A DNA stretch of 64,000 nt from an uncultured Alphaproteobacteria bacterium (GTDB lineage: Bacteria; Pseudomonadota; Alphaproteobacteria; RF32; CAG-239). Both the position numbers and the translations under genes were made by a program. Below are positions 1-64,000 of the stretch, in pieces. The stretch spans positions 1,093-65,092 of the forward strand of contig CALXPO010000022.1 in assembly GCA_944390315.1 (NCBI GenBank). The letters are read 5' to 3'. Positions within the stretch are counted from its first letter, which is position 1. Each line of letters starts with the position of its first letter. The notes below the pieces were generated by a model, which made no database searches, was not told where the DNA came from, and saw only the letters and a program-made list of their open reading frames with translations.

Positions 1-10
1 GAGCAGAACA

Positions 11-205
11 ATGGTTGTGAAATTTAAAACCGTAGAAGAAATGGAAGAATATTTTCAATATTTGGATGATAGCATTTGCGATGATGAACGTCGTATGGTT
101 CTACGCGGTACAGCCATTGCATTCAATTTGGGAATATTTAGCTTGTACCGCAAACGACAAGCCCGATTAAAAGTACTAAATCATAAATATAGCAATATAG
201 TTTAA
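11..205 (+). CDS. short hypothetical protein
   Basis: 64-aa ATG ORF at the window edge; no recognisable motif. Confidence 0.35.
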   Translation: MVVKFKTVEEMEEYFQYLDDSICDDERRMVLRGTAIAFNLGIFSLYRKRQARLKVLNHKYSNIV

Positions 206-355
206 GGCAAAATTTATACCCCCATATAAAAAATATGATATCTGCTCTGTAAAATAAGATAATAAGATATAAATTCTCAAACAGCATATAAAAACTTAAC
301 TAAAATTAAACTATAAAATTTTAGCATAAGCAGTGTAATTTTTGAGGATGAAAAA

Positions 356-2254
356 ATGCATGGCATACATACATTAATTATTGATTTGACATTAATCACG
401 ATTTATGCGGGAATTACCACTCTTATTTGTAAAAAATTAAAACAGCCGATAGTCTTGGGATATATTTTAGCCGGAATTTTTGCCGGACCGTATTTTGATT
501 TGTTACCGACCGTCAGCGACCGAGAAAATCTTAATTTATGGGCAGATATAGGTGTTATTTTTTTACTTTTTGGTCTGGGATTGGAATTCAGTTTTAAAAA
601 GATGATAAATGTTGGCAAGTCGGCCATGATTACAGCCAATATTAATATCTTTTTTATGTTATTCGTCGGCTACTATACCGGTATTTTTTTGGGATGGTCG
701 GCCATGAACAGTTTTTTCCTCGGTTCAATGATTTCAATGTCGTCTACCACAATTATTTTAAAAGCATTTGAAGACCTGAACTTAAAAAAACAAAAATTTA
801 CGGATTTGGTATTTGGTGTTTTGGTTATTGAAGATTTGGTCGGAATTTTACTTTTAGTACTGTTGCCGATGGTTGCTTTGGGGCAAAGCATTAATGGCGT
901 AGAACTGGGATTGAGTGCTCTAAAACTGATTTCTTTTTTAGTTTTATGTTTTGTTATCGGTATTTATATTGTGCCGACTTTCCTTGAGAAAATAAACGAT
1001 AGCTTGAGCGATGAAATGTTGCTGATTATTTCAATTGCGTTGTGCTTTGGCATGGTATGGTTGGCAACTTCATTTGGTTTTTCTTCAGCTTTAGGTTCAT
1101 TTTTGATGGGATCGGTTTTATCAGAAACAAGAGTGATAAAAAGGATTGAAAATGTTATTGAACCATTAAAAGATTTTTTCGGAGCCGTTTTTTTTGTTTC
1201 GGTAGGAATGTTGGTTAATCCGATGATGTTTATTGATTATGCAATACCTATTTTAACCATCACGGTAATGGTGATTATGGGTAAGGTCATATTTTCGTGC
1301 TTTGGATTTGTTATATCTGGTCAAAATTTAAAAAATTCTATTTTATGTGCTTTTTCTCTGGCGCAAGTTGGAGAATTCGCATTTATTATTGCTGCTTTGG
1401 GAATGAAATTAGGTGTATTAAATGAACAAGTATATCCCATAATTGTAGCTGTTTCCGTCATAACGACGTTTTTGACGCCTATGATGATAAAATCAGCAGA
1501 TAAATTCTATAAGCTGGCGGATAAGAAACTTCCGGCAAGCTGGAGCACATATATAAATAAAAATGTTCCATTCGCCGCCAGTCGATCGGAAGAAAGATTG
1601 TGGGGAACCTTGTTTAGAAATTATGCTTTAAGAATGATTTTATTTTCTACAATACTTTTTGCCATCATGGGATTTTGCACACATTTTGTGCGTCCTTATG
1701 TCAGAGAAATCATGCCGGATATGGCTAGTCGCATATTTATGACAATCGTAGCTTTTGCGCTTATGTCGCCTTTTTTAAAGGCACTCATTGGCTGGGAATT
1801 AGTCTTTCCGTCTTTATTTCAGAAATGCACTTTGTCTTTTCCTAAAAAATGCAAATTTTTTCACAATGTTGACGATGAGCAGCAGGGCGCAAATTCTCTG
1901 TTAGATAATTTGTTGGGTGAAAATGTCGATAGTCTAAAGAGTTTTTTTGTTACCAATAGTCAAGTTGCAAAAATATATTACCAATTATGGAAGGCAAAAA
2001 AATCAAATAGATTACCGCTTCTTGTTTTAACAAGTTTTCGCTTATTGGTAGTATCTTTTTTCATTATGACCATTGTTCATCAGTTTTTGACTGAAAATAA
2101 AAAAGTTGCTTTTTTATTGCTTGTTTGTTCAATCATTTTAATATCTAAATCGAAGTGGTTGTTGGAGCAATATTTAAAAATTGAGACACAGTTTTTACAA
2201 AATCTGAAGGGCAACCCAAGTGCGGAAGATGAACAGAAAGAAAGCGATAAATAG
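356..2254 (+). CDS. cation:proton antiporter, CPA2 (Kef/YbaL-like) family
   Basis: Many TM helices; motifs GVIFLLFGLGLEFS, SMSSTTI, GVLVIEDL, FFVSVGM, LAQVGEFAFII; RBS gagga upstream. Confidence 0.9.
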   Translation: MHGIHTLIIDLTLITIYAGITTLICKKLKQPIVLGYILAGIFAGPYFDLLPTVSDRENLNLWADIGVIFLLFGLGLEFSFKKMINVGKSAMITANINIFFMLFVGYYTGIFLGWSAMNSFFLGSMISMSSTTIILKAFEDLNLKKQKFTDLVFGVLVIEDLVGILLLVLLPMVALGQSINGVELGLSALKLISFLVLCFVIGIYIVPTFLEKINDSLSDEMLLIISIALCFGMVWLATSFGFSSALGSFLMGSVLSETRVIKRIENVIEPLKDFFGAVFFVSVGMLVNPMMFIDYAIPILTITVMVIMGKVIFSCFGFVISGQNLKNSILCAFSLAQVGEFAFIIAALGMKLGVLNEQVYPIIVAVSVITTFLTPMMIKSADKFYKLADKKLPASWSTYINKNVPFAASRSEERLWGTLFRNYALRMILFSTILFAIMGFCTHFVRPYVREIMPDMASRIFMTIVAFALMSPFLKALIGWELVFPSLFQKCTLSFPKKCKFFHNVDDEQQGANSLLDNLLGENVDSLKSFFVTNSQVAKIYYQLWKAKKSNRLPLLVLTSFRLLVVSFFIMTIVHQFLTENKKVAFLLLVCSIILISKSKWLLEQYLKIETQFLQNLKGNPSAEDEQKESDK

Positions 2255-2332
2255 TTACAGAAATATGAATTTAATAAGTTTTGATTGAAAGTTTCTTGGT
2301 AAATTTTGCATTATAGCATATACTAAAAAAAG

Positions 2333-2947
2333 GTGGTTAAGATGCTAAAATTCAAAATCTTTTTAGTATTGCTTGTTGCATTGATATATTATGTTGCGAC
2401 TTATTGTGTTTTGAGTCCCGGCATGTGCCGCTACTATGTCGATTATTATATATTATATGATAGGAGTTTTTCGATAACCGAAGAACACAAATTTTTATAT
2501 GAAGTTCCATATGAAAGTATAGCTTATTTTCAAAAATATGAAATGAAGAATACCAAAAATATAAAAGTGTTGGGAGCAACGGCAGAAGATGAAAACGGAC
2601 TTTGGAGCAACGGAAACACAGTAATTATATCATTTTTATTACCTCAGGTTTATACAAATATAGAATTAGATTTTGATGTTTCAGGCTATATAAACAAAAA
2701 TAATCGTCAAGTTGATGTGCAGATATATCATGATGACAGACAGATTGGAGACTGGCATTTTGTTTATGGACGTAAAAAAATAAAAACAAAACTTCAAATA
2801 GCAAAAAAATATTTACAAGAAGGATCTCCCATAAATCTTATTTTTAAGATAAACGGAATAGCTTCACCGCAGAGTCTGGGATATGGAAGCGAAACAAAGA
2901 AATTCGGCTTAATTTTTAATGCGCTGAAAATTTTGCCATACGATTAG
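2333..2947 (+). CDS. membrane-anchored hypothetical protein with a beta-rich extracytoplasmic domain
   Basis: N-terminal hydrophobic helix; GLWSNG and SPQSLG..ETKKFGL motifs resemble beta-sandwich domains found on surface-polysaccharide-related proteins. Confidence 0.6.
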   Translation: MVKMLKFKIFLVLLVALIYYVATYCVLSPGMCRYYVDYYILYDRSFSITEEHKFLYEVPYESIAYFQKYEMKNTKNIKVLGATAEDENGLWSNGNTVIISFLLPQVYTNIELDFDVSGYINKNNRQVDVQIYHDDRQIGDWHFVYGRKKIKTKLQIAKKYLQEGSPINLIFKINGIASPQSLGYGSETKKFGLIFNALKILPYD

Positions 2948-3112
2948 AAGTACAAGCAAGAAAGATATTCTAAAAGATTAATAATTGCGATATCAAATAC
3001 TTGTTTTTCAGCGGTAACAACCCTGCTTGTGAAAAGCGCACCAATCATATGCTAGCCATTATGTTTGCTGATAAATATTAATGTTGTTTAATACGGCTAT
3101 CTATTGCAGTAC

Positions 3113-4030
3113 TTATAGAGATAGAAAGTAGCCTCTTATCTTATTCTTTTGCAATATATTGTTGTTTGGGTTATTCCAAAGCAAAATCATTGCTCCATAA
3201 TAGACTAGGCGAATAATTGCCGAAAATAAAATATAAAAAGAAAAAAAAACAAATCCTGATAATTCACTATAAAAAGTTCTAAAGAAAAATACTTCACCGG
3301 CTATACAACTTAAAGCCAAAATCAAGCATAACGCTAATTTTGGAGCTATACATTTTTTTTTTATATTTTCTGAGGTTTTAAAAAGAGTTATGAATATTTT
3401 GGGCAACTTAAGATAAATAAACCATAAAATAAACGGTACTAAAAGGATACAATAAAAAATTGTTGCCGTCGGCGGGAATATAAATAACGAAACAAAAAAC
3501 AGCAAACTTCCCAAAAGCAATGGATGTGCTTTTAAAATTTTAATACTTTTTTCTTCCGATAATACAAGTCGGTAAAGAGCATAAAGAAACAGCATATACA
3601 AAACAAAAGGAGAAAACATAAACAAAAGACCGATTATGGCATTTTTTAGATTTGCATCGGTTATTATTAATAAATCTTCTGAAATAGTTCTTATTCCGAA
3701 AGCGGATATAAATATAATCATTTCTAGAATCAGAAAGCGTAATTTACAGCCTAAAGGAAAAAATCGAACCGTAATAATTTTGAATAACGTGTAATAAGTA
3801 AACACATACCAAAAATACATAAATAAATTTTTTTCATCAAAATGGCAAATTTGGTTTAAATCTTCTCTAAACCAATGAAAATAGTTACACCAACCGAGCT
3901 CTGAAAAATTATTTATACTCACGTCAATACATACCGAATTATCTCTCGTCATATCAGCAAAAAACCAGTAACTGTTGATAACAAGTATAATAAATAACAA
4001 TTCAAGAATAAGGTATTTGGCTATTTTTAT
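3113..4030 (-). CDS. hypothetical polytopic membrane protein
   Basis: AT-rich ORF with multiple hydrophobic helices; frame stays open upstream of TTG 4000 to an ATA at 4030 preceded by an AAGGA SD-like sequence, so the start is uncertain. Confidence 0.6.
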   Translation of the reverse strand: MKIAKYLILELLFIILVINSYWFFADMTRDNSVCIDVSINNFSELGWCNYFHWFREDLNQICHFDEKNLFMYFWYVFTYYTLFKIITVRFFPLGCKLRFLILEMIIFISAFGIRTISEDLLIITDANLKNAIIGLLFMFSPFVLYMLFLYALYRLVLSEEKSIKILKAHPLLLGSLLFFVSLFIFPPTATIFYCILLVPFILWFIYLKLPKIFITLFKTSENIKKKCIAPKLALCLILALSCIAGEVFFFRTFYSELSGFVFFSFYILFSAIIRLVYYGAMILLWNNPNNNILQKNKIRGYFLSL

Positions 4031-4180
4031 TGGTTAAATCCTTTATTATTTAGTCTTTCCACGATTTTGGTTCAAAATACTTTAATTTTCTCCCGAATTA
4101 ATCAATATTTGTCTTTCTCTGTTCTCAATATTATCGTGAATGTTTGAACTGCAGAAACCGTGTTATTTTCAAGTGGATTA

Positions 4181-4522
4181 TTATTGAGATTTTAATATAT
4201 CTTTAATTTCCTCATTCGTTGATGCTGTAGTTGTTTGGCATTTGCCTTCTGCACATGCTTCAAGTTCTGTGATTTTTTGAAATTCAGGAAGATTATAAAT
4301 GGAAGACAAACTGCAAAAAAGAACAAACCACAATAAAATTTTACCAAATTTTATAGGAGCCATACTAACTGCAGCCATCCCTAAAACGGATAAATAAAAT
4401 TTATATTCAATGTTGATTATATACAGATTTTCTTTTGTAAAAATCATATAAATATAACTCAAAAGACAAGTAATAAAAAATATTGTCCATAAAAGCCACC
4501 AAATTTTTTGATATTTAGCCAT
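4181..4522 (-). CDS. small hypothetical membrane protein
   Basis: 113 aa, about 3 TM helices; RBS aggag; overlaps the stop of the upstream gene. Confidence 0.6.
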   Translation of the reverse strand: MAKYQKIWWLLWTIFFITCLLSYIYMIFTKENLYIINIEYKFYLSVLGMAAVSMAPIKFGKILLWFVLFCSLSSIYNLPEFQKITELEACAEGKCQTTTASTNEEIKDILKSQ

Positions 4523-4868
4523 GGTTTTCTCCTACAATTTCAACTCTGTCTGAAGAATAATTTTCTTCAATTGATGATATGCGGTGCAACAAATATGGTG
4601 TTAATAAAAAGAATACAACCCACAATACCATTTCTATTTTCTGTAAATATGCATACTTCCGTTTATATAATAAAAGTATTCCCATCAGGGCGAGGAAAAA
4701 ATATATATAATCTAGAGATTTTTGTGCTACCAACAATTTTTCTGTACCGTAGACACTCAGAGGAAATTGCCAAACATTTAACCCGCAGATTTGCAATATT
4801 TCTCCAAAGAAGAAGATTGATATAAAAACGCTGGCAATTTTATCAAAAAAACTTAAAATTTTCTGCAT
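4515..4868 (-). CDS. small hypothetical membrane protein
   Basis: About 3 TM helices; likely ATG (MQKIL) after aggtga; coupled to the downstream ORF. Confidence 0.55.
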   Translation of the reverse strand: MQKILSFFDKIASVFISIFFFGEILQICGLNVWQFPLSVYGTEKLLVAQKSLDYIYFFLALMGILLLYKRKYAYLQKIEMVLWVVFFLLTPYLLHRISSIEENYSSDRVEIVGENHG

Positions 4869-5220
4869 TATATCACCTAAATGTATTGCAAACAAAAAAT
4901 GTCAACCAATAGTATACAATGAGATAGAGAATTTGTCAATTCTCTATCCTCAATGACTTTTATTTAATACAATTTATTTTTCTCGTTCCTGACGAGCAAA
5001 TTGATATTCCAACTCGTCACGCGTTGAAAAACCGCTGTTATAGGGAATAAATCTCACAAATACAACCAATGAGAATTATAACATATTGAATATATATACT
5101 TTTTGAAATTTTACAACTAGTGCCCCAACAGGGTAAAATCACCGCAAATAAAAAAATAAATCATCCCCTAAAAAGGTGGAACTATGGTGGGACAAAATGC
5201 AAAGGCGAGGGGAGAAAGAT

Positions 5221-5256
5221 AAAAAACAAGGCTTTGGGCAAAACGCTCAAAGCCTT
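5221..5256 (-). terminator. intrinsic terminator after tRNA-Leu
   Basis: Stem aaggctttgggc/gctcaaagcctt followed by a U-run on the minus strand. Confidence 0.7.
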
Positions 5257-5266
5257 AGTTTTCAAA

Positions 5267-5353
5267 TGGTGCGCTAGGCCGGAATCGAACCGGCACGGCC
5301 TTGCGGCCAACAGATTTTAAGTCTGCAGCGTCTACCAGTTCCGCCACAAGCGC
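5267..5353 (-). tRNA. tRNA-Leu(TAA)
   Basis: Reverse complement GCGCTTGTGGCGGAACTGGTAGACGC...CTTAAAA...long variable arm...GGTTCGATTCC...ACCA; 87 nt, encoded CCA. Confidence 0.95.
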
Positions 5354-5554
5354 AAAATCTACCAAACTTTATACAGATAAAAATCTATAAATGCAATAAT
5401 AAACTTTAAATATTTTATAAAAATAACCTTTATAGGGGAATATAACGATTAATGACTTGTAAACATTAAAAAAATATGCTTTCTTGTAAACGGTAATATG
5501 CGGCAGAAACAGCGTTTCGGCATATGATGCAAAATTCTTTAGAAAGGAAAAACA

Positions 5555-6262
5555 ATGAAAACTGTTGATATTTCATGGCGTCGCTATGTGTTGCCAAATA
5601 TAAACAAAGAAGGATGGAAATTCTTTGGCATCTTTGCGGCAGTAACAGCGTTACTGGCAATGATTTGGGAACCTTTAGGCGTAATCGGGTTGGTTTGCAC
5701 CGTTTGGTGCTATTATTTTTTCCGTGATCCGGAAAGAGTAACTCCAGAAATTAAAGATGTCGTTGTGTCTCCGGCAGACGGTATTGTGCAGATGATTACT
5801 AAAGTTAAAGCACCCGAAGAGTTAGATCTAGGAGACGAAGAATATACACGTGTCAGCGTGTTTATGAGTGTTTTTAATGTCCATGTTAATCGCGCTCCGG
5901 CAGAAGGAACTATCACTAAAGCTGTTTATGTGCCCGGAAAATTTGTAAATGCTACTTTGGACAAGGCCAGTAAAGATAATGAACGTCAATTGCTTGCAAT
6001 GAAAACAACATCGGGTAAACAAATTGTCTTTGTACAAATTGCAGGGCTTATTGCACGCCGTATTCTATGCTTTGCCAAGCCGGGAGATAAATATAAAGCC
6101 GGAGAACGCTTTGGTCTAATTCGTTTTGGTTCGCGTTTGGATGTTTATTTGCCGGCAGGTGTAGAACCACAGGTTTGTTTGGGACAAACTATGGTTGCCG
6201 GTGAAACCGTGATTGCAAACTTATCCGCCGAACAATCAACTGTAAAAGGAGTTATCAGATAA
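5555..6262 (+). CDS. psd: phosphatidylserine decarboxylase
   Basis: [25 protein letters not shown] and RFGSR self-cleavage motif; adjacent to pssA. Confidence 0.95.
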
Positions 6263-7032
6263 TGGAAAACAATAAATCTTTACCGCAAAAATTAAGCTCT
6301 TTACCGTTCCGCAAAATTGCACCGAATATTATTACAACTTTAGCTTTGTGCGCCGGTATAACTTCAATGCGTTATGCCATTACAGAACACTGGAGTCGTG
6401 CGATTTTGTGCATTTTTATAGCGGCTTTTTTCGATTTATTGGATGGGCGTGTTGCAAGAATGCTCAAAGGTTCAACCAAATTTGGAGCCGAACTTGACTC
6501 CTTATCTGATTTTGTCAGTTTCGGTGTGGCCCCTGCAATTTTAATGTATCAATGGACTTTGAGCAGTTTACCAAAATTCGGTTGGTTCTTTTGTCTTTTG
6601 TTTGCTGCTTGTATGGCTATGAGATTGGCTCGTTTTAATACCATGCTTGAAGATGAACCTCAACCAACCTATTGGCAAAACTTTTTTGTCGGTGTGCCTG
6701 CTCCGGCAGCGGCTTCTCTCGGTATTTTGCCAATTATGCTTAGCTTCGAATATCCTGAAGCGGCTTTTTTACGTAGTGACTGGTTTTGCAGCATTTTTAT
6801 GTGCGTTGTGGCCATCCTTATGGTAAGTCGAATTCCAACCATTTCCACGAAACATATGAAAATCCCCACTTACATGATTTTACCTTTGCTCGTGGTGGTC
6901 GTTTTGTTCGCAACAATGATAATTAGCCAACCATGGTTGGTTTTAAGTATCTCAACCTCTATTTACGCTTTAACGATTCCGGTAGGAATTATTTTCTTTC
7001 TTAAGGCGAAAAGAGCTAGTCGTAAAATATAG
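6262..7032 (+). CDS. pssA: CDP-diacylglycerol--serine O-phosphatidyltransferase
   Basis: CDP-alcohol phosphatidyltransferase motif DLLDGRVAR...GAELDSLSD; RLARFN; coupled to psd. Confidence 0.95.
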   Translation: MENNKSLPQKLSSLPFRKIAPNIITTLALCAGITSMRYAITEHWSRAILCIFIAAFFDLLDGRVARMLKGSTKFGAELDSLSDFVSFGVAPAILMYQWTLSSLPKFGWFFCLLFAACMAMRLARFNTMLEDEPQPTYWQNFFVGVPAPAAASLGILPIMLSFEYPEAAFLRSDWFCSIFMCVVAILMVSRIPTISTKHMKIPTYMILPLLVVVVLFATMIISQPWLVLSISTSIYALTIPVGIIFFLKAKRASRKI

Positions 7033-7082
7033 TCATTTAATAAGAAAACCTATTTATAAATAAGTTTTTATATAATAGAGTT

Positions 7083-7211
7083 ATGAAGCTCCGACGATTT
7101 ACGGTCGTGGAGCTTCATTAATTATTGTCAGTTATTGGTTTCTTACGGAAAACCCCGAGTTTACTCGGGGCTGAATGCCAAGGTGTCGGGCAATACCGCT
7201 TTAATCCGACA
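7083..7211. repeat. cluster of GC-rich palindromes, possibly a non-autonomous IS200/IS605-type or REP-like remnant
   Basis: Hairpins atgaagctcc..ggagcttcat (7083-7118), ccccgagt-tt-actcgggg (7153-7170) and tgtcgg..ccgaca (7184-7211); no transposase ORF. Confidence 0.35.
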
Positions 7212-7353
7212 AGCATGGTCAAACCTTAAAGTTTGTGCTGATTTAGATTTCCAAAACTTATTTGATGAACGATTTTACTTTTGTTTGTCGGTAAATGAAT
7301 TATACAGCATTTTCATCTTCCTACATACGTGGGTCGTGTTACATTTACACTAT

Positions 7354-7388
7354 AAAAATCCCTTTGATATAGAAATACCAAAGGGATT
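7354..7388 (-). terminator. intrinsic terminator after der
   Basis: Stem aatccctttg/caaagggatt just past the der stop, followed by a U-run on the minus strand. Confidence 0.65.
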
Positions 7389-7391
7389 CTT

Positions 7392-8750
7392 TCAATCGTT
7401 ATCGGCATAAGGATTGCCCGTCTTGCGGACGGTAATCCGAATAGGTACGCCGCCAAAATCAAAGGTATCACGCAGACTATTAGTCAAATAACGCAAATAA
7501 CTGTCGGGCAGACCTTCGGGATTACTTGAAAAAATAAAAAATGAAGGTGGTCTGATTTTGGCTTGTGTTATGTAACGCAATTTAATTCGACGTTTATTTT
7601 TGCCGAGCGGCGGCGGATAAGCTCCGGTGACATCAGCAAACCATTTGTTGAGCGGTGCTGTTGGAACGCGACTGTTCCAACGTGTATAAATCTTTAAAAC
7701 AGCGCTCATTAATTTATCTAAGCCTTCACTCTTCAAGGCAGAAATCGTGATGGTCGGAATTCCTTCAACCTGGGTTAAAGAAGTGCGGAGTTTATATTTC
7801 AATTTTTCAATTGCTTCTTTTTTGTCGGCAATATCCCATTTGTTTACGGCAATAATTAAAGCGCGTCCCTCATCTAAAACTTTTGAGGCTATTGTTAAAT
7901 CTTGTTTATCCAAAATGGCATCGGCATCAAGAACCAAAACCACAACCTGTGCCATATTAACGGCGTAACGGGATGAGGCTGCCGACATTTTTTCCAGAGA
8001 ATCCGATACTTTTGATTGTTTACGCAAACCCGCAGTATCAACCAGTTTAAACTTATGTCCTTTCCATTCCCAATCTGAGGTAATGGCATCACGGGTGACG
8101 CCGGCTTCTGGACCTGTCAACATTCTGTCATCTTTTAACAAGGCATTAACCAAGGTTGATTTGCCGACGTTGGGACGACCGACGATGGCAACCTGAATAG
8201 GTTTTTTATCAAATTCTTCGTTTTCTTCTTCTTGATTTTCAGTAACATTATTATCCTTAAAGTAGTGCTCTTTCAAGGCATCGTACAAATCAAGCATTCC
8301 TAAACCGTGTTCTGCCGAAAAAGGTATCGGTTCGCCTAAACCGAGTTTATATGCTTCAAAGCGACTATCTTCCTGTTGTTTGCCTTCACATTTATTTGCC
8401 AAAAGAATGACAGGTTTGTGCGAGCGACGTAAAATGTCGGCAAAATGCTCATCATAGGGTTGCAATCCGGCTCTGGCGTCATATAGAAATAAACATACAT
8501 CGGCATCATTGATAGCTTTTTGTGTTTGTTCCCACATTCTGGCCTCAAGATTATCTTCGTTAGAATATTCGTATCCAGCCGTATCGATAATCAACAAGGG
8601 GAGGTCATTAAATTTTGTTTCAGCCTCTTTGCGGTCACGTGTAACGCCGGGAGTATCATGTACGATGGCCAATTTTTTTCCGGCCAGCCGATTAAAAAGA
8701 GTAGATTTTCCGACATTTGGTCTGCCGATAATGGCGACTTTCAAAGGCAT
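7392..8750 (-). CDS. der: ribosome biogenesis GTPase Der (EngA)
   Basis: Two GRPNVGKS P-loops, DTAG, NKCE/NKWD, C-terminal KH-like domain; ATG 8750 follows ggag. Confidence 0.97.
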   Translation of the reverse strand: MPLKVAIIGRPNVGKSTLFNRLAGKKLAIVHDTPGVTRDRKEAETKFNDLPLLIIDTAGYEYSNEDNLEARMWEQTQKAINDADVCLFLYDARAGLQPYDEHFADILRRSHKPVILLANKCEGKQQEDSRFEAYKLGLGEPIPFSAEHGLGMLDLYDALKEHYFKDNNVTENQEEENEEFDKKPIQVAIVGRPNVGKSTLVNALLKDDRMLTGPEAGVTRDAITSDWEWKGHKFKLVDTAGLRKQSKVSDSLEKMSAASSRYAVNMAQVVVLVLDADAILDKQDLTIASKVLDEGRALIIAVNKWDIADKKEAIEKLKYKLRTSLTQVEGIPTITISALKSEGLDKLMSAVLKIYTRWNSRVPTAPLNKWFADVTGAYPPPLGKNKRRIKLRYITQAKIRPPSFFIFSSNPEGLPDSYLRYLTNSLRDTFDFGGVPIRITVRKTGNPYADND

Positions 8751-8764
8751 GTGTATCTCCATTT

Positions 8765-10087
8765 CTATTTGTAAACGATGAGATCGGCCTCATCGGTTGT
8801 AACAATGACATAACCATCGGCGGCAATTGCGGGGAGAGAAGAACCGCCATCAATATCAATACGACCGATTATAGTTCCGTCAAAAGGCGATATAAAAAAC
8901 ATATATCCATCGGAAGTAGTTACCAACAATTGATTATTAACCAAAAGGGGACCGGCAGACATCATATTATTTGAGGAGTTTTTGTTATCTTCGTTTGGAA
9001 TTTTTGTATCCCAGATGATTTTGCCGCTGTCAGCTTGAATGGCCATTAACTGATTGTCATTAGCAAGCAAAAACAAATATTTTCCGGCAAGTATCGGTTG
9101 GTTTGTACTGCCGATTTGTCTTTCCCATATTCTTTGTCCGGTACGCAAGTCGATTGCCACCAACAAGTCATTGTTGCCTGCGGCAAAAACGATATCTCCC
9201 GAGATAACCGGATTAGCACTGATTGTGCTGATGGCGTCCAACGAATTGTTCTTACGAGAAGAAACCAAATAATCGCCCCACAATGGCGAGCCGGTGCTGG
9301 CTTTCAAAGCACGAAGTTCACCGTTTGAAAATCCGGCAATTAAAACATCGGCAGATACGCTATACGCTGCGACGGCACCGCCGACTTTTACCGTATCTTG
9401 GCTTGGTGCGGCATAGCGCCAAATTTCATGACCGTCTTTGGCATCAAGGGCATACAAAACATTATTTATAGTTTGAATAAAAACTTTACCGTTACCGACC
9501 TGAGGAGCAACACGGATAGGCGTTGGCGAAAAATAAGACCATTTGACTGCGCCGTTATTTTTATCTAAAGCAAAAACTCCGCCAAAACCGGTTACGGCGT
9601 AAACGGTACCATTATAATAAGCCAATCCTGTACCTTTTAGTGAGATATCTTTATCTTGCCGCAACTGAGGTTTTAGTTTGCGTGACCATAATTTTTTGCC
9701 GTCTTGAATATCAAAAGCCGTAACGATAGCGTTCGTATCCATGCCGAAAACCGTATTATCGGCCACAATCGGCGTAGCAATTAAATAATCGCGTTTTGAT
9801 GTACCGTCGCCGAAATTTTCTTGCCATTTAAGCGAAAGTTTATCTGCAGCCGCCAAATGTCCGATGTTATGAAGAGAATTTCCGCCGTTTTGAGTCCATG
9901 CAGGGTTGATAGCAGGCTCAGGCAGCACGATTTTAATATCGCCTTTCATATAATCGGCGGCAATAACATTATTTTCTTCCAAAACAGGAATTCTTTCACC
10001 GTCGATTTGAAGTTTTTCTTTGCCAAATAATGAGCAACCGGCTAAAACGGAGCAAACAAGAGCAAAACATATTTTTTTAATTTGCAT
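8765..10087 (-). CDS. bamB: BamB-like PQQ beta-propeller lipoprotein
   Basis: Lipobox VLAGC; repeated AxDxxxGxxxW blades; conserved position between the TPR gene and der. Confidence 0.85.
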   Translation of the reverse strand: MQIKKICFALVCSVLAGCSLFGKEKLQIDGERIPVLEENNVIAADYMKGDIKIVLPEPAINPAWTQNGGNSLHNIGHLAAADKLSLKWQENFGDGTSKRDYLIATPIVADNTVFGMDTNAIVTAFDIQDGKKLWSRKLKPQLRQDKDISLKGTGLAYYNGTVYAVTGFGGVFALDKNNGAVKWSYFSPTPIRVAPQVGNGKVFIQTINNVLYALDAKDGHEIWRYAAPSQDTVKVGGAVAAYSVSADVLIAGFSNGELRALKASTGSPLWGDYLVSSRKNNSLDAISTISANPVISGDIVFAAGNNDLLVAIDLRTGQRIWERQIGSTNQPILAGKYLFLLANDNQLMAIQADSGKIIWDTKIPNEDNKNSSNNMMSAGPLLVNNQLLVTTSDGYMFFISPFDGTIIGRIDIDGGSSLPAIAADGYVIVTTDEADLIVYK

Positions 10088-10109
10088 GGAACATCCTTTG
10101 ATTATTGTA

Positions 10110-10781
10110 TTATTGCGGCAGGACAGACATAATATCACTAATACGAGCCTTCATGATTTCGGAGGCTTTATCATTTTTAAGCAAATTGTTATAAATTTCT
10201 TTAGCTTCTGCCGTTTTGCCGTTATGCAGATAAGCGACGGCAAGCATTTCCGCAGCTGCGGGCTGCCAACTGCTATTGATATCACGAGCGGTATCGCCTA
10301 TAAGAGCTTCAATTTCTGCCAGAGGAGCGTTTTCTATTTTATAAGAAGCTAATTTAAAAATGACAGTTTGTTTCAATTGCGGATTAAATGATTTATCATT
10401 AATGACTTGTTCCATTAATTTTGTAGCGTCATCGATTTTGTTTTGGTCGAGCAAGATATTTATTTTTTGCATTTGTGCCAATTCGGTAAAAATACCATAA
10501 TCTTTAGCAATAATATAATTAAGGGATTCCATACTATCATCATATTTATTTTGGTTGTACATGCTTATAGCGTAAGCGTAAGTATCTGACCAAGTTTGCA
10601 TTTTTTTAGTATACCAAGATTTGATGGTTTCAAAACTGACGGCGGCAGTTAGAGCTGCTACAATCAGAATAATGATATAGATACCATATTTATCCCAAAT
10701 TTTTTTAAATTCTTCATTTTTAAGATCTTCATTGACTTCTTTTATAAAGGCTTCTTGAGCGCTAGGATCAATTTCTCTCAT
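10110..10781 (-). CDS. YfgM-like tetratricopeptide membrane protein
   Basis: FIKEVNEDL..WDKYG followed by one TM helix and TPR-like helices; position upstream of bamB-der. Confidence 0.8.
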   Translation of the reverse strand: MREIDPSAQEAFIKEVNEDLKNEEFKKIWDKYGIYIIILIVAALTAAVSFETIKSWYTKKMQTWSDTYAYAISMYNQNKYDDSMESLNYIIAKDYGIFTELAQMQKINILLDQNKIDDATKLMEQVINDKSFNPQLKQTVIFKLASYKIENAPLAEIEALIGDTARDINSSWQPAAAEMLAVAYLHNGKTAEAKEIYNNLLKNDKASEIMKARISDIMSVLPQ

Positions 10782-10866
10782 TTTTTTACTTTCAGTTAAC
10801 TGTGTTGTTTTTTTACAGAAGTTATAAACGAATTAATGGATTTAGCAACAAAAATATCACTTTTCC

Positions 10867-12048
10867 TTAACCGTCGTTTTTAACCATCATATAGATAATA
10901 AAGTCTCTTGCCCATTGCAATCCCTCAACGGGGGTTGATTTTCCGAAAGCAAGCATGTTGTCATCTGTAATAATGGCGAGATAGTAGCTGTCGGAAGCGG
11001 GATTGTATACGACCTGAATATCTCTGATTTTATCCAGATGGATATATTCTTTGGCGGAAAGGAAAAGGAATTTATGCACCAAAATGAGTTTATTGTCTTT
11101 TATGACAATTTTATCTTTTCTAAACATGAGGCCCAAGAAGAAGACGGCTAACCCAACGGTGACGACAAAGAAAACAATGGTTTGCAAGGGGGAGCCGATC
11201 ATTCGTTCAATGCGGGTATAATTGAGTGCGGCAATCAACAAAATCAGCAAATAGAAGAAGAGCCAAAATGCAGCCAACAAGCTCAGGACATTCCAAAACA
11301 TTCGTTTAGGTTTAATAATGGTTCTGTCGCTTTTTTTGATACATACGACATCTTTTGGTGCTTTAGGTTCTTGTTCATATAAATCAATCATTCCTTTTAA
11401 ATATAAAAATTCTTTGAGATTTTTGTTAAGTTCGGAGACCTCTCGAACCACGCTTCCTTCATCGGTTTCGATAATTGTCGGCATATTAAGTCTTTTGGCG
11501 TAATAATCCCATATTTGATATATGCCGGTACCGTCTGTTGAAATGTAAAGAGGAATGGTTTTGGCGGGGTCACGGTGAACGAGTTCAATAATATATTTAT
11601 TTTTATTGAGGAGACCGAATTGGAAAAATTCCATTCTTAAACGAACACCTTCATAATTGCGTAAAAATTCTTTAAATAATTCATTTTTGCCAAAAACACC
11701 TTTTAAGTCGACAGAGAAAGTTTTGCCGTTAAAAAAGATTTTTTTGTATCGCATATGGCATACGATGGCGCTGATAATAATCCCGAGCCCGAGGACAATA
11801 AACACCAAATCGACAGCTCTGTGGTCAAACAAAGGCGGGCGCGTATTTTCATCCAAAGTATAAACCCAGCCTTCGGTACTATACATTCCGTTAGATAATT
11901 CAAAACAACCGAGTATAAACATTAACAAACCAAGTATAATGGCTGGCATAACGACTTTAAGAGGCATTCTGTCGGCATGTTTGGTCGGCATTTGTTCAAG
12001 TTTGAGTTGATAATCATAACTTAAGTGCTTAGGTAATTTTTGGCGCAT
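10867..12048 (-). CDS. hypothetical membrane protein with two TM-hairpin plus beta-domain halves
   Basis: 393 aa; two pairs of TM helices, each followed by a soluble beta-rich segment. Confidence 0.65.
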   Translation of the reverse strand: MRQKLPKHLSYDYQLKLEQMPTKHADRMPLKVVMPAIILGLLMFILGCFELSNGMYSTEGWVYTLDENTRPPLFDHRAVDLVFIVLGLGIIISAIVCHMRYKKIFFNGKTFSVDLKGVFGKNELFKEFLRNYEGVRLRMEFFQFGLLNKNKYIIELVHRDPAKTIPLYISTDGTGIYQIWDYYAKRLNMPTIIETDEGSVVREVSELNKNLKEFLYLKGMIDLYEQEPKAPKDVVCIKKSDRTIIKPKRMFWNVLSLLAAFWLFFYLLILLIAALNYTRIERMIGSPLQTIVFFVVTVGLAVFFLGLMFRKDKIVIKDNKLILVHKFLFLSAKEYIHLDKIRDIQVVYNPASDSYYLAIITDDNMLAFGKSTPVEGLQWARDFIIYMMVKNDG

Positions 12049-12211
12049 CGATATTATCCTTATATTAATCAGATTTTAATTTAGCGATATGTTATCTCAT
12101 ATTTTTAAAATAATCATCTTTTTTTTACAAAATTTCATCGTCTTTCATTATATTTTAACTAATAAGGTTTAAAGCTGAAACCACAAAGCCGGTAGATTGG
12201 GGGAACATGTA

Positions 12212-13354
12212 ATGGATTGCAACTTGTCCAGTATTTGCGGAGGGTGCTCTTTGCGGCATCTGGAAGAAAAACAATATCGGCAATATAAAATTGATTTGGT
12301 AAAAAAGGCGTTGCAATCCATTACCCGGCAGAATTTCGTTTTGAATTATCCTATTTTTATTGGTGAAGGGGTGCGCCGCCGCGCCAGTTTTGCCTTTAGG
12401 CGTTCTAAAGGAAGAATTCTTTTAGGTTTTAATGCTTTTCATAGTAACGAAATCGTTGATTTGTCATTTTGCCCGCAGTTGACGGCAAGACTTAACCGCA
12501 ATTTGGATTTTTTTCGCAATCTGCTTGCGGAAATTTGTCGTACGCCGATAACGGTCAAAGAAGGCAAAAAGGGCAAAAGTAAAACGATTTATGTTGACAG
12601 CGGCGATTTATGGTTGACCGAAGCCGAAAACGGCATTGATGCGGTGCTGGAATTTAATTGCCCTCTAAATTTGGACTTGCGTCAGATTATTTTTGAACAA
12701 GTTTCCGCCAATGGTGATATTGTTCGTATATCACATCGTTTGAGTGCGGATAAACAATCGGAAACGATTATAGAAAAAGCGGCACCGTATATTGTGGCCG
12801 GACAAACGATGGTCTATATTCCGGCGGGAACATTTCTTCAACCTTCCAAAGAAGGACAAGAGGTTCTGACTGATTTGGTATTAAAATATGTCGGTTCGTC
12901 AGGCGGCAAAATAGCAGATTTGTTTTGCGGGGTCGGAACTTTTTCTTACCCGTTGGCAACCGATAAAAATAATAAAATCACGGCGGTGGATTCGTCGTCG
13001 GCTTTGCTGGAAGGTTTCAAAATTTCAATAAATCGGCAAATGATAAGCAATATTGAAATTATCAATCGCAATTTGTTTAAATATCCTTTGGATGAAAAAG
13101 AGTTAGCTCCCTTTGATGTCGTTGTTTTTGATCCGCCGAGAGCCGGAGCAAAAGAGCAAGTTGCCAAATTAGCGCACATGTCAGAGGAAAAACGTCCGAA
13201 CAGACTGGTGGCGGTGTCTTGTAATCCAGAAACTTTTGCCCGCGATGCCGAAATTTTGCAAAACGGCGGATATACTTTGCGCGAGGTAACGCCGGTAGAC
13301 CAATTTGTTTATACGTCGCATTGCGAGTTGGTCGCCTATTTTGAAAAAAATTGA
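12212..13354 (+). CDS. RNA (uracil-5)-methyltransferase, RlmD/TrmA family
   Basis: CxxxxxCGGC Fe-S motif, FLQPS, DLFCGVG, DPPRAG, VSCNP, DQF..HCE; no TRAM domain. Confidence 0.88.
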   Translation: MDCNLSSICGGCSLRHLEEKQYRQYKIDLVKKALQSITRQNFVLNYPIFIGEGVRRRASFAFRRSKGRILLGFNAFHSNEIVDLSFCPQLTARLNRNLDFFRNLLAEICRTPITVKEGKKGKSKTIYVDSGDLWLTEAENGIDAVLEFNCPLNLDLRQIIFEQVSANGDIVRISHRLSADKQSETIIEKAAPYIVAGQTMVYIPAGTFLQPSKEGQEVLTDLVLKYVGSSGGKIADLFCGVGTFSYPLATDKNNKITAVDSSSALLEGFKISINRQMISNIEIINRNLFKYPLDEKELAPFDVVVFDPPRAGAKEQVAKLAHMSEEKRPNRLVAVSCNPETFARDAEILQNGGYTLREVTPVDQFVYTSHCELVAYFEKN

Positions 13355-13440
13355 TATAAACAATTCCGCTTGCACTATTTACAAATTAAAAGCCTTTCTT
13401 TATATTTGAAAACATACTAACAAATATAAGGAAGAATTAA

Positions 13441-13935
13441 ATGTCAAAAAAGTTTTTTTTAGCCGCATTTGTATTGCTACTTTCGTCTTGTGCCGGTAAA
13501 CAAGAGGTTTTTGTGCATTATTGTCCGAATGTACAAATCGTGCCCGAATTCAGCCGTATGACGATTATGGCCGGCAAAGAGCCAGAAGCTAAAGTAGAAT
13601 TAATCGGTTATGAGGGGTATTGCCGCACCGATGTCCGTAATCAGGCTAAAGCCGTCGTCGCCCCGATTTTTGAAGTCTCCCGCTTAAACGAAACTTCGGA
13701 TAAAAAAGTTCGGTTTAGTTATTATACCGATACGGGTTCTAATAAAATAGTTATGCTTGGTAAGGAAAAACATTCTGTTGTTGTGGATGCTCCTAAAATC
13801 GGTGAAAAAATTATGTATCAGGGGGATTATGTCGAATTGAGAATTCCCGAAGATCAACCGGGTTATCCGATAAAATTGGGCTTGATGCTCAGCAACGCTC
13901 AATATCGCTATAATCGTATACATGGTATGCAATAA
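13441..13935 (+). CDS. hypothetical lipoprotein
   Basis: Signal peptide with lipobox LLSSC; CPNV motif. Confidence 0.7.
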   Translation: MSKKFFLAAFVLLLSSCAGKQEVFVHYCPNVQIVPEFSRMTIMAGKEPEAKVELIGYEGYCRTDVRNQAKAVVAPIFEVSRLNETSDKKVRFSYYTDTGSNKIVMLGKEKHSVVVDAPKIGEKIMYQGDYVELRIPEDQPGYPIKLGLMLSNAQYRYNRIHGMQ

Positions 13936-13948
13936 TCAGGAGAAAAAT

Positions 13949-15928
13949 ATGTCTTATAACAATCAGGCTTTGTCCTCACGTATGGCCAATGCGATTCGTT
14001 TTTTGTCAGTTGATGCCATCAATAAATCTAAATCCGGACACCCCGGAATGCCGCTCGGCATGGCAGACGTCGCAACCGTCTTGTTCGGTCGCTATATCAA
14101 AATCAATCCTGAGGCGCCGCATTGGTTTGACCGTGACCGTTTTGTCTTGTCTGCGGGACACGGCTCCATGTTGCTCTATTCTTTACTTTACCTCTTGGGT
14201 TACAAAGATATTTCAATTGAAGATATCAAAAATTTCCGCCAACTCGGTGCCAAAACAGCAGGACATCCCGAATATAAACATTTGGCAGGCGTGGAAATGA
14301 CGACCGGTCCGCTGGGACAGGGAATTGCTTCCGCCGTCGGTATGGCGATAGCCGAACGTCGCTTAAATGCCAAATACGGCAACGCTTTGTGCAATCACTA
14401 TACTTATGTGATTGCCGGTGACGGTTGCCTGATGGAGGGTATTTCCGAAGAAGCAATCGCTCTGGCCGGACATTGGAAATTAAATAAATTGATTGTCTTT
14501 TGGGATAACAACAATATCACCATCGACGGCACGGTCGACAAAGCCAGCTCGGTTGACCAGATTAAACGTTTTGAGGCGGCAGGTTGGAATACTTTGTCAG
14601 TCGACGGACAAAATCAAGAAGAAATTGCCGCCGCTATCGAAAAAGCACAAAAGTCCGACAAGCCGGTGTTAATTGCCTGCAAAACCACCATCGGATTCGG
14701 CTCGCCCAATAAGCAGGGGACAAGCTCTTGCCACGGTTCGCCTTTGGGAGAGGAAGAACGTGCTCTGATGGCAAAAGAATTGCAATGGACGGCCAAAGAA
14801 TTTGAAGTCCCTGCCGATGTGCTTGCCGCATGGCGCAAAGCCGGAGAGCGTTCTTATGAGGCTTGTGCCGCTTGGGAAAAGAAAGCCGCTGCTGCCGGTC
14901 AAAAATTTAATGACGAAATCAACGGCAAATTGCCCAAAAATTGGTTGAAATCGCTTAATGCTTTGAAAAATCAGGCAATTGCCGAACAAACCAAAGTTGC
15001 AACCCGTAAGGCTTCACAAATGTGTTTGGAAAAAATCGTTCCCGCCGTTCCGAGTATTATCGGCGGTTCGGCGGACTTGGCCGCTTCCAATCTGACTTTT
15101 GTGAAAGGCATGAAAACCATTACGGCCGAAGACTATGACGGTAACAACTTGATGTACGGTATTCGTGAACATGCCATGGGTGCCATTATGAACGGTATGG
15201 CTTTGCACGGCGGCGTAATTCCTTACGGTGGTACGTTCTTTGTCTTTTCCGACTATGTGCGTCCGTCGATTCGATTGGCGGCTTTAATGGGCTTGCGTGT
15301 CATTTATGTCTTAACTCACGATTCCATCGGTGTCGGCGAAGACGGTCCGACCCATCAGCCGATTGAGCATCTGGCATCATATCGCGCCATGCCCAATGTT
15401 TTGATGTTCCGTCCTTGTGATGTGGTTGAAACTGCCGAGGCTTGGCAGATTGCAATCGAAACCGAAAACAAACCGAGCCTGTTGGCTTTGAGCCGTCAAA
15501 ATCTGCCGATGCTCAGAACATCTGCCCGCCAAAACTTAACGGCAAAAGGCGGTTACGTTATTTCGGATGTCAGCAAAGGAGCACGCCGTCAGGCGACAAT
15601 TATTGCCACCGGTTCGGAAGTCTCATTGGCGGTTGAAGCACAAAAAATGTTGCATGAACAAGGGATTGAAGTCGCTGTTGTTTCCATGCCTTGTACCGAG
15701 TTGTTTGATGCCCAAGATGAAAAATATCGTAAAAAAGTATTGGGCAGAGCACCGCGTGTTGCCGTAGAAGCCGCAGCCAAATTCGGTTGGGAAAAATATG
15801 TCGGCGATAAGGGTACGATTATCGGAATGGACGGTTTCGGTGCTTCGGGACCGGCATCCGAATTGTATAAACATTTTGGCATTACGGCCGAAGCGGTAGT
15901 TGATGCCGTGAAAGCATATTGTCGTTAA
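13949..15928 (+). CDS. tkt: transketolase
   Basis: SGHPGMPLG, RDRFVLSAGH, GDGCLMEG, YGIREH, THDSIGVGEDGPTHQP. Confidence 0.98.
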   Translation: MSYNNQALSSRMANAIRFLSVDAINKSKSGHPGMPLGMADVATVLFGRYIKINPEAPHWFDRDRFVLSAGHGSMLLYSLLYLLGYKDISIEDIKNFRQLGAKTAGHPEYKHLAGVEMTTGPLGQGIASAVGMAIAERRLNAKYGNALCNHYTYVIAGDGCLMEGISEEAIALAGHWKLNKLIVFWDNNNITIDGTVDKASSVDQIKRFEAAGWNTLSVDGQNQEEIAAAIEKAQKSDKPVLIACKTTIGFGSPNKQGTSSCHGSPLGEEERALMAKELQWTAKEFEVPADVLAAWRKAGERSYEACAAWEKKAAAAGQKFNDEINGKLPKNWLKSLNALKNQAIAEQTKVATRKASQMCLEKIVPAVPSIIGGSADLAASNLTFVKGMKTITAEDYDGNNLMYGIREHAMGAIMNGMALHGGVIPYGGTFFVFSDYVRPSIRLAALMGLRVIYVLTHDSIGVGEDGPTHQPIEHLASYRAMPNVLMFRPCDVVETAEAWQIAIETENKPSLLALSRQNLPMLRTSARQNLTAKGGYVISDVSKGARRQATIIATGSEVSLAVEAQKMLHEQGIEVAVVSMPCTELFDAQDEKYRKKVLGRAPRVAVEAAAKFGWEKYVGDKGTIIGMDGFGASGPASELYKHFGITAEAVVDAVKAYCR

Positions 15929-16095
15929 AAGTTACCAAAAGAGAGGCGAGGGGCAAAATTTATTTTTGCCTCTTGCTTTTTTGGAGATTTTGCGAGTTTG
16001 TGCAGATTTATAAAAAAACTTGAAAAATTACGATGTCTGACTATACTCAAAACAAACTTTAAGATTTTAATTAAAACAGTTTAAGGAGAAAATAT

Positions 16096-17145
16096 ATGCC
16101 TTTAGTAACAATGCGCCAGATTTTGGATCACGCTGCCGAAAATAGCTATGGTGTTCCGGCTTTTAATGTCAATGATATGGAACAAATTATTGCCGTATTG
16201 CAAGCCGCTCGCAAGGTTAACGCTCCGGTTATTTTGCAAACTTCGACCGGTGCCCGCAAATTTGCCGGTGATCCGATGATTCGTCATATGGTTGCCGCCG
16301 GAATTGAAATGTTTCCCGAATTGCCGATTTGTCTGCACCAAGACCATGGTTCTTCGGTAGATATCTGCCAATCAGCTATCGTTAACGGCTATTCTTCGGT
16401 TATGATGGACGGCTCTTTGGAAGCTGACGGCAAAACTCCGTCTTCTTACGAATACAATGTTCATGTAACCAAAGAAGTTGTTGCCCGCGCTCATGCCGTC
16501 GGTGCATCGGTTGAAGGTGAGTTGGGTGTTATCGGCTCTTTGGAAACCGGAAAAGGTGACAAAGAAGATGGTCACGGTGCCGAAGGAACAATTGATAAAA
16601 AACGCTTGGTAACCGATCCGGACGAAGCCGCACGCTTTGTTGCCGAAACCAAATTGGATGCTTTGGCCGTTGCCGTCGGAACTTCTCACGGTGCTTATAA
16701 GTTCACCCGCAAGCCGACCGGAGATATTTTGGCTATTGACGTTATTGAAAAAATTCACGCCAAATTGCCCAATACCCACATGGTAATGCACGGTTCTTCT
16801 TCCGTTCCGCAAGAATTGCAAGATTTGATTAATGCTTACGGCGGTGCCATTCCGCAAACCTTCGGTGTTCCGGTAGAAGAAATCGTTCGCGGTATTAAGT
16901 CAGGTGTCCGTAAAGTTAACGTTGATACCGACTGCCGTATGGCCATTACCGGTGCCATCCGCAAATTGTTTGCCGAAAATCCGAAAGAATTCGATCCGCG
17001 CAAATACCTCAAACCGGCTATCGAAGAAATGCAGAAAGTATGCGAAGCTCGCTACATTGCTTTCGGTGCCGCCGGTCATGCCGACAAAATCAAAGTTATC
17101 CCGATGTCGGAAATGGCTAAAAAATATGCTGCCGGTGAATTCTAA
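16096..17145 (+). CDS. fba: fructose-bisphosphate aldolase class II
   Basis: [33 protein letters not shown]. Confidence 0.97.
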
Positions 17146-17166
17146 TCGCAAGCGCAAGTTAAAAAT

Positions 17167-17195
17167 AAAAACCCCGCTGTTCGGCGGGGTTTTTT
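17167..17195. terminator. bidirectional intrinsic terminator between fba and alr
   Basis: aaaaaccccgc-tgttcg-gcggggtttttt between convergent genes. Confidence 0.85.
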
Positions 17196-17212
17196 GTTGG
17201 GTGTTAAATTTA

Positions 17213-18301
17213 TCATTTGCTGTAAATACGCTTAAAACGAGGATTTTTGCCCAAGCGGGAAAGCACCTCGTAGGCAATTGTTCCGGCATCGCGTCCGATA
17301 TCGTCAAGAGTGTAGAATTCGTTGACGATATGTCCCAAATCACCGACCTTGAGGTTGGGCACTTCGGTTACGTCGCAAATAATGTTATCCATAGACAAAC
17401 GACCGATAATTCTGGCTTCGCAAGTTTTGCCGCCGTTTAGGAAAAATACTTTGCCGATGTTGGAGAGCGAACGCGGAACACCGTCGCCGTAACCGATGGA
17501 AACGATGGCGATTTTGCGATTGTCGGCGGCGCGATAAGTTGCGGAGTAGCCGACAAAATCACCTTTTTGCAACTCGGCAATTTCCAAAACCGGAGCCAAA
17601 ACTTTTACCACCGGCAACATCTGATTTTCGCGGTAAGGCGCGGTATTGATACCGTACATGGCCGCACCTAAACGAACAATATCAAATTGATAGTCGGCGC
17701 CCAAAAAAGTTCCGTCCGAAGCAGAAAGCGAGGCGGGCAGGCGAGAGAAAAATCTTTCCTTGAGGCGCAGAAAGTTTTGCAGTTGATGTTCATTCATAAA
17801 ATGGTCTTTTTCGTCGGCGCAGGCCAAATGCGAAAGAACCAAAGAGAACAAATCCCTGTCGTCGGGAGACATTTCAAACAAATCTTTTTCTCTGAAACCC
17901 AAACGATTTAAGCCGGTTTCAATCTGAATAGCGGGTTTAATACCGTCAATTTTGTGTTCTTTCCAAAATTTGAGTTGTTCCGGTCCGGCGATAACGGGGA
18001 TAAGTTTGGCTTTTTGAAAAGATTGCAAACTGTCTTCACCGATTCCCTGTAAAACGTAAATCTTTGCGTTGGGAGCGACGGCGCGTACTTTTTCGCCTTC
18101 AATGCCGTGTGCCACAAAAAAACAACGGCAGTCGGCTTCATCATACAAAACTTTTGCTACCGTTTCGGCACCCAAACCGTAAGCATCATCTTTGACTACG
18201 GCTGCGGCTTCCGATTTTGGTGCCAAGCCTTTTAACAAAAGATAATTCTTTTTCAAATTGCCGAGATTGATTTCCAAAATCGGTCTTGTCAAAATACTCA
18301 T
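17213..18301 (-). CDS. alr: alanine racemase
   Basis: VVKDDAYGLG PLP lysine, TGLNRLG, SHLACAD, GYSATY, GRLSMD. Confidence 0.95.
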   Translation of the reverse strand: MSILTRPILEINLGNLKKNYLLLKGLAPKSEAAAVVKDDAYGLGAETVAKVLYDEADCRCFFVAHGIEGEKVRAVAPNAKIYVLQGIGEDSLQSFQKAKLIPVIAGPEQLKFWKEHKIDGIKPAIQIETGLNRLGFREKDLFEMSPDDRDLFSLVLSHLACADEKDHFMNEHQLQNFLRLKERFFSRLPASLSASDGTFLGADYQFDIVRLGAAMYGINTAPYRENQMLPVVKVLAPVLEIAELQKGDFVGYSATYRAADNRKIAIVSIGYGDGVPRSLSNIGKVFFLNGGKTCEARIIGRLSMDNIICDVTEVPNLKVGDLGHIVNEFYTLDDIGRDAGTIAYEVLSRLGKNPRFKRIYSK

Positions 18302-18355
18302 ATCTGCTTATTATCCTTTCCAATAATTTGATTTTTTATAAAAGAGCAAAATTGT

Positions 18356-19096
18356 ATGAATTTTAGCGATATGCACATTCACTTGCAAGATTATAAGATA
18401 AACTGTGCAACGGATATTATCAACGCCGCGGTTAAAATCGGCGTAAACAGGTTTGTCTGCGCCGCCACAAGTGAAAAAGATTGGCAAGCGGTCAAAGATT
18501 TTGCTTTAAATAAAAGGATTATTCCCGCCTTTGGTATCCATCCGTGGTACGTCGGCGATGTTGAACAAGGTTGGGAACAAAGGTTAAAAAACATATTGGA
18601 GCAAAATCCGCAAGCCTTGGTCGGAGAATGTGGATTGGACGGATTAAAACCGGATTTTGAACTGCAAAAAGAAGTGTTTGATGTTCATTGCCGATTGGCA
18701 ATAGAATTGCAACGTCCGTTGATTGTGCATGCCGTCAAGGCGGTGGACGCTCTGAATTGCGTTTTGCCTGATATGCCGCCTCGTTTTATGATACATTCTT
18801 TTAACGGTCGGTCGGAGCATTTGCGTCCGATTGTGCAAAACGGCGGATATGTTTCTTTTTCGGCGTCGATTTTGAAAAACCGCGAGGGGCAAAAAATCAT
18901 TCAAAACATACCGGCGGACAGATTGTTGCTTGAAACTGACGGACCTTATCAGGGACCGATAAAGGGAGAAGAACAAACACCGATGTTTTTGCCTGAATTA
19001 TTGGCGCAAATTGCAAAATGGAAAAATCAAGAAGAAGAGGAATTGTCGGCTCAAATAGAAGTCAACGCAAAGGAATTTATTTATGGAAAACAGTAG
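18356..19096 (+). CDS. TatD family hydrolase
   Basis: DMHIH, GIHPW, GECGLD, IHSF, LLETD. Confidence 0.93.
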   Translation: MNFSDMHIHLQDYKINCATDIINAAVKIGVNRFVCAATSEKDWQAVKDFALNKRIIPAFGIHPWYVGDVEQGWEQRLKNILEQNPQALVGECGLDGLKPDFELQKEVFDVHCRLAIELQRPLIVHAVKAVDALNCVLPDMPPRFMIHSFNGRSEHLRPIVQNGGYVSFSASILKNREGQKIIQNIPADRLLLETDGPYQGPIKGEEQTPMFLPELLAQIAKWKNQEEEELSAQIEVNAKEFIYGKQ

Positions 19097-19829
19097 ATTT
19101 ATGCGCATCGAAGCTCTGCTCGGAGAAGAAAATTTCAAGCGTTTGCAAAACAGCTCGGTGATGATTGTCGGCTTGGGCGCCGTCGGCGGCTATGTTTTGG
19201 AAGCCTTGGCTCGCTCGGGCATAGGACATTTGATTCTGGTTGATTTTGATAAGGTTGAAGAAAGCAATATCAACCGCCAGATTTTGGCGCTCGGTTCCAC
19301 CATCGGGCAAAAGAAAAGCGAGTTGGCGGCCAAGAGGGTAAAAGACATTAATCCCGACTGCAAGGTTGAAGTCAGGGATATGTTTGTCAATGCCGAAACT
19401 TTGCCCGAGCTTTTGGAACAAAAAGTAGATATGGTGGTCGACGCCATAGATTCGCTTAATCCCAAATGCGGGTTGATGCAGGCGCTGACGGAAAAGCAGA
19501 TTCCTTTTATTTCTTCAATGGGGGCGGCACTCAAAACCGATACGACAAGTATCAAACTTCAAACTTTGGATAAGACCAAAAATTGCCCGTTGGCCAAGTT
19601 TATCCGCAAGCGCTTGAAACATCGCGGGTGTGATTTGCACAAAATTTGGTGCGTATCTTCCGACGAAGTCGTTTCCGTTCCCGAAAGTGCTTTGTTTATG
19701 GAGGATAAACCATCTGACGGTGGCAGACAACGGCATACCATGGGGTCATTGCCGACGGTAACCTCCATTTTCGGTTTAACCATTGCCAATGAGGTTATTT
19801 TGCGGCTGTCAGGATACAAGAAAGCATAA
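19083..19829 (+). CDS. tcdA: tRNA threonylcarbamoyladenosine dehydratase (ThiF family)
   Basis: GLGAVG, SNINRQ, VDAID, SSMGAA, CPLAKFIRKRL. Confidence 0.9.
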   Translation: MENSRFMRIEALLGEENFKRLQNSSVMIVGLGAVGGYVLEALARSGIGHLILVDFDKVEESNINRQILALGSTIGQKKSELAAKRVKDINPDCKVEVRDMFVNAETLPELLEQKVDMVVDAIDSLNPKCGLMQALTEKQIPFISSMGAALKTDTTSIKLQTLDKTKNCPLAKFIRKRLKHRGCDLHKIWCVSSDEVVSVPESALFMEDKPSDGGRQRHTMGSLPTVTSIFGLTIANEVILRLSGYKKA

Positions 19830-19911
19830 TAAAACTTGCAATTTAAATCGTTTTTTAATAATGCTCTGCTATTGTTAGACAAAATATAAAAAGTTTAATG
19901 AGTGTTAAGTT

Positions 19912-20760
19912 ATGAAAATGATAAAGCCGATAGTTAATCTCTCTAAAGTCATTGACGCCTACGATGCCGTTGTTTGCGGCTTTAACGGCGTCATCCATAA
20001 CGGTGTTGCTTTTATTCCCGATGCCATGGAGACTTTGATAGAGCTCTATAAACGCGGTAAAAAAATTGTTCTCGTCAGCAACAGTGCAATGCGGGTGGAA
20101 GAATTATGTCGTCTGTTTCATCAGGCGGGCTATTCTCCGCGCCTGTTTTCGGCAATGGTCACGGCCGGAGAAGTTTTGCACTATCAGTTGCCGAGTTTCG
20201 GCTTGCAAAAAAATTACTATAATCTCGGTGACCAAAATGCGGAATCTGTTTTTGACGGTTTGCCATATGTCAAAGTTTCGGATTTGAACAAAGCTGATTT
20301 TGTTTATATCGGCAATTTAGCCGAAGGATGCGGTGTCGATGCTTGTCTGGACAACCTGCATCACGCGGTCAGTTTGGGGTTGCCTTTGGTTTGCGTCGGT
20401 AATGATACCTCTGTGCTGTGGGGTGATGACGTGGTTTCGGCGGCAGGTTCAATCGCCGAACAATATGCCGTCCTAGGCGGCAAAATCATAACCGTCGGCA
20501 AACCTGATGCCAAAATAGTGGAATATGCCTTGGGGGCGTTGACAGATATCGAGCGCAAAAAAATATTATTTATCGGGGACAGCATGCCGACGGATATAAA
20601 AGCTGCTACTTTGGTCGGAATTTCATCATGTTTAGTGACCAAAGGCATCCATATTAATTTCTTGGGAGAGGGGTATATTCCCGATGTTACCAAAACACGC
20701 GAACTCGGTAATATGCTGGAAGCGTATCCCGATTATGTTATTTCAAAGTTGCGTTGGTAG
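19912..20760 (+). CDS. HAD-IIA family protein (TIGR01459-like) with altered motif I
   Basis: GVIHNG, VSNS, GKPD, IGDSMPTDI, TKGIH; motif I reads CGFNGV with no Asp. Confidence 0.85.
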   Translation: MKMIKPIVNLSKVIDAYDAVVCGFNGVIHNGVAFIPDAMETLIELYKRGKKIVLVSNSAMRVEELCRLFHQAGYSPRLFSAMVTAGEVLHYQLPSFGLQKNYYNLGDQNAESVFDGLPYVKVSDLNKADFVYIGNLAEGCGVDACLDNLHHAVSLGLPLVCVGNDTSVLWGDDVVSAAGSIAEQYAVLGGKIITVGKPDAKIVEYALGALTDIERKKILFIGDSMPTDIKAATLVGISSCLVTKGIHINFLGEGYIPDVTKTRELGNMLEAYPDYVISKLRW

Positions 20761-20761
20761 C

Positions 20762-22588
20762 TTATTTTTTAGCAGCGGTAAGTTCTTCGGCCAACATCGA
20801 AATTTCGAGCCACTGATTTTCGTCAGTTTCTTTTTTGCTTTCAAGCTCTTCCAATTGTTTGCTCAGCTCCATAAAACGGTCGGGATTGCTCTGATATAAA
20901 TCGGGGTTACTCAAATCTGATTTTACCTGTTCTATGGTCTTTTCGGTTTGAGCGATTTGTTCGGGCAGAACTTGGAGCAAGCGCTGTTGATTATAACTGA
21001 GTTTTGTGCGCGGAGCTTCTTTCTTTTCGGGAGCCTCGACGGTTTTGGCTTTTTGCAAAGTTGTTTTTTTCGTGGTTATCTGTTCTTTCTCGTTTTGTTT
21101 TTCGAGCAAGTCTGAGTAGCTGCCGACAAATTCCTCGACCTTACCGTCACCCTTCATATAGATAATGGAAGTAACGATTTTATCCAAAAAGTCACGATCG
21201 TGGCTGACAATTAAAATTGTGCCGTCATAATCGCTGAGCATTTCCTGCAACAAGTCAAGCGTATCCATATCCAAATCATTGGTCGGTTCGTCGAGCAGTA
21301 AAAAGTTTGAAGGTTGAGCCAAAACTTTTGCCAACATCAGACGATTTTTTTCACCGCCGGAAAGTGCGGCAACAGGTGATTTTGCCTGTTCGGGCGTAAA
21401 CAAAAAATCTTTCAGATAAGCCACCACATGGCGGTAAGAACCGCGTACCCAAATATGGTCGCCCTTGTCGCAAAGGGTCTGCCACAAAGTTTTGTTGGGA
21501 GCAAGCGAAAATCTGTTTTGGTCGAAATAGGCTTCTTCCAAATTTTTGCCGATACGTACAAAGCCGGAATCCGGTTCGAGTTTTTTGGTAAGCAGTTTGA
21601 TTAAAGTAGTTTTGCCGGCGCCGTTCGGACCGACGATACCGATTTTATTGCCGCGGATAATTTTGGTCGAAAAATCGTTAACAATAATTCGATTACCAAA
21701 ACTTTTCATTAAGTGCTTGGCCTCAATGACCAATTTGGAGCGCCAGGCGGTATTTTCAATATCCATATTAACGGAGCCGATTTGTTTAATTTGTTCTTTG
21801 CGTTCCTGACGCAGTTGAATTAATCGGCGCAAACGTCCCATATTGCGTTTGCGACGGGCGGTAACGCCTTTGTGCAGCCATTCGGTTTCTTCGGCAATTT
21901 TTTTGTTAAGATATTTTTGGGCGATGATTTCTTGCTCAATAACCTGGTCCTGCCATTCTTCAAAGCTGCCGAATCCTTTGTTGTTGCGTCGCAATGTTCC
22001 GCGGTCGAGCCAAAAAGTGGTGCGCGAAACATTGGTCAAAAAGCGGCGGTCGTGGCTGATGACGACAACGGCACCGTTATAATTGCCGACAATTTTTTCA
22101 AGTTTTTCAATGGTCGGCATATCCAAGTGGTTGGTAGGTTCATCCAAAAGTAAAATATCAGGTTCTTCAATTAAGGCTTTGGCCAAGGTGGCTTTGCGTC
22201 TTTCGCCTCCGGAAGCGGTTTCGGGGTTGGCGTCTGCTTCAATACCGAGTTGCTCAATCCACATCTGAACTTTGTAGTCTTCCGTGCCGTCGTGCTTATC
22301 CAATCCCGATTCCAAGACTTCTCTTAAGGTTTTAAAAGCGGATAAGTCGGCATCTTGGGGCATATAGCCGATTTTGGTGTTGGGTTGAATAAAAATTTCC
22401 CCGTCATCGGGTTCTAAAATGCCGGCAATTATTTTGAGCAAGGTTGACTTGCCCGAACCGTTACGTCCGACCAAAGAAATTTTATCGCCTCGGTTGATAT
22501 AGAGTTCGACATTTTCAAACAGTTGTTTGCTGCCGAAGCGAATTTTAACTCCTTTTAACGTATAGAGCGGCGGTTCAAAAGCTGGCAT
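20762..22588 (-). CDS. uup: ABC-F family ATPase, Uup-like
   Basis: Two ABC cassettes (GRNGSGKS, GPNGAGKT, LLDEPTN), ARRKRN linker, C-terminal KLSY coiled coil, no TM. Confidence 0.88.
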   Translation of the reverse strand: MPAFEPPLYTLKGVKIRFGSKQLFENVELYINRGDKISLVGRNGSGKSTLLKIIAGILEPDDGEIFIQPNTKIGYMPQDADLSAFKTLREVLESGLDKHDGTEDYKVQMWIEQLGIEADANPETASGGERRKATLAKALIEEPDILLLDEPTNHLDMPTIEKLEKIVGNYNGAVVVISHDRRFLTNVSRTTFWLDRGTLRRNNKGFGSFEEWQDQVIEQEIIAQKYLNKKIAEETEWLHKGVTARRKRNMGRLRRLIQLRQERKEQIKQIGSVNMDIENTAWRSKLVIEAKHLMKSFGNRIIVNDFSTKIIRGNKIGIVGPNGAGKTTLIKLLTKKLEPDSGFVRIGKNLEEAYFDQNRFSLAPNKTLWQTLCDKGDHIWVRGSYRHVVAYLKDFLFTPEQAKSPVAALSGGEKNRLMLAKVLAQPSNFLLLDEPTNDLDMDTLDLLQEMLSDYDGTILIVSHDRDFLDKIVTSIIYMKGDGKVEEFVGSYSDLLEKQNEKEQITTKKTTLQKAKTVEAPEKKEAPRTKLSYNQQRLLQVLPEQIAQTEKTIEQVKSDLSNPDLYQSNPDRFMELSKQLEELESKKETDENQWLEISMLAEELTAAKK

Positions 22589-22679
22589 TTTTTAGTTCCT
22601 TTTTTTCTCAATTTTTAAAATCGGCGACATTATAAGTACAAATATCGGAAAAATAAACAAAAAATTCATAATAATTTTT

Positions 22680-22708
22680 TTGACAAAAAGTACAAAATCT
22701 AATATACT
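22680..22708 (+). promoter_or_regulatory. sigma70-type promoter
   Basis: TTGACA-17bp-TATACT upstream of aaggag RBS and ATG 22734. Confidence 0.7.
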
Positions 22709-22733
22709 TTAAATAAAATAAAGGAGCAGGGTA

Positions 22734-24173
22734 ATGTCATTACAAGATTTACAAGAACATATACGCAAGGGCAGTACAAAAATAAAAGAACAAGCGGAAA
22801 AAGCCCGCAAGGCAGTGGGAGTTGAAAAAGTTGCTACGGTAGTTGCTTTTGCCAGTACGGTAGTTCCCTCCATGGCTGGTGAAAAGACGCTGCAAAATCA
22901 GGAAAACCCTGCAAACGAAGTTAGAATAGAGCAAGTTCAAACTGCAGTATCCAATCAATCGAACGAGCAAAATAATACGATTGACCTATTTGGTGTGCCT
23001 ATTACGCAAGAAAAAGGCACCAACGGCGTATATAACGAGATTAACGGCACGCCCATATCACCTTACGAACTGGATGGTAAAGAACTGAATAAGGAATGGA
23101 AACAAGAAGAAAAAGAACTTTTTGCCAATGCCAGTGAAGATGTCGTAGAAAAGGTTTCACTAGCTGAAATGGCTGATGGAGCCGCTGCATATTATGACTA
23201 TGAAAATAAGAATATTACGACTAAATATATAGATATAAGCGATGACGTCATAGAACGTTTGGCTGATAATTATGTTAAGAACAATCCATCTTTGGATGAA
23301 AATGTTGCAAAACAGCAATTTTATTCGGCGATAGGTATGATAAAAGAGCTCAACGATCCGCAATCATTAACAGCCAAATGCCTTCGTGCGCATGAAGAAC
23401 AACACAGAGTTAATGACGAATTGGGGATATATGCACCGGGTTTGTCTCCCGAGCAATATGCCGAACTGAATAAATATGATGAAATTTCGGCCAATGTGAG
23501 TGAATTGAACGGAATCTTAACGGAATATAACAAGTCTCTTAAATCGGGAAAGACAAAAGAAGAAGCCTTAAAAGTATTTGATAGTGACATAGATAAACGT
23601 TTTACTTTTTATAAGGAAGCCTTGGCTAACGGACTTGATGCCGATAGTAAAGAAGGGAAGAAACTAATGGTCGAGGGTACGACCAAAATGTGGCAAGAAA
23701 AATATCAATCGCATTATTATAACCAAGTTACAAATAAGGGAATAAATGCTGTTGATCGAAGCGATGCGGCGACTACGGCTCTCGGCAATGAAAAGGAATT
23801 CAATAAAAGAATAAGTAAAATGTTTGACAAGATTTGCAGTAATGAGTACTGCAAGCAACAAGGCATAAAATCTCCCGGAAACTTAAGCCAATACATCGGT
23901 GATGAAAAGATAGGCTTGGAAGCAAGTGAAAAAGAAGTCATAGCTGAGGAAGTTGAAAATCAAATAGGCTTGAGTGCCGATGCCCGCGAACAAATAGGGG
24001 ATTCAATAAAAGGCAAAACAGATAAAGGTAAAATAAAAAATTTCTTGAAAGTTTTGACAGGTCGTAAATCTCCCGAGCAGGTTACAGCTAAAAAAGATAA
24101 TAAGGATAAAACGCAAAATCTGGATATGACGGCTCAAATAGCAAAAGCCAAACAAAATGAACAAAATTATTAA
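22734..24173 (+). CDS. hypothetical protein with HExxH motif (putative secreted zinc metalloprotease-like)
   Basis: 479 aa; N-terminal hydrophobic stretch; RAHEEQH followed by a downstream DEISA; strong RBS and promoter. Confidence 0.7.
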   Translation: MSLQDLQEHIRKGSTKIKEQAEKARKAVGVEKVATVVAFASTVVPSMAGEKTLQNQENPANEVRIEQVQTAVSNQSNEQNNTIDLFGVPITQEKGTNGVYNEINGTPISPYELDGKELNKEWKQEEKELFANASEDVVEKVSLAEMADGAAAYYDYENKNITTKYIDISDDVIERLADNYVKNNPSLDENVAKQQFYSAIGMIKELNDPQSLTAKCLRAHEEQHRVNDELGIYAPGLSPEQYAELNKYDEISANVSELNGILTEYNKSLKSGKTKEEALKVFDSDIDKRFTFYKEALANGLDADSKEGKKLMVEGTTKMWQEKYQSHYYNQVTNKGINAVDRSDAATTALGNEKEFNKRISKMFDKICSNEYCKQQGIKSPGNLSQYIGDEKIGLEASEKEVIAEEVENQIGLSADAREQIGDSIKGKTDKGKIKNFLKVLTGRKSPEQVTAKKDNKDKTQNLDMTAQIAKAKQNEQNY

Positions 24174-24202
24174 AAAGATTTGAATAAGTCAAATTTTCGT
24201 AT

Positions 24203-25462
24203 ATGATGCAAAAAAAACTTATTTATCATGACGGGATTAAGACAATGCCGAAAACTCTGTACTTTGCTATTTGTTTTGGATGTATCGCATTTCCTGCCTT
24301 TGCGGCGGATGATGATATGTCATTAATAGATTTGTTTGGTGAAGAAACCCAAAAAGAAGAAAAAATATCCTCATCTGAAGCAAAATCTTTTGAACCGGAA
24401 CAAAAAAAGGAAAAAAGCGAAGAAGTCAAAGTTGACGATGATGGCGTTTTTTCTTTTCTGAATTTTTCATTTTTGAAAAAGAAAGAAAAGGCGGAAGAGT
24501 TTACCCGTAAACCCGAAGAGCCGCAAGAGAGCTTTTTAGATCGTATGACACGTATGGCCGAAGAGGGTAATGTCGATGCATGCCTAACTTTGGGTTATAT
24601 GTATTTGTATGGTGAAAACGGCGTTTCTCGAGATGAGAAAAAGGCTTTTCGTTACTATTCAATGGCCGCAGCTCAAGAAGATAAAATTGCCATTAATAAT
24701 TTGGGAAGTTTATATTATAGCGGCATCGGCACAGAAAAAAATGTTTCAAAAGCAGTCGAAATGTTTGATAAAGCCGCTCGACTTGGTAATGGCGAAGCAG
24801 CCATTAATCTGGCCTTTATTTATTTAACGACTTCAAGCAATGTCTCTAATGCCAGAATTTTTGAGCTATTGCAACAAGCAGCCGAGACAGGCAATATAAC
24901 AGCCCAATATATGGTGGGTTATTCTTACTATCGCGGTTTTGCCGTTCAAAAAAATTATAAAAAAGCCTTTAACTTAATTAAACAGGCCGCCGTGTCTTTT
25001 GATGAGGCACAATATGAATTGGCACAACGCTACATTAATGCCGAGGGAACACCGCGTAACTATGGCAATGCCGTCAAATATTTAACTGAGGCTGCACATC
25101 AAGGACATATTCAGGCCATGATGGATTTAGGTGATATCTTGGCAACGGGTACTTCATACCAAAAAAATGAGTATCAGGCTTATATTTGGTATAATATAGC
25201 TTCAGTTTATGGTATTGAAGGTGCGGCTGAAAAACGCGATGCCTTAGAAAAAATCTTAAAAATCGAGGAAGTTTTGCAAGCTCAAGCTGCTGCCGAAACA
25301 TTTAAGGAAAAGCCGACAGAAATGACGCAATATATTCGTCAGACATTTGGTCTTAATTTGGCGAGTTATATTGATAACAAAGTTGGTTATAAAAAACCTA
25401 AAAAATCAAAACCGCAAGTCGAAAAGAACGACAAGCCTCAAGAACCCTTAAAATTACTATAA
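24203..25462 (+). CDS. Sel1-repeat protein, probably exported
   Basis: Signal peptide ending AFA; several AxxxLGxxYxxG repeats; AYIWYNIA. Confidence 0.9.
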   Translation: MMQKKLIYHDGIKTMPKTLYFAICFGCIAFPAFAADDDMSLIDLFGEETQKEEKISSSEAKSFEPEQKKEKSEEVKVDDDGVFSFLNFSFLKKKEKAEEFTRKPEEPQESFLDRMTRMAEEGNVDACLTLGYMYLYGENGVSRDEKKAFRYYSMAAAQEDKIAINNLGSLYYSGIGTEKNVSKAVEMFDKAARLGNGEAAINLAFIYLTTSSNVSNARIFELLQQAAETGNITAQYMVGYSYYRGFAVQKNYKKAFNLIKQAAVSFDEAQYELAQRYINAEGTPRNYGNAVKYLTEAAHQGHIQAMMDLGDILATGTSYQKNEYQAYIWYNIASVYGIEGAAEKRDALEKILKIEEVLQAQAAAETFKEKPTEMTQYIRQTFGLNLASYIDNKVGYKKPKKSKPQVEKNDKPQEPLKLL

Positions 25463-25862
25463 CACAATAATTACTTGTATAAGCTGATAGCGGTATACAA
25501 GTCTAGCGATAATTGCGTGATTTTGAAGCTTAAGTGAACAAAATTTGATATGCTAATATCGTTTTGTCGGCTCGAAGGTTTATGACTTGTGATACAAGAA
25601 AAGCAAGTTTGAGACGTCAAGCGGTTGATAATATCGTTCCGTCTTGATAAAAGAGGCGGAGGTTCTTTGCCTCTCACTATATCGGTACGTTTTGAAAAAA
25701 TCAGAATTTTACATAGGAATATAAGGCATAAGGTCAATTCTATATCTTTATCCTAAAATTTATTTTATTTGAAAGGCTTGCAAAAAATAAAGTAAAATTT
25801 CTATTGTAAAAATAGATTTAATGCCCATATCAAGGTATTATTAATCATTAATCAATTATTTT

Positions 25863-26579
25863 ATGAAGACTCTAGCAAAAAAACTCGAAAATCAAGTTGT
25901 TGTACGTCTATTTGCCTTTATGGGCATAGGTGCAATGCTTTCGGCAGCCGTAGCCTATTTGTTAACACTTGTACAGGAATACAGAGAATTCCTTTATATT
26001 TTGGATGCAGACAACAAAATGGTATTGAGTACCAGCGGATGGATACTTTTATTATTACCGTTGCTTCTGTATTTAGCCATTCCAAAAGAACGAAGCAAAA
26101 TGAGCTTTGCTTCTTTGTTGATTATTTTTTTATTGTTCTGCGGGCTCTTGGGTGCAGCACTAAGCAGTGTTTCCATAGTGTTTATTAAAGCTGACATTGC
26201 AAGAGGATTATTGGTTTCGGCCGGTGCTTTTTTTGGTATGTCTTTAACCGGAGCAATCTCACGCAAGGATATGATATCGTGGCATTGTATTTTGTTAACC
26301 TTTGCATGGGGAACAATATTAACATTGGCGGGATATTGGTTATTCCCGTTAAGTTTAACCGATTTAGCGGTAGGTTTGATTTCGGTTATGGTGTATTGTT
26401 CCATCATGGCTTATTCCGGTGAGGATATACATAATATTATTGCATCATCTGAGCAACAGCTCAAAAGCAAGTTAGCCATAAGAGGAGCCTTGGTTGTTTA
26501 TTTGAATTTTGTCGGTTTGGTTGTAAAGACACTTCGCTTTTGGCAAAACAAAGGAGAGGATAAAGAGAAAAAACAATAG
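25863..26579 (+). CDS. Bax inhibitor-1/YccA family membrane protein (divergent)
   Basis: 7 TM helices; AFFGMSLTG and AIRGALVVYLNFV resemble BI-1 motifs. Confidence 0.75.
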   Translation: MKTLAKKLENQVVVRLFAFMGIGAMLSAAVAYLLTLVQEYREFLYILDADNKMVLSTSGWILLLLPLLLYLAIPKERSKMSFASLLIIFLLFCGLLGAALSSVSIVFIKADIARGLLVSAGAFFGMSLTGAISRKDMISWHCILLTFAWGTILTLAGYWLFPLSLTDLAVGLISVMVYCSIMAYSGEDIHNIIASSEQQLKSKLAIRGALVVYLNFVGLVVKTLRFWQNKGEDKEKKQ

Positions 26580-26590
26580 ACAAAGTTCGT

Positions 26591-26631
26591 AAAAGAAAAA
26601 CCTCAGTTTTGATAACTGAGGTTTTTCTTTT
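26591..26631. terminator. bidirectional intrinsic terminator
   Basis: aaaagaaaaacctcagtt..aactgaggtttttctttt between convergent genes. Confidence 0.85.
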
Positions 26632-26644
26632 AACTTAAAACAGA

Positions 26645-28576
26645 CTATTCATGCAAGTGCGGCATTTGAGCTTCTTGTTTCAATGCGGCAACAAAGTCTT
26701 CCAACTTCATAACTTCTTGTTTATCAGAGCCCAAACGACGTACGGTAACCGTTCCGTTTTCTTTTTCTTTGGCGCCGACAACGGCAATGACCGGAATTTT
26801 GGCTACGGAATGTTCACGAATTTTATAGTTAATTTTTTCATTGCGTAAATCTGTTTTGGCATAAAGTCCGGCTTCACGCAATTTGGCTGCAACTTCTTCG
26901 GCATAATCATCGAATTCGCTGACAATCGGAGCAACGACGACTTGTTCCGGAGAGAGCCAGAGCGGTAATTTTCCGGCATGGTTTTCAATCAAAATGCCCA
27001 AAAAGCGTTCGATTGAACCGAACAAAGCACGGTGCAACATAACGGGTTGATGTTTTTCGCCATCTTCGCCGATATAAGAAATATCAAAACGTTGCGGCAA
27101 GTTCATATCTACTTGAATTGTACCGCATTGCCATTCACGACCGATAGCGTCTTTCAAAATGAACTCAAGTTTTGGTCCATAGAAAGCGCCTTCGCCTTCA
27201 TTGATTTCATATTTATATCCGTGAGAGGTCAGGGCGTTGGCAAGAGCGTTTTCGCACAAATCCCAAATTTCGTCGGAACCAATACGATAAATACTGTCAG
27301 GACGGGTAGAAAGATAAATTTTTACATCTTCAAAGCCAAAGTCTTTGTAGATATCTAAAATTAACTTTAAGGTTGTAATACATTCATCTTCCATTTGTTC
27401 GGGTGTGCAGAAGATGTGGGCATCATCTTGAGTAAATTCGCGTACGCGCATCAAACCCATTAACGAGCCGGAAGCCTCATAGCGGTTAACTTTACCAAAT
27501 TCAGCTATTCTGAGGGGCAAATCGCGGTAAGATTTGATTCCTTGTTTATAAACCAATAATCCGCCCGGGCAGTTCATAGGTTTAATGCAGAACCATTTTT
27601 TTTCTTCGGTCTGACCGGAGTAGTTGTGAGCACCGTATTTATCCCAGTGACCGGAAATTTCCCATAAAACTCTATCCATAACGCGAGGGGTTGAGATTTC
27701 GATATAACCGTTATGTTCTTGGCGGTTACGCATATATTCAATCAATTTGCGATAGATTTTGTAGCCTTTGTCGTGCCAAAAAACGGCTCCCGGCGCATAC
27801 TCTGGTTCAAAGTGGAACAAGTCCATTTCTTTGCCCAATTTGCGGTGGTCACGTTTTTCGGCTTCTTCAAGCATTGTCAGGTAATCTTGCAAATCTTTTT
27901 TGTTGGCCCAAGCTGTTGCATAAATACGTTGCAACATTTCACGGTTGGAGTCGCCGCGCCAATAAGCCCCGGCCACTTTAGTCAATTTGAAAGCGTCGCC
28001 GATTTTTCCGGTTGAAGGAACGTGAGGTCCGCGGCAAAGGTCGGTGAAGTTGCCTTGAGAATAAAGGGAGATAACTTCCGATTCGGGAAGGTCTTCAATC
28101 AATTCGACTTTGTAATGTTCGCCGATGGATTTGAAATATTCAATAGCTTCGTTTCTGGGCAAAACTTTGCGGGAAACTTTTTCGTCACGTTTAACGATTT
28201 CGTGCATTTTAGCTTCGATTTGTGCAAAATCTTCGGTTGTAAAAGGTTCTTTGCGAGCAAAATCGTAATAAAAACCGTTTTCGATAGCCGGTCCAATGGT
28301 AACTTGTACATCGGGCCACAGTTCTTTAACGGCTTCAGCCATGACGTGAGAGCAAGAGTGACGCAAGATAGCCAAACCATCTTTATCTTTAGATGTGATA
28401 ACGGTTACGGTCGCATCGGTTGTGATCGGAGTGCTGAGATCTTGCAATTTATCATTAACCTTCACCGCTAAAGCATTTTTTGCTAAACCGGCACTTATTT
28501 TTTCGGCGATTTCCAAACCGGAAACGGCGCCGTCGAAATTCATAATACTGCCATCCGGCAATTTTATAGCAACCAT
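26645..28576 (-). CDS. thrS: threonine--tRNA ligase
   Basis: TGS domain, RHSCSH, DLCRGPH, RDHRKLG, KPMNCP, MRVREFTQDDAH, HRALFGSIERF. Confidence 0.98.
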   Translation of the reverse strand: MVAIKLPDGSIMNFDGAVSGLEIAEKISAGLAKNALAVKVNDKLQDLSTPITTDATVTVITSKDKDGLAILRHSCSHVMAEAVKELWPDVQVTIGPAIENGFYYDFARKEPFTTEDFAQIEAKMHEIVKRDEKVSRKVLPRNEAIEYFKSIGEHYKVELIEDLPESEVISLYSQGNFTDLCRGPHVPSTGKIGDAFKLTKVAGAYWRGDSNREMLQRIYATAWANKKDLQDYLTMLEEAEKRDHRKLGKEMDLFHFEPEYAPGAVFWHDKGYKIYRKLIEYMRNRQEHNGYIEISTPRVMDRVLWEISGHWDKYGAHNYSGQTEEKKWFCIKPMNCPGGLLVYKQGIKSYRDLPLRIAEFGKVNRYEASGSLMGLMRVREFTQDDAHIFCTPEQMEDECITTLKLILDIYKDFGFEDVKIYLSTRPDSIYRIGSDEIWDLCENALANALTSHGYKYEINEGEGAFYGPKLEFILKDAIGREWQCGTIQVDMNLPQRFDISYIGEDGEKHQPVMLHRALFGSIERFLGILIENHAGKLPLWLSPEQVVVAPIVSEFDDYAEEVAAKLREAGLYAKTDLRNEKINYKIREHSVAKIPVIAVVGAKEKENGTVTVRRLGSDKQEVMKLEDFVAALKQEAQMPHLHE

Positions 28577-28600
28577 TATCTTATCCTTTTAATTAAAATT

Positions 28601-29755
28601 TTATTTCATATTTATAAGTTCGTTATAAACCGCAATAGTTTTATCACACATAATCTTTTTTGTAAAATTATCTCTGACATTTTTAATTGCGGCGGCGGAG
28701 ATTTTTTTCTTTTCCTCCAAGGGGAGGTCGAGAGCCCATTCAAGCGCATCCGCCAACGCTTGCGGGTTATTGCTTTCAAATAATTTTCCGGTAACGCCGT
28801 CGATGGTATTTTCGAGCGAACCGCCGATATTTGAAGCAATGACGATTTTTCCCATAGCTTGTCCTTCAATGGCGGCTCGTCCGAATGCTTCGGGCTCAAT
28901 AGCCGTAGACAAGACGATGTCCGAAACCATTAACAAGGCTGGGATATCAAAACTTTGACCGATAATTTTGACTTTGTGTTCCAGACCATATTTTTTAATC
29001 ATATCTTTAAGTTCTTCGGTATATTTGACGCGTCCCTGATCGGAGCCGACAATCATGCAGAAAAAGTCACGGTCTTTAATTTTAGCGAGAGCTTCGAGTA
29101 ACAAATGTTGACCTTTCCAACGAGTAATACGTCCGACGAGAGAAATAATCGGCAAGTCTTCAGGTATCTGATTTTCTTGAATGGTGCGAATAATACGTTC
29201 TTGTGAAACAGCACCGGGTGAAAATTTGTCAATATCGACGCACCGCGGAATGAGTCTGATTTTATTTTCATCAACCTGATAGTTATCAATCATATGTTTT
29301 TTGATATGATTGGAAATGGCGATAACAAGTTGTCCGTAAGTCATGACGCGGTTATAAAATTTTTTAATTCCTCTGGGACCCAAGCCGTATGTTCCGTGGA
29401 AGGTTGTTAAAAATTTAACACCGGCGCGTTTGGCTGCCCAATAAGCACTCCAAGCCGGAGCGCGTGAGCGAGCATGTACGATATTAATCCCGTTTTCTTT
29501 GATTATTTTTTCCAATTTTAATGAATTAAGATAAATTTTTATCGGATTTTTGGTTTTTAACGGCAGCGTAAAATGAGGAACTTTAATTTTATCTAATTCG
29601 TATTCCATACGACCGCCTGCAGAAGCGACGAAATTTTTAATTTCGGCATCTTGCAAAGCAGAAGCGATTTCGATTGTTCCCATTTCGACACCGCCGTGGT
29701 TGAGTTCGGGTAGGACTTGTAGAACAACTGGTTTTTGTACTTTACCTTTTTCCAT
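28601..29755 (-). CDS. glycosyltransferase family 4
   Basis: GGVEMG, HARSRAPAW, GRITRWKGQ, EAFGRAAIEGQAMG. Confidence 0.92.
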   Translation of the reverse strand: MEKGKVQKPVVLQVLPELNHGGVEMGTIEIASALQDAEIKNFVASAGGRMEYELDKIKVPHFTLPLKTKNPIKIYLNSLKLEKIIKENGINIVHARSRAPAWSAYWAAKRAGVKFLTTFHGTYGLGPRGIKKFYNRVMTYGQLVIAISNHIKKHMIDNYQVDENKIRLIPRCVDIDKFSPGAVSQERIIRTIQENQIPEDLPIISLVGRITRWKGQHLLLEALAKIKDRDFFCMIVGSDQGRVKYTEELKDMIKKYGLEHKVKIIGQSFDIPALLMVSDIVLSTAIEPEAFGRAAIEGQAMGKIVIASNIGGSLENTIDGVTGKLFESNNPQALADALEWALDLPLEEKKKISAAAIKNVRDNFTKKIMCDKTIAVYNELINMK

Positions 29756-29809
29756 TTTCTTAATATAATCCTCGCAGTTTTAAATTAATTTATGTTGGAC
29801 CGACTAATT

Positions 29810-30553
29810 ATGTCAAAGTACACTTTTAAATCTTGCTTTGCAACAGATTTTGAACATATTGCGCCAAAAAATAATGCACCGACGATTTTATATCTGCATG
29901 GTTTTTGTTCGGATTGCTGGGGAAAGAAGCCTGAAACGGTCAAATGCTTTTGTTTGGAGCATGGTGTGGGGTTGTTTCGTTTTGATTATGCGGGACACGG
30001 GTCGGATAGAGAAAATTTGGATAAAGCCGATTTCGAAATTTGGAAAAGTCAGGTTTTAGAAGTCATTGACGAAGCCATAACGGGAGATGTGGTCTGTGTC
30101 GGCTCTTCCATGGGCGGCTGGCTGTCACTGATTGCGGCAATAGCGCGTCCCGAGCGTGTTAAAGGTGTGGTAGGCTTGGCGGCGGCGCCGAATTTTGTGA
30201 AAAGATTTGCCTCAATGGTCACGGCCGAACAAAAAGCCGATTTGGCGCAAAAAGGTCAGTTTAGTTTTGGTAATAAAGATTTTACTTATACGATTACCCA
30301 AAGATTTATAGATACGGCTTTTCAGAATTGTTTGCCCGAAAACGAAAAATCGTGGCCGATAGATTGTCCGGTGCATTTTATTCAAGGAATGCAGGATGCC
30401 AGTCTGCCATGGCAATGTGCTTTGGATTTTGTGCGGGCCGTCCGCTCCGAAAATGTTGAGCTGAAATTGCTCAAAGCCTCCAATCACCGCCTAAATGATG
30501 ATGATGCACAGACAGAATTGCTTAATTCTTTGGCAAAGGTTGTGAATATCTGA
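29810..30553 (+). CDS. alpha/beta hydrolase
   Basis: HGFCSD, FDYAGHG, GSSMGG nucleophile elbow, QGMQD, NHRL. Confidence 0.9.
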   Translation: MSKYTFKSCFATDFEHIAPKNNAPTILYLHGFCSDCWGKKPETVKCFCLEHGVGLFRFDYAGHGSDRENLDKADFEIWKSQVLEVIDEAITGDVVCVGSSMGGWLSLIAAIARPERVKGVVGLAAAPNFVKRFASMVTAEQKADLAQKGQFSFGNKDFTYTITQRFIDTAFQNCLPENEKSWPIDCPVHFIQGMQDASLPWQCALDFVRAVRSENVELKLLKASNHRLNDDDAQTELLNSLAKVVNI

Positions 30554-30574
30554 AAAAATTGCTTTTTATAATAA

Positions 30575-31996
30575 GTGAAAAAAGACTACTCTAAAATAAA
30601 AAATGATGTAAATCAGGTGAGAAAAGTGAAACAGCAAAAAAAACATTATTCATGTGCTCAAGGTTTGGCCGCTGCCGCGGTCAGTTTTGCTCTGGGTTTG
30701 GCGGTCATCTTGTTTGCGGCGGCCGCGTTAACTGACCGGCGACCGACAATCAATGTATATGAAACTTCGGAAAGCCGAGACGGCGCGCGTCGTGCCGAAG
30801 AGATATTTTTGGCCAAACGCATTGTGAATGTGTTGGAACCTTTAGTCGGCAAAAATAAAGTAAAAGCCGAAGTTTCACTCGATGTCGATTATGATACCGT
30901 TGCCACCAGCGAAGAAATGTATGATCCAAACGGACAGGTCTTGCGTTCGTATAAAGCGGCACAAAATTTTGCCAGCGAGGGCGAATATGCCCTTAACAAA
31001 TATAATCGACTGATTGTCCAAAACGGCGGACAAATTAAACAAATGTCGGTTCTGGTTTTGATTGAAGGAGTTAAAAAAGGTGATGAATATTTTGCTCATT
31101 CTTCAAACGAACTCAATGCTTATGCCGCTTTAATCACACCGGTTATCGGTTTTGTTGCCGAACGCGGCGACAGATTGCAAATCGAAAATTATCGTCCGCA
31201 AAATTCATCTTCTTTTGTTTCGGCTAACTGGGGCTGTTTGCTCGGTATTATCATAATTTTGATTTTACTGTGGTTGATTAACAAAAAACCGCAAGAAAAA
31301 ACACCAAACAAAAAAAATCAACTGCCTTTATGGGATAAATTGGAACAGTCGGATGGTAAGAGCCTTGCCGAGTTTTTACGGAATGAAAATCCTGCAATAA
31401 CGGCTTATGTCCTCGGAAAACTCAGTCCCGATACGGCTTCATCCGTGCTCAATGCACTGCCGATGGCAACAGCCGTTGATGTTCTGTTGGCCATGAGCGA
31501 AAATGCGCCGATAACACGAGAAGTTGCAAAAGCCATAGAGCAATCTTTGACAAACTCATTGTTTCAAGAAAAAAAACGTGAACGTCAAAGTGTTTATAAA
31601 CTCTTTTCTTTGATGAATTTGACTAAACAAAAACAAATGCTGGAAGTCTTGGAAAAACAGAATTCACCTTTGGCTGATAAATTACGTGAACTGATGTTTA
31701 ATTTTGAAGATTTTGTGAATGTCTCTGACAAAGATATCAGACGTCTGTTCGATGATGTTGAAGCCGAAAGATTAGCCGTAGCCTTGCGCGGTGCTTCCGA
31801 AAAATTAAAACAACATCTTTTTGCCAATATGTCTTCGGCAGCGGCGGAATATGTTCAAAAACAGATGAATGAAATGGGACCTGTACGTCTGATTGAAGTT
31901 GAAAAAGCTCAGGCAGAAATTATCTGTTTGGCACAATCTTTGGCATCCCGCGGAAAAATAAGTCTGGACGATACAAAGAGCGGAGGTCGACATTAA
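30575..31996 (+). CDS. truncated FliF (RBM3 ring domain)-FliG (middle and C-terminal domains) fusion protein
   Basis: TM (aa ~29-52); FliF C-terminal motifs LEPLVG..KVKAEVSLDVDYD, EEMYDP..VLRS, IKQMSVLVLI, IGFVAERGD; second TM (aa ~218-235); FliG motifs WDKL..LRNENP, MFNFED, ALRGA, NMS..MGPVRL. Confidence 0.88.
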   Translation: MKKDYSKIKNDVNQVRKVKQQKKHYSCAQGLAAAAVSFALGLAVILFAAAALTDRRPTINVYETSESRDGARRAEEIFLAKRIVNVLEPLVGKNKVKAEVSLDVDYDTVATSEEMYDPNGQVLRSYKAAQNFASEGEYALNKYNRLIVQNGGQIKQMSVLVLIEGVKKGDEYFAHSSNELNAYAALITPVIGFVAERGDRLQIENYRPQNSSSFVSANWGCLLGIIIILILLWLINKKPQEKTPNKKNQLPLWDKLEQSDGKSLAEFLRNENPAITAYVLGKLSPDTASSVLNALPMATAVDVLLAMSENAPITREVAKAIEQSLTNSLFQEKKRERQSVYKLFSLMNLTKQKQMLEVLEKQNSPLADKLRELMFNFEDFVNVSDKDIRRLFDDVEAERLAVALRGASEKLKQHLFANMSSAAAEYVQKQMNEMGPVRLIEVEKAQAEIICLAQSLASRGKISLDDTKSGGRH

Positions 31997-32415
31997 TGGT
32001 CCAAAAAGAGATTGAGTCCAATAATATAAAAATTACGGATGAAAATGCTCCCGCCGTTTTAGATTTGTCAATTAATCGTCCTTTTGTTCCAAAATTTGAA
32101 CCCGATGAGCAAAATAATCAACAATTACTCAGTCGCATACAAGAGCTTTTGCAACAAACTAAAAAAGAAGCTAAGGATAAACAGAACAGATTTGAAAATT
32201 TTCCGCTTGATATGACAGTAGAATTCGGTCAAATTGAGATAAACAATAGTGATTTGAAAAACATAGAAAACGGCATTGATACAAAAGTTAAGCACAATAT
32301 CGGCGATAATGTCAATATTTGCTTAAACGGTCATCTTGCTGCTAAGGGAAAGCTCATGTCAAAAGATGGCAAACTTGGCGTATTGTTGACCCAGATAGTA
32401 AAAATCGAGGAGTAA
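31996..32415 (+). CDS. FliN/FliM C-terminal (SpoA) domain protein
   Basis: PLDMTVEFG..NICLNGHLAAKGKL..GKLGVLLTQI pattern; ATG overlaps the stop of the fusion gene. Confidence 0.8.
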   Translation: MVQKEIESNNIKITDENAPAVLDLSINRPFVPKFEPDEQNNQQLLSRIQELLQQTKKEAKDKQNRFENFPLDMTVEFGQIEINNSDLKNIENGIDTKVKHNIGDNVNICLNGHLAAKGKLMSKDGKLGVLLTQIVKIEE

Positions 32416-32417
32416 AA

Positions 32418-33365
32418 ATGCGAATAAAAAAATTCGTCGATAACGATATGATACGTTTAATGCACCGTGTTAAAGAAGAGTTGGGAGACGAAGCGGTTAT
32501 TGTATCTACATCACAAACGGCTGACGGACGCAGTGAATTGGTTGCGGCTGTTGAAACGGATGATGTTGAATTTTCGGATAAGGACGAACCACAAATTTAT
32601 GCGGCTTCATATAGCGATGCCGTCATTCGCGAACGTCTTGATTTTCACGAAACAGGAGCTTTGGCACAGGCAAAATTACTGTCTTTATGTCGCCGCAAAG
32701 CTATTGAGGCAAATCTGAAAGATGATGCCGAAATTTTAACGTCTGTTTTGAGTGATTTGTTTACCACGTATGACATTTTGGATAAAATTCACCCCATAAA
32801 AGTTTTTGTCGGTTTACAAGGAAGCGGAAAAACGACAGCCTTGGTTAAAACGGCGGCTTTAGCTCATTTTAAGGGTCTGTCTGCGGCTATTGTCAGTATG
32901 GATACGGTTAGAGCCGGAGCCAATGCGCAATTACGAGCTTTTGCAGGGATTCTGGGCGTGGAGTTTAATCCGCTGACACATGCTAAAGAATTGCTGCAAA
33001 CGATTCGACAGGCGAGCGCAACAAATGATTTGGTGCTGGTTGATACTCCCGGATTAAATCCGTTTTCAGCAGATGACAATGAGCGTCTTAAAGAGCTTGT
33101 TGCAGAGTCAGGCGGAGAAACCATATTAACACTTGATGCCGGATATAATGCTTATGATGCAGGAGAAACCGGATTTTTGTTTGCGCAAGCCGGTGCAACA
33201 TGTTTGCTTCCGACAAAATTAGATTTATGCCGAAGAATGGGCGGGTTGCTGTCAGCAGCGGTAGAAGGAGGTTTTCGTTTGGGCTGGGCATCGGTCAGTT
33301 CCAATATAACTAATGGGTTAACATCTTTGGATATGCCGTCATTGGCGCGGGCTCTGTTGGCTTAG
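32418..33365 (+). CDS. flhF: FlhF-like SRP-family GTPase
   Basis: N-terminal MRIKKF..VKEELGDEAVIVS; G1 GLQGSGKTT, DTVRAGANAQL, DTPG, TKLD. Confidence 0.88.
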   Translation: MRIKKFVDNDMIRLMHRVKEELGDEAVIVSTSQTADGRSELVAAVETDDVEFSDKDEPQIYAASYSDAVIRERLDFHETGALAQAKLLSLCRRKAIEANLKDDAEILTSVLSDLFTTYDILDKIHPIKVFVGLQGSGKTTALVKTAALAHFKGLSAAIVSMDTVRAGANAQLRAFAGILGVEFNPLTHAKELLQTIRQASATNDLVLVDTPGLNPFSADDNERLKELVAESGGETILTLDAGYNAYDAGETGFLFAQAGATCLLPTKLDLCRRMGGLLSAAVEGGFRLGWASVSSNITNGLTSLDMPSLARALLA

Positions 33366-33372
33366 GGGAGTT

Positions 33373-34176
33373 ATGATGGAGCAGTATATCAGAACAGATT
33401 TCAAAGATTTACGCTTACAACAAGCTAACCGAATGATTGCAATTGCCTCAGGCAAAGGCGGAGTCGGTAAAACGTGGTTTTCCATCACGTTAGCACATGC
33501 TTTGAGCGCGATGAAACAAAAAACACTGTTGTTTGACGGCGATTTGGGAATGGCCAATATTGATGTGCAATTAGGACTGATGGTGCCTTTTGATTTAGGA
33601 AATGTTGTTACCGGTGCCACAACGCTCAATCAGGTTGTCCATTATTGCGACAAGTGCAGATTTGATGTTATTGCCGGACGTTCCGGTTCGGGCGGATTGG
33701 CTTCAATGCCGATAGGGCGGTTACAAATTTTGGCAGAAGATTTAGCATTGCTTTCGGGATCGTATGATAAAGTCATTTTAGATATGGGAGCAGGGGTCGA
33801 AAAATCGATTCGTATTTTATCAGGTATGTCCGGACGTGTGATTGTCGTATGTACCGATGAACCAACGGCCCTAACGGACGCTTATGCTTTTATCAAATTA
33901 ATGAATATGCAATATCCCAAATGCCGCTTGGAAGTCGTTGTTAATCAGGCCGAGAGCTTGCGTGAAGGTAAGCAGACATTTGACATTTTGCAAAAAGCAT
34001 GTCAAACCTTTTTAAAAATATCGCCGCCGTTGCTGGGAATTGTACGCCGAGATGCTCGTGTTCGTGATGCCATTCGCAGCCAGATGCCGCTAATCAGCCG
34101 TTACCCGACTTGCGAAGCCGCGGAAGATGTGATTGAAATAGCTCAAAAGATTTTGCAGGATGAAAAAAATGTATAA
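33373..34176 (+). CDS. flhG: FlhG/FleN MinD-like ATPase
   Basis: ASGKGGVGKT deviant Walker A, DGDLGMANID, DMGAG, EPTALTDAYAFIK; directly after flhF. Confidence 0.9.
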   Translation: MMEQYIRTDFKDLRLQQANRMIAIASGKGGVGKTWFSITLAHALSAMKQKTLLFDGDLGMANIDVQLGLMVPFDLGNVVTGATTLNQVVHYCDKCRFDVIAGRSGSGGLASMPIGRLQILAEDLALLSGSYDKVILDMGAGVEKSIRILSGMSGRVIVVCTDEPTALTDAYAFIKLMNMQYPKCRLEVVVNQAESLREGKQTFDILQKACQTFLKISPPLLGIVRRDARVRDAIRSQMPLISRYPTCEAAEDVIEIAQKILQDEKNV

Positions 34177-35320
34177 TCAAGATCCTTTAGAATATTATCA
34201 AATTTTGGATGTTTCGCCCGATGCCGATGCAAAGACCATCAAACTTCATTATCGGGATAAAGCAAAAGAATGGCATCCCGATTATAACAAAGCTGAGGAT
34301 GCAATAGAACATTTTCAAAAACTCTCCGTGGCATATGATATATTGCAAGACGAGAATAAGCGTTTGCGATATGACTTGCTGGCCTGCATTTATGATAAAG
34401 ATAATTTTCCTCAGATGGATGCGCTGAGCATTTTGAAAGATAGGATGAACGAAGAAAATCCAGATGTCCGAGCTTTTGACTTACGTTATGTTTTCGGCAA
34501 GATTATTAAATTTTCACATCGTGAAGAGCGTCTTATTTGTACGGAAAAGCAAGCACTTAATGAAATTCTGAAATGTTCTCTGTCTAACTGGCTTTGCGGC
34601 TGGTGGGGAATAAAATCTTTCGCAGTCAATTGTCGGGCTCTGATTGCCAATTATAAACATATCGGTACCAATCGGCAGGACAATTTAACCGTATTATTGC
34701 ATAATGCTTTAGCCTATGATGAAGAAAAAAAGGAAAAAAAATCGCTTTACTCTGCAATCTTAGCTTTGGAATATGCTTTGCCCGAGCAACGTCCGTTGAT
34801 AGAACGTTTTATTAAAAGGTTAGGCGGAAAAGTTCAAAAGCCGCCGCGTTGGCGTTGGTTTAGGTTAAAAGCCGCTAATTTACTAGTACCGTTTATTCTG
34901 TTGATGGTTATCTTGTCGCCGATTGCAAATTCTGTGTTTGGCGGCCTGCAACAATATGTCAGAAAAGAAAACGAAATTACCTATTTTCAAAAAGTTCAAT
35001 TTAACAATGGCGGTGAAACTTTTGATGATATTGTCGTTTCTAAGATTTTTGATATTCCGGTTGATATTTATGATGACAAGATGCTTTATCACCTCAAAGC
35101 CGATACGGATGTGATGTATGGTCCGGGAGACAAATTTGATGTTATGGCGAAAGGAGTTGAGGGACAAACGGTTCGTTTAACCGGATTTACGCCGGATAAG
35201 AGTTGGTATAGGATTATGCTTGATAACGGTGAAATGGGTTTTGTTGAGAAAAACGCTGTTGAACAAGGTATGGGTAAAGCGCCGTCCATCGGGAGCAAAA
35301 TCGTGGCCGAAACACGATAA
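34160..35320 (+). CDS. J-domain membrane protein with C-terminal SH3-like domain
   Basis: YYQILDV..WHPD..AYDIL J domain; WLCGWWGI; TM LLVPFILLMVILSPI; C-terminal YGPG..V..G..WYRIML..GEMGFV. Confidence 0.82.
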   Translation: MKKMYNQDPLEYYQILDVSPDADAKTIKLHYRDKAKEWHPDYNKAEDAIEHFQKLSVAYDILQDENKRLRYDLLACIYDKDNFPQMDALSILKDRMNEENPDVRAFDLRYVFGKIIKFSHREERLICTEKQALNEILKCSLSNWLCGWWGIKSFAVNCRALIANYKHIGTNRQDNLTVLLHNALAYDEEKKEKKSLYSAILALEYALPEQRPLIERFIKRLGGKVQKPPRWRWFRLKAANLLVPFILLMVILSPIANSVFGGLQQYVRKENEITYFQKVQFNNGGETFDDIVVSKIFDIPVDIYDDKMLYHLKADTDVMYGPGDKFDVMAKGVEGQTVRLTGFTPDKSWYRIMLDNGEMGFVEKNAVEQGMGKAPSIGSKIVAETR

Positions 35321-35326
35321 TCAGAT

Positions 35327-35761
35327 TTATTTAATCGGTTCAAATTCCCACGGAAAAACCAACCATCGTCCGGCTTTTTTGGCAGCCGCGGGAAAGTCAA
35401 GTTCAGCATTGGGATTTTTGCAAAAAATGACGGCAATTTTAGCTTTGGGATATTTTTCTTTCAAGTAACGATAGGTACTTCCTGAATCGTATAAATCATC
35501 AACAAACAATGTATTTTCATCCATACTGATTTCGGGAGGAACCAAACATTTAATTTTGGACTGTTGCTCTCCTTCGTAACTGGCAAGGGAAATACTGCTG
35601 ATTTCTCTGATATTGAGCATTTGTGCTAAAATACAAGCGGGAACGAGACCGCCGCGAGCCACGGCGATTATTCTTTTAAAGTTGCCGTCTTTGAGAATTT
35701 GAGCCAATTTTGCACATTCGGCATTAACTTCTTCGTAAGTGATGAATTCTTTATCGGGCAT
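35327..35761 (-). CDS. gpt: xanthine-guanine phosphoribosyltransferase-like protein
   Basis: AVARGGLVPA, PRPP motif FVDDLYDSGST, WLVFPWE; aagga RBS. Confidence 0.82.
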   Translation of the reverse strand: MPDKEFITYEEVNAECAKLAQILKDGNFKRIIAVARGGLVPACILAQMLNIREISSISLASYEGEQQSKIKCLVPPEISMDENTLFVDDLYDSGSTYRYLKEKYPKAKIAVIFCKNPNAELDFPAAAKKAGRWLVFPWEFEPIK

Positions 35762-35762
35762 A

Positions 35763-36557
35763 TTATTTGTCTCCTTTAAGGCTGAATTGTTCAATTGATT
35801 TTGCCAGACCGGTGTGGTTATCAATATCGACGGCGATTCCCCAAACGGTACCGTTGGTTCGACATACTTCCAAGCGATTGCCGTTATATTTTTGACAAAG
35901 CCGATCTATGGGAGCTTGTTTGTCAAAACCTAAAACAGAATCATAGTTGCCGCACATGCCGACATCGGTAATATATGCGGTACCGCCGTTTAAGATGTGA
36001 GCATCGGCAGTCGGAACATGGGTATGGGTGCCGGCGACGATAGAAACTCGACCGTCGAGATAATGTCCGAGTGAAAGTTTTTCGGAAGTACATTCGGCAT
36101 GTACATCCACCAAAATGGCGTCGATATTACGTCCGAGGGCATAATTTTTGAGCAACTTATCGAGGACAAAAGCGGGATTGTCGACATTTTCCATAAAGAC
36201 GCGTCCCAAGACTTGGGTAACTAATATTTTTTTGCCGTTTGCCAGTTCAAAGACGACAGCTCCGTGTCCGGCAGCTGTTTCGGGATAGTTAAGCGGACGG
36301 ACGATTTGTTTGGATTCATCTAAGAAAGGAATAATTTCTCGCTGTTGCCAAACGTGATTACCCGTTGTCAGTATATCGGCCCCTTTTTCCAAGAAATCTT
36401 TAGCAATTCCTGGGGTAACGCCAAAGCCGTGAGCAGCATTTTCGACATTGATGATTATGACATCGGCTTTAAATTTATCGCGAATGACAGGGAGATTGTT
36501 AAGGACGGCATCTCTGCCGGCTCTTCCGACAACATCACCACAATAGACAATTTTCAA
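35763..36557 (-). CDS. YmdB/TIGR00282 metallophosphoesterase
   Basis: GDVVG, NVENAAHG, TTGNH, DVHAE, GTHTH, TDVGMCG; TTG start after ggag. Confidence 0.92.
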   Translation of the reverse strand: MKIVYCGDVVGRAGRDAVLNNLPVIRDKFKADVIIINVENAAHGFGVTPGIAKDFLEKGADILTTGNHVWQQREIIPFLDESKQIVRPLNYPETAAGHGAVVFELANGKKILVTQVLGRVFMENVDNPAFVLDKLLKNYALGRNIDAILVDVHAECTSEKLSLGHYLDGRVSIVAGTHTHVPTADAHILNGGTAYITDVGMCGNYDSVLGFDKQAPIDRLCQKYNGNRLEVCRTNGTVWGIAVDIDNHTGLAKSIEQFSLKGDK

Positions 36558-36625
36558 AATTTTCTCCGTAAGATTATTAAAAAAACTCCGATAACCGGAG
36601 TTTGCGTAACAGCAAATGATAAAAA

Positions 36626-36787
36626 GGAGAGAGAACCGTCGGGCCGTATATGATACATTCTGTCTCGAACCGCATCTCACTAGGTGGGCACCATATAACA
36701 AAACCACGATTTTGCCAGAGACAGTTCCCTAAAATATAACGTTGGCTCGGAAGATCTGCGGAATTACGCACCAAACAGTCCTCTCTA
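36626..36787 (-). ncRNA. ssrS: 6S RNA
   Basis: About 160 nt downstream of zapA (canonical locus); 5' agagaggactgt pairs with 3' acggttctctct; internal gggaactgtctctgg and ggtgcccacct motifs resemble alphaproteobacterial 6S. Confidence 0.8.
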
Positions 36788-36799
36788 CATAGGAATATA

Positions 36800-37138
36800 C
36801 TATAATGATTCGATTTGATTTGCAACAGCTTTTATTGTTTCGCTAAGGGCTTTTATCTTAAGAGAGATATCGTTATCCAAAGCCGTATAATCGATAGTTG
36901 AGTTTTGGGGTTCGGCTGTTTTTGCGGCAAGCAACTTGCGTGTTTCGAACAAGTCATCGGCGACAAGAATGCCGATCATGGCCAAGAGCATATTTTCGCT
37001 GATTTTTCCGCTGATACCTTTAAGTAATTTTGCTTTTTCATCTAAGACGGAGGCAAGCTGCATAATACGAGCTTCTTGTCCGTTTTCGCAAGCGATGGCA
37101 TATTCACGGGAGTTAATTGTTATTGTTACCTGAGCCAT
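36800..37138 (-). CDS. zapA: cell division protein ZapA
   Basis: MAQVTITINSREYAIACENGQE..LLAMIGILVADDL. Confidence 0.92.
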   Translation of the reverse strand: MAQVTITINSREYAIACENGQEARIMQLASVLDEKAKLLKGISGKISENMLLAMIGILVADDLFETRKLLAAKTAEPQNSTIDYTALDNDISLKIKALSETIKAVANQIESL

Positions 37139-37328
37139 TTTTTGTTCCTGCTGGATTGAGTTTGTTAATAAGCGCATCAATTTGGTTAATGGACTGCATT
37201 GTATATTTTTTAAGATTATTTATTTTATCTTTTTTGGTTTCTGCAATGACTTGCAACCGTTTAACGTTATTTTCTAACTCATGGAGAGCGTCAGCGGTTT
37301 GTTTAAAATGAGAGAAATCATTATCCAT
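37113..37328 (-). CDS. small coiled-coil protein upstream of zapA (DUF4164-like position)
   Basis: 71-aa heptad-rich ORF overlapping the zapA start; conserved alphaproteobacterial position. Confidence 0.65.
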   Translation of the reverse strand: MDNDFSHFKQTADALHELENNVKRLQVIAETKKDKINNLKKYTMQSINQIDALINKLNPAGTKNGSGNNNN

Positions 37329-37420
37329 ATTAAAATTTTGCTTTCTTTTCTTATCAGTTGTATATAATATTTTGGAATAATACCGTGATTAACATTTTTT
37401 TCAAGCAACAAAAGATACAT

Positions 37421-37954
37421 ATGCCAAAATTTATTTTAAGAATATCGGAAAAAAGCGAGAATGATTACATTAGGGATACGGAAGCAGAATGTTTCATTTA
37501 TTCAAGCAGCTTACCTGATGATTATCTAGAGGAAGAAATAAAGAAAGCGCAATCAGCGGATAAGATTATTTTATTGGAAGGTGAAGAAGCTGAAAGTAAG
37601 GCAAAAATTTTGTCGGTTGACGGCATCGTGGTTGATTTGAGTGAAACAACGAGCCTAAAAAAAGAAATATGTCGAATACGTGCCGCGTTGCCGCATAGTT
37701 TTTTGGGAGTTATTTGCCGCAATCGTCGACATGAAGCCATGATAGTGAGTGAAAATGAACCGGATTTCATTATTTTTAGGATTTGGGAAGAAGGAAAAGA
37801 AAACACATTAGAATTGGCTAAATGGTATAATGAATTTTTTTTGCTGCAAATGGCGGTAGAACCGATGGATAAACAAGTTGATTTTACGAGCTATCCGGCC
37901 GATATGGTTATATTAAATCCGGAAGATTATAAGATTTTAGTTGCTAAAAAATAA
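37421..37954 (+). CDS. divergent thiamine-phosphate-synthase-like (ThiE-like) protein
   Basis: VDGIVV, GVICRNRRHEAMIVSENEPDFIIF, WYNEFF resemble the alphaproteobacterial ThiE-like gene found before efp. Confidence 0.65.
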   Translation: MPKFILRISEKSENDYIRDTEAECFIYSSSLPDDYLEEEIKKAQSADKIILLEGEEAESKAKILSVDGIVVDLSETTSLKKEICRIRAALPHSFLGVICRNRRHEAMIVSENEPDFIIFRIWEEGKENTLELAKWYNEFFLLQMAVEPMDKQVDFTSYPADMVILNPEDYKILVAKK

Positions 37955-38026
37955 AGATTAGAGTAAATAACTTGTAAATTTTGAATAAATGTTATGAAAA
38001 TCGAAAAAATTAAGGAGTGAATAAGA

Positions 38027-38590
38027 ATGAAGCAACAAGCAGTATCTATCAGAATCGGCTGGGTCATTGAATATAAAGGCAAACCATGGACCATAACCAA
38101 AGCAACCCACATCAAGCCGGGCAAAGGCGGTGCTTTTATGCAGGTTGAAATGAAATCTGTTGAAGAGGGAACAAAGACCAACGAGCGTTTCCGTTCGGAA
38201 GATACCGTTGAAAAACTGATGGTAGAGGAAAAAGACTGCCAGTTTCTTTATGAAGATTCTCTCGGACTCACTTTTATGGATTCGGAAACTTTTGATCAAT
38301 TTGTTATGCCGGCAGATATTTTGGGTGATTCTCGTCCGTTTATGACCGAAGGCATGACGGTTTATATCAACTTTATAGACGGTCGTCCGGTTGCAGTAGA
38401 ATTGCCGCAACAAGTTGTTTGCACCGTTGCCGAGACCGAACCCGTCGTCAAAGGTCAGACTGCGGCATCTTCATACAAACCGGCTATTTTGGATAATGGT
38501 GTCCGGATTATGGTTCCGCCGTTTATTAACCAAGGCGAAAAAATTGTCGTTGGTACGGCTGAAGCCAATTATGTTGAAAGAGCCAAATAA
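38027..38590 (+). CDS. efp: elongation factor P
   Basis: HIKPGKGGAF, KGQTAASSYKPA, VPPFI. Confidence 0.97.
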   Translation: MKQQAVSIRIGWVIEYKGKPWTITKATHIKPGKGGAFMQVEMKSVEEGTKTNERFRSEDTVEKLMVEEKDCQFLYEDSLGLTFMDSETFDQFVMPADILGDSRPFMTEGMTVYINFIDGRPVAVELPQQVVCTVAETEPVVKGQTAASSYKPAILDNGVRIMVPPFINQGEKIVVGTAEANYVERAK

Positions 38591-39390
38591 TGTCATATCT
38601 TTCTCCAACGTTAACTCTTTTGGTCGGCGCTGTCAAAAAAGCCACGGCGTCGCTTGATCGCGATTTTAGCGAAATTGAACGTTTGCAATCTTCGGTTCGC
38701 GGTTATCAAACTTTTGTACAACGTTCATATGAGCGCGTTACGCAAACATTACGAAACGAGTTGGCTCGCATGCGCCCTGATGCGGTGTTTGTCGAAAACA
38801 AACAACCGATTGAAAAAGGAAGTTGTTTTTTGGTAAATCCGATAGACGGTATGGCGAATTTTGTTCGCGGCGTACCTCTGTTTGCCACCACGGTTGCGTA
38901 TTGTGAACATGGAGAAGTAAAGGCTTCGGTTATCTATAATCGCGCGAGCGATGAATTGTACTTTGCCGAAAAAGGAAATGGCGCCTACAAAGAGGGTTTC
39001 CGTAATCATGAACGTTTGCGGGTATCGGCAACAAAAGACGGGGATTATGCCGTAGTCAATGCTGCCATCGGTTATTCTCACGGCACGCCTGAATATACGG
39101 CTGCTTACCGCGATTTGTTTGCCGAGACTGAAAAAGTTCGAGTTTTGGGTTGCGTGTCCTTGTCTATGGCGGGTGTTGCCGCCGGCAAGGCAGATGTTTG
39201 TCTCAGTTTAGGTAATAATTTGAATTCGGTTATAGCGGGCTTGCTGTTGGTTCGCGAAGCCGGCGGATATATTTATAATCTTAAACGCAAAGAGCTTGCT
39301 CCCGAAAAGATTGAACAAGTTGTCATTTCTGACGAATTAGCGGCAACCAATACATCATTGCAGGAATTTATTGGCCGTCTGGTTGGTTAG
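38590..39390 (+). CDS. suhB: SuhB/inositol monophosphatase family protein with degenerate active site
   Basis: RDFSEIERLQ, NPIDGMANF, AEKGNGAY, RLRVS, LLVREAGG; conserved position after efp. Confidence 0.8.
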   Translation: MSYLSPTLTLLVGAVKKATASLDRDFSEIERLQSSVRGYQTFVQRSYERVTQTLRNELARMRPDAVFVENKQPIEKGSCFLVNPIDGMANFVRGVPLFATTVAYCEHGEVKASVIYNRASDELYFAEKGNGAYKEGFRNHERLRVSATKDGDYAVVNAAIGYSHGTPEYTAAYRDLFAETEKVRVLGCVSLSMAGVAAGKADVCLSLGNNLNSVIAGLLLVREAGGYIYNLKRKELAPEKIEQVVISDELAATNTSLQEFIGRLVG

Positions 39391-39420
39391 AAATTGAAGC
39401 AAAAAAAATTTAAATAATGC

Positions 39421-39449
39421 TTGCTTTATTTGAAACACTAATGTATAAA
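39421..39449 (+). promoter_or_regulatory. putative rpmE promoter
   Basis: TTGCTT-17bp-TATAAA upstream of ggag RBS. Confidence 0.5.
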
Positions 39450-39483
39450 AGCGGCAACTAACAATTCGTTATGGAGAAAATAA

Positions 39484-39720
39484 ATGAAAAAAGGTATTCA
39501 TCCGGATTATCATGAAATTACCTATGTTATGAGCGACGGCAGTGTAGCTACTACCAGATCTACATGGGGTAAAGCCGGTGATAAAATGACTTTGGAAATT
39601 GACCCTAAATCTCATCCGGCTTGGACTGGTGTGTATCGTTTGGTTGATACCGGTGGTCAATTGTCGAAGTTCAAAAACAAATTCGGCGCTTTTGTAAAAC
39701 CGGTTTCCGATAATCAATAG
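39484..39720 (+). CDS. rpmE: 50S ribosomal protein L31
   Basis: [21 protein letters not shown]; Cys-free alphaproteobacterial type. Confidence 0.97.
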
Positions 39721-39832
39721 TATTTTCTTAATACTATATTAAATTTTTTCAACTAACCTACATTCCATAAAAAGAATGTGGGTTTTTTGCTCACAAAAAT
39801 TGTGTGCTAAAAACAAAGGAAAGGATAAAAAC

Positions 39833-40813
39833 ATGACAACACCGCTTATGCCCAAAGCCACAGCTGTATGGTTGGTCGAAAATACAACACTAACATTTAA
39901 GCAAATCGGTGATTTTTGCGAGCTACATGAGTTGGAAATTCAAGCTATTGCCGACGGAGACGTCGCTTTCAACATTGTCGGTCTCAATCCGATAACCGGC
40001 GGCCAATTAACGGCAGAAGAAATTAAACGCTGTGAACAAGATGAACATGCATCGCTTCAAGCTCTGGAGCCGGAACATAATGTTAAAATACAAAATCTAA
40101 AAGCTAAAAAAATGCTGTCGCCGTCACAACGTAGCGACAAGCCTGCTGCCATTTTATGGATTTTGCGCCATTGTCCCGAAATTATCGATTCGCAAATATG
40201 TAAATTAATAGGTACGACTAAAAAAACAATTGAAGGTTTGCGCAACGGTACACATCGAGAAATGGAAGGATTGCGTCCGAAGAATCCGGTTGCCATAGGT
40301 CTATGTAAAGAAAAAGACTTAGATGAGGCTATTGCAGTTTCTCAGAGATGGCTTGAGCAAAAAAGTAAACCGAAGAATATCAAAAGCAAAGTAGCTAAGA
40401 AAGCCGCGGACAAAGAAAAAGCGGCAGCTAAGAAAGCCGCTAAGAAAGCTGCGGACAAAGAAAAAGCGGCAGCTAAGAAAGCCGCTAAGAAAGCCGCGGA
40501 TAAAGAAAAAGCGGCAGCTAAGAAAGCCGCTAAGAAAGCCGCGGACAAAGAAAAAGCGGCAGCCAAGAAAGCCGCTAAGAAAGCCGCGGACAAAGAAAAA
40601 GCGGCCGCTAAGAAAGCCGCCAAAAAAGCTGCGGACAAAGAAAAAGCGGCAGCTAAGAAAGCCGCCAAGAAAGCCGCGGATAAGGAAAAAGCGGCAGCCA
40701 AGAAAGCCGCCAAGAAAGCCGCGGACAAAGAAAGAGCAGCAGCCAAGAAAGCCGCCAAGAAAGCCGCAGCCAAAAAAACAGTAAAAAAGAAAACAGCTGT
40801 TGTCGAAAAATAA
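39833..40813 (+). CDS. DUF1013 (TrcR-like) protein with Lys/Ala-rich repeat tail
   Basis: PLMPKATAVWLVENTTLTFKQI..LHELEIQAIADG, KPAAILW, LIGTTK..P..IGLC; C-terminal KKAADKEKAAAKKAA repeats. Confidence 0.9.
   Translation: MTTPLMPKATAVWLVENTTLTFKQIGDFCELHELEIQAIADGDVAFNIVGLNPITGGQLTAEEIKRCEQDEHASLQALEPEHNVKIQNLKAKKMLSPSQRSDKPAAILWILRHCPEIIDSQICKLIGTTKKTIEGLRNGTHREMEGLRPKNPVAIGLCKEKDLDEAIAVSQRWLEQKSKPKNIKSKVAKKAADKEKAAAKKAAKKAADKEKAAAKKAAKKAADKEKAAAKKAAKKAADKEKAAAKKAAKKAADKEKAAAKKAAKKAADKEKAAAKKAAKKAADKEKAAAKKAAKKAADKERAAAKKAAKKAAAKKTVKKKTAVVEK
40394..40777 (+). repeat. coding 45-bp tandem repeat (8 full copies plus a partial copy)
   Basis: Unit gctaagaaagccgcggacaaagaaaaagcggcagctaagaaagcc; copies differ mostly at synonymous positions. 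Confidence 0.95.
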
Positions 40814-40836
40814 TTAAGATTGACAACAAAGAAAAC

Positions 40837-40876
40837 CCAAAAAAGAACTTTCGTTGAACAGAAAGTTCTTTTTTGG
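40837..40876 (+). terminator. intrinsic terminator
   Basis: ccaaaaaagaactttc..gaaagttcttttttgg inverted repeat. Confidence 0.7.
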
Positions 40877-40982
40877 TGTCAATGATGTCAGAGATGTTTT
40901 GTTTTGACAAAAAATCCTTGAAATCGGCGGCTTATGTTATATACTCGCACCAGATTAAAATTAATCGAAGGATAAGATTGAA

Positions 40983-42305
40983 ATGTCAGGAATAAAAGTA
41001 AGATTTGCACCGTCACCGACGGGTCGTATGCATATCGGAAATACCCGAACCGCTCTGTTTAATTGGTTGCTTGCCAAGAAAAACGGCGGTGAATTTATGC
41101 TCAGAATAGACGATACCGATAAAGAACGTTCCAAAGCCGAATATGAAGAAGGTATCAGAGATGCTTTGAAATGGTTGGGTTTGAATTGGAGCAGCGAAGC
41201 CAGACAATCGGCTCGCTTTGACAGATATAACGAGATTACCGAAAAACTGAAACAACAAGGCTTAATTTATCCTTGTTACGAAACTCCCGAGGAACTGGAA
41301 TTGATGCGCAAAACAATGCTTGCCAAAGGTTGTCCGCCGATTTATGATCGTCGCTCCTTACGATTGACGGCTGAGCAAATTGCGGCTTATGAAGCCGAGG
41401 GGCGTCGTCCTCACTATCGTTTCAAACTTATGCCGGGAGAAATTGTCTGGGAAGATATGGTTCGCGGTCATTGTCATTATATGGCAGAAAATTTAAGTGA
41501 TCCGGTGGTTATTCGAGCAGACGGTTCTTACCTTTACCATTTGCCGTCGGTTATAGATGATACCGATTTCGGTATTACACATATTGTTCGCGGAGAAGAC
41601 CATGTTACCAATACGGCTTCTCAAATCAGGATGTTTGAAGCCATCGGCGGAAAAATCCCGACTTTTGCTCACTTACCGCTTTTGACGGGTAAAGAAGGAA
41701 AATTGTCCAAACGCTTAGGCTCTGTCGGTGTTGCCGATTTGCGCGCCGAAGGTATTGAAGCTATGGCTATTTGTTCATATTTGACCAAACTCGGAACATC
41801 TGAGGCCATAGAACCTTATTACGATTTGAACAGCTTGGCCGACAGTTTGGATTTTAGCAAACTCGGACGTTCACAACCTAAATTTTCCGAAGAAGATTTG
41901 CGCCATTTTAATACTCATTTGGTCAGAAATTTGAGCTATGCTCAAGTTAAAGACAGAGTTGGTGTTGATGAAAAGTTTTGGAATGCCGTCAGAGGCAACT
42001 TGGAAATCGTTGATGATGTCAAGCTGTGGCAAGACATTTGTTGCCGCGAGGTTGAGCCCGTTATTGAAGACGAAGAATTGACCAAGTTGGCTGCGGAATT
42101 GTTACCGTCTGAGCCGTGGAACGATGACACCTTCAACGCTTGGATAAACGAGATTAAAACCAAAATTGACCGCAAAGGTAAGGCTTTGTTCCATCCTCTG
42201 CGTAAAGCCATCACCGGTACGGATAACGGTCCTGAGTTGAAAGTCTTATTACCGCTAATCGGTCGCGAACGAGTTTATAAACGCCTGATGGGTATCAAAG
42301 CATAA
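40983..42305 (+). CDS. gltX: glutamate--tRNA ligase
   Basis: RFAPSPTG.MHIGN, LRIDDTD, RGEDH, KLSKR. Confidence 0.95.
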   Translation: MSGIKVRFAPSPTGRMHIGNTRTALFNWLLAKKNGGEFMLRIDDTDKERSKAEYEEGIRDALKWLGLNWSSEARQSARFDRYNEITEKLKQQGLIYPCYETPEELELMRKTMLAKGCPPIYDRRSLRLTAEQIAAYEAEGRRPHYRFKLMPGEIVWEDMVRGHCHYMAENLSDPVVIRADGSYLYHLPSVIDDTDFGITHIVRGEDHVTNTASQIRMFEAIGGKIPTFAHLPLLTGKEGKLSKRLGSVGVADLRAEGIEAMAICSYLTKLGTSEAIEPYYDLNSLADSLDFSKLGRSQPKFSEEDLRHFNTHLVRNLSYAQVKDRVGVDEKFWNAVRGNLEIVDDVKLWQDICCREVEPVIEDEELTKLAAELLPSEPWNDDTFNAWINEIKTKIDRKGKALFHPLRKAITGTDNGPELKVLLPLIGRERVYKRLMGIKA

Positions 42306-42316
42306 AGGAGATAAAA

Positions 42317-43696
42317 ATGCCAGAAATGTACTTACACAATACGTTGAGAAGACGCAAAGAAAAATTTGAACCGATTGATGCCCAAAATGTTCGCATGTAC
42401 GTCTGCGGACCGACGGTTTATGACCGCGCACATTTGGGTAATGCCAAATCGGCTGTCGTTTTTGATGTGTTAAATCGTGTATTGCGTCAAGTTTATGGCG
42501 ATGAACATGTTACCTATGTGTCAAATATTACCGATATTGATGATAAGATATTAAACAAACATCAAGAGACGGGTAAACCGATAGAGGAAATTACCCGTGA
42601 AACGTTTCAATGGTATTTGGACGATATGCATGCCTTGAATGTTAAAGATCCGGATTATCGTCCTCGTGCAACCGAATTTGTCAATGAAATGATAGATTTG
42701 GTTAAATTGCTGATTAAAAACGGTCACGCATACGAAGCCGAAGGCCATGTTTTGTTTTCGGTCGATTCAATGCTGAATTACGGTTTTTTGTCGGGTCGCA
42801 GTATGAAAGAGATGTTGGCCGGTGCCCGAATAGAAGTTGCCGATTATAAGAAAAATCCGGCTGATTTTATTTTGTGGAAGCCTTCGGAAGCAGGTCAACC
42901 CGGTTGGGACAGCCCTTGGGGCTTTGGACGTCCGGGATGGCATTTGGAGTGCTCGGCGATGAGCTCAAAATATCTGGGGAATTCTTTTGATATTCACGGC
43001 GGCGGTTCGGACCTAATCTTTCCGCACCACGAAAATGAATGTGCTCAATCTATGTGCGCTCATCCTAATGATACCTTTGCCCGCTACTGGGTTCACGCGG
43101 GGATGTTAATGGTTGACGGGGTTAAAATGTCTAAATCTTTGGGCAATTTTTATACCGTAAATCAGCTGATTGCGGAATATCCGGCAGAGGCTTTGCGTCT
43201 GTTGTTTATCAGTACGCACTATCATCAACCGTTTAATTTTACTTTTGAGGGCTTGAAACAGGCTAAAACAGTATTAGATAAATTCTACAATGCTCTGCAA
43301 AAGACCGATGATATCAAAATAGAAAAAACTGCGGTTGATGAAAAAGTTTTGGAAGCTCTGTGTGATGATTTGAATACGCCGCTGGCTTTGTCGCATCTGC
43401 ACGAAATTGTTAATAACCTAAACAAGGCAGAAACCGAAGAAGAGAAAAGAAAATATAAATCATTGTTGCTCGGTTCGGCAGATATGATGGGACTTCTGTA
43501 TCAAAATGCCGATGTTTGGTTTAAGCAAGGGGCCAATACAATTGCCGAAGACGAAATCGAACATTTGATTTCAGAGCGTGCCGAAGCTAAAAAAAGCAAA
43601 AATTATGCACGCGCCGATGAAATCCGAAATCAGCTTAAAGAAGCCGGTATCTTGTTGGAAGATAGTGCGACAGGAACAACCTGGAAAAAAATTTAA
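42317..43696 (+). CDS. cysS: cysteine--tRNA ligase
   Basis: [44 protein letters not shown]. Confidence 0.98.
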
Positions 43697-43926
43697 TTTA
43701 AGAATTTTTTAGCTTTGTTCTTGTCGTTGTGGTGCTGAATTTGAGCGAACACGCTGTCGGCAAAAGATTTTTTTGCCATATAAGTAATGAAAAGCGGCTC
43801 TTGAAGTTGTAATTTTCCTAAAGTCTCTTCAAGAGCCTCAAAACTTTTATAAATTTTATCAATCAAAATTAAATTTTGTTCCTCTTGATATTCGGCGATT
43901 GTCTTTTTCTTAACAGATTGCCCCAT
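43693..43926 (-). CDS. hypothetical protein
   Basis: 77-aa ATG ORF with agagggg RBS; no known motif. Confidence 0.55.
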   Translation of the reverse strand: MGQSVKKKTIAEYQEEQNLILIDKIYKSFEALEETLGKLQLQEPLFITYMAKKSFADSVFAQIQHHNDKNKAKKFLN

Positions 43927-44052
43927 AGTAACCCCTCTTAATCTTAATATAATATGTTTTCAATAAACATAAGTATAGCATACCAGTATATAATAGGTAG
44001 GGGATAAAAATCAGTATGGGGTAACGAAAAATAAGCACACTCAAATACAAAT

Positions 44053-44262
44053 TCAGTTTTTAGTATTTTCTTTTTTGCTGTTTAATTCTATTTGCAAAGT
44101 ATTTTCCGAGTAATTATAGATAATATATTGATGGTGATAGACGTTTTCGACAACCACATCAATAATGCGCTTATTTTTTGATTTTTCAAAAGGCGGCGCA
44201 AAAATTGTAAGTTTTTGGATAAGAAAGTATATGTCTTTCATAAGTTTCTCCTTATCAAGCAA
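44053..44262 (-). CDS. possible small hypothetical protein or gene remnant
   Basis: 69-aa AT-rich ORF with uncertain start. Confidence 0.3.
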   Translation of the reverse strand: MLDKEKLMKDIYFLIQKLTIFAPPFEKSKNKRIIDVVVENVYHHQYIIYNYSENTLQIELNSKKENTKN

Positions 44263-44363
44263 GATAAGTCTGAATAAATCAAAAACAACCTAGACGAAAA
44301 TATTGCCATAACTAGATATTATGTTTATAAAAGGCCCTAAAAGAAATATAAAAGGAGCAAGTC

Positions 44364-44834
44364 ATGGAAACAAAAACCAATGCCATGCGTATGCTTGATA
44401 AACATAGAGTACAATATAAATATTATACCTATGACGCGACGCAAGCGATTAGTGGAATTGAGGTAGCAACAGCTCTGGGACAAAATCCCAAGCAGGTTTT
44501 TAAGACACTGGTAACGGTTGGTAAGAGCAAGCAGCATTATGTGTTTATGATACCGGTTGCGGAAGAACTTGATTTAAAAAAAGCAGCTATCGCGGCAGAA
44601 GAAAAATCGATAGAAATGGTAAAATCAAAAGAATTATTGGGTTTGACCGGCTATATTCATGGAGGTTGTTCACCTTTGGGCATGAAGAAAGTTTTTCCGA
44701 CTTTTGTTGACGATACGGCGACAAATTTTGAAACTATCATTTTCAGTGCCGGAAAAATCGGTATGCAGATAGAAACTTCTTTGGAAGGTATTCGACAAAT
44801 TATACCGCTGAAAGTTGCCTCATTGACGGTCTGA
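44364..44834 (+). CDS. ybaK: Cys-tRNA(Pro) deacylase YbaK
   Basis: KTNAMRML, QVFKTL, TGYIHGGCSPLG, SAGKIG. Confidence 0.93.
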   Translation: METKTNAMRMLDKHRVQYKYYTYDATQAISGIEVATALGQNPKQVFKTLVTVGKSKQHYVFMIPVAEELDLKKAAIAAEEKSIEMVKSKELLGLTGYIHGGCSPLGMKKVFPTFVDDTATNFETIIFSAGKIGMQIETSLEGIRQIIPLKVASLTV

Positions 44835-44846
44835 AAAGATAATGAT

Positions 44847-44875
44847 TTGACAAAATAATGATGATGTGCTAGCTT
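44847..44875 (+). promoter_or_regulatory. putative sigma70 promoter for the ACP-like gene
   Basis: TTGACA-17bp-TAGCTT. Confidence 0.5.
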
Positions 44876-44903
44876 TAAAAAAATTAAAATTTTTAATGCT
44901 ATT

Positions 44904-45188
44904 ATGAATAAAAACTCAAACAATACGGTTACGGAACAAGAAGTTCAAGCCGTTTTTGACAAAATTAAGTATATTGTTGCTGAGCATCTGACATGCAAAA
45001 GGAGCATGGTAACCTTGGATACAAGATGGAAAACTTTATCTGCGGACTACCTTGACCTTGCTTATTTGGCAATGGAGGTAGAAGATTTGTTTCCAATCAT
45101 TGTTAATGAGAACCAGGGCTGGACGCCTTATAATACCATACGCGAAACCTGCATCAGTATAGCACAAAGTCTGAATAGTAGAAAGTGA
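44904..45188 (+). CDS. acyl carrier protein-like protein lacking the phosphopantetheine serine
   Basis: VFDKIKYIVAEHL..VTLDT..LSADYLDLAYLAMEVEDLF..TIRE follows the ACP pattern; DSLD is DYLD. Confidence 0.72.
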   Translation: MNKNSNNTVTEQEVQAVFDKIKYIVAEHLTCKRSMVTLDTRWKTLSADYLDLAYLAMEVEDLFPIIVNENQGWTPYNTIRETCISIAQSLNSRK

Positions 45189-45203
45189 CTATTCCGAAAT
45201 TCC

Positions 45204-45244
45204 AATCCCCAAATTCTTATCTTATCAGAATTGGGGATTTTTTT
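45204..45244 (+). terminator. intrinsic terminator
   Basis: aatccccaa..ttggggatt stem followed by a T-run. Confidence 0.7.
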
Positions 45245-45451
45245 ATAAGCCGTTATACAGATTTCAAAGCCGAACAACATGCGGTTATCTGGGTTTGAAG
45301 TTCCCGTGACGGACAAAACATAAGCCAGAAAACAGATATAGATACCTCCTTGGGGTTGGAGGTATCTATATCATAGAAACTCTTGCAAGGGCAAGAGCAA
45401 GGAGATAGGGTTGTCCTATATTTACTTTTGCTTTTGTGTAAGTCAGTTTTT

Positions 45452-47350
45452 TTAGTTTTTATAAGCACGCAAAGCATTGACAACGGCAAGTAAAGCCGTT
45501 CCCGTATCTGCAAAAACAGCGCCCCACATGGTCACCATTCCCATGGCTCCAAGAATTAAAAACAAGACTTTGACGCCTAAAGCAAAAATAATGTTTTGAT
45601 GAACAATAAGCATGGTTTTGCGAGCAGATTTAATTGCGGTAACAACCTTTTGCGGATTGTCATCCATAATAACGGCGTCGGCAGCTTCGATTGCGGCGTC
45701 AGAGCCCAATCCGCCCATGGCAATGCCGACATCGGCTCTTGCCAAAACCGGAGCATCGTTAATACCGTCACCGACAAAAACAGTTTTTCCTTCATTATTT
45801 TGTGCCATAATCTGTTCTATTTTCTCAACTTTTCCCGCCGGAAGCAAGGAATGTTCAAAATGTTGAATGTTGAGCTCTTTAGCAACAAAAGCAGCCGTTT
45901 GAGCATTATCGCCGGTGAGCATATATGTGGCAATTGATGCTTGATGCAAACTGTCAATGGCCGCCTTTGCATTTTCTTTTGGCTGATCAGAAATTTCGAT
46001 AGCCCCCAGATATTGATGATTTTTTGCAACATAAACAGTTGTTAAAGTTGGTTGAGGCAAAATATTTTTTATGCCGTAGTGTTCCATTAACAAACGATTG
46101 CCTACTAAAATTTCACTATCTGTCATGGCCTTAATTCCCATACCGGCAATTTCTTCAATTTGCGGATTTATATTGTCAAAATTCATTTCTTTTGCGGCAC
46201 GTTTGATAGATAAGGCAATCGGGTGATTAGAAAATTTTTCGGCAATAGCGGCATAGAATAAGACATCGTGTGCGGTAGCCGTTGTATCAGGGATAATTTG
46301 ACTGACTTCAAAATTTCCCTTAGTTAGCGTTCCCGTTTTATCAAATACAACGTTTTTCGTTTTTGCCAGATTTTCCAAGAAATTTCCGCCTTTTATCAAT
46401 ATTCCTTTACGCGATGCGCCTCCGATTCCGGCAAAGAAAGTAAGAGGTACGGATATGACCAAAGCACAAGGACAGGAAATAACTAAAAAGGTGAGTGCGC
46501 GATTCAGCCACATTGAAAAATTTTGTTGCGGCAGCAGCAAAGGCGGAAGCAGAGCCAATAAGACAGCGGCAATGACAACCACAGGCGTGTAATAATGGGC
46601 AAAACGTGTTATAAATTTTTCTGTATGAGCTTTTTTTGTTTCGGCATGTTCGACCAATTCAATAATTTTGTTAACGGTGGATTCACCAAAAGGACGTGAA
46701 ACCTTAATTTTAAGCCAGCCGTCGGTATTGATGCAGCCACTGATGGCTTCGTCTCCGATTTTTAATTTTCGCGGCAGCGATTCTCCGGTCAGAGCGGAAG
46801 TATCGACATTAGCTTGTCCGTCGACAACGATTCCGTCCAAGGGAATTTTTTCACCGCTTTTAACAAGAATAATTTGTCCGATTTTAATTTGTTCGGGTGA
46901 TTTTTGTATTTCACGATTATCTTCAACAAGCCAAGCGCTATCGGGGCGAATGTCCATAAGCGCCGCAATAGAGCCTTTTGATTTTTCAACGGCTTTGTGT
47001 TGAAGATATTCTCCAATCTGGTAGAGAATCATAACCATGGCAGCTTCAGGGTATTCGCCGATGGCAACGGCGCCGACAGTAGCGACGGTCATAAGGGTAT
47101 TTTCATCGAGCCATTTAAGTTTTATTAAGTTTTTGAGGGCTTCGAGAATGACTTCGTAACCTGCGACAAGCCAAGAGAGAAGTAAGATAAAGTGGCTAAG
47201 AGAAGGGGAAAATACGGAAGATATACCCAAAGCAAAGAGGGCGAGGGCAACAAATATAATTTTCAATATGCCAAATTTTTCGGTTTCGGGATGAGAACCG
47301 CATCCACTATGGCAACTTGTTTGTAAGTTATGGTTATGATGATTTTTCAT
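45452..47350 (-). CDS. cadA: heavy-metal P1B-type ATPase (CadA/ZntA-like)
   Basis: LTGES, SCPCAL, DKTGTLT, HP, GDGINDAP, VFADTG; short His/Cys-rich N-terminus. Confidence 0.93.
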   Translation of the reverse strand: MKNHHNHNLQTSCHSGCGSHPETEKFGILKIIFVALALFALGISSVFSPSLSHFILLLSWLVAGYEVILEALKNLIKLKWLDENTLMTVATVGAVAIGEYPEAAMVMILYQIGEYLQHKAVEKSKGSIAALMDIRPDSAWLVEDNREIQKSPEQIKIGQIILVKSGEKIPLDGIVVDGQANVDTSALTGESLPRKLKIGDEAISGCINTDGWLKIKVSRPFGESTVNKIIELVEHAETKKAHTEKFITRFAHYYTPVVVIAAVLLALLPPLLLPQQNFSMWLNRALTFLVISCPCALVISVPLTFFAGIGGASRKGILIKGGNFLENLAKTKNVVFDKTGTLTKGNFEVSQIIPDTTATAHDVLFYAAIAEKFSNHPIALSIKRAAKEMNFDNINPQIEEIAGMGIKAMTDSEILVGNRLLMEHYGIKNILPQPTLTTVYVAKNHQYLGAIEISDQPKENAKAAIDSLHQASIATYMLTGDNAQTAAFVAKELNIQHFEHSLLPAGKVEKIEQIMAQNNEGKTVFVGDGINDAPVLARADVGIAMGGLGSDAAIEAADAVIMDDNPQKVVTAIKSARKTMLIVHQNIIFALGVKVLFLILGAMGMVTMWGAVFADTGTALLAVVNALRAYKN

Positions 47351-47391
47351 TTTTTTAGTCCTACTGTACATTAAATACTTAAGCTACATAT

Positions 47392-47421
47392 ATAATAGTT
47401 GAACAATTGTTCAATTGTCAA
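47392..47421 (-). promoter_or_regulatory. cadA promoter with ArsR/SmtB-type operator
   Basis: Perfect palindrome TTGAACAATTGTTCAA (47399-47414) between TTGACA (-35) and TATTAT (-10) on the minus strand. Confidence 0.75.
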
Positions 47422-47499
47422 GATAAAAAATAAAAATCTTGTACTTCAACCACAATATGGATATTGTAAACATAAATATAAAGCGAGGTTGAAGAAAAA

Positions 47500-47853
47500 A
47501 TGAAAGAGATACAATCAGATTGCACGGCAGTAAATCCGGAAATTGTTAAAAAAGTCAGTTCTCAAATGCCGGACGAAAATTTACTGGGCGACCTCTCGGA
47601 TTTTTTTAAAGTTATGGGAGATGCTACCCGAATCAATATTTTATGGGCCTTAGAAAAAGAATCGGTTTGTGTTAACGACTTGGCAGTTTTGCTCCATATG
47701 ACCAAATCAGCCGTTTCGCATCAACTAAAAATTCTGCGCACGGCAAAATTAGTCAGAGCCGATAAAAAAGGCAAAAACGTTTATTATGCCCTAAATGATG
47801 AACATGTTAAAACGATTTGGGCCAAAGCCATAGAACATTTAACTGAAAAGTAA
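47500..47853 (+). CDS. ArsR/SmtB family metal-responsive repressor
   Basis: FFKVMGDATRINIL, CVNDLA, SAVSHQLKILR, LNDEHV..EH; divergent from cadA. Confidence 0.93.
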   Translation: MKEIQSDCTAVNPEIVKKVSSQMPDENLLGDLSDFFKVMGDATRINILWALEKESVCVNDLAVLLHMTKSAVSHQLKILRTAKLVRADKKGKNVYYALNDEHVKTIWAKAIEHLTEK

Positions 47854-47860
47854 ATATAAA

Positions 47861-48757
47861 ATGTGGGTATTATTTGCGCTTTTGACAAGTTTGTTGGATG
47901 CCAGCTATTATCTGTGTAATCAAACGGTAAAATTGTCGCCGCAACTATTTATTTTGTTGCGAGGTTATATTCCAGCCTTGTTGGTTTTCCCGTTTTTGCC
48001 GTTTTTTCAGGCTCCCGAAAAACCTATATTTTATCTTGTCTGCGTCGGGCAAGGCATATTTATCGCATATCATGATTTTGCAGGCTTTAAGGCTATTCGC
48101 CGATTCGGAGCGGAAATCGTATCTTCGATATTGCCGCTTAGCACCGGAATGTTGTTTGTCTTTTGGTTGGTGGCAGAGCCGTCAATGTCTGTTCAGTATT
48201 GGATGAATAAAACACAATTCCTTTTAATAACGGCGTCGGTTACAGGAATCATTTATTCAGTATACAAATACAATCATCAACCGGAGAGTTCCGCGGCATT
48301 AAAATACATGTGGTTGATGCTTTTTGCCGCGATGTCAATTAATGTGTTAAATAAGGTTGCAACGGCAAATGGAGATTCTTCTCCGATGTCCATCGGTATT
48401 TATTATGCTTTTGTATCGAGTCTTTCGGTCGGAATTCTGAATACAATTATATATTTGAAGTCTTCTGAGCGAAAAAGGGTTTATGATTTATCAATGTTAC
48501 GCAGTCCCAAAGTCTGGGGAATATATGTTTTGCTCTTGTTAAGTATGATTTCTAAAAATATGGCAATGAATTACAGTCCCAATCCGACTTATGTTGCGGC
48601 ATTGATTTATCTTTCGATTCTATGGATTGTTATAGGCAATCACTTGCTGAACAAATTAAAACTAGCTCCGGTTTATCCGCATACCAAATGGCGCTATGTT
48701 CTTTTGTTGGTGATTTCAAGCATTGTTCTGATATTAGTTACGAGTACAAATAGCTAA
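47861..48757 (+). CDS. EamA/DMT-like membrane protein
   Basis: About 10 TM helices in 298 aa; NPTYV motif near the C-terminus. Confidence 0.6.
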   Translation: MWVLFALLTSLLDASYYLCNQTVKLSPQLFILLRGYIPALLVFPFLPFFQAPEKPIFYLVCVGQGIFIAYHDFAGFKAIRRFGAEIVSSILPLSTGMLFVFWLVAEPSMSVQYWMNKTQFLLITASVTGIIYSVYKYNHQPESSAALKYMWLMLFAAMSINVLNKVATANGDSSPMSIGIYYAFVSSLSVGILNTIIYLKSSERKRVYDLSMLRSPKVWGIYVLLLLSMISKNMAMNYSPNPTYVAALIYLSILWIVIGNHLLNKLKLAPVYPHTKWRYVLLLVISSIVLILVTSTNS

Positions 48758-48966
48758 ATTGATTGAAATTACGAATTAAATAAATTTTTTTGCAATTTGA
48801 GGTTTTGTTCATTGCGGTATTCTTGATTTGAGAGTTTTTTGGCTGTGTTTGGAAAAATATATTTGCAGGAGTTGGTACTTTTATGAAATCTTTAATATTT
48901 ATTTTATGTGATTGGATATTTGAAGCAAAAAAAAACATCTTCCGTTTGCGAAAGATGCTTTGTTAT

Positions 48967-49042
48967 TGGTGAGCTCGACGGGATTCGAACCCATGACCCT
49001 TTGATTAAAAGTCAAATGCTCTACCGACTGAGCTACGAGCCC
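48967..49042 (-). tRNA. tRNA-Lys(TTT)
   Basis: Reverse complement GGGCTCGTAGCTCAGTCGGTAGAGCATTTGACTTTTAATCAAAGGGTCATGGGTTCGAATCCCGTCGAGCTCACCA, 76 nt. Confidence 0.97.
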
Positions 49043-49203
49043 GCTCACTTAACGAGCAAATGTATAATGGATAAAAAATCCTAAGTCAATAAAAAAATCT
49101 AAAAAAGTTAAAAAATATAAAAAATAGTTTATTTGTTAAGAATTGTATGTTATCATCACCAACATATTTGAGAGTAAAACATCGTTATTTAAGGATTAAA
49201 CAG

Positions 49204-49518
49204 ATGTCAGACATAAAAAATTCACAGCAATCCGGACGTTATGATATGCTGCAGAATGCTGCCGGAGAAATTCTCATCATCATTGAGTATAGAGATGGTG
49301 GACCGGAAAACCCCCGTTTGGTCTATGACGGCGGCGATCAGGCTTTGTTGTATCGTAGTCGTGAAAGTGCTTTTATGCTTAACTCTATTGCACAGGAAGC
49401 ACGTATGCCGCTTAAGTCAGTTAATGAAGTGCTGATGGTTGAAATTGAAAATGATGATGTCGCTCGCGAGTATAAAGTTCCTGTTCGTATTGTTAGAAAT
49501 TTGCAAGCGTTGGCATAA
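49204..49518 (+). CDS. hypothetical protein
   Basis: ATG after aagga; globular composition; followed by a terminator. Confidence 0.65.
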   Translation: MSDIKNSQQSGRYDMLQNAAGEILIIIEYRDGGPENPRLVYDGGDQALLYRSRESAFMLNSIAQEARMPLKSVNEVLMVEIENDDVAREYKVPVRIVRNLQALA

Positions 49519-49530
49519 ACATAACAACTT

Positions 49531-49568
49531 AACAACAAATAAGGGCCCAAAGAGCCCTTATTGTTGTT
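49531..49568 (+). terminator. intrinsic terminator-like hairpin
   Basis: aacaacaaataagggc-ccaaaga-gcccttattgttgtt. Confidence 0.6.
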
Positions 49569-49592
49569 ATTAAAGTTGCAACGGAAAATAAA

Positions 49593-51248
49593 ATGTTGGT
49601 TAAGGTACTTTTTTTGCTTCTGAGTGCCGGAATAATCTCAGAATTTGTTCCCAAAAATCGATTGCCGATTCTATGGTCGCTGATTGCTTCTGCCGCAGTT
49701 GCCTTTTTTATCTATATGTTAACTCAATTGGGACCAACACCTGATTTAAAAATTGATTATCCTTGGTTAGAAATTCCTAATTTGGCGGTAAATCTGGATA
49801 TTATACTCAATTCTCATAATATTCATTTGGTGTTTGCGTTGTCAGTTTTGGCTTTTCTTGTGCTTTTGCAAAGTGCTTTTGGCGAAGAAAAAGAAAAAAA
49901 TACCTTTAACGGATTGGTTCTGCTAAATTTGTTTTCGGCATTGATGCTTGTCTTTGCTGATAATTATATACAAATGCTGGTAGCCGTCGGTGTTTGCGAT
50001 GTATTGGTTTTTAGCGTAATCAATAACATTGAAGCCAAAAAAACATATATTTATGCAAATTTTCTGGCCGATATCGGCTTGTTGAGTATATTTGCCGTTA
50101 TCCTCGGACAAGGGGGCGGGCTGGATTTAAAAAATTTGGCGGATTATGCCAAATTCGGCCACCACAAAGATTTTGTGGCTATCATATTGTTGGTATGTAT
50201 TTTTATCAAAACAGGTCTATTCCCATTTCATGGTACGTATGTCAAAATGCGTCAAATCGGTTTTAACCGCCTGAACTATGTCTTATACGCAGCAACGCCG
50301 TTGACCGGTTATTTGTTGTTGTTAAAAACAGAGCCTTTGTTGCAAATTTCCCATTACTCCTACCCCTTGTTGCAAATTATGGCCTTATTGTCTTTAGTAT
50401 GGGGGTGTGTGGGAGCCGTAACAATTGATAATTTAAAACAGAAAAATGTATATTTTGCATTAATGTTTTGGGGATTTGCTTATGGCTTTACGGCTTTTGG
50501 TACCAGATTGGAAGATTTCTATTTTGCTTCAGTCTTAACAATGTCTTTTTTGTTTGGACAGATTTTGCTGTTGGCTTACAAAATCTGTTCCAATGAAATA
50601 TATGTTTCTGAAACGGGAGGATTTTTACCTAGAGTCAAATTTACGTTTTTACTTATCATTTTGGTGATAAGTTCATTTTATGCCGTTCTGATGGTTCCGG
50701 TGCAACAAAATCTCTGGTTGAGCATTGTATACGGAATTATCTTTTCCATAGTTTCGGCCCATGTGCTTTCTCAAATATTACTTGGCCCAAGTAAAGCAGA
50801 CGACAGAGTTCAGGCTATGGCTAAAAATCCATCGATTTTGCTTTGGCTGCCGATGGCAATAATCGCATTTGCCGTATTATGGCATTTTAAGCCCTCAATC
50901 ACCTCGCTTTTACTATGCGTATTTACGTGGATACTGTTATTTGTATATAGGCCGCTCAAGCGCTTTGATTATTTGTATGAAAAAGATAATATTCAAAAAG
51001 CGGATTATATATCTGAAGTGTACAATTTATTGATTGTTACGCCGATTACGGTGTTTGGGCGTTTGTTGTGGGTAACGGTAGAATTCGTTTTCTTTGAGCG
51101 AACCATCATCAGCTCAATACAAAAATGTCTAGATTTTATGGTCTTTTTGTTTCGCCGTATCCATTCCGGTACTTTTTTGGGAGCTGTCGCTTTTACGACA
51201 GTAGGAATTTTGGTTATGTTTGTGGCTTGGTGGTATGGGAATAGATAA
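49593..51248 (+). CDS. nuoL: divergent NuoL-like antiporter-type subunit
   Basis: Polytopic; NFLADIG, IKTGLFPFH; C-terminal transverse-helix region ending in IHSG plus a final TM. Confidence 0.72.
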   Translation: MLVKVLFLLLSAGIISEFVPKNRLPILWSLIASAAVAFFIYMLTQLGPTPDLKIDYPWLEIPNLAVNLDIILNSHNIHLVFALSVLAFLVLLQSAFGEEKEKNTFNGLVLLNLFSALMLVFADNYIQMLVAVGVCDVLVFSVINNIEAKKTYIYANFLADIGLLSIFAVILGQGGGLDLKNLADYAKFGHHKDFVAIILLVCIFIKTGLFPFHGTYVKMRQIGFNRLNYVLYAATPLTGYLLLLKTEPLLQISHYSYPLLQIMALLSLVWGCVGAVTIDNLKQKNVYFALMFWGFAYGFTAFGTRLEDFYFASVLTMSFLFGQILLLAYKICSNEIYVSETGGFLPRVKFTFLLIILVISSFYAVLMVPVQQNLWLSIVYGIIFSIVSAHVLSQILLGPSKADDRVQAMAKNPSILLWLPMAIIAFAVLWHFKPSITSLLLCVFTWILLFVYRPLKRFDYLYEKDNIQKADYISEVYNLLIVTPITVFGRLLWVTVEFVFFERTIISSIQKCLDFMVFLFRRIHSGTFLGAVAFTTVGILVMFVAWWYGNR

Positions 51249-52688
51249 ATGGAAAATTTAAAAAATCTTGTTAATATAATTATCATAATCCCTTTACTCG
51301 GAGTTTTCTTTACGTCACTTTCACGTGAAGACAACAAAAGCCGTCTCAGTAATGCTTTTTGTGTCGGGGTTTTTACCATTTTATCAAATCTGATTGTTTT
51401 GTGGCGTGCAGCTTTGCAGATTAATATAGGTAAAGACAGTTGGCAGGTTGTAGAAAAATTTAACTGGATGGAAAATCCCAAAATCGAATTGGTATTTGGA
51501 ATTGATGTGTTTTCACTCATGCTGATAGCCGCAGTACATATTGCGGTATTGCTCGGCATGATAGGTATTCGTCGCAACACATATAGGCAAAAGGCGTTAA
51601 TTGTTTTTGCCTTGATGTTTTTAAGTCTGATAAGCGGCTACTTTTTGGCTTCGGACTTTTTTTCTTTCTATATCTTTTTTGAAGCCTTACTGCTGCCGTT
51701 GTTTATGATGATAGGTATTTTTGGAGACATAAAAAAGCAGCAAATTTTATATCGTTTCTTCTTGTACAATCTTTTGGGAGCCGTTTTTCTCTTTGTGGCG
51801 TTGATGGCTCTATATAATCATCAAAACGTAAGCATTCGGGAAGTCAGTCAAATTGTTTTGTCAGGACATGGCGAAGTACTGGTTTGGGGATCTATTTTTA
51901 TTGCCTTTTTATCAAGAATACCGATTTGGCCGTTTCACTACTGGATATCTTCGGTCAGCGTCAATATCTCAAATCCACTGGTTTTTATGGTAGCTAATAT
52001 TATTCCGTTGACAGGAGTTTACGGTCTGATACGCTTTTTCCCGGTTAATGCACCGGAAGTATTACGCCCCTATTTGTTGATTCTGGAAATTATAAGTATT
52101 GTGACAATGCTGCTGATATCATTGATAGGTATCACCAAAAAAGATATTCAGTATAAGATATTTGCATATATGACGGTGTACTATATTATGTATTTGCTGG
52201 GTGCGTTGCTGCCGACAGATGCTTTATTGATGAATATAGGTTTTTCTCTGTTTTCTTATTTGATTATTGTTGCTGCGTTGGAAGTCATGGTTGCGCATAT
52301 AGATAATCAGAGACAAAGCGGAGAAATTAGCGATTGCGGCATTTTGTGCAGTATTCGCCGCAGTTCCGTCGTATTTTCATTTCTGATTTTGGCGGCAATA
52401 GGAATGCCGTTATCTTCCATGTTTTTGAATAATATGGTCATTTTGTCCGGATTGATGAAGTTTAATATAAAAATGGCGGTGTGCATATTGTTGGCAATGG
52501 TTCTTAGCGCCATAGGTTTGCTGCAACATCTTTTTTATTTGAAATATCCTCCCGAAAAAGATGAAATGAGTTTGAATTTTAAAGAAAACGAAATTGAAGA
52601 TATATCCATGAGGGTTTTTGGTGTCATGATTATGACGGCGGCACTTTTGGTTTTATCATTTATAAATCCGTTATGGTTTATTGGCTAG
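51249..52688 (+). CDS. nuoM: divergent NuoM-like subunit
   Basis: WM..I.L.FGID.FS, FYIFFEALLLPLF..IGIFG, FFLYNLLG, PIWPFHYW, IGMP. Confidence 0.82.
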   Translation: MENLKNLVNIIIIIPLLGVFFTSLSREDNKSRLSNAFCVGVFTILSNLIVLWRAALQINIGKDSWQVVEKFNWMENPKIELVFGIDVFSLMLIAAVHIAVLLGMIGIRRNTYRQKALIVFALMFLSLISGYFLASDFFSFYIFFEALLLPLFMMIGIFGDIKKQQILYRFFLYNLLGAVFLFVALMALYNHQNVSIREVSQIVLSGHGEVLVWGSIFIAFLSRIPIWPFHYWISSVSVNISNPLVFMVANIIPLTGVYGLIRFFPVNAPEVLRPYLLILEIISIVTMLLISLIGITKKDIQYKIFAYMTVYYIMYLLGALLPTDALLMNIGFSLFSYLIIVAALEVMVAHIDNQRQSGEISDCGILCSIRRSSVVFSFLILAAIGMPLSSMFLNNMVILSGLMKFNIKMAVCILLAMVLSAIGLLQHLFYLKYPPEKDEMSLNFKENEIEDISMRVFGVMIMTAALLVLSFINPLWFIG

Positions 52689-52697
52689 GAGATAAAA

Positions 52698-54116
52698 ATG
52701 ATTGTCAAATATATTGCTCTATTACCGGAAATAATTTTAATTTTGGGTATTGGGCTGCTGGCGATGGTGCGTATTTTTCGCTCTGCTAATACCCAAAAAA
52801 CGTTTTATACCATTAGTAAATGGACCTTAATCTTAACCATAGCGGCAACAGTGATTTTTTATAATCGCAATGTTGGAGAGTTTTGGCAAAACAATAATTA
52901 CACAACCTTATTTAAAATATGCATATACCTGCTCTCCATAGGTTGGGGTGTCTTATCGCTCAAAAGATTTCAAAATAAAGAGTATATCAGCTTTTGGTAT
53001 TATTTTTTAATATTGATAAATTTATTGTGTTTTGCCATAGCTTTGTCATACAGTTCCTTATTGTTGTTAGCAATGATGTTAACATTTTGCCAAATTTTTA
53101 ATTTCTTCTTACTTAGGCTGGATGTAGAAGAAGACGAGATGAGCTGCAGTTGGAAATATCTGTTGCTTTCAATGTCTTTTTGCCTGCTATTATGGGTAGG
53201 GGTATTTATTTTATGGCATTTGACGGGTAGTTTTGATTATATGGCTATCAAAAATTATTTGTCTAATCCCGAGCATCTGAATAAACAGATAAGTTTGGCT
53301 TTTGTCTTGATAACAATATTCTTTTTGTTTGCACTTGGGGTGGCTCCGTTTCACTTTTGGTATGCCAATGTGGTTTCTTGTGTTATTTTGCCGGTTGCCG
53401 GATATTTAACTTTTATTCCGACTTTGGTCTATTTCTCAATATTTGTGAATCTGATGAATAATGTTTTGGCACCGCTCTACGGAACATATGAAAATGCCAT
53501 TTTATTTTTTGGTGTGTTATCGGTATTTATGGGAGCAATCGGTGCCAACAGCGAAGATAATTTGCGCAAAATTTTTGCCTATGCCGGTCTGTATTATATA
53601 GGTGTGGTCATTATAGCCGCGGCCGACATGCAGGATCAGAGTTTACAAGGGGCTTTTATTTATCTTTTTGTGTATATCTTAGCATTTTTCGGGGTTTATA
53701 CGGTTTTTGCCGGCTGCCGCAGTAAGGGGGATTATTTGCATAATTTGGATGAGGTGCGAGGGCTTTCCACTCAAAGACCGCTTTTGTCGGCAACTTTGCT
53801 AGTGTTGATGATTTCACTCATCGGTACGCCGCCTTTGGTCGGTTTTTTGGGAAAACTTTCGGTAATTAATGCGTTGGTTGTGAGCAATCACTATGGATTG
53901 ATGGCGGTAGTTGCATTCTCGGTGCTGATTTTGGCTTGTGTTTATTTGAGGGTTATTACCGCGGTTTATTTTGAGCCGAGAAACATCAATTTTGATCGTG
54001 TCGATAAAGAGGTATATATTTGTATTGCAATAAATGTTATTTTAATTGTAATGACTGTTCTTAATCCGAAATATTTGATGCATGATGTTGAAATGATGTT
54101 AAACGTCAACTTGTGA
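52698..54116 (+). CDS. nuoN: divergent NuoN-like subunit
   Basis: LLPEIIL, KYLLL, APFHFW, SLIGTPPLVGFLGKL, YLRVI; followed by birA. Confidence 0.82.
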   Translation: MIVKYIALLPEIILILGIGLLAMVRIFRSANTQKTFYTISKWTLILTIAATVIFYNRNVGEFWQNNNYTTLFKICIYLLSIGWGVLSLKRFQNKEYISFWYYFLILINLLCFAIALSYSSLLLLAMMLTFCQIFNFFLLRLDVEEDEMSCSWKYLLLSMSFCLLLWVGVFILWHLTGSFDYMAIKNYLSNPEHLNKQISLAFVLITIFFLFALGVAPFHFWYANVVSCVILPVAGYLTFIPTLVYFSIFVNLMNNVLAPLYGTYENAILFFGVLSVFMGAIGANSEDNLRKIFAYAGLYYIGVVIIAAADMQDQSLQGAFIYLFVYILAFFGVYTVFAGCRSKGDYLHNLDEVRGLSTQRPLLSATLLVLMISLIGTPPLVGFLGKLSVINALVVSNHYGLMAVVAFSVLILACVYLRVITAVYFEPRNINFDRVDKEVYICIAINVILIVMTVLNPKYLMHDVEMMLNVNL

Positions 54117-54125
54117 GAAAAAACA

Positions 54126-54845
54126 ATGTGGCAATATTATGATTATGACGAATTGGGCAGCACCAACGACAAAGCAATTGAGCTGACGACCAAAGCAACG
54201 GGTGAAAAAATAGCGGTTACGGCAGAAATGCAAACCGGCGGCAGAGGTCGACGCGGTCGTCGTTGGGTCGGGGCAAAGGGAAATTTGTTTTTATCTTTGG
54301 CTCTGCCGTTTGAACTCAAAAATTGCGGGGCATTGGTTTTGATTTCGGGGCTGGCGTTGCTTGAGTTGATAAAAGAAGTCGCGCCTCAAAGCGATGTTGT
54401 ACTTAAATGGCCGAACGATGTCTTGCTTGACGACGGAAAAATTTCGGGAATATTGCTTGAAAAAGGGGAAGCTGGGTATATGATAGTAGGTATCGGGATA
54501 AATGTAAAAATTGCACCGATAACCGATGCCGTCTACAAAGTGAATTCTTTGGCAAATGCCGGTTTGCTTTTTGACAGACAGGAAATAAAAGATATGTATT
54601 TGCGGCATTTTGATGAGTTATTAGATTATTGGCAACAACAGGGAATGCCCGCATTAGTTAAACGCTGGCTTCAATATGCCAAAGGAATAGGTTCGCCGAT
54701 AGAGGTAAAAATGCCGAATACAACCAAAGATGGAATTTTTGCCGGTTTAAACGAAGACGGTTTGTTGATTTTGCAAACCGAACAAGGGCAAGAAGTTATC
54801 AGTGCCGGAGATATATTCTTTAAAGAAGAAGGTATAAAAAGATGA
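54126..54845 (+). CDS. birA: biotin--protein ligase
   Basis: STN, QTGGRGRRGRRW, KWPNDV, KISGIL, GIGIN. Confidence 0.95.
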   Translation: MWQYYDYDELGSTNDKAIELTTKATGEKIAVTAEMQTGGRGRRGRRWVGAKGNLFLSLALPFELKNCGALVLISGLALLELIKEVAPQSDVVLKWPNDVLLDDGKISGILLEKGEAGYMIVGIGINVKIAPITDAVYKVNSLANAGLLFDRQEIKDMYLRHFDELLDYWQQQGMPALVKRWLQYAKGIGSPIEVKMPNTTKDGIFAGLNEDGLLILQTEQGQEVISAGDIFFKEEGIKR

Positions 54846-56587
54846 TTGGTAAGTTTGAAAAAGACGGTTTGTATTTTATAGCCTTGGGCGGTGCCGATGA
54901 AATCGGTATGAATATGTATGTTTATGCTTATAACGGAAAATTTATAATGGTTGATGCCGGCTATGGTTTTTTGAATGATAATTTTCCGGGGATGGATGTT
55001 TGTTTTGCCGATGCAAGTTTTTTTGCAAATTATGCCGAAGATTTTGAAGGGATTTTTATTACTCACGCTCACGAAGATCACTTTGGCGCCATTGCTCATG
55101 TATGGCCGTTGATAAAATGTCCGGTTTATGCCAGTGCGTTTGCCTTGGGGTTGATAAAAAATCGGTTGCGGGAATATAAACTGGAAAATGAAGTTGAGCT
55201 TAATCCGATTGTCGGCAAGCAGACAATAAATCTGCAAAATTTCACGGTTGAATTTGTGCCGGTTGTCCACTCCGTACCCGAGACCGCGGCCCTGGTGATT
55301 AGAGCGGGAGACAAAACCGTTGTTCATGCAACCGATTGGCGTTTTGATGACAGTGCAATCGAAACTCTGCAAACCGACTATGATGAACTGCATTCGGTCG
55401 GCGGTCACGGTGTCGATATGTTTGTTTGCGATTCGACAAACATTGAGGTCAACAATATTTTGCCAAGTGAAAAAGAGGTCAGAGAATGTTTGATGAGGCT
55501 TATTCCTAAGCTGAAAAAAACAGTTGTGGCAACATGTTTTGCCTCTAATTTGACGAGGTTGGAAAGTTTGGTGTTGGCGGCGGAAACGGCAGGACGTACC
55601 CCGATTTTGGTTGGTCGCAGTTTGCTCTATAATGTCAAAGTTGCCAAAGAAATCGGCTATTTTAAGGATATGCCCAAATGCTATGATATCAAAGACGCGG
55701 TAGATGTGCCTTCTGATAATGCTTTGTATATATGTACGGGTTCACAGGCAAATTATCGCTCGGCCTTAACTTCTATTGTGAATAATCAAAACAAGTATGT
55801 CAAATTGGGCAAAGGCGATACGGTTATCTTTTCTTCGAAAATTATTCCCGGCAATGAAGAAAAAATCAGCGACATGCAAGAAAAACTGATTGCTCAGGGT
55901 GTCAATGTAATTACCGATAAAGATGATTTGGTGCATACCTCAGGGCATTGCAGTAAAGAAGAAATTCACAAGATGTATGAGCTGCTTAAGCCGCGTTTGG
56001 TTGTTCCCGTCCACGGTGATAAAAGATTTATCCGCGAGCACAAAAAATTTGCCGCCGAATGCGGTATTGATAAAGTTTTGAGTATGCAAAACGGGGACGC
56101 AGTGATGCTCAAGGGCGACGATGCTCTTATAGTCGGTGATGTGCCGACCGATATTTTGGCAGTCGATCGCAAAGAAATTGTGTCGCTTAACTCTGAAGTG
56201 GTTAAACGCCGCAAACAAATAGCTTACAACGGCAGTGTGTTTATCAGCGTTATTTTTGGCGAAAAATGGGAACTGATAGCTTTAAGAATTTCTTCAAAGG
56301 ATATTTGGGAGCCGGAAGCGTTTGCGACGCTGAGAGATAAAATTGTCGAAGAAGTTTCTGAGGCTTTGCCTGAAGTTGCCGCCGGATTGCATTACAAAGA
56401 AACGGCAATTTTGGATTATATCAGGGTGCAGGTTCGCCGCAAAATCGAAAGAGCAACCGATATGAAACCGGTAACTTTTATCCATTTTTATAAGTTACCG
56501 TTGGAAGAAGAAAAATTGGAGCAGGAAGAAGATGTCGATGCCGGTCAGCCGATGATAATTTATCCGTCGCCCGAGGTCGAAAATTAA
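54842..56587 (+). CDS. rnj: ribonuclease J
   Basis: LGGADEIGMN, THAHEDH, CDSTN, TGSQ, HTSGH, PVHG. Confidence 0.95.
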   Translation: MIGKFEKDGLYFIALGGADEIGMNMYVYAYNGKFIMVDAGYGFLNDNFPGMDVCFADASFFANYAEDFEGIFITHAHEDHFGAIAHVWPLIKCPVYASAFALGLIKNRLREYKLENEVELNPIVGKQTINLQNFTVEFVPVVHSVPETAALVIRAGDKTVVHATDWRFDDSAIETLQTDYDELHSVGGHGVDMFVCDSTNIEVNNILPSEKEVRECLMRLIPKLKKTVVATCFASNLTRLESLVLAAETAGRTPILVGRSLLYNVKVAKEIGYFKDMPKCYDIKDAVDVPSDNALYICTGSQANYRSALTSIVNNQNKYVKLGKGDTVIFSSKIIPGNEEKISDMQEKLIAQGVNVITDKDDLVHTSGHCSKEEIHKMYELLKPRLVVPVHGDKRFIREHKKFAAECGIDKVLSMQNGDAVMLKGDDALIVGDVPTDILAVDRKEIVSLNSEVVKRRKQIAYNGSVFISVIFGEKWELIALRISSKDIWEPEAFATLRDKIVEEVSEALPEVAAGLHYKETAILDYIRVQVRRKIERATDMKPVTFIHFYKLPLEEEKLEQEEDVDAGQPMIIYPSPEVEN

Positions 56588-58038
56588 ACCGATTGCTTGT
56601 CTTGCTTTATCGGCAGGTAAATAGTAAAGGTGGTACCGTTTTTTTCGGTTGAGGTGACACGCATATTGCCTCGGTGACGAATAAGAATATGTTTGGCAAT
56701 GGCCAGCCCTAAGCCGGAACCTTTAATATTTTGATTTTTGTGGGTTTGCATTCGATAAAAACGTTCAGTTAATCTGGTAATTTGTTCGTCGGCAATTTTG
56801 TCGCCGAAATTATGTACGGATAAAGCCACGGCTTTTCCTTTGGCGACTTCATAAGTTTTTGACGGCGGAATCTTATCGACTTGTTCGGCTTTTAGGGTAA
56901 TATCCGTATTTTCATAGCCGTATTTAATGGCATTATCGCATAAATTTTGCAACAACTGACGGATTTGGGCATAATCCGCGGTAATTTCCGGCAACTGTTC
57001 ATCAATTTGAATATTAAAGTGCATATTGCGGTTTTGGGCTTTAAGCATCAAAGCGTTACAGACATCTTGGGCAATCGGCAGCAAACTGATTTTTTCTTCG
57101 GGCGGTAAATCTTGTGTCAGCTCTATTTTAGATAAAGACAGCAGATTTTCTATCAAAAGCGACATATAATTAGCCTGCTCACTCATAATTTTTAAGAACG
57201 TATCACGAGCAACGTCATCATCTTTGGCCGTTGTTTGCAGTGTTTCGATAAAACCGGAGATAACGGATAAAGGCGTGCGCAATTCGTGACTGGCGTTGGC
57301 CACAAAATCGGATTGCATTTTTTCGATTTTGTTGACTTTGGCAAAGTCGTAGAGGGAGATAACCGCGACAGCTCTTCCTTTAGAAATCCAAGGTAATTTC
57401 TTGATGTGAGCATAAAGTTTTCGACTGTCGTCTTTATTTTTGTCCTTATTGGGGTGGACATAGAAAATAAGATTTTCAGATTCACTCTCATTATGAAGAA
57501 CTTTGGCAACGGCATTGATAAAATTGTTGGAGGCAAAAATTTCTTCGACATTGCGGTCGGTAATATTTTGTCCGAGCAGATTGCGAGCGGAGGTATTGGC
57601 TCCGAGGATATTACCTTTTTTATCAATCATCAAAATCGGGTCGGGCAGAGTGTCAAGCACGGCAGTGTCAGAGATGGTTTGAGCCTCGAGCTTTTCGGCC
57701 TTTTCCGCCCAAAAGCGATGCATCTCGTTAACCGCATCAACAATTTGCTTGGTATCGGATTCGGTCACATTAAATTGTTCTTCGGTATAATTTTCTTTAG
57801 ACAGGCGAAAAATATATTTGCGAATTTGTTGCAGTTCAAAGGTTATCGGAAACAACCAGACGATATTAAAGAAAATGATTGAGGCATAAGCCATCACGGC
57901 AATACTTGCCGGTAAAAGTTTGAGGGCTACCAACATAATAAAAACCAAAGCGGCGGGAAGAGACAAAGCTAAAATGCGGCTGGCAAAATTGTTGTCTTTT
58001 TCTATTGCAAATATTTTGCTTTTACGCTTATCAAACAT
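56584..58038 (-). CDS. PhoR-like sensor histidine kinase
   Basis: 2 TM helices, PAS domain, DFVANASHELRTPL, NLCDNAIKY, ERFYR, GSGLGLAIAKH. Confidence 0.88.
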   Translation of the reverse strand: MFDKRKSKIFAIEKDNNFASRILALSLPAALVFIMLVALKLLPASIAVMAYASIIFFNIVWLFPITFELQQIRKYIFRLSKENYTEEQFNVTESDTKQIVDAVNEMHRFWAEKAEKLEAQTISDTAVLDTLPDPILMIDKKGNILGANTSARNLLGQNITDRNVEEIFASNNFINAVAKVLHNESESENLIFYVHPNKDKNKDDSRKLYAHIKKLPWISKGRAVAVISLYDFAKVNKIEKMQSDFVANASHELRTPLSVISGFIETLQTTAKDDDVARDTFLKIMSEQANYMSLLIENLLSLSKIELTQDLPPEEKISLLPIAQDVCNALMLKAQNRNMHFNIQIDEQLPEITADYAQIRQLLQNLCDNAIKYGYENTDITLKAEQVDKIPPSKTYEVAKGKAVALSVHNFGDKIADEQITRLTERFYRMQTHKNQNIKGSGLGLAIAKHILIRHRGNMRVTSTEKNGTTFTIYLPIKQDKQSV

Positions 58039-58139
58039 GGTGATAACCTCGGAAAAACATTAAAAATAAGTGGACGAGTTTTGTGAGTAATATATAATGC
58101 AATAAGTTTAAATTTATTAAAAATTTGAAAAAGAGAGCA

Positions 58140-60821
58140 ATGACGACAGAAGAAAAAAATATGGCCGTAACGCCGATGATGGCACAATATTTGGAGACTA
58201 AAAAAGCCTATCCCGAATATTTGTTATTTTATCGGATGGGCGATTTTTACGAAATGTTTTTTGATGATGCAGTTCAAGCCTCAAAGGCGTTGGATATAGC
58301 TTTGACCAAAAGGGGAAAACTGGCCGGAGAAGACGTGCCGATGTGCGGTGTGCCTTTTCATGCCTATGAAAGCTATTTGGCCAGATTGATAAAACACGGT
58401 TTTAAGGTTGCCATCTGCGAGCAAATGGAAGACCCGAAAGAGGCTAAAAAAAGGGGCTATAAAGCAGTTGTCAAAAGAGATGTGATTCGTTTGGTAACGG
58501 CAGGAACTTTAACCGAGGATACGTTACTTGATTCGCGTCGTAACAATTTTTTGCTGTCGTTGTCTAAGCAGGGAGAAGTTTTAGGCGTTTCATGGATAGA
58601 TTTGTCAACCGGCGATTTCTTTTTGGAAGAATTGGATTTGCGCGGCAAACAGGAAGCAACGGTTTTAAGCGGGTTGCTCGCCAGACTGTCGCCGGTCGAA
58701 ATCTTGGTTTCGGACAGTTATTTGCAAAATCCGAAATTGTTTGAAGTTTTGAACGAATATCGCAAACAACTTTCAATTTTGCCGCAGGCAAGATTTAATT
58801 CAGAAAATGCCAAAAGAACTTTGCATAATTTGTTCGGCGTGGAAACATTAGATGCTTACGGAAGTTTTAGCCGCGCAGAAATCACGGCGGCAGGCGTTTT
58901 GATAGACTATATCGAAACAACGCAGAAAGGGCAAATGCCCAGAGTTGAAAAACCGGTCAAAATATACGAACAACAAGTTATGGAAATTGACGGCGCAACT
59001 CGCCGCAGCTTAGAGCTGCTGTCTTCTGTCAGCGGTGAAAAAAACGGTTCGTTGCTTTCGGTTTTGGACAGGACGGTCACAGGTTGCGGTGCACGCATGT
59101 TGGCAAGTCGCATCGCAAGTCCGTTGGTTGACGTTAAAGAGATTAATGAACGACTGAATGTGGTCGAATTTTTTAGTGAAGAAGAATTTGTTCGCCAAGA
59201 TATCAGAGAGATACTCAAGAGCTGTCCGGACATGGAACGTTCATTGTCTCGTTTAAGTTTGGAAAGAGGCGGTCCGAGAGATTTGGCAGCGATAAAAACA
59301 GTTTTGGCTTCGGTTCCGAAAATAAAAAATATATTGGCAGGCAACAACGGTAAGCAGATTGTCAAAGAGCTGCCCGATGCCGTCAGTCATATTGTTTCCA
59401 AACTCGGACATTACGAAACTTTGGTTGACAAATTGGAAAATGCTCTGGTTGAAGATTTGCCTTTGCTGGCGCGTGACGGCGGTTTTATTAAAGAAGGCTT
59501 TTATCCGCCGCTTGATGAAATTAAGCAAATGAAAAACAACAGTCAGCAAGTTATATTAAACTTACAGGAAAAATATGCGGCTGCGGTTAATATTCCGAAT
59601 TTAAAAATTAAATATAATAACCTGATAGGATATTACATTGAAGTTCCGGCAAAATTTGCAACTCAAATGATGGAGCATACCGATTTTATCCACCGTCAGT
59701 CGGTTTTAAATGCCGTTCGCTATACGACGGTGGAGTTAACCGAAATAGAAAATGAAATTCGCGGGGCCGGAGAAAAATCTTTGGCGATGGAATTGGAGTT
59801 ATATGCCCAACTGGTAGATGAAATAAAAATTTTAGCCGATGATATTTCTCGAACGGCAAAGGCCTTGGCGGAGCTTGATGTCGGAGCGGCTTTGGCAGAT
59901 TTGGCGGTTGAAAAAAATTATTGTCGTCCGCTTGTTGACGATTCTTTGGTGTTTGAAGTTGAAGACGGTCGCCACCCCGTGGTTGAAAATGCCTTGTCTA
60001 AAGAAAACAGCGGCAGTTTTGTCGGTAACGACTGCTATTTGGGCGGAGAGCACAGTAATATTTGGCTGATAACCGGTCCGAATATGGCAGGAAAATCAAC
60101 GTTTCTGCGCCAGAATGCCATCATTGCGGTAATGGCGCAAATCGGTTCTTATGTGCCGGCTCGAAAAGCTCATATAGGTATTGTCAATAAATTGTTTTCT
60201 CGTGTCGGCGCATCGGACGATTTGACACGAGGTCGTTCAACTTTTATGGTTGAGATGGTGGAAACGGCAAGCATATTAAATCGTGCCGATGAGCGTTCGC
60301 TGGTTATTTTAGATGAAATCGGTCGCGGTACGGCAACTTTTGACGGTTTGTCCATCGCTTGGGCGGTGGTGGAACATTTGCACGAGGTCAATCGCTGTCG
60401 TGCTCTGTTTGCCACCCATTACCACGAATTAACCTCGCTTGTGAACAAACTACCGAAAATGTCACTTCACTGTATGAAGATAAAAGAATATAAAGATGAA
60501 GTTATCTTTTTGCACGAAGTTATTGATGGTGCGGCAGATAGGTCATACGGTATTCATGTTGCCAAATTGGCAGGCTTGCCGCAAGTCGTGCTGAAACGAG
60601 CCGAACAAGTGCTGAATTCACTGGAACATGATAAGAAAAATACCAATATAAAGGCTTTGGCCGATGATTTGCCATTGTTTGCAAGTTTGAAAGAAAAAGA
60701 AGAAAAGCAGAAACCGTCGGCGGTAGAAGAGGCGTTGAAAAACATTAATCCAGATGATTTGAGCCCGCGGGAAGCATTGGATGAACTCTATAAATTAAAG
60801 CAATTGTCGGAGGAAAAATAA
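58140..60821 (+). CDS. mutS: DNA mismatch repair protein MutS
   Basis: [53 protein letters not shown]. Confidence 0.98.
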
Positions 60822-61265
60822 ATGCCTTTTGCAGAAAATAAAATTCGTCCGCTAACGGTTGCGGTCATTCGTAGAGGTAACAATGTACTGGCAATCAAAG
60901 GAATTGATTACAGTAAAAAAGAAGTTTTTTATCGCTTGCCCGGCGGCGGAATAGAATTTGGAGAAACGGCGGAAGAGGCGTTGAAAAGAGAATTTATGGA
61001 AGAGTTTGGCGTGGCAATTAATGTAGGTCGCAGATTGGATGTGATTGAAAATATTTTTTGCTACGAGGGAAAAAGAGGACACGAGATTGTATTTATATAT
61101 GAGGCTTTTTTGCCCGATTTGAAAATACAAACTGATGACGGGTTGTATTTTATGGAAGAAGGGCAGCAGAGTCCCAAAGCTGAGTGGGTGGATTTGTCCT
61201 CGGATATTATTGTCTATCCCGAAGAAGTTAGGCGAATACAATCGGAATTAATATCAACGAAATAA
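60822..61265 (+). CDS. NUDIX hydrolase
   Basis: Nudix box GGGIEFGETAEEALKREFMEEFG. Confidence 0.9.
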   Translation: MPFAENKIRPLTVAVIRRGNNVLAIKGIDYSKKEVFYRLPGGGIEFGETAEEALKREFMEEFGVAINVGRRLDVIENIFCYEGKRGHEIVFIYEAFLPDLKIQTDDGLYFMEEGQQSPKAEWVDLSSDIIVYPEEVRRIQSELISTK

Positions 61266-61275
61266 GGAGAAAAAT

Positions 61276-61860
61276 ATGTTAAAATCATTAATGGCAATCA
61301 TTTTGGCTTTGGGTATCAATATCCATAGCGTACATGCGGCTGATGTAGCTAATCCGTATGCAAATGTTAAAGATCCCGAGAATACATTGCTACTCAAACT
61401 CAAAGACGGAGATGTCCTGATAGAAATGTATCCGGAAGATGCTCCGAAACATGTTGCCCGCATCAAAGAGTTGGTTAGAGAGGGATTCTACGACGGTCTG
61501 AAATTTCATCGTGTAATTGACGGTTTTATGGCGCAGACCGGAGATCCGAGAGGCAACGGTACCGGCGGCAGCGGTCGCAATCTTCCGGCAGAATTCAATC
61601 AGCGCAGCCACCAACGCGGGACGGTGTCAATGGCAAGAGCGGCAGATCCGAACTCAGCAGACAGTCAGTTTTTTATCTGCTTTGATGATGCCAGCTTTTT
61701 AGACGGTCAATATACGGTTTGGGGACAAGTGATTTCGGGTATGGATGCTGTCGATAAAATTAAACGCGGCACCGGTCCGAACGGTATGGTATACAATCCC
61801 GATAAAATTATTTCGATGCAAGTTGTATCGGATTTAATCGCACAAAAGGCGCAAAAGTAG
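61276..61860 (+). CDS. cyclophilin-type peptidyl-prolyl isomerase, exported
   Basis: Signal peptide; FHRVIDGFMAQTGDP, SMARA, SQFFI, YTVWG. Confidence 0.95.
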   Translation: MLKSLMAIILALGINIHSVHAADVANPYANVKDPENTLLLKLKDGDVLIEMYPEDAPKHVARIKELVREGFYDGLKFHRVIDGFMAQTGDPRGNGTGGSGRNLPAEFNQRSHQRGTVSMARAADPNSADSQFFICFDDASFLDGQYTVWGQVISGMDAVDKIKRGTGPNGMVYNPDKIISMQVVSDLIAQKAQK

Positions 61861-61876
61861 AATATGATTAGCAAGG

Positions 61877-61909
61877 AAAGAGGCTCTGCAAAAAGTAAGA
61901 GCCTCTTTT
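61877..61909 (+). terminator. intrinsic terminator
   Basis: aaagaggctct..agagcctctttt. Confidence 0.7.
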
Positions 61910-62088
61910 GCTGTGTTAAGAACAGATGAGATTTGGTATAAAAATCAATAGAATCAAGGTGGTAGCCTGCGGTATTATAATACCGATAATTAAAATATTG
62001 AAAAATACGAATTTTTATAGTTGACAAAGGCAAAAGTTTAGCTATATTGACAACGAATTTAATAACCATCTTTAAGAAGAGAGAAAAT

Positions 62089-62556
62089 ATGAACACTTAT
62101 GCAACAAAGCCATCGGATATTGAAAGAAAATGGTATGTCGTTGATGCCAGCGGTGTTGTATTGGGTCGTCTATCTGCCGAAATCGCTAAGATTTTGCGCG
62201 GCAAACACAAACCCAGCTTTGTACCGAATCTGGACTGCGGTGACTATGTAATCGTTATCAATGCCGATAAAGTAAAATTGACCGGTAAAAAAATGACTCA
62301 CAAAGTTTACTATCGTCACACCGGTTGGATTGGCGGAATCAAAGAAACTACTCCTGCAAAAATTTTGGCAGGTAAATTCCCCGGTCGCGTAATCGAGAAA
62401 GCCGTTGAAAGAATGATTTCTCGTAATCCCCTCGGTCGCCAACAAATGACCAAGTTAAAAGTTTATGCCGGTGCAGAACATCCGCATGCAGCTCAGAATC
62501 CGATTGTTCTTGATATTGCAGGCAAGAACCCGAAAAATAAAAGGAGTCCGTTATAA
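62089..62556 (+). CDS. rplM: 50S ribosomal protein L13
   Basis: WYVVDA..LGRL..LRGKHKP, DCGD, YYRHTG, HPHAAQ; TTGACA promoter box at 62021. Confidence 0.98.
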
Positions 62557-63026
62557 TGGCTAAGTTAGAATCTTTGAAAGATATTAAAGTATCTGCATCA
62601 GAAGGTGTTGCAGAAGTACGCAAGCCCAAACGCGACAAATTCGGTCGTTCTTATGCCACAGGTAAAAGAAAAGATGCCGTTGCTCGCGTATGGATTAAGC
62701 CGGGTAAAGGAGATATTACCGTTAACTCTAAATCTATTGACGAATATTTTGCTCGTCCGGTTTTGAAAATGATTATCAACCAACCGTTTGAAGTAGCAAA
62801 TCGAGTTAATGAATTCGACGTTATCTGCACCGTAAGCGGCGGTGGTTTGTCCGGTCAGGCCGGAGCAATCAAACACGGTATTTCCAAAGCTCTTAATGAG
62901 TATGAGCCGGAATTGCGCGGTGTATTGAAAGCAGCAGGTTTCTTGACACGCGATGACAGAATTGTAGAACGTAAGAAATATGGTAAAGCCAAAGCTCGTC
63001 GTTCTTACCAATTCTCTAAACGTTAA
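62556..63026 (+). CDS. rpsI: 30S ribosomal protein S9
   Basis: [37 protein letters not shown]. Confidence 0.98.
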
Positions 63027-63051
63027 TCCGGTATATTTACAAATTTTGCCC

Positions 63052-63082
63052 AAAAAGGAGAGATTTTTATCTCTCCTTTTTT
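63052..63082 (+). terminator. intrinsic terminator after rpsI
   Basis: aaaaaggagagat-tttt-atctctcctttttt. Confidence 0.85.
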
Positions 63083-63151
63083 GTATAAAAAATTGACATT
63101 TTTAATTAGGTAATGTAAAAGCAAATTAAATGGTATTAAATATAAATCATT

Positions 63152-63823
63152 ATGAAAATTAAACAATTTGTAGAAACTTATCAGGCCTTTGAAAATATGC
63201 AAACGCTTGATATAGTGTTGCCGGTATCTAAAAAAGAAATGCCGGACGACAAGGTTGTTAGAATAGGGATGCGGGGTGTTTTGCCAACATCTCTGGCTTA
63301 TGACGGTTGGAATGAAATTATTTCTTACCAACGCTTACAGTTGAAACTCTATTGGAAAAATTTTTGGCAAGAAATGCTGGAGTCCAATAGCATAGAAGAT
63401 ACTGACTGCTTGTATGACTTTTTGAGGCATAATCCTGATCTTATTTCATTCATGGAAGAAGATTGGATTTTCTTCATAAAAACATTGTATGAAAAAACTT
63501 ACGGACGCCGTAATTCTGAGATAGAGGAATTGCTGACAAGCATATATAGCGAAGAGAATTTGCTTAAATACAGGTATAATACTCGTTGTCAGGAGGCTTT
63601 AGCGCAGCTCATGGTGTCAAAAGTGGTTCATTTTAATGAAACTCTGAGTTTCAGCGTCAACTATGGTATTTTTATCAACTGGTTGGCAGCAAGAAAAGAT
63701 TGTTATCCTATGGTTTGGTCAGCGGTTGCCGACAAACTTAAAGAAATGAAGGATAACGGAGAGATCAATCTTCATTGTTATGAAGAACGCCGTTTATATA
63801 ATCTTTATTGCTTGCCCGAATAG
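63152..63823 (+). CDS. hypothetical protein
   Basis: 223-aa ATG ORF with a TTGACA box upstream and a terminator downstream; no recognised motif. Confidence 0.65.
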   Translation: MKIKQFVETYQAFENMQTLDIVLPVSKKEMPDDKVVRIGMRGVLPTSLAYDGWNEIISYQRLQLKLYWKNFWQEMLESNSIEDTDCLYDFLRHNPDLISFMEEDWIFFIKTLYEKTYGRRNSEIEELLTSIYSEENLLKYRYNTRCQEALAQLMVSKVVHFNETLSFSVNYGIFINWLAARKDCYPMVWSAVADKLKEMKDNGEINLHCYEERRLYNLYCLPE

Positions 63824-63840
63824 AGTTTTATTTTGAGGTC

Positions 63841-63873
63841 AAAAAAAGAGGAAAGATATTTCCTCTTTTTTTT
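63841..63873 (+). terminator. intrinsic terminator
   Basis: aaaaaaagaggaaa..tttcctcttttttt. Confidence 0.75.
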
Positions 63874-64000
63874 GGCTATAAAGAAAATAGAAATTTCATT
63901 GAGGAAAAAACAATGTATTAACCACAATTGATTCTGTTTTTGAAAGTCGCAGGTCATAAAACAGATTTACTAAGAGATATCCATGGTATATTCTCTCTTG

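What the first reader, a model, noticed from the sequence alone, without database searches (positions are those of the whole stretch)
30575..35320. Minimal flagellum-derived operon (FliF-FliG fusion, FliN, FlhF, FlhG, J-domain/SH3 protein): candidate non-motile polar-landmark or division-site system
Seen: five intact ORFs that overlap or lie within 7 bp of each other, in the order fliF::fliG, fliN, flhF, flhG, J-protein. No fliH, fliI, flhA, flhB, fliPQR, mot, rod, hook or flagellin gene lies in or near the operon, and the flanks are housekeeping genes. FlhF G-motifs and the FlhG Walker A are intact, while the ring proteins are trimmed. Established: in Caulobacter-type clusters, fliH-like, flbD and flhA genes lie among these genes. 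In Campylobacter jejuni, FlhG with FlhF and the MS/C-ring proteins prevents division at the poles. Inference: the flagellar locus has collapsed to the subset needed to build a polar ring scaffold that recruits a MinD-like ATPase, i.e. a basal body exapted for spatial regulation. I know of no described system with this architecture.
Basis: partly seen in the sequence, partly recalled or inferred. Interest (0 to 1): 0.93.

Follow-up and report, generated by a model that had tools for sequence, protein, structure and literature searches.

The report
Flagellum remnant kept without a flagellum
An uncultured gut bacterium has lost its flagellum but keeps five neighbouring genes from the flagellar base, which natural selection still preserves, and a similar gene set turns up in an unrelated lineage, so this "half motor" probably does another job.

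Summary
Five tightly packed + strand ORFs (30575-35320) encode:
- a FliF(RBM3/collar)::FliG(middle+C) fusion
- a FliN that is itself fused to the N-terminus of a FliH-like protein
- FlhF
- FlhG
- a J-domain/TM/SH3b protein.

The 100%-complete 1.56 Mb genome has no FlhA, FlhB, FliP, rod/hook, flagellin, FliM, MotB-plug or FliI. None of 29 genus genomes has FlhA or rod/hook domains.

Flagellated sister genera carry flgE-fliF-fliG-fliH-like-fliN-flbD-flhA-flhF-flhG-(554 aa)-J at the same place, so the operon is an in-situ deletion product.

It is not decaying neutrally. dN/dS in seven close pairs is 0.08-0.18 for the fusion and 0.00-0.02 for FlhG.

Reduction continues stepwise inside the genus: the RBM3 domain is lost, then FlhF, then FliN. 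The stator-contact charges of FliG are gone.

A 67% GC alphaproteobacterial lineage independently carries fusion-FliN-FlhF-FlhG, and its species genome lacks FlhA and rod/hook.

Best reading: a selected, non-motile, FlhF/FlhG-centred membrane platform. Its output is unknown. The division-site idea remains an analogy, and a true MipZ is present.

The parts
30575..31996 (+). FliF(RBM3/collar)::FliG(M+C) fusion, 473 aa, with two TM helices. It lacks FliF RBM1/2, the FliF C-tail and FliG_N.
   Evidence: ORF; Pfam; AlphaFold model; Foldseek hits to FliG MC (4fhr_B 3.8e-14, 1lkv, 1qc7) and FliF RBM3/collar (6sd1_A, 7cg7_A, 7d84_A, about 1e-06, probability 1.00).
30653..30733 (+). Predicted TM helix 1 (residues 27-53).
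   Evidence: Helix 27-53 in the model; hydrophobic stretch conserved in 15 of 15 homologues.
30776..31192 (+). Periplasmic RBM3-like ring-building domain with a short collar-like insert (residues 68-206).
   Evidence: Secondary structure; FliF S-ring matches; conserved block in alignment A2.
31226..31279 (+). Predicted TM helix 2 (residues 218-235).
   Evidence: Model.
31328..31948 (+). FliG middle (residues 252-326) and C-terminal (340-458) domains. The FliM-binding motif is degenerate and the torque-helix charges are not kept.
   Evidence: Pfam; model; column comparison with the canonical sister FliG.
31996..32415 (+). FliH-like N-terminus fused to the FliN SpoA domain, 139 aa (SpoA at residues 65-135).
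   Evidence: Pfam FliMN_C; alignment A4 shows the shared N-terminal block with the FliH-position proteins and their 176-aa remnant; weak FliH PF02108 hit (E 0.03) for the 253-aa sister protein.
32418..33365 (+). FlhF, an SRP-type GTPase, 315 aa, with G1, G3 and G4 motifs and the DTVRAGA stretch intact.
   Evidence: 40-43% identical to the FlhF of flagellated sister genera.
33373..34176 (+). FlhG, a MinD-type ATPase, 267 aa, with an intact deviant Walker A. It is the most conserved gene of the operon.
   Evidence: 70-74% identical to the FlhG of flagellated sister genera; dN/dS 0.000-0.024.
34160..35320 (+). J-domain (1-77), beta-hairpin and helical domain (104-221), TM (233-270), periplasmic SH3b-like domain (276-369), 386 aa.
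   Evidence: full length in 149 of 149 sampled family genomes; downstream of flhG in three distant families.

Best explanation
The operon is what remains of a polar-type alphaproteobacterial flagellar cluster after the flagellum was lost, and it is maintained by selection as a working, non-motile module.

Shown:
- It arose in situ by deletions. These removed flgE, FliF RBM1/2, the FliF tail plus FliG_N, most of the fliH-like gene, flbD, flhA and a 554-aa gene.
- Those deletions created two in-frame fusions: FliF-RBM3::FliG_MC and FliH-N::FliN.
- There is no export gate, rod, hook, filament, FliM, stator plug or FliI in the genome.
- All five genes evolve under purifying selection.
- The FliG positions that are invariant in flagellated sisters at the torque helix are not kept.

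Inferred mechanism:
- The two-TM fusion sits in the inner membrane.
- Its RBM3 domain may still oligomerise into an S-ring-like assembly, displaying FliG_MC on the cytoplasmic face.
- FliN (SpoA) adds to this platform.
- FlhF-GTP places or nucleates the platform, since FlhF is known to bind FliG and to target FliF.
- FlhG-ATP docks on it and switches FlhF off.
- The J-domain/TM/SH3b protein is an ancestral neighbour of flhG. It ties the system to the cell wall and to DnaK, much as HubP or SflA do in Vibrio.
- The output is the spatial or temporal control exerted by FlhG on some non-flagellar target, possibly pole identity or division placement. It is neither torque nor secretion.
For: 1. In-situ origin. 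Synteny ThrRS-GT-hydrolase-ring-FliN-FlhF-FlhG-J holds in the 18 fetched genus loci, each as far as its contig reaches (L034 and L043 cover only part). Sister genera have the full cluster at the J gene.

2. Absence of a flagellum.
- Own genome.
- FlhA 0 of 29 and rod/hook 0 of 29 genus genomes, 24 of them at least 90% complete.

3. Selection. NG86 dN/dS in the 7 closest pairs, which come from 3 species groups and whose own-gene dS is below 1.2:
- ring 0.075-0.179
- FliN 0.018-0.070, plus one value of 0.339 that rests on few changes
- FlhF 0.035-0.136
- FlhG 0.000-0.024
- J-protein 0.045-0.117
- controls: ThrRS 0.007-0.058, hydrolase 0.037-0.165.
The ring ORF is intact in 18 of 18 loci.

4. FlhG stays 62-76% identical to the FlhG of flagellated genera. 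Fully aflagellate genera have a 34-41% identical derivative that lacks the signature lysine.

5. Folds are confirmed.

6. Convergence.
- A 67% GC locus (L170) has fusion-FliN-FlhF-like-FlhG contiguous.
- The species genome G547 carries that fusion (84% identity) and the FlhF-like gene (76%), but has 0 FlhA and 0 rod/hook hits. Two congeners have FlhA at about 880 bits and 5 rod/hook hits each.
- In a FliG_MC tree of 36 rows, the second fusion sits with its congeners' canonical FliG (SH-aLRT 85), inside a 97-supported canonical clade that excludes the window's type.

7. Known contacts match the retained set. FlhF binds FliG; FlhG binds FliG/FliM/FliN/FliY and FlhF (PMC12826062, passages). An engineered FliF-FliG fusion forms rings (PMC10941966, abstract).
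Against: - No experiment or expression data. No RNA run was listed, which is not evidence either way.
- The ring part is dispensable in evolution. Type B species deleted RBM3, 4 of 17 loci lack FlhF, and 1 of 17 lacks FliN. So a 'ring' cannot be the essential element in all of them.
- FliM, the usual bridge between FliG and FliN, is absent, and the FliM-binding motif is degenerate in type A. How FliN would bind is therefore open.
- The ring, FliN and FlhF proteins evolve much faster than their neighbours: 22-47% identity against 83-96% for ThrRS.
- For the window's own lineage, dS to every fetched relative is saturated. Its own dN/dS values (0.35-0.58 for the ring) are unreliable.
- The dN/dS pairs come from only three species groups and are not independent.
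- G547 is fragmented (590 contigs, 91% complete), and the 2.28 Mb record behind L170 could not be searched.
- The second lineage has no J-protein next to flhG.
Confidence: 0.6

Rival explanations
1. Specific version of the first reader's idea. The module restrains cell division at the poles, as FlhG does with FlhF, the MS ring and switch proteins in Campylobacter jejuni.
For: [quoted passage not shown] Four of those five factors are retained here.
- No MinE in the genome.
- ZapA lies 1.5 kb downstream, which may be coincidence.
Against: - A true MipZ is present (260.7 bits), so a division-site system already exists.
- FliM, which C. jejuni requires, is absent.
- FliG, which C. jejuni does not require, is the part retained in every species that has any ring gene.
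- Nothing here links the proteins to FtsZ.
Confidence: 0.2
2. A slowly eroding relic. Only FlhG and the J-protein have a lasting, non-flagellar function. The fusion, FliN and FlhF persist for a while because they buffer or regulate FlhG, and they are being lost one by one.
For: - The loss series on the FlhG+J tree is nested: type A clade 100, type B clade 99, FlhF-less clade 97 nested inside B.
- Seven genera of the family keep only an FlhG-like gene plus J.
- Ring and FliN proteins evolve fast.
- G3 motif changes in the FlhF of some species, including the one in L043.
Against: - dN/dS of 0.08-0.18 for the ring and 0.02-0.07 for FliN in both type A and type B pairs shows present-day constraint.
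- ORFs are intact across a genus whose synonymous sites are saturated.
- The same four-gene set recurs independently in another lineage.
Confidence: 0.15
3. Assembly or binning artefact. The organism is flagellated and the other flagellar genes lie on contigs that were not binned.
For: The genomes are metagenome-assembled (record titles).
Against: - flbD and flhA are missing from between fliN and flhF on one contig, in the window and in 13 of the 13 further genus loci that hold both genes.
- FlhA 0 of 29 and rod/hook 0 of 29 genomes, 24 of them at least 90% complete.
- FliF and FliG are physically fused, with the export-gate-binding domains deleted.
Confidence: 0.02

Closest known systems
Alphaproteobacterial flagellar cluster flgE-fliF-fliG-(fliH-like)-fliN-flbD-flhA-flhF-flhG, as found in flagellated sister genera (for example L056)
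   Same: - Same gene order, same strand and same genomic neighbourhood at the J/YmdB end.
- FlhG is 70-74% and FlhF 40-43% identical.
   Different: - flgE, FliF RBM1/2, the FliF tail, FliG_N, most of the fliH-like gene, flbD, flhA and the 554-aa gene are deleted.
- Two gene fusions were created.
- The rest of the flagellar regulon is gone from the genome.
Campylobacter jejuni FlhG / FlhF / MS-ring / switch-complex control of polar division (PMC3228812)
   Same: - A MinD-like FlhG acting together with FlhF, FliF and FliN.
- No Min system: MinE was not found here.
   Different: - C. jejuni has complete flagella and needs FliM but not FliG.
- Here there is no flagellum and no FliM, FliG is kept, and a MipZ is present.
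- Function was not tested here.
Engineered FliF-FliG fusions (Vibrio, PMC10941966 abstract; Salmonella fusion mutants recalled from memory, not checked)
   Same: A covalent FliF-FliG link is compatible with MS-ring formation.
   Different: - Those are full-length fusions of about 100 kDa inside working or assembling motors.
- The natural 473-aa protein lacks RBM1/2, the FliF tail and FliG_N, and occurs without a motor.
Vibrio SflA, a single-pass membrane DnaJ-family protein of the FlhF/FlhG circuit, and the landmark HubP (PMC7226244, section 7 and other passages)
   Same: - Bitopic membrane protein with a cytoplasmic J domain and a periplasmic domain.
- Functionally tied to FlhF/FlhG and to the pole.
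   Different: - Opposite topology: SflA has an N-terminal periplasmic TPR/SLR domain and a C-terminal J domain.
- Here the order is an N-terminal J domain and a C-terminal periplasmic SH3b domain.
- sflA lies outside the flagellar clusters, whereas this gene lies beside flhG.
- Homology beyond the J domain was not tested, because no SflA sequence was at hand.
Flagellar remnants in non-flagellated bacteria, for example the Lysobacter enzymogenes FT3SS remnant (PMC7688988, search listing and abstract start only). [quoted passage not shown]
   Same: A subset of flagellar genes is retained after loss of motility, with an alternative function suspected.
   Different: - Lysobacter keeps the export apparatus.
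- Here the export apparatus is exactly what is missing, and the rotor and placement proteins are kept, fused and trimmed.

Membership tests
Functional bacterial flagellum | Export gate (FlhA, FlhB, FliP) | tested here: not met
   0 matches in the own genome. FlhA 0 of 29 genus genomes.
Functional bacterial flagellum | Axial parts: rod/hook C-terminal domain and flagellin | tested here: not met
   0 matches in the own genome. Rod/hook 0 of 29 genus genomes.
Functional bacterial flagellum | Switch protein FliM, stator MotB, ATPase FliI | tested here: not met
   FliM 0 matches, MotB_plug 0 matches, and no FliI/YscN hit over the cut-off; the best hit scores 231 against 379.5 bits. MotA itself was not searched.
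FliG | FliG_M and FliG_C domains | tested here: met
   Pfam 1.1e-14 and 2.9e-35. Foldseek FliG MC probability 1.00.
FliG | FliG_N domain that binds the FliF C-tail | tested here: not met
   FliG_N E 0.075, with no accepted stretch. TIGR00207 matches only profile positions 112-328 and scores 133 against a 226.7 cut-off.
FliG | Charged torque-helix residues that face the stator. Which residues these are is recalled from E. coli work. The columns were taken from the sister genera's invariant K..R..ED..R pattern. | tested here: not met
   In type A, R becomes A, D or E, and ED becomes K followed by Q, E or K. In type B, ED becomes EA.
FliF | YscJ_FliF domain (RBM1/RBM2) | tested here: not met
   No PF01514 hit in the window protein. 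The sister FliF has it at 4e-59.
FliF | RBM3/collar S-ring domain between two TM helices | tested here: met
   PF08345 3.2e-19. Foldseek hits 6sd1_A, 7cg7_A and 7d84_A at about 1e-06, TM-target about 0.55. Ring formation itself is not testable here.
FlhF (TIGR03499) | SRP-type G domain with G1, G3 and G4 motifs, and position beside flhG in a flagellar cluster | tested here: met
   Motifs kept. Synteny with sister clusters. The equivalog score is below the cut-off, 114.7 against 174.15, so it is a divergent member.
FlhG (flagellar MinD-like ATPase) | Deviant Walker A with the signature lysine; orthology to the flhG of flagellar clusters | tested here: met
   Walker A kept. 70-74% identity and the same position as the flhG of flagellated sisters. 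MinD equivalog models score below their cut-offs. The N-terminal DQAxxLR activator motif known from Vibrio is not seen in the window or in the sisters.
J-domain co-chaperone | J-domain fold with the HPD motif | tested here: met
   Pfam DnaJ 8.8e-19. H39, P40 and D41 invariant in 11 of 11 sequences. Foldseek J-domain hits with rmsd about 1 A.
C. jejuni-type FlhG division control | Dependence on FliM and on complete polar flagella, in a cell without another division-site system | tested here: not met
   FliM absent, no flagellum, MipZ present. This lowers membership, not the possibility of a similar way of working.
Vibrio SflA | Sequence homology beyond the J domain, with a periplasmic TPR/SLR domain | not tested
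The topology described in PMC7226244 is the reverse of the model.

The most novel reading that the evidence does not exclude
After losing the flagellum, Alphaproteobacteria have at least twice converged on the same minimal device. It is built from a two-TM FliF-RBM3::FliG_MC protein, FliN, FlhF and FlhG. On this reading the device still self-assembles as a membrane (polar) ring or patch and serves as a landmark through which the FlhF/FlhG switch controls a non-flagellar process such as pole identity, division placement or placement of another envelope machine. [quoted passage not shown]
Probability: 0.3. Interest if true: 0.88.

Novelty: new variant of a known kind. Interest (0 to 1): 0.72.

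Why it matters
**What the components and the system are.** All components belong to well-known families. Their combination was not found in the papers I searched: rotor plus placement switch, with no export gate, axial structure, FliM or stator, trimmed by two in-frame fusions and kept under purifying selection.

**What it offers:**
- a natural minimal construct for asking what FliF RBM3, FliG_MC, FliN, FlhF and FlhG do with each other in the absence of everything else
- a graded series of living intermediates (full cluster; type A; type B; minus FlhF; minus FliN; FlhG-like plus J only) within one family of gut bacteria
- a second, independent occurrence, which argues for function rather than accident.

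**A further lead.** The work also flags an uncharacterised J-domain/TM/SH3b protein, and a 554-aa protein, as conserved members of flhF-flhG flagellar clusters in several alphaproteobacterial families.

Tried and rejected
**Steps that gave no usable answer**
- Complex prediction of FlhG with the cytoplasmic part of the J-protein (residues 1-240), both as 11-row alignments, gave no verdict (score 0.00, controls not run). It is not used as evidence either way.
- The look-up of sequencing runs (kind rna) for 30575-35320 listed no RNA holder.
- The sigma-70 promoter and terminator scan of 28400-35900 did not exceed shuffles: 20 promoter-like sites against 17.1 +/- 3.8, and 13 terminator-like sites against 8.6 +/- 3.3. 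No promoter claim is made.
- The ESM Atlas search with the non-J part returned only clusters of J-domain/SH3 proteins at 0.87-0.91. It adds nothing beyond the family itself.
- Foldseek gave no clear match for the helical middle domain of the J-protein.

**Readings considered and rejected**
- A type III secretion remnant. The FHIPEP family, which covers FlhA, has no hit anywhere in the genome.
- A true Min system. No MinE was found, and FlhG scores below the MinD equivalog cut-offs.
- A functional motor using a fused rotor. There is no stator plug, no FliM, and the torque-helix charges are not kept.
- A 'stop' flagged in L040 FlhG turned out to be my script overshooting the true stop.
- FliN seemed absent in G018 by tblastn. 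A 92-aa FliN-like ORF is in fact present.

**Limits of the literature check**
Searches found no description of this operon or of this gut lineage's flagellar genes. Subscription journals and supplementary files were not seen.

Full report
**1.

One search shows five + strand ORFs at 30575-31996, 31996-32415, 32418-33365, 33373-34176 and 34160-35320. They are separated by -1, +2, +7 and -17 nt.

Family scans:
- Pfam finds YscJ_FliF_C, FliG_M and FliG_C in the first ORF. It finds FliMN_C in the second, an SRP54-type GTPase in the third, and a ParA/MinD-type NTPase in the fourth. The fifth has a DnaJ domain plus a weak bacterial SH3.
- NCBIfam points the same way (FliG, FliF, FliN, FlhF, MinD), but every equivalog score is below its cut-off. 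All five are divergent members.

**2. There is no flagellum**

The window lies in a genome of 1,556,089 bases in 27 contigs, rated 100% complete with 1.05% contamination.

These families gave no match, or none over the cut-off, while the control genomes rang each time:
- FlhA, FlhB, FliP, rod/hook C-terminal domain, flagellin N domain
- FliM, MotB plug and FliI/YscN.

Further checks:
- The only FliG_C in the genome is the one in the operon.
- tblastn with the sister genus's own FlgE, FlhA, sigma-54 activator, FliH-like and 554-aa proteins found nothing outside the operon.
- In the genus, FlhA was found in 0 of 29 genomes and the rod/hook domain in 0 of 29. Of these, 24 are at least 90% complete.
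- MinE is absent, but a true MipZ is present at 260.7 bits.

**3. Who carries it**

Named relatives are uncultured gut Alphaproteobacteria from humans, ruminants, chickens and mice. Record titles include 'Azospirillum sp. 51_20', 'uncultured Azospirillum sp.', 'Proteobacteria bacterium CAG:495' and 'Candidatus Scatocola faecigallinarum'. From memory these belong to the gut order that GTDB calls RF32. I did not test that.

**4. It is an in-situ deletion product of a normal cluster**

- The J-protein is full length in 149 of 149 sampled genomes of the family, and in the one genome of the sister family.
- FliG_C is found in 90 of 149 family genomes. Eleven genera have a canonical 340-350 aa FliG (about 145 bits) some 8-9 kb from the J gene. 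Seven genera have none. The window's genus has 12 of 12, with lower scores of 71-120 bits.
- In a flagellated sister (L056) the order is flgE, fliF (YscJ_FliF + YscJ_FliF_C), fliG (N, M, C), a 253-aa protein in the fliH position (weak FliH hit, E 0.03), fliN, a sigma-54 activator, flhA, flhF, flhG, a 554-aa protein without a family, and the J-protein.
- The window keeps the same order with the intervening genes and domains removed.

**5. There are two fusions, not one**

The first protein:
- It was modelled with 15 natural homologues (mean pLDDT 66.7).
- It has TM1 (residues 27-53), an alpha/beta periplasmic domain (68-206), TM2 (218-235) and two helical domains (252-326 and 340-458).
- Foldseek matches the cytoplasmic part to FliG middle and C domains (4fhr_B 3.8e-14; FliG_C alone reaches TM 0.86-0.95).
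- Foldseek matches the periplasmic part to the FliF RBM3/collar S-ring region (6sd1_A, 7cg7_A, 7d84_A, about 1e-06, probability 1.00).
- Missing are the domains that hold the export gate (RBM1/2) and the two parts that normally bind each other (the FliF tail and FliG_N).

The second protein:
- It begins with a block shared with the N-terminus of the FliH-position proteins, and with a 176-aa remnant of that gene found in other species of the genus.
- In the window the aromatic motif of that block is degenerate, but the following stretch is conserved.
- So the 139-aa 'FliN' is FliH-like-N::SpoA.

**6. Conservation and selection**

tblastn identity to the window across 18 fetched loci of the genus:
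- ThrRS 83-96%
- FlhG 63-87%
- J-protein 48-73%
- FlhF 40-63%
- FliN 27-41%
- ring protein 22-47%.

Gene presence:
- The ring ORF is intact in 18 of 18 loci.
- FlhG and J are present in the 17 of 17 loci that reach that far.
- FlhF is present in 13 of 17.
- FliN is present in 16 of 17, counting a diverged 92-aa ORF in G018.

NG86 dN/dS was taken from the seven closest pairs. These come from three species groups, two of type A and one of type B, so they are not independent. The values:
- ring 0.075-0.179
- FliN 0.018-0.070, with one value of 0.339 that rests on very few changes
- FlhF 0.035-0.136
- FlhG 0.000-0.024
- J-protein 0.045-0.117
- controls: ThrRS 0.007-0.058, neighbouring hydrolase 0.037-0.165.

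Across all 50 pairs computed, no ring value reached 1; the highest was 0.583, at saturated dS. No pair close enough for a reliable estimate includes the window itself.

**7. Reduction goes on inside the genus**

- Type A (the window and nine other species genomes) has the RBM3 domain.
- Type B (nine species genomes fetched) has only a TM hairpin carrying FliG_MC, and a bare 78-88 aa FliN.
- Four type B species lack flhF, and one of them also lacks fliN.
- On a tree of FlhG plus J (30 rows) the genus is one clade (SH-aLRT 98). Type A is a clade (100), type B is a clade (99), and the FlhF-less species are nested inside it (97). Fully aflagellate genera lie on long branches of 1.2-1.6.
- Many species also keep the C-terminal half of the FliH-like gene as a separate ORF. 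The window does not.

**8. Functional sites**

- In the flagellated sisters, the FliM-binding motif and the K..R..ED..R pattern of the FliG_C helix are invariant. I recall that pattern as the stator-facing torque helix.
- In type A the motif is degenerate, the R becomes A, D or E, and ED becomes K followed by Q, E or K. In type B, ED becomes EA. This fits loss of FliM and the stator.
- FlhG keeps its deviant Walker A and switch regions. The aflagellate genera's derivative has lost the signature lysine.
- FlhF keeps G1, G3, G4 and the DTVRAGA stretch in the window. Three relatives have changed G3.

**9. The J-protein**

- The model is confident (mean pLDDT 84.6). It has a J domain, a hairpin plus helical domain with no solved look-alike, a TM helix, and a periplasmic SH3b-like domain resembling those of cell-wall hydrolases.
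- Its non-J part is rare in the class: 9 of 301 sampled genomes, counting the window's own.
- In three distant families it again lies downstream of fliN-flbD-flhA-flhF-flhG and a homologue of the 554-aa protein, twice as tandem paralogues. It is therefore an ancestral, uncharacterised member of this cluster type.
- The nearest described analogue is Vibrio SflA. That is a polar, single-pass DnaJ-family protein acting in the FlhF/FlhG circuit, with the opposite topology (PMC7226244, section 7).

**10. A second, independent occurrence**

The exhaustive search of 1.84 billion representatives:
- It found 7,380 hits at E <= 0.001 but only 16 at E <= 1e-30.
- Among the top hits, P0026, P0027, P0028, P0030 and P0039 (454-552 aa) share the reduced architecture. 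They are only 25-31% identical to each other.

The L170 locus:
- A relative of P0027 lies on a 2.28 Mb metagenomic contig of 67% GC.
- There the fusion (507 aa), FliN (101 aa), an FlhF-like GTPase (331 aa) and FlhG are contiguous.
- Nothing lies between them, and they sit beside CtrA- and ChpT-like genes (read by eye).

The G547 comparison:
- In a class sample of 401 genomes, only G547 carries this fusion, at 84% identity.
- G547 has 0 FlhA and 0 rod/hook hits but keeps the FlhF-like gene at 76% identity.
- Two congeners have FlhA at about 880 bits, five rod/hook hits each and a canonical FliG.

The tree:
- In a FliG_MC tree of 36 rows, this fusion sits with its congeners' canonical FliG (SH-aLRT 85). 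It lies inside a 97-supported canonical clade that excludes the window's types.

Caveats: G547 is fragmented (590 contigs, 91% complete), and long branches make the tree only moderately secure.

**11. Reading**

The retained set coincides with the published contact network. FlhF binds FliG and targets FliF. FlhG binds FliG/FliM/FliN/FliY and FlhF (PMC12826062, passages; PMC3228812, abstract and section 9).

I therefore read the operon as a selected, non-motile platform on which the FlhF/FlhG switch still operates. What it controls is unknown:
- Division placement, as in Campylobacter, is possible but not favoured by the presence of MipZ and the absence of FliM.
- The genome also encodes type IV pilus/T2SS-like and VirB-type genes. 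These could be alternative cargoes, which is pure speculation.
[quoted passage not shown] The present locus is a concrete, analysable case.

**12. Verdict**

The finding is real and more interesting in its details than first described: two fusions, a graded reduction series, and convergence. The specific claim of a polar ring that sets the division site is unproven.

Noticed in passing
window 36800-37180 (-) and 37113-37328 (-): A ZapA cell-division protein gene (Pfam 1.5e-15) is preceded by a 71-aa coiled-coil ORF. They lie 1.5 kb downstream of the operon, beyond a YmdB-like gene (35763-36707 -). YmdB also follows the J gene in flagellated sisters, so the proximity may be inherited synteny rather than a functional link.
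   Followed up: partly
L071:6477-7007 (+), and the equivalent place in L072, L076, L078, L080-L083, L085-L087, L090, L092: Many species of the genus keep a 130-176 aa ORF between the ring gene and fliN. It matches the N-terminal motif and C-terminal half of the 253-aa FliH-position protein, although no FliI is present in the window's genome.
   Followed up: partly
L056:5513-7177 (-); homologues in L164:7038-7592 and L165:5924-6532: A 554-aa protein without a Pfam family lies between flhG and the J gene in flagellated clusters of this and distant alphaproteobacterial families. It is deleted in the window's genus.
   Followed up: no
L163:9576-11686, L164:7675-9850, L166:9-1628: In distant families the J-domain/TM/SH3-like gene occurs as two tandem paralogues.
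   Followed up: no
L061-L066 (for example L061:8677-9474 and 7521-8687): Fully aflagellate genera of the family keep an FlhG-like gene and the J gene side by side, next to a tRNA-guanine transglycosylase gene. The FlhG-like gene is 33-43% identical to the window's FlhG, and its Walker A lacks the signature lysine.
   Followed up: partly
G000:C11:50815-54616, G000:C27:81907-82884, G000:C11:18714-20624: The window's genome encodes PilP-like, GspE/PilB-like (551 aa), PilC/GspF-like and PilT-family proteins, and also VirB10 and VirB11. All score below the equivalog cut-offs.
   Followed up: partly
L170:12753-13478 (+) and 13553-14221 (-): In the second lineage, the reduced four-gene set lies beside genes that I read by eye as CtrA-like and ChpT-like cell-cycle regulators. 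They were not scanned.
   Followed up: no
P0033 (996 aa), P0024 (427 aa), P0117 (774 aa), P0025 and P0051 (about 630 aa): Other natural rotor fusions exist in public protein sets: FliM + DUF4116 repeats + FliG_M/C; a FliG with two FliG_C stretches; full FliF + FliG_M/C; and the FliF C-terminal block + complete FliG.
   Followed up: no
window 1-6000: A low-GC stretch (0.29-0.34 against about 0.40-0.48 elsewhere). GC skew is positive along the whole window.
   Followed up: no

Follow-up and report, generated by a model that had tools for sequence, protein, structure and literature searches.

What use is a FliF–FliG fusion protein to a cell whose flagellum seems to be gone? The question is raised by a gene in a 64,000-nucleotide stretch of DNA from an uncultured alphaproteobacterium (contig CALXPO010000022.1 of GCA_944390315.1; hereafter, the window). 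The assembly is of metagenome type and consists of 27 contigs. In a literature search run without subscription journals or supplements, we found no paper on any natural FliF–FliG deletion fusion or on flagellar relics in this lineage.

Results

A single polypeptide joins the FliF ring domain to FliG

The sequence-only reading had placed a FliF–FliG deletion fusion at 30575–31330, a span that covers the FliF part and the junction, but the gene continues to 31996 (Table 1). Pfam recognized YscJ_FliF_C (70.3 bits, cut-off 23.8), FliG_M (PF14841; 54.8 bits, residues 262–330) and FliG_C (PF01706; 121.2 bits, residues 359–464). PF01514 (YscJ_FliF, RBM1–RBM2) gave no match in the fusion at E-values up to 1 and none genome-wide, and FliG_N (PF14842) reached 14.1 bits against a cut-off of 25, with the weak match falling on the FliG_M region. 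This is the domain set that had been predicted before any search. The product is one polypeptide that starts inside the cell and runs through TM1, a periplasmic FliF RBM3 with a shortened collar, TM2 and a 15-aa linker into FliG_M and FliG_C. The two membrane spans were called as hydrophobic stretches in the translation together with helices in the AF2 model. A Lys-rich cytoplasmic N-terminus stands before TM1, both spans are bordered by Lys-rich segments, and the TM1 motif A..F..GL is invariant across the A1 fusion set and recognizable in the short forms described below. Translation may begin at GTG 30626 (456 aa), which has AGGTGA upstream of the codon, and not at GTG 30575.

Table 1 Features of the fusion gene and of the genes downstream of it in the window
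Feature	Position	Strand	Size or residues	Basis
FliF'–FliG' deletion-fusion gene	30575–31996	+	473 aa from GTG 30575	ORF, Pfam
TM1	30659–30730	+	residues 29–52	hydrophobic QGLAAAAVSFALGLAVILFAAAAL; helix 27–53 in AF2 model
Periplasmic FliF RBM3 (S-ring), shortened beta-collar	30770–31195	+	residues ~66–207	PF08345
TM2	31223–31282	+	residues 217–236	hydrophobic WGCLLGIIIILILLWLI; helix 218–235 in AF2 model
Lys-rich linker (junction), in place of FliF C-tail and FliG_N	31283–31327	+	15 aa	
FliG middle domain	31328–31564	+	residues 252–330	PF14841, alignment to T. maritima FliG 1lkv
FliG C-terminal domain, charged helix altered	31592–31966	+	residues 340–464	PF01706, column comparison
Second deletion fusion, FliH-like N-terminus (~30 aa) and FliN SpoA domain	31996–32415	+	139 aa	
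FlhF, SRP-type GTPase	32418–33365	+	315 aa	SRP54 77.4 bits
FlhG, MinD-type ATPase	33373–34176	+	267 aa	CbiA/ParA/MinD matches; KGGVGKT motif
J-domain membrane protein	34160–35320	+	386 aa	17-nt overlap with flhG

We mapped the deletions on the FliF (540 aa) and FliG (340 aa) of one flagellated family-mate. Fusion residues 69–126 align to its FliF 228–285 and residues 153–207 to FliF 346–410, and the FliG alignment starts at fusion residue 252 ('LWDKL'), which corresponds to FliG residue 112. Missing from the fusion are FliF ~45–225 (RBM1/2), FliF ~460–540 (the tail) and FliG 1–111. The gap between '...VLRS' and 'EYAL...' is 11 aa in the fusion versus ~46 aa in the family-mate FliF, so that ~35 aa of the collar are gone. 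Several earlier proposals were borne out by Pfam and this mapping: a direct passage from TM1 into the FliF C-terminal ring domain, a very short collar insertion, a joint of about 15 aa from TM2 to FliG_M that lacks the FliF tail and FliG_N, and the in-frame loss of the export-gate housing and of both halves of the FliF-C/FliG-N split domain. Among relatives, the linker ranges from 15 to ~50 aa. Profile searches against the PDB matched the fusion to 6scn (RBM3; E 6.5e-14) and 1lkv (FliG_MC; E 2.6e-47), and Foldseek matched it to FliG MC (4fhr_B, E 3.8e-14), to the FliF MS ring (8t8p, E 1.9e-7) and to 1qc7_B (TM-score 0.95 by target). The equivalog cut-offs were missed for both FliF (TIGR00206, 35.6 vs 129.75 bits) and FliG (TIGR00207, 133.4 vs 226.7 bits).

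The junction recurs in independent assemblies and in relatives

A 33-kb contig from another study's run covers 30400–32600 with 5 substitutions and no indels, and a contig from a third run covers 30400–31641 without any difference, the support in both cases being assembled contigs and not raw reads. The same architecture is shared by 15 proteins (419–475 aa, 39–100% identity), and the RBM3-type fusion is present in 11 of the 23 genus genomes searched. The relatives P0002 and P0003 show 84% identity; a locus search with the window's protein by itself returned no relative from either genome or metagenome contigs. The fusion is therefore real. The suspicion that misassembly or misbinning created a chimeric contig joining fliF to fliG, for which nothing was found beyond the metagenome-type source, has a negligible chance of being right, because the other-study contig spans the entire gene, the architecture recurs in 11 genus genomes and 15 protein clusters, and synteny is kept.

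Separate fliF and fliG genes are indeed the rule in the family's other genera, but they were found in 0 of the 23 genomes searched in this genus. The architecture is not unique to the genus, an idea ruled out by further metagenomic proteins with RBM3, FliG_M and FliG_C but no RBM1/2 or FliG_N (P0025, P0026, P0027, P0031 and P0039) and by a genome of another alphaproteobacterial family with the same architecture (G587). These other fusions have 24–30% identity to the window protein, and in P0039 both EHPQ and the charged residues are of the canonical kind. A FliG_MC tree, built to ask whether such fusions arose once or several times, was poorly resolved, with 21 of its 42 forks open; in it the other fusions do not form one clade, and the genus fusions do not stand beside the family's canonical FliG.

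The fusion opens a relic operon at the ancestral flagellar site

FliF'G' is the first gene of a relic operon and is followed by a FliH(N)–FliN fusion, FlhF, FlhG and the J-domain membrane protein. In the second fusion, FliMN_C was matched at residues 65–135 (37.7 bits), and its first 28 aa are 43% identical (E 5e-4) to a FliH-like protein of 171 aa from a sister species. In such species, FliH-like (170–176 aa) and FliN-like (86–87 aa) proteins are encoded by separate genes, and one species gave a FliH Pfam match of 24.5 bits. The best NCBIfam match of the FlhF ORF, TIGR03499, lies under its cut-off (114.7 vs 174.15 bits), and the translation shows the GSGKTT, DTPG and TKLD motifs (G1, G3, G4). 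FlhG is 71–76% identical to the FlhG downstream of flhF in flagellated relatives. FlhF and FlhG are encoded together, their predicted nucleotide-binding motifs are intact, and, judged by synteny, they are orthologous to flhF–flhG of the flagellated relatives. The J-domain protein has a DnaJ domain with HPD at residues 11–72 and a single hydrophobic stretch at ~238–262; its gene adjoins flhG at all the loci examined, among them 6 of 6 in genomes that lack FliF/FliG.

In the genus, the genes run ThrRS, GT4, hydrolase, FliF'G', FliH', FliN', FlhF, FlhG, DnaJ-like, YmdB, ZapA, EF-P. The order in the flagellated relative G014 is EF-P, hyp, ZapA, YmdB, 7.8 kb, DnaJ-like, X, FlhG, FlhF, FlhA, FlbD, FliN, FliH, FliG, FliF. 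The relic operon thus occupies the site of fliF-fliG-fliH-fliN-flbD-flhA-flhF-flhG in the flagellated relatives and, by this comparison of gene orders, the fusion arose in situ through internal deletions in that ancestral cluster.

Most of the flagellar machine is missing

The window's genome is 100% complete by markers, and FliP, Flg_bb_rod, Flagellin_N and MotB_plug all went unmatched in it. Across the genus, none of 29 genomes (24 of them with a completeness of 90% or more) yielded FHIPEP (FlhA), and neither FliI nor MCPsignal (chemoreceptors) exceeded its cut-off in any of the 29. FliM was represented in one of the 29 by a FliM-like ORF (G194, 29.5 bits). For the export gate and its ATPase, the families searched were FHIPEP, FliP and FliI, and the same flagellar-family searches gave matches in control genomes. 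A single MotA_ExbB member was present in each of 4 genus genomes, with two in each of 2 flagellated relatives. Three T2SSE-type ATPases are encoded in the window's genome.

Could the fusion still serve a working but cryptic flagellum or secretion system, whose other genes were missed in the assemblies or have diverged too far? Every genome here is a draft MAG, and the FliM-like ORF of G194 and the three T2SSE-type ATPases could be read in its favor; yet a whole export apparatus would have to have escaped in the form of FHIPEP and FliI over 29 genomes, and of FliP, rod, flagellin and MotB_plug in a marker-complete genome, by searches that matched the controls. Moreover, the fusion protein has itself lost RBM1/2, the housing of the export gate. 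We consider this explanation very improbable.

Stepwise loss, altered FliG motifs and purifying selection

Besides the 11 genomes with the RBM3-type fusion, another 11 of the 23 encode a short form that has lost RBM3 and in which a short loop links TM1 to TM2, followed by FliG_MC (FliG_M and FliG_C by Pfam, 49.9 and 91.7 bits). The FliG entry point 'W.KL' is common to every form, and the reading frames are intact in all 22 genus genomes with the gene. In a ThrRS+GT4 tree, the five short-form genomes sampled form a clade sister to the main fusion clade. FlhF accompanies the fusion in 11 of 11 RBM3-fusion genomes and the short form in 7 of 11, leaving 4 of 11 short-form genomes also without FlhF; it was found in none of the 79 genomes of the seven genera without FliF/FliG. 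The family as a whole presents a graded series: the full cluster; FliF'G', FliH', FliN', FlhF and FlhG; TM-FliG_MC, FliH', FlhF and FlhG; TM-FliG_MC and FlhG; and FlhG alone.

Two functional sites of FliG have changed in the fusions. The EHPQR-type motif in FliG_M, which we take to be the FliM-binding motif, reads SEHPQT in T. maritima, NEYPQ in the family's canonical FliG, NENPA in the window and E[CSGT]P[ASG] in the other fusions. The charged torque-helix residues that face MotA are presumably K264, R281, D288, D289 and R297 of E. coli. We compared these columns in 10 canonical family FliGs, 16 fusions and 5 short forms. The canonical proteins keep K...R...ED...R without exception (10/10). 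In the fusions, the torque-helix Arg has become A, E, D or Q in all 16, the Glu has become Lys in 13 of 15 and the Asp has become E, Q or K, with the first and last charged-helix positions remaining basic. The changed positions are conserved inside the fusion clade. The Arg lost in the fusions is still kept in 4 of 5 short forms, which suggests that the two forms may not share one role.

The dN/dS ratios, calculated from four close pairs of sister species that are not independent of each other (pairs with the window have saturated dS), were 0.14–0.18 for FliF'G', with 0.02–0.09 for RBM3 and 0.12–0.24 for FliG_C. In pooled values, RBM3 stood at 0.06 vs 0.17–0.34 for the other parts of the fusion. 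The neighboring genes gave 0.05–0.10 (FliH'), 0.04–0.34 (FliN'), 0.06–0.14 (FlhF) and 0–0.016 (FlhG), with ThrRS at 0.01–0.06 for scale. The fusion is maintained by purifying selection. Selection for a self-assembling ring, as suggested by the sequence-only reading, gains from this result and from RBM3 being the most constrained part, but the ring alone cannot be what is selected across the genus, since 11 of the 23 genomes drop RBM3.

These data bear on the explanation that the operon is a slowly decaying relic, a cluster not yet purged by genome reduction, in which the fusions are by-products of deletion and any function is absent, residual or dispensable. The graded loss within one family, the small genomes (1.2–2.0 Mb in this genus of gut bacteria), the changes at the stator-contact residues and the retention of FliH' without FliI are all what decay would leave behind, but decay would hardly hold dN/dS far under 1 for all relic genes in the four close pairs, keep the frames intact in 22 genus genomes across saturated-dS divergences, conserve the altered FliG_C positions within the fusion clade, or produce two separate fusions that are both in frame and not frameshifted. 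We regard pure decay as unlikely. Nevertheless, with 11 of 23 genomes lacking RBM3 and 4 of those lacking FlhF, the series speaks for stepwise decay as much as for specialization.

RBM3 of the fusion is predicted to oligomerize

The sequence-only reading had called for homo-oligomer modeling. In a four-copy model of residues 60–215, the RBM3 copies pack side by side with a score of 0.62 versus 0.00 for the best control, the runs agree in 90% or more of their contacts and the pLDDT of the partner is 77 or higher. Residues 82, 86, 99, 101, 160 and 190 belong to the predicted interface. In calibration, the mark was reached by 20 of 30 proteins whose solved structures are pairs of one chain and by 1 of 23 whose solved structures are single chains. 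The model therefore predicts lateral packing, although MS rings have already been solved and the pass may reflect likeness to, or memory of, those rings. An RBM3 fragment of Salmonella FliF by itself forms the S-ring and collar (PMC11739650).

The ring prediction competes with a selected protein that forms no ring: a membrane-anchored FliG_MC, together with FliH'/FliN', that acts as an adaptor or regulator, for example as a dock for FlhG, for the J-domain protein or for some other envelope machine, with RBM3 as an optional add-on for oligomerization. Such an adaptor would account for the short forms, which retain TM1, TM2, FliG_M and FliG_C without RBM3, for the shared 'W.KL' entry of all forms, and for a FliG_C that stays constrained despite the lack of a stator and carries a conserved re-charged helix in the fusion clade (R to A/E/D/Q in 16/16, E to K in 13/15). 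It fits poorly with the finding that RBM3, in the clade that retains it, is under tighter constraint than any other part, and with the Arg kept in 4 of 5 short forms but lost in the fusions; the candidate partner is also only putative. We hold the adaptor to be improbable, to about the same degree as decay.

Discussion

Compared with the canonical MS/C ring, the fusion shares the RBM3 and FliG_MC folds, the TM1–periplasm–TM2 topology and a neighboring FliN SpoA gene, but differs in missing the equivalog cut-offs, in the absence of FliM, in ENPA for EHPQ and in the altered charged helix. Laboratory FliF–FliG fusions offer another parallel. The Salmonella constructs, made both as full-length and as deletion fusions, reportedly retain RBM1/RBM2 and operate within a complete flagellum. 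These constructs and the FliFG of Vibrio alginolyticus (PDB 8z4d/8z4g) resemble the natural fusion in carrying the MS-ring protein and FliG on one chain, and the 945-residue 8z4d chain matched the A1 fusion profile at E 1.4e-46. That chain is taken to keep RBM1/RBM2, whereas the natural fusion has lost RBM1/2, ~35 aa of collar, the FliF tail and FliG_N, and no export gate, rod, stator or FliM was found in its cell. The Vibrio FliFG fusion makes rings in E. coli membranes, and Salmonella fusions give flagellated, motile cells (PMC10941966).

SpoIIIAG, to which the fusion had been likened at the outset, is comparable as an RBM3-kind ring motif outside the flagellum. The structural match is weak (5wc3, Foldseek E 1.3e-2, TM-score 0.43 by target) compared with the FliF rings (E 1e-6 to 1e-7), no sequence relation between the fusion and SpoIIIAG was detected, and RBM3 of the fusion is plainly FliF-derived. 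A parallel for the last gene of the operon is Vibrio SflA, a membrane protein whose cytoplasmic part carries a DnaJ motif and which is proposed to hold back MS-ring formation. Both are single-pass membrane J-domain proteins, and SflA is functionally tied to FlhF/FlhG and FliF (PMC10941966). The likeness is one of description: the gene in the window is translationally coupled to flhG, its J-domain is N-terminal with the C-terminal part beyond the membrane span, unlike the order in SflA, and genes of its type persist in genera without FliF.

The explanation that we favor, at roughly even odds (about 0.5), is a ring without export or stators that is placed by FlhF/FlhG and serves as a positional scaffold. 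RBM3 would still self-assemble into an S-ring-like ring in the inner membrane, and each subunit would bear its own FliG_MC right beneath the membrane, so that a covalent tether would replace the lost FliF-C/FliG-N co-fold. FliN', fused in the window to the FliH N-terminus, is a putative decoration of the cytoplasmic face of the ring, from which FliM is absent. FlhF would insert and place the ring, as it does FliF in polar flagellates, a step suggested by its retention in all 11 RBM3 genomes, and FlhG with the J-domain membrane protein may limit or read out ring assembly. What results would be a 'ghost basal body', neither exporting nor rotating. Its use would be positional, as a polar mark or scaffold feeding FlhG-dependent spatial regulation, by analogy with division-site control in Campylobacter jejuni.

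In C. jejuni, the division-site cue that acts with FlhG needs flhF, fliF, fliN and fliM; the T3SS and rod genes are dispensable and fliG is not needed (PMC3228812). This set nearly matches the genes retained in the window: T3SS and rod are dispensable there and absent here, and no MinC/MinE was found here. However, the flagella of C. jejuni are complete and functional, and its cue depends on FliM but not on FliG, which counts against the scaffold: the window's genome lacks FliM, has MipZ and is known from its genes alone.

MipZ counts against the scaffold. A full-length copy in the window's genome (260.7 bits) means that a division-site system independent of FlhG exists, which weakens the idea of FlhG as the only such system. 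In the scaffold's favor, none of the order's 201 genomes has a MinC_C match over the cut-off, and the window's genome has no MinE. An FlhG homologue occurs in 195 of the 201; this spread, and the FlhG–J-domain pair kept without FliF/FliG at 6 of 6 loci, indicate a conserved role of FlhG that is independent of the ring.

Two extensions of the scaffold reading are held with less confidence. The relic set might amount to an autonomous organelle, a self-assembling inner-membrane ring with a covalent FliG/FliN' face, positioned by FlhF, kept under control by FlhG with the J-domain protein, and exapted from the rotor as a non-rotating, non-secreting polar landmark that positions the division site, the envelope or polar machines; this is possible but doubtful. 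With MotAB gone, a FliG_C helix that is re-charged yet conserved could also have been re-tuned to a new partner, such as the only remaining MotA/ExbB-family motor (TolQ-like), which we think a long shot.

When non-motile bacteria keep part of a flagellar gene set, the usual explanation is reuse of the export apparatus for secretion. The relic set retained here, comprising a ring, C-ring pieces and FlhF/FlhG, is the opposite of the export-apparatus subset. The fusion offers structural work a natural minimal MS/C-ring, with RBM3, a short collar, FliG at 1:1 and no split domain. As a natural experiment, the lineage also isolates the roles that FlhF, FlhG and the basal ring have beyond flagellum building, the question raised by the C. 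jejuni division work, and the series within one family shows which interactions stay or go together: RBM3 never occurs without FlhF, nor FlhG without the J-domain protein. Should the ring prove to be a polar landmark, it would clearly exemplify the exaptation of a flagellar rotor as a cell-biological organizer.

Domain architecture and spread of the fusion

The fusion of FliF and FliG (FliF'G') had been placed at 30575-31330 in the sequence-only reading; the observation holds, but the gene goes on past that end, to 31996. As that reading had expected, the Pfam family YscJ_FliF_C matched the protein in two stretches (70.3 bits), FliG_M at residues 262-330 (54.8 bits) and FliG_C at residues 359-464 (121.2 bits). 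YscJ_FliF (RBM1/2) gave no match, and FliG_N, whose match fell over the M domain, stayed at 14.1 bits, below its cut-off of 25. In NCBIfam, fliG matched best (133.4 bits, spanning 112-328 of its 338 model positions), followed by fliF with 35.6 bits (positions 232-300 of 555), both well under the equivalog cut-offs; the protein is an equivalog of neither family, yet is clearly derived from both. Residues were mapped on the proteins of one flagellated family member, whose FliF has 540 aa and whose FliG has 340 aa. FliF residues 228-285 and 346-410 of this relative align with fusion residues 69-126 and 153-207, and the segment from 'VLRS' to 'EYAL' comprises 11 aa in the fusion versus ~46 aa in the relative. 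A 15-aa Lys-rich linker follows the second hydrophobic stretch (217-236) and runs directly into FliG residue 112 ('LWDKL...'). The proposed architecture was thus borne out in every detail by Pfam, NCBIfam and the alignment. The gene may alternatively start at the GTG at 30626, which is preceded by AGGTGA and would agree with the N-termini of relatives.

The AF2 model of the fusion (mean pLDDT 66.7; 75-90 in the domains, low in the collar and linkers) resembled FliG MC crystal structures (4fhr_B, E 3.8e-14) and the FliF MS-ring chains 8t8p, 7cg7 and 6sd1 (E about 1e-6 to 1e-7). SpoIIIAG, invoked earlier as a likeness, was a weak structural match (E 1.3e-2) and serves as an analogy only.

The suspicion of an assembly artefact at the junction was dispelled by contigs of two other runs, which span the junction without an indel. 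Assembled contigs, rather than raw reads, provided this evidence: one, from a different study, reaches unbroken from 30400 to 32600 and carries five substitutions, and the other, from a third run, is identical to the window over 30400-31641. A word-indexed protein search found 15 proteins of 419-475 aa that share all three Pfam domains with the fusion (39-100% identity; mean column identity of 59% in their alignment). In our sample of 201 genomes of the order, 23 belong to the window's genus, and 22 of these have a match: 11 carry an RBM3-containing fusion (one split at contig ends and one, in genome G194, very divergent), and 11 carry a FliG-part-only protein of 350-372 aa. The sole genus genome without a match was G175 (92% complete). 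In the short form RBM3 is deleted, which leaves TM1, a ~40-aa loop, TM2, a linker, FliG_M and FliG_C.

Coordinates of the fusion, its neighbours and related genes (window positions unless a locus or genome is named)
Feature	Coordinates	Strand	Remarks
alpha/beta-hydrolase	29792-30553	+	ends 22 nt upstream of fusion
FliF'-FliG' fusion	30575-31996	+	473 aa, GTG start
FliN-like gene	31996-32415	+	139 aa, FliMN_C
FlhF	32418-33365	+	
FlhG	33373-34176	+	
J-domain protein	34160-35320	+	overlaps end of flhG; HPD intact, one membrane span, C-terminal domain ~120 aa
TrcR-family gene (transcriptional cell-cycle regulator)	39776-40813	+	161 bits; 4.5 kb downstream
MipZ homologue, window's genome	G000:C25:83579-84340 (L123)		full-length, 260.7 bits
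Short form	L023 6790-7863		
Short form	L025 6353-7429		
Short form	L026 6491-7543		
Short form	L027 6457-7548		
Fusion, G194	L028 388-1806		most divergent; 472 aa, ~26% identical to window's protein
FliM-like ORF, G194	G194:C2:14956-15294		292-aa frame, 29.5 bits; retained in G194 alone in genus
Gene between flhG and J-domain gene, flagellated relative	L031 2083-3711	-	no Pfam match
Gene between flhG and J-domain gene, flagellated relative	L032 1329-3098	-	no Pfam match
Fusion, G587	G587:C74:1-1251 (L131)	-	ORF leaves contig

Reduction of the ancestral flagellar cluster

Four tightly packed genes on the same strand come after the fusion. Family-mates with flagella have the order fliF(540)-fliG(340)-fliH(253)-fliN(119)-flbD-like sigma-54 activator(440)-flhA(707)-flhF-flhG-X(542, no Pfam)-dnaJ-like, and one of them shares the far flank YmdB-ZapA-hyp-EF-P with the window. 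On this gene order and the flank shared with that one relative, the window cluster is the ancestral flagellar cluster reduced in place. The gene between flhG and the J-domain gene (542-589 aa in flagellated relatives) is deleted in the window's genus. In sister species that carry the fusion, two separate genes lie between it and flhF, one FliH-like (170-176 aa) and one FliN-like (86-87 aa). The 139-aa ORF of the window joins a FliH-like N-terminus (~30 aa) to a FliN SpoA domain, and two other genomes have a similar ORF; it is a second in-frame deletion fusion, which the first reading had missed. The alpha/beta-hydrolase gene keeps its position in 8 of the 9 loci inspected in the genus, being absent from G194, and may therefore share a transcript with the relic operon.

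Profile searches of the window's genome, which comprises 27 contigs totalling 1.56 Mb and is 100% complete by markers, found no PF01514, FHIPEP, FliP, rod, flagellin, MotB_plug, MinC or MinE, and just one FliG_C and one FliMN_C. Among 29 genus genomes, none had FHIPEP, or FliI or MCPsignal above the cut-off, and only G194 had FliM. Four genus genomes each had a single MotA_ExbB member, with a TolQ-like score, whereas two flagellated relatives had two members apiece. MinC_C was above the cut-off in 0 of the 201 genomes of the order.

Selection, history and co-retention

Pseudogene status of the fusion was ruled out by its low dN/dS. In four close species pairs (Nei-Gojobori), three of them drawn from a single trio and the set therefore not independent, the values were 0.14-0.18 for the fusion, 0.05-0.10 for FliH' and 0.04-0.34 for FliN' (the reduced FliH-like and FliN-like proteins), 0.06-0.14 for FlhF, 0-0.016 for FlhG and 0.10-0.12 for the J-domain protein, with 0.01-0.06 for ThrRS as a scale. 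RBM3 was the most tightly constrained part of the fusion (0.02-0.09, pooled 0.06), followed in pooled values by FliG_C (0.17), FliG_M (0.22) and the TM and linker parts (0.22-0.34). The separate FliH-like and FliN-like genes of the sister species are both under purifying selection although FliI is absent.

The torque helix, whose charge positions we take to be K264, R281, D288, D289 and R297 in E. coli numbering, was compared between 10 canonical family FliGs and 16 fusions. The R281-equivalent Arg is replaced by A, E, D or Q in all 16 fusions, the Glu that the family has at the D288 position by Lys in 13 of 15, and the D289-equivalent Asp by E, Q or K; basic residues still occupy the first and last positions. 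These replacements are conserved within the fusion clade, and the short forms differ, 4 of 5 keeping the R281-equivalent Arg. In the window's fusion, the EHPQ-type motif is ENPA. The changed surfaces are in keeping with the loss of MotA and FliM, and they also allow for a new partner.

In a quick IQ-TREE analysis of ThrRS and GT4 from 14 genomes (SH-aLRT support, midpoint root), the fusion clade (7 genomes, support 95) was sister to the short-form clade (5 genomes, support 100), the divergent G194 fusion lay on a deep branch, and the two sampled genomes lacking FlhF were sisters within the short-form clade (support 96). All forms share the FliG entry point 'W.KL'. The parsimonious reading is a single ancestral fusion, a later loss of RBM3 on one occasion and, after that, the loss of FlhF. 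The co-retention counts, which are patterns and not statistics because kin are not independent, placed FlhF in 11 of 11 RBM3-fusion genomes, in 7 of 11 short-form genomes (not in G012, G031, G076 and G167; order-wide search) and in 0 of 79 genomes of seven genera without FliF/FliG. A FlhG homologue occurs in 195 of the 201 genomes, and flhG adjoins the J-domain gene in all six examined loci (L113-L118) from genomes without FliF/FliG or FlhF.

Ring model and proposed role

The self-assembling ring proposed earlier was modelled as four copies of fusion residues 60-215 with the alignment of fusion proteins (A1). The model scored 0.62 versus 0.00 for the best control, which may reflect likeness and is not proof, because MS rings have already been solved. 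At least 90% of contacts were shared between runs, with partner pLDDT of at least 77. The mark was reached by 20 of 30 proteins solved as a pair of identical chains and by 1 of 23 solved as single chains, a calibration that applies only roughly to four copies with a custom alignment. A modelled copy touches two neighbours: helices 68-92 and 186-192 pack against strands 97-104 and 158-164, and the collar adds contacts of strands 106-118 with 140-152. Independently of the model, a Salmonella RBM3 fragment by itself makes the S-ring and collar (PMC11739650) and a Vibrio laboratory FliF-FliG fusion makes rings (PMC10941966).

Beside the observed architecture, in-place origin, machine loss, purifying selection and co-retention patterns, we propose the following mechanism. 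In the inner membrane, RBM3 would form a ring like the S-ring. FliG_MC would lie directly underneath on every subunit, so that the covalent tether would take over from the FliF-C/FliG-N co-fold. The FliG_MC face would be bound by FliN', accompanied by FliH' or its N-terminus. FlhF would insert and position the ring; Vibrio FlhF is reported to bind the FliF N-terminus including TM1, and it promotes MS-ring formation (PMC10941966). FlhG and the J-domain membrane protein would restrain or read out assembly. The latter is similar in kind to Vibrio SflA, a membrane protein with a DnaJ motif that is thought to inhibit MS-ring formation (PMC10941966).

For a role outside motility, the C. jejuni FlhG system is the most tangible precedent. 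Its simple transfer is opposed by the full MipZ in the window's genome, the absence of FliM, the dispensability of fliG in C. jejuni (PMC3228812) and the retention of FlhG in ring-less genera. For these reasons, we give about even odds (~0.5) to the fusion ring being a positional scaffold placed by FlhF/FlhG, with the division site, the envelope or another polar machine as candidate outputs.

Comparison with other fusions

The closest known systems are laboratory FliF-FliG fusions, the canonical MS/C ring, the C. jejuni FlhG system, SpoIIIAG and SflA. An exhaustive profile search found other natural single-chain FliF-FliG proteins among metagenomic sequences: RBM3 with FliG_M and FliG_C, as in the window (P0025, P0026, P0027, P0031, P0039), RBM3 with full FliG (P0021, P0028, P0041), full FliF with full FliG (P0067) and full FliF with FliG_M and FliG_C (P0078). 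P0035 is a metagenomic FliM-DUF4116-FliG_MC protein of 996 aa. Among 401 alphaproteobacterial genomes, a single frame spanning RBM3 and FliG occurred only in the window's genome and G587. G587 belongs to a different alphaproteobacterial family and has a larger genome and high GC; its fusion reads TM1-RBM3-TM2-Pro/Ala linker-FliG_M..., with EHPQ intact. A FliG_MC tree, itself poorly resolved, points to several origins of such fusions. The literature searched, with supplements and subscription journals outside its scope, yielded no description of natural FliF-FliG fusions or of a relic flagellar cluster in this lineage. The fusion, a candidate positional scaffold, is of high interest for flagellar and cell-polarity research.

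Follow-up and report, generated by a model that had tools for sequence, protein, structure and literature searches.

The 64,000-nucleotide stretch of alphaproteobacterial DNA analysed here (the window) contains a 473-aa ORF (positions 30575..31996, + strand, GTG start) in which a truncated FliF, comprising a transmembrane (TM) helix, the RBM3 domain and a second TM helix, is joined to the middle and C-terminal domains of FliG. This fusion gene is a relic maintained by selection in a genus that lacks a flagellum, a point that a sequence-only reading of the same locus had missed. We propose, with a probability of about 0.45, that the protein represents a non-rotating, export-less MS-ring/C-ring remnant exapted as a membrane platform for the MinD-like ATPase FlhG.

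The Pfam matches of the window fusion comprise (i) FliG_C, at 121.2 bits (cut-off 23.3), with no second match to this domain elsewhere in the genome; (ii) FliG_M, at 54.8 bits (cut-off 25); and (iii) YscJ_FliF_C (PF08345), at 70.3 bits. FliG_N (PF14842) gives no Pfam match in the fusion at E-values up to 0.01, and the alignment with E. coli FliG begins at E. coli residue 116; YscJ_FliF (PF01514), which covers RBM1/RBM2, is likewise not among the Pfam hits. The NCBIfam FliG equivalog (TIGR00207) and the NCBIfam FliF model (TIGR00206) score 133.4 and 35.6 bits, below their respective cut-offs of 226.7 and 129.75. From its N-terminus the protein displays, all on the + strand, a basic tail followed by predicted TM helix 1 (residues 27-53; 30653..30733), a hydrophobic stretch modelled as a helix by AlphaFold2 (AF2), in which A33, A34, F38, G41 and L42 are invariant across 15 aligned fusions and which presumably crosses the membrane; an RBM3/β-collar-like periplasmic domain (residues 67-210; 30773..31204); and predicted TM helix 2 (residues 217-235; 31223..31279), also a helix in the AF2 model, continued by a linker of approximately 16 residues. 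The FliG middle domain follows (residues 252-330; 31328..31564), assigned from Pfam and alignments, with an alanine, A306, at the R160 site, and then the FliG C-terminal domain (residues 359-466; 31649..31972), which contains the torque-helix segment NMSSAAAEYVQKQMNEMGPVRL (31826-31891).

The RBM3/collar region, flanked by the two predicted membrane helices, is supported by PF08345, by AF2, by a profile match to Salmonella FliF 6scn (E 7e-14) and by Foldseek matches to the RBM3 rings 7cg7 and 6sd1, with a target TM-score of about 0.58. The fold of the FliG portion, which the sequence-only reading had taken to be maintained, is indeed preserved in the AF2 monomer model, with pLDDT values of about 80-90 for FliG_C; Foldseek retrieves FliG 4fhr_B (E 1.8e-14) and 1qc7 (target TM-score 0.87-0.96), and the profile of the fusion family matches T. 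maritima FliG_MC (1lkv) at E 2e-47. Compared to canonical FliG (PF14841, PF01706; 1lkv, 4fhr, 8umd), the fusion thus shows the same middle and C-terminal folds and keeps the MFxF hinge, the ALxGA and GPV(R/K)L motifs and basic equivalents of K264 and R297, but it lacks FliG_N, is covalently tied to the membrane, and has R281, D288, D289, H126, Q128 and R160 replaced; neither FliM nor a stator was found in the genome. Compared to FliF (6scn, 7cg7), it preserves the two membrane helices around an RBM3/collar-like domain, whereas RBM1, RBM2 and the C-terminal FliG-binding tail are absent and the periplasmic part comprises ~160 residues instead of ~400. More distant single-chain RBM3-FliG proteins also exist (P0025-P0031, P0039, P0028).

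In E. coli FliG, the charged residues K264, R281, D288, D289 and R297 face the stator, and the EHPQ/EYPQ motif and R160 contact FliM. BLASTP aligns the window fusion with E. coli K-12 FliG (L001:14881-15873) at 29% identity over 207 residues (E 3e-24), placing R405, A422, K429, Q430 and R438 opposite K264, R281, D288, D289 and R297, with two of the five stator-facing charges kept, and ENPA (residues 271-274; nt 31385-31396) opposite EHPQ (125-128). The A, K and Q that had been read by eye at the R281, D288 and D289 sites, as well as the ENPA variant, are therefore recovered in a formal alignment; the interval singled out by that reading runs exactly from E271 to R438, the codon of the latter occupying nt 31886-31888. 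The retention of the two structural motifs is confirmed as well, MFNFED standing opposite E. coli MFLFEN and GPVRL being identical in both proteins. The stretch of the alignment that holds these sites is ungapped.

Residue frequencies were counted in a MAFFT alignment deduplicated at 97% and comprising 19 fusions, 55 canonical alphaproteobacterial FliG sequences and 7 short forms; an earlier set of 26 fusion rows held same-species duplicates, and the deduplicated set was used for all counts. The canonical sequences keep R281, E/D288, D/E289, Q128 and R160 in 55/55 cases each, together with E[YH]PQ throughout, and each of the five stator-facing charges is present in 54-55 of the 55. The charges are likewise kept in all eight close flagellated relatives, as in the 55 sequences of the wider set, so that the comparison brings no refutation of the proposed substitutions. 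In the aligned orthologous fusions, R281, D289 and R160 are each found in 0/19 and Q128 in 1/19; position 288 reads K in 13, E in 3, Q in 2 and S in 1, and position 289 reads E in 11, K in 5 and Q in 3, the glutamine being restricted to close kin of the window protein. The K264 site is R in 18/19 and the R297 site R/K in 19/19. The loss of charge claimed from the sequence alone stands for R281, D288 and D289 in the window protein, but does not extend to K264 (kept as R) or R297, and 11 of the 19 fusions carry an acidic residue at the 289 site. Novel consensus residues appear at R252→D (18/19), K256→A (17/19), V132→Y (18/19), E320→K (15/19) and 288→K (13/19). Over the FliG_MC positions conserved at ≥95% in canonical sequences, the window protein retains 32/77 and loses 45/77; the loss of three of five stator residues and three of five FliM-site residues therefore fits its general divergence, and a targeted loss of interface residues was dropped as an explanation in view of this overall retention.

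The stop codon of the fusion shares 1 nt with the start of the next gene, and the cluster continues on the + strand with four further products. The first is a 139-aa protein (31996..32415) combining a putative FliH-remnant N-terminal motif (..PAVLDLSINR..) with a FliN (SpoA) domain, the latter matching Pfam FliMN_C (PF01052) at 37.7 bits (cut-off 23.8) over residues 65-135 and the NCBIfam FliN domain model at 44.6 bits, under the cut-off of 84. The protein itself gives no FliH match in Pfam or NCBIfam, its N-terminal 40 residues having been compared by motif; the motif, matched by eye, heads separate 167-182-aa proteins in sister species, two of which reach 24.5 bits with Pfam FliH (cut-off 24.1; L106) or 51 bits with NCBIfam FliH (cut-off 235; L026). 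The second is a 315-aa FlhF-like SRP-type GTPase (32418..33365; Pfam SRP54 77 bits), with GLQGSGKTT, DTPG and TKLD visible, that scores 114.7 bits with NCBIfam FlhF (TIGR03499), under the cut-off of 174. The third, a 267-aa FlhG/MinD-like ATPase (33373..34176), is assigned from Pfam CbiA/ParA/AAA_31 and from its position after flhF, an order found in the flhA-flhF-flhG arrangement of flagellated relatives; its best NCBIfam matches are MinD models, under cut-off, with no FlhG-specific model among the hits. The fourth, a 386-aa DnaJ-domain protein (34160..35320; Pfam DnaJ 67.8 bits), overlaps the end of flhG and comprises an N-terminal J domain, a hydrophobic segment and a C-terminus with a weak resemblance to SH3 (SH3_3 17 bits, under cut-off).

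The source genome is a draft of 27 contigs rated 100% complete. Pfam searches of this genome disclose no FlhA, flagellin, FliM, FliP, rod, MotB_plug or CheW, and a single MotA_ExbB-family gene is present, followed by an ExbD/TolR gene. When 41 E. coli proteins of the flagellum and of chemotaxis were searched against the genome by tblastn, only the FliF, FliG and FliN of the window were found beyond weak matches, with no match for MotA, MotB or FliM; the weak matches comprise FliA, FliI (two close ones on contig C20), CheY, CheB and CheA, of which the FliI matches on C20 are taken for ATP synthase subunits and the FliA, CheY, CheB and CheA matches are read as generic paralogues, CheY thus being represented by a weak match only. 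A non-flagellar type III system was rejected, searches of the genome for FHIPEP (the FlhA family, a model that also covers SctV) and FliP being empty. Because stator, FliM, export and rod parts were not found, non-rotation is supported, and the fusion is very probably not a motor. The loss of stator coupling and the probable loss of FliM binding that the substitutions had suggested agree with this gene content, the lone MotA/ExbB-family gene having an ExbD/TolR neighbour and FliM not being found in a genome rated complete; the earlier expectation that the ring is unlikely to rotate is upheld.

A sample of the family comprising 120 genomes from 23 genera places this gene content in context. FlhA occurs in 14 genera and in none of the nine genomes of the genus to which the window belongs; FliG_C occurs in the same 14 genera and in all nine genomes of that genus, and was detected in 0/47 genomes of the other eight FlhA-less genera. 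Of 23 additional genomes from the genus, each at least 90% complete, 22 carry a fusion-type gene, as nine ORFs of 467-484 aa, one contig-end fragment and twelve ORFs of 361-372 aa, these short forms (12/22 genomes) lacking RBM3; in the remaining genome, G002 (92% complete), FliG_C was not detected. The frame stays open across species at a fusion-protein identity of only 39-47%. In every sufficiently long locus the order is ThrRS, GT4, hydrolase, fusion, FliH'/FliN, FlhF, FlhG, DnaJ, compared with fliF, fliG, fliH, fliN, sigma-54 activator, flhA, flhF, flhG in flagellated relatives, an arrangement indicating that the relic arose through internal deletions. All 33 relic rows of the tree fall into one clade (support 0.93), on branches ~2x the length of those of canonical FliG, and the relic has a single origin. 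Within the genus the cluster has eroded further, FlhF being gone in L108, L109, L111 and L112 and FliN with the FliH remnant in L111, the most reduced species, in which only the FliG-like gene, flhG and dnaJ are left; flhG is always in the cluster. One genus thus displays a graded series from ring plus FliG, through tethered FliG, to FliG and FlhG only, a piecemeal erosion that looks like slow decay.

The substitution pattern nevertheless shows that the gene is not decaying, being intact across the genus with a low dN/dS, and the fusion is most probably under selection and hence functional. Pairwise NG86 dN/dS is 0.10-0.18 over the whole protein (six unsaturated pairs); by region, it amounts to 0.02-0.09 in RBM3, 0.06-0.27 in FliG_C and 0.27-0.45 in the linkers, with TM helix 2 and its linker (0.28-0.43) under the weakest constraint. 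Constraint is strongest in the collar (0-0.03), and invariant residues are numerous at 113-138; this constraint could be regarded as indirect support for the predicted assembly into a ring, which in FliF comprises about 33-34 subunits. FlhG displays a dN/dS of 0.00-0.02, and the ratio of the fusion is 2-10x that of the flanking ThrRS and FlhG.

An artefact of assembly or gene calling, joining fliF and fliG in a 27-contig draft, has a practically negligible probability, since the identical junction (TM2, short linker, W-x-K-L start of FliG_M) recurs in independent assemblies from many species, RBM1/2, the FliF tail and FliG_N are absent rather than frameshifted, and there are no internal stops. 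A torque-receiving rotor working on a non-canonical 5:2 motor of the TolQ/TolR type, with its charges re-patterned, would make use of the one MotA/ExbB-family gene with its ExbD/TolR partner, of the basic residues kept at K264 (as R, 18/19) and R297 (as R/K, 19/19), of the acidic residue found at 289 in 11/19 fusions and of the new conserved charges R252→D, E320→K and 288→K. Such a rotor is highly improbable: it would have nothing to turn, as searches of the genome disclosed no rod, hook, filament, export gate, FliM or MotB plug, FliG_N is deleted, and the domain that builds the ring is missing from the short forms.

Slow decay deserves more weight. The ring genes could be a functionless leftover, retained fortuitously or through polar effects on flhG-dnaJ further down a packed operon, and this would account for the stepwise loss of RBM3, FlhF, the FliH remnant and FliN among species, for the eight other FlhA-less genera that lack FliG yet have flhG-dnaJ, for a dN/dS exceeding that of the neighbours, for the uniform-rate loss of canonical-invariant positions (45/77), for the doubled branch lengths and for the 92%-complete genome without detected FliG_C. 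Polarity, however, would leave the amino-acid sequence unprotected, whereas the frame is open in the window and in 22 of the 23 further genomes despite the low protein identity, dN/dS is low overall and above all in RBM3, and new residues have become fixed at several sites (15-18 of 19 fusions); we therefore consider a leftover quite unlikely. A scaffold exapted for a key partner other than FlhG, either the presumably co-transcribed DnaJ-domain membrane protein or, through the RBM3/collar, a periplasmic role unrelated to FlhF/FlhG, is also unlikely. In its favour are the strong constraint on the collar and its invariant residues, the constant presence of the dnaJ-like gene and its overlap with flhG, and the hydrophobic segment and weakly SH3-like end of its product. 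Against it stand the forms without RBM3 in 12/22 genomes of the genus and the persistence of the DnaJ-like protein together with FlhG in other genera without FliG.

The preferred reading, a membrane platform for FlhG, would proceed as follows. The fusion was born once, at the base of this small-genome alphaproteobacterial genus, whose remaining flagellum was lost, with FliF reduced to TM1, RBM3/collar and TM2 and connected by the ~16-residue linker to the FliG middle and C-terminal domains; the FliF C-terminal tail and FliG_N, which usually form a non-covalent joint between the two proteins, are deleted. Without stator and FliM, R281, D288, D289, H126, Q128 and R160 would be free to change, while purifying selection still acts on the protein, which is retained alongside the FliH remnant/FliN, FlhF and FlhG. 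Most likely, the protein would assemble into a membrane-anchored platform, forming a ring wherever RBM3 is retained; the platform would position or regulate FlhG, FlhF would position the platform, and the result would be a spatial landmark and not a motor. That the fusion works with FlhF and FlhG as a spatial platform at all is a tentative proposition. The more specific version, in which the FliF-FliG ring or FliG tether, with FliN, the FliH peptide, FlhF and FlhG, would make up a flagellum-derived organelle serving as a pole or division-site landmark that positions FlhG, and the conserved R252D, K256A, 288K and E320K face would be a new docking surface and not the product of drift, appears doubtful.

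A predicted complex of FliG_MC (residues 250-466) with FlhG lends weak support to FlhG docking: it scores 0.49, compared with 0.00 for the best of three controls, in a band (scores ≤0.60) where predictions are wrong in most cases if the pair was not already a likely one. The mark was reached by 116/157 solved complexes and 2/215 mismatched pairs, and at ≤0.60 by 18 of the 157 together with both passing mismatches; custom alignments went into the FliG_MC-FlhG prediction, and the counts apply to it only roughly. At least 73% of the contacts agree between prediction runs, and the partner pLDDT is at least 80. FlhG is 79-87% identical among the fusion-bearing species. As a counterpoint, an FlhG-like gene is present in 23/23 genera of the family, and the FlhG-DnaJ adjacency survives in 6/6 loci of FliG-less genera and in G078, so that in those lineages FlhG is independent of the fusion. 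FlhG identity to the window's genus amounts to 68-76% in most flagellated genera and 32-47% in FliG-less genera, with two flagellated exceptions, g24 (38-41%) and g32 (43%); this gap was set aside as evidence of co-constraint because of these exceptions and because phylogeny confounds it. A Campylobacter-type idea, that MinC would be missing only where FliG is kept, proved uninformative, MinC being found in 0/121 genomes of the family with or without FliG. The genome encodes a strong MipZ (260 bits), and its presence, with MinC found in none of the family genomes, means that a Min-replacement role is neither required nor singled out.

In Campylobacter jejuni, FlhG needs MS-ring and C-ring proteins for blocking polar cell division, a motility-independent job of FliF, FliG, FliN and FlhG in the absence of MinC/MinE that the window gene set nearly matches. 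C. jejuni nevertheless has complete rotating flagella and FliM/FliY, whereas in the window genome no further flagellar parts were found and MipZ is present. Functional FliF-FliG deletion-fusions have been obtained in Salmonella, and Buchnera retains basal bodies after the loss of motility. Engineered full-length Vibrio FliF-FliG fusions have been employed to purify rings and to solve S-ring structures (PMC10941966, PMC11481574), including a 945-residue chain (PDB 8z4d). They are, like the window fusion, single FliF-then-FliG polypeptides, and they form rings; they are, however, laboratory constructs of complete proteins with working motors, whereas the window fusion is natural and has lost about half of each protein. 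The non-flagellated Lysobacter enzymogenes OH11 retains FT3SS genes (PMC7688988). It is comparable to Buchnera in that a partial flagellar apparatus outlives motility, as here, but both keep the export apparatus, whereas in the window genome FlhA and FliP were not found and ring and assembly-regulator genes remain. The full-text literature searched yielded engineered FliF-FliG fusions and flagellar relic structures, and within it no natural truncated FliF-FliG fusion in a non-flagellated lineage is described, although papers beyond that literature may report one.

Flagellar reduction is generally portrayed as removing the outer parts and keeping the export core; the window locus displays the reverse, with export core, rod, filament, stator and FliM not found, and with ring proteins retained under selection, together with FlhF/FlhG as placement system, in more than 20 species. 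The genus therefore offers a natural experiment on what FliG, FliN, FlhF and FlhG do outside motility and on which FliG residues depend solely on stator or FliM contacts, and its graded series reveals which pieces depend on which. If the landmark reading were true, no earlier case would be known of the ring and C-ring, and not the export apparatus, outliving flagellar loss, and the locus would isolate the motility-independent C-ring function hinted at by C. jejuni.

The FliF'-FliG fusion ORF (30575-31996, + strand; 473 residues) carries FliG_C (121 bits), FliG_M (55 bits) and the FliF region PF08345 (70 bits) on one chain, without a Pfam match to FliG_N or the RBM1/2 family, and constitutes the sole FliG_C match of the genome in a genome-wide Pfam search. 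An AlphaFold2 monomer model, built from 15 homologues (mean pLDDT 67), comprises a helix (residues 27-53), an α/β domain (68-206), a second helix (217-235), and an all-helical part (252-458; pLDDT ca. 76-90). In Foldseek searches the helical part matches FliG (4fhr_B, E 1.8e-14; C-domain 1qc7, target TM 0.87-0.96) and the α/β domain the RBM3/collar of the Salmonella and Vibrio FliF rings (target TM ca. 0.58), and the family profile matches FliG_MC from T. maritima (1lkv, E 2e-47) and Salmonella FliF (6scn, E 7e-14). Together, these results give a chain ordered as TM1, RBM3/collar, TM2, a linker of ca. 16 residues, FliG_M and FliG_C, from which RBM1, RBM2, the FliF tail and FliG_N are missing. 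Lacking FliG_N and RBM1/2, retaining two of the five stator residues and only E-x-P of the EHPQ motif, and encoded in a genome in which neither FliM nor a stator gene was found, the protein does not qualify as a working FliG or FliF; in this cluster the NCBIfam equivalog models for FliG, FliF, FliN and FlhF all score under their cut-offs.

The sequence-only reading had proposed that the torque-helix charges and the FliM-binding motif are substituted on a maintained FliG fold; the structural matches agree with the latter, and the formal alignment agrees with the former. BLASTP of the ORF against E. coli K-12 FliG (29% identity over 207 residues, E 3e-24) places EHPQ 125-128 on ENPA 271-274, K264 on R405, R281 on A422, D288 on K429, D289 on Q430 and R297 on R438, residues that we take to contact FliM or the stator, with MFLFEN aligned to MFNFED and GPVRL identical; the C-terminal segment is ungapped. 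The segment 31385-31888 in question spans exactly E271 to R438. After deduplication at 97%, the comparison comprised 55 canonical FliG sequences from flagellated Alphaproteobacteria, 19 RBM3-bearing fusions and 7 short, RBM3-less forms. All 55 canonical sequences keep E125, Y/H126, P127, Q128 and R160, as well as K/R264, R281, E/D288, D/E289 and R/K297; the substitutions are thus not shared by motile relatives. Across the fusions, R281 is lost throughout (A10, E4, D4, Q1), R160 is retained in none, and Q128 persists in one (A13, S3, V1, G1, Q1); position 288 reads K13, E3, Q2, S1, and positions 264 (R18, K1) and 297 (R10, K9) stay basic. The proposed charge loss does not extend uniformly to position 289, still acidic in 11 of the 19 (E11, K5, Q3). 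The short forms all retain E(Y/C)PQ, with R4 E3 at position 281, E5 Q2 at 288 and A7 at 289. Of the 77 positions conserved to 95% or more among canonical FliG_MC sequences, the window protein retains only 32, and the interface residues have been lost at this background rate, not preferentially. Several positions are fixed to new residues in the fusions rather than merely free, including V132 to Y, L239 to F, L251 to F and R252 to D (18/19 each), T235 to N and K256 to A (17/19 each), and E320 to K (15/19), which argues for new constraints on FliG_C.

Pairwise Nei-Gojobori dN/dS values, obtained with our own script for unsaturated species pairs and to be read as simple estimates rather than codon-model tests, are 0.10-0.18 for the fusion gene, 0.01-0.06 for ThrRS, 0.00-0.02 for FlhG, 0.04-0.14 for FlhF and 0.05-0.12 for the DnaJ-like gene. 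Per domain, the four closest fusion pairs give 0.02-0.09 for RBM3, 0-0.03 for the collar segment, 0.07-0.26 for FliG_M and 0.06-0.27 for FliG_C, against 0.28-0.43 for TM2 plus linker. Purifying selection acts on the folded domains and is far weaker on the linkers, and the protein is, judging from these substitution patterns, very probably functional.

The draft genome (1.56 Mb, 27 contigs, rated 100% complete) yields no six-frame Pfam match to FliM, FlhA, flagellin, FliP, rod protein, the MotB plug or CheW, each of which was matched in the controls E. coli, B. subtilis, Caulobacter and Thermotoga; a draft does not prove these genes missing, and FlhA likewise goes unmatched in all nine genomes sampled from the genus. 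In tblastn searches with 41 flagellar and chemotaxis proteins from E. coli, the only matches that we accept as flagellar fall on the FliF, FliG and FliN parts in the window. The remaining matches comprise (i) two close ones to FliI on contig C20, which we take for ATP synthase subunits; (ii) weak sigma-factor matches to FliA; (iii) five response-regulator matches to CheY, two shared with CheB; and (iv) a weak one to CheA, all of which we read as generic paralogues. An ExbD/TolR-family gene comes next after the sole MotA/ExbB-family gene, which is therefore part of a TolQR/ExbBD-type pair. With stator, FliM, rod, flagellin and export genes not found in a genome of this completeness, the earlier expectation that the ring is unlikely to rotate is strengthened, and the fusion is very probably not a motor.

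Among 120 sampled genomes of the family (23 genera), FlhA occurs in 14 genera, and FliG_C in those 14 plus all nine genomes of the window's genus, with none in the 47 genomes of the other eight FlhA-less genera. Of 23 further genomes of the genus at 90% completeness or more, 22 carry a fusion or short gene (nine ORFs of 467-484 aa, twelve of 361-372 aa, one contig-end fragment); the remaining one (92% complete) has no FliG_C match. In G007 the short gene occurs twice with identical scores (C75:3081-3695 and C102:11713-12327), possibly reflecting redundant contigs rather than true duplication. A word-index protein search recovered the fused architecture in 15 proteins at 39-100% identity, the window's own among them, and an exhaustive search five 50%-identity clusters of the fusion family together with more distant single-chain RBM3-FliG proteins; the related loci that come from named records belong to MAGs with the title 'uncultured Azospirillum sp.' or 'Alphaproteobacteria bacterium'. 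Among the distant TM-RBM3-TM-FliG chains from public metagenomes (P0025, P0026, P0027, P0031, P0039, P0028; 454-648 aa), some, such as P0039, by eye carry canonical EHPQ and torque-helix charges, and others are partly degenerate; P0028 seemingly retains a FliG_N-like stretch.

The upstream flank (ThrRS, GT4 glycosyltransferase, α/β hydrolase) is constant, as is the downstream flank (FlhF, FlhG, DnaJ-domain gene) in the loci compared, except in species with a reduced cluster. Flagellated relatives display the order flgD, flgE, fliF, fliG, fliH, fliN, sigma-54 activator, flhA, flhF, flhG, with the same DnaJ-like gene matched further downstream in three of eight loci, an order from which the relic cluster derives by internal deletions. 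In a FastTree phylogeny of the FliG_MC region all 33 relic sequences form one clade (support 0.93), on branches about twice the length of canonical ones; within it the RBM3-bearing form of G017 clusters with the short forms (0.75), which makes the fusion ancestral and the RBM3 loss later. Elsewhere in the window, ORFs without a Pfam family comprise one of 393 aa (10867-12048), one of 479 aa adjoining a Sel1-repeat protein (22734-24173), and one of 551 aa that lies, within 49593-54116, directly upstream of two adjacent Proton_antipo_M genes of NuoL/M/N or Mrp type.

The reduction is graded, comprising (A) a fusion of ca. 460 aa alongside a 170-176-aa FliH remnant, FliN of ca. 86 aa, FlhF and FlhG; (B) the type seen in the window, with only the N-terminal FliH motif, fused to FliN (92-153 aa; here 31996-32415, 139 aa); (C) a 357-363-aa protein with both membrane helices and a loop of ca. 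40 residues for RBM3, plus FliH remnant, FliN, FlhF and FlhG; (D) the set of C with the FliH remnant shortened to 59-73 aa (in loci L108 and L112) and FlhF gone; and (E) tethered FliG with FlhG and DnaJ alone (L111). The assignment to FliH draws on a Pfam match in a sister species (24.5 bits; cut-off 24.1), an NCBIfam match under its cut-off, and a start F-x-F-D-N-F common to the remnants and canonical FliH of flagellated relatives. By eye, (V/I)(L/F)DL(S/A)(I/V/L)N(R/K/H) follows this start in all 12 remnants read and in neither of two canonical FliH sequences. This genus-specific motif stays even where the rest of FliH is deleted or where the motif itself is fused to FliN (window 31996-32120; loci L024-L034, L106-L112); the window's own copy lacks the FDNF part.

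The genes retained beside the fusion are those that in polar flagellates govern flagellar placement and counting (FlhF, FlhG) and those for the base of the C ring, formed by FliN together with the FliH N-terminus that binds it. Beyond the established anatomy, missing partners, single origin, conserved operon and purifying selection, the fusion would sit in the inner membrane with RBM3 periplasmic and FliG_MC directly beneath, the RBM3-bearing forms probably still forming a ring, and would be unable to rotate anything. FlhF is reported to guide FliF to the pole (PMC11236974). In C. jejuni, devoid of a Min system, the polar division block by FlhG is reported to need the MS and C rings, and minicells arise in fliF, fliG, fliM, fliN and fliY mutants, not in fliH or fliI mutants (PMC3228812; PMC6946799). 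This dependence, and the failure to find MinC or MinE in the window's genome, make a platform for positioning or regulating FlhG the favoured reading. A complex prediction for FliG_MC with FlhG lends weak support (score 0.49, with the highest of three controls at 0.00; contact agreement between runs of 73% or more, partner pLDDT at least 80); of 157 solved complexes 116 pass the mark applied, as do 2 of 215 mismatches, counts that are merely approximate given our own alignments, with 18 of the 157 and both passing mismatches lying at 0.60 or below.

Against the platform stand (i) the failure to find MinC in any of 121 genomes of the family, FliG kept or not; (ii) a strong MipZ in the window's genome (260 bits, C25:83579-84340); (iii) FlhG-DnaJ pairs without FliG in six of six loci of other FlhA-less genera and G078; and (iv) the loss of pieces of the cluster in some species; because of these we put the FlhG-platform reading at about 0.35-0.4. 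The FlhG-DnaJ adjacency without FlhA or FliG suggests a module with a flagellum-independent role. At every locus the DnaJ-domain membrane gene overlaps flhG or lies directly against it (window 33373-35320; L118-L124). In FlhF-less species SGKPGVGKT or SGKSGVGKT replaces SGKGGVGKT as the FlhG P-loop (L108:9588-10385; L109:7570-8367, minus strand; L112:10100-10897), a change that could alter ATPase behaviour.

A natural truncated FliF-FliG fusion in a flagellum-less lineage was not found described in the literature searched. Buchnera reportedly keeps a reduced flagellar set with the export apparatus. Among the closest described cases, the engineered FliF-FliG fusions (PDB 8z4d) are full-length, whereas the present one is natural and truncated, and the division role of FlhG and the C ring in C. 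jejuni differs in that the rest of the flagellum was not found in the window's genome. The Lysobacter reduced set reportedly retains the export apparatus; ring proteins retained where no export apparatus was found, as in this genus, are the reverse of such export-keeping reductions, and may serve as a platform for FlhG.
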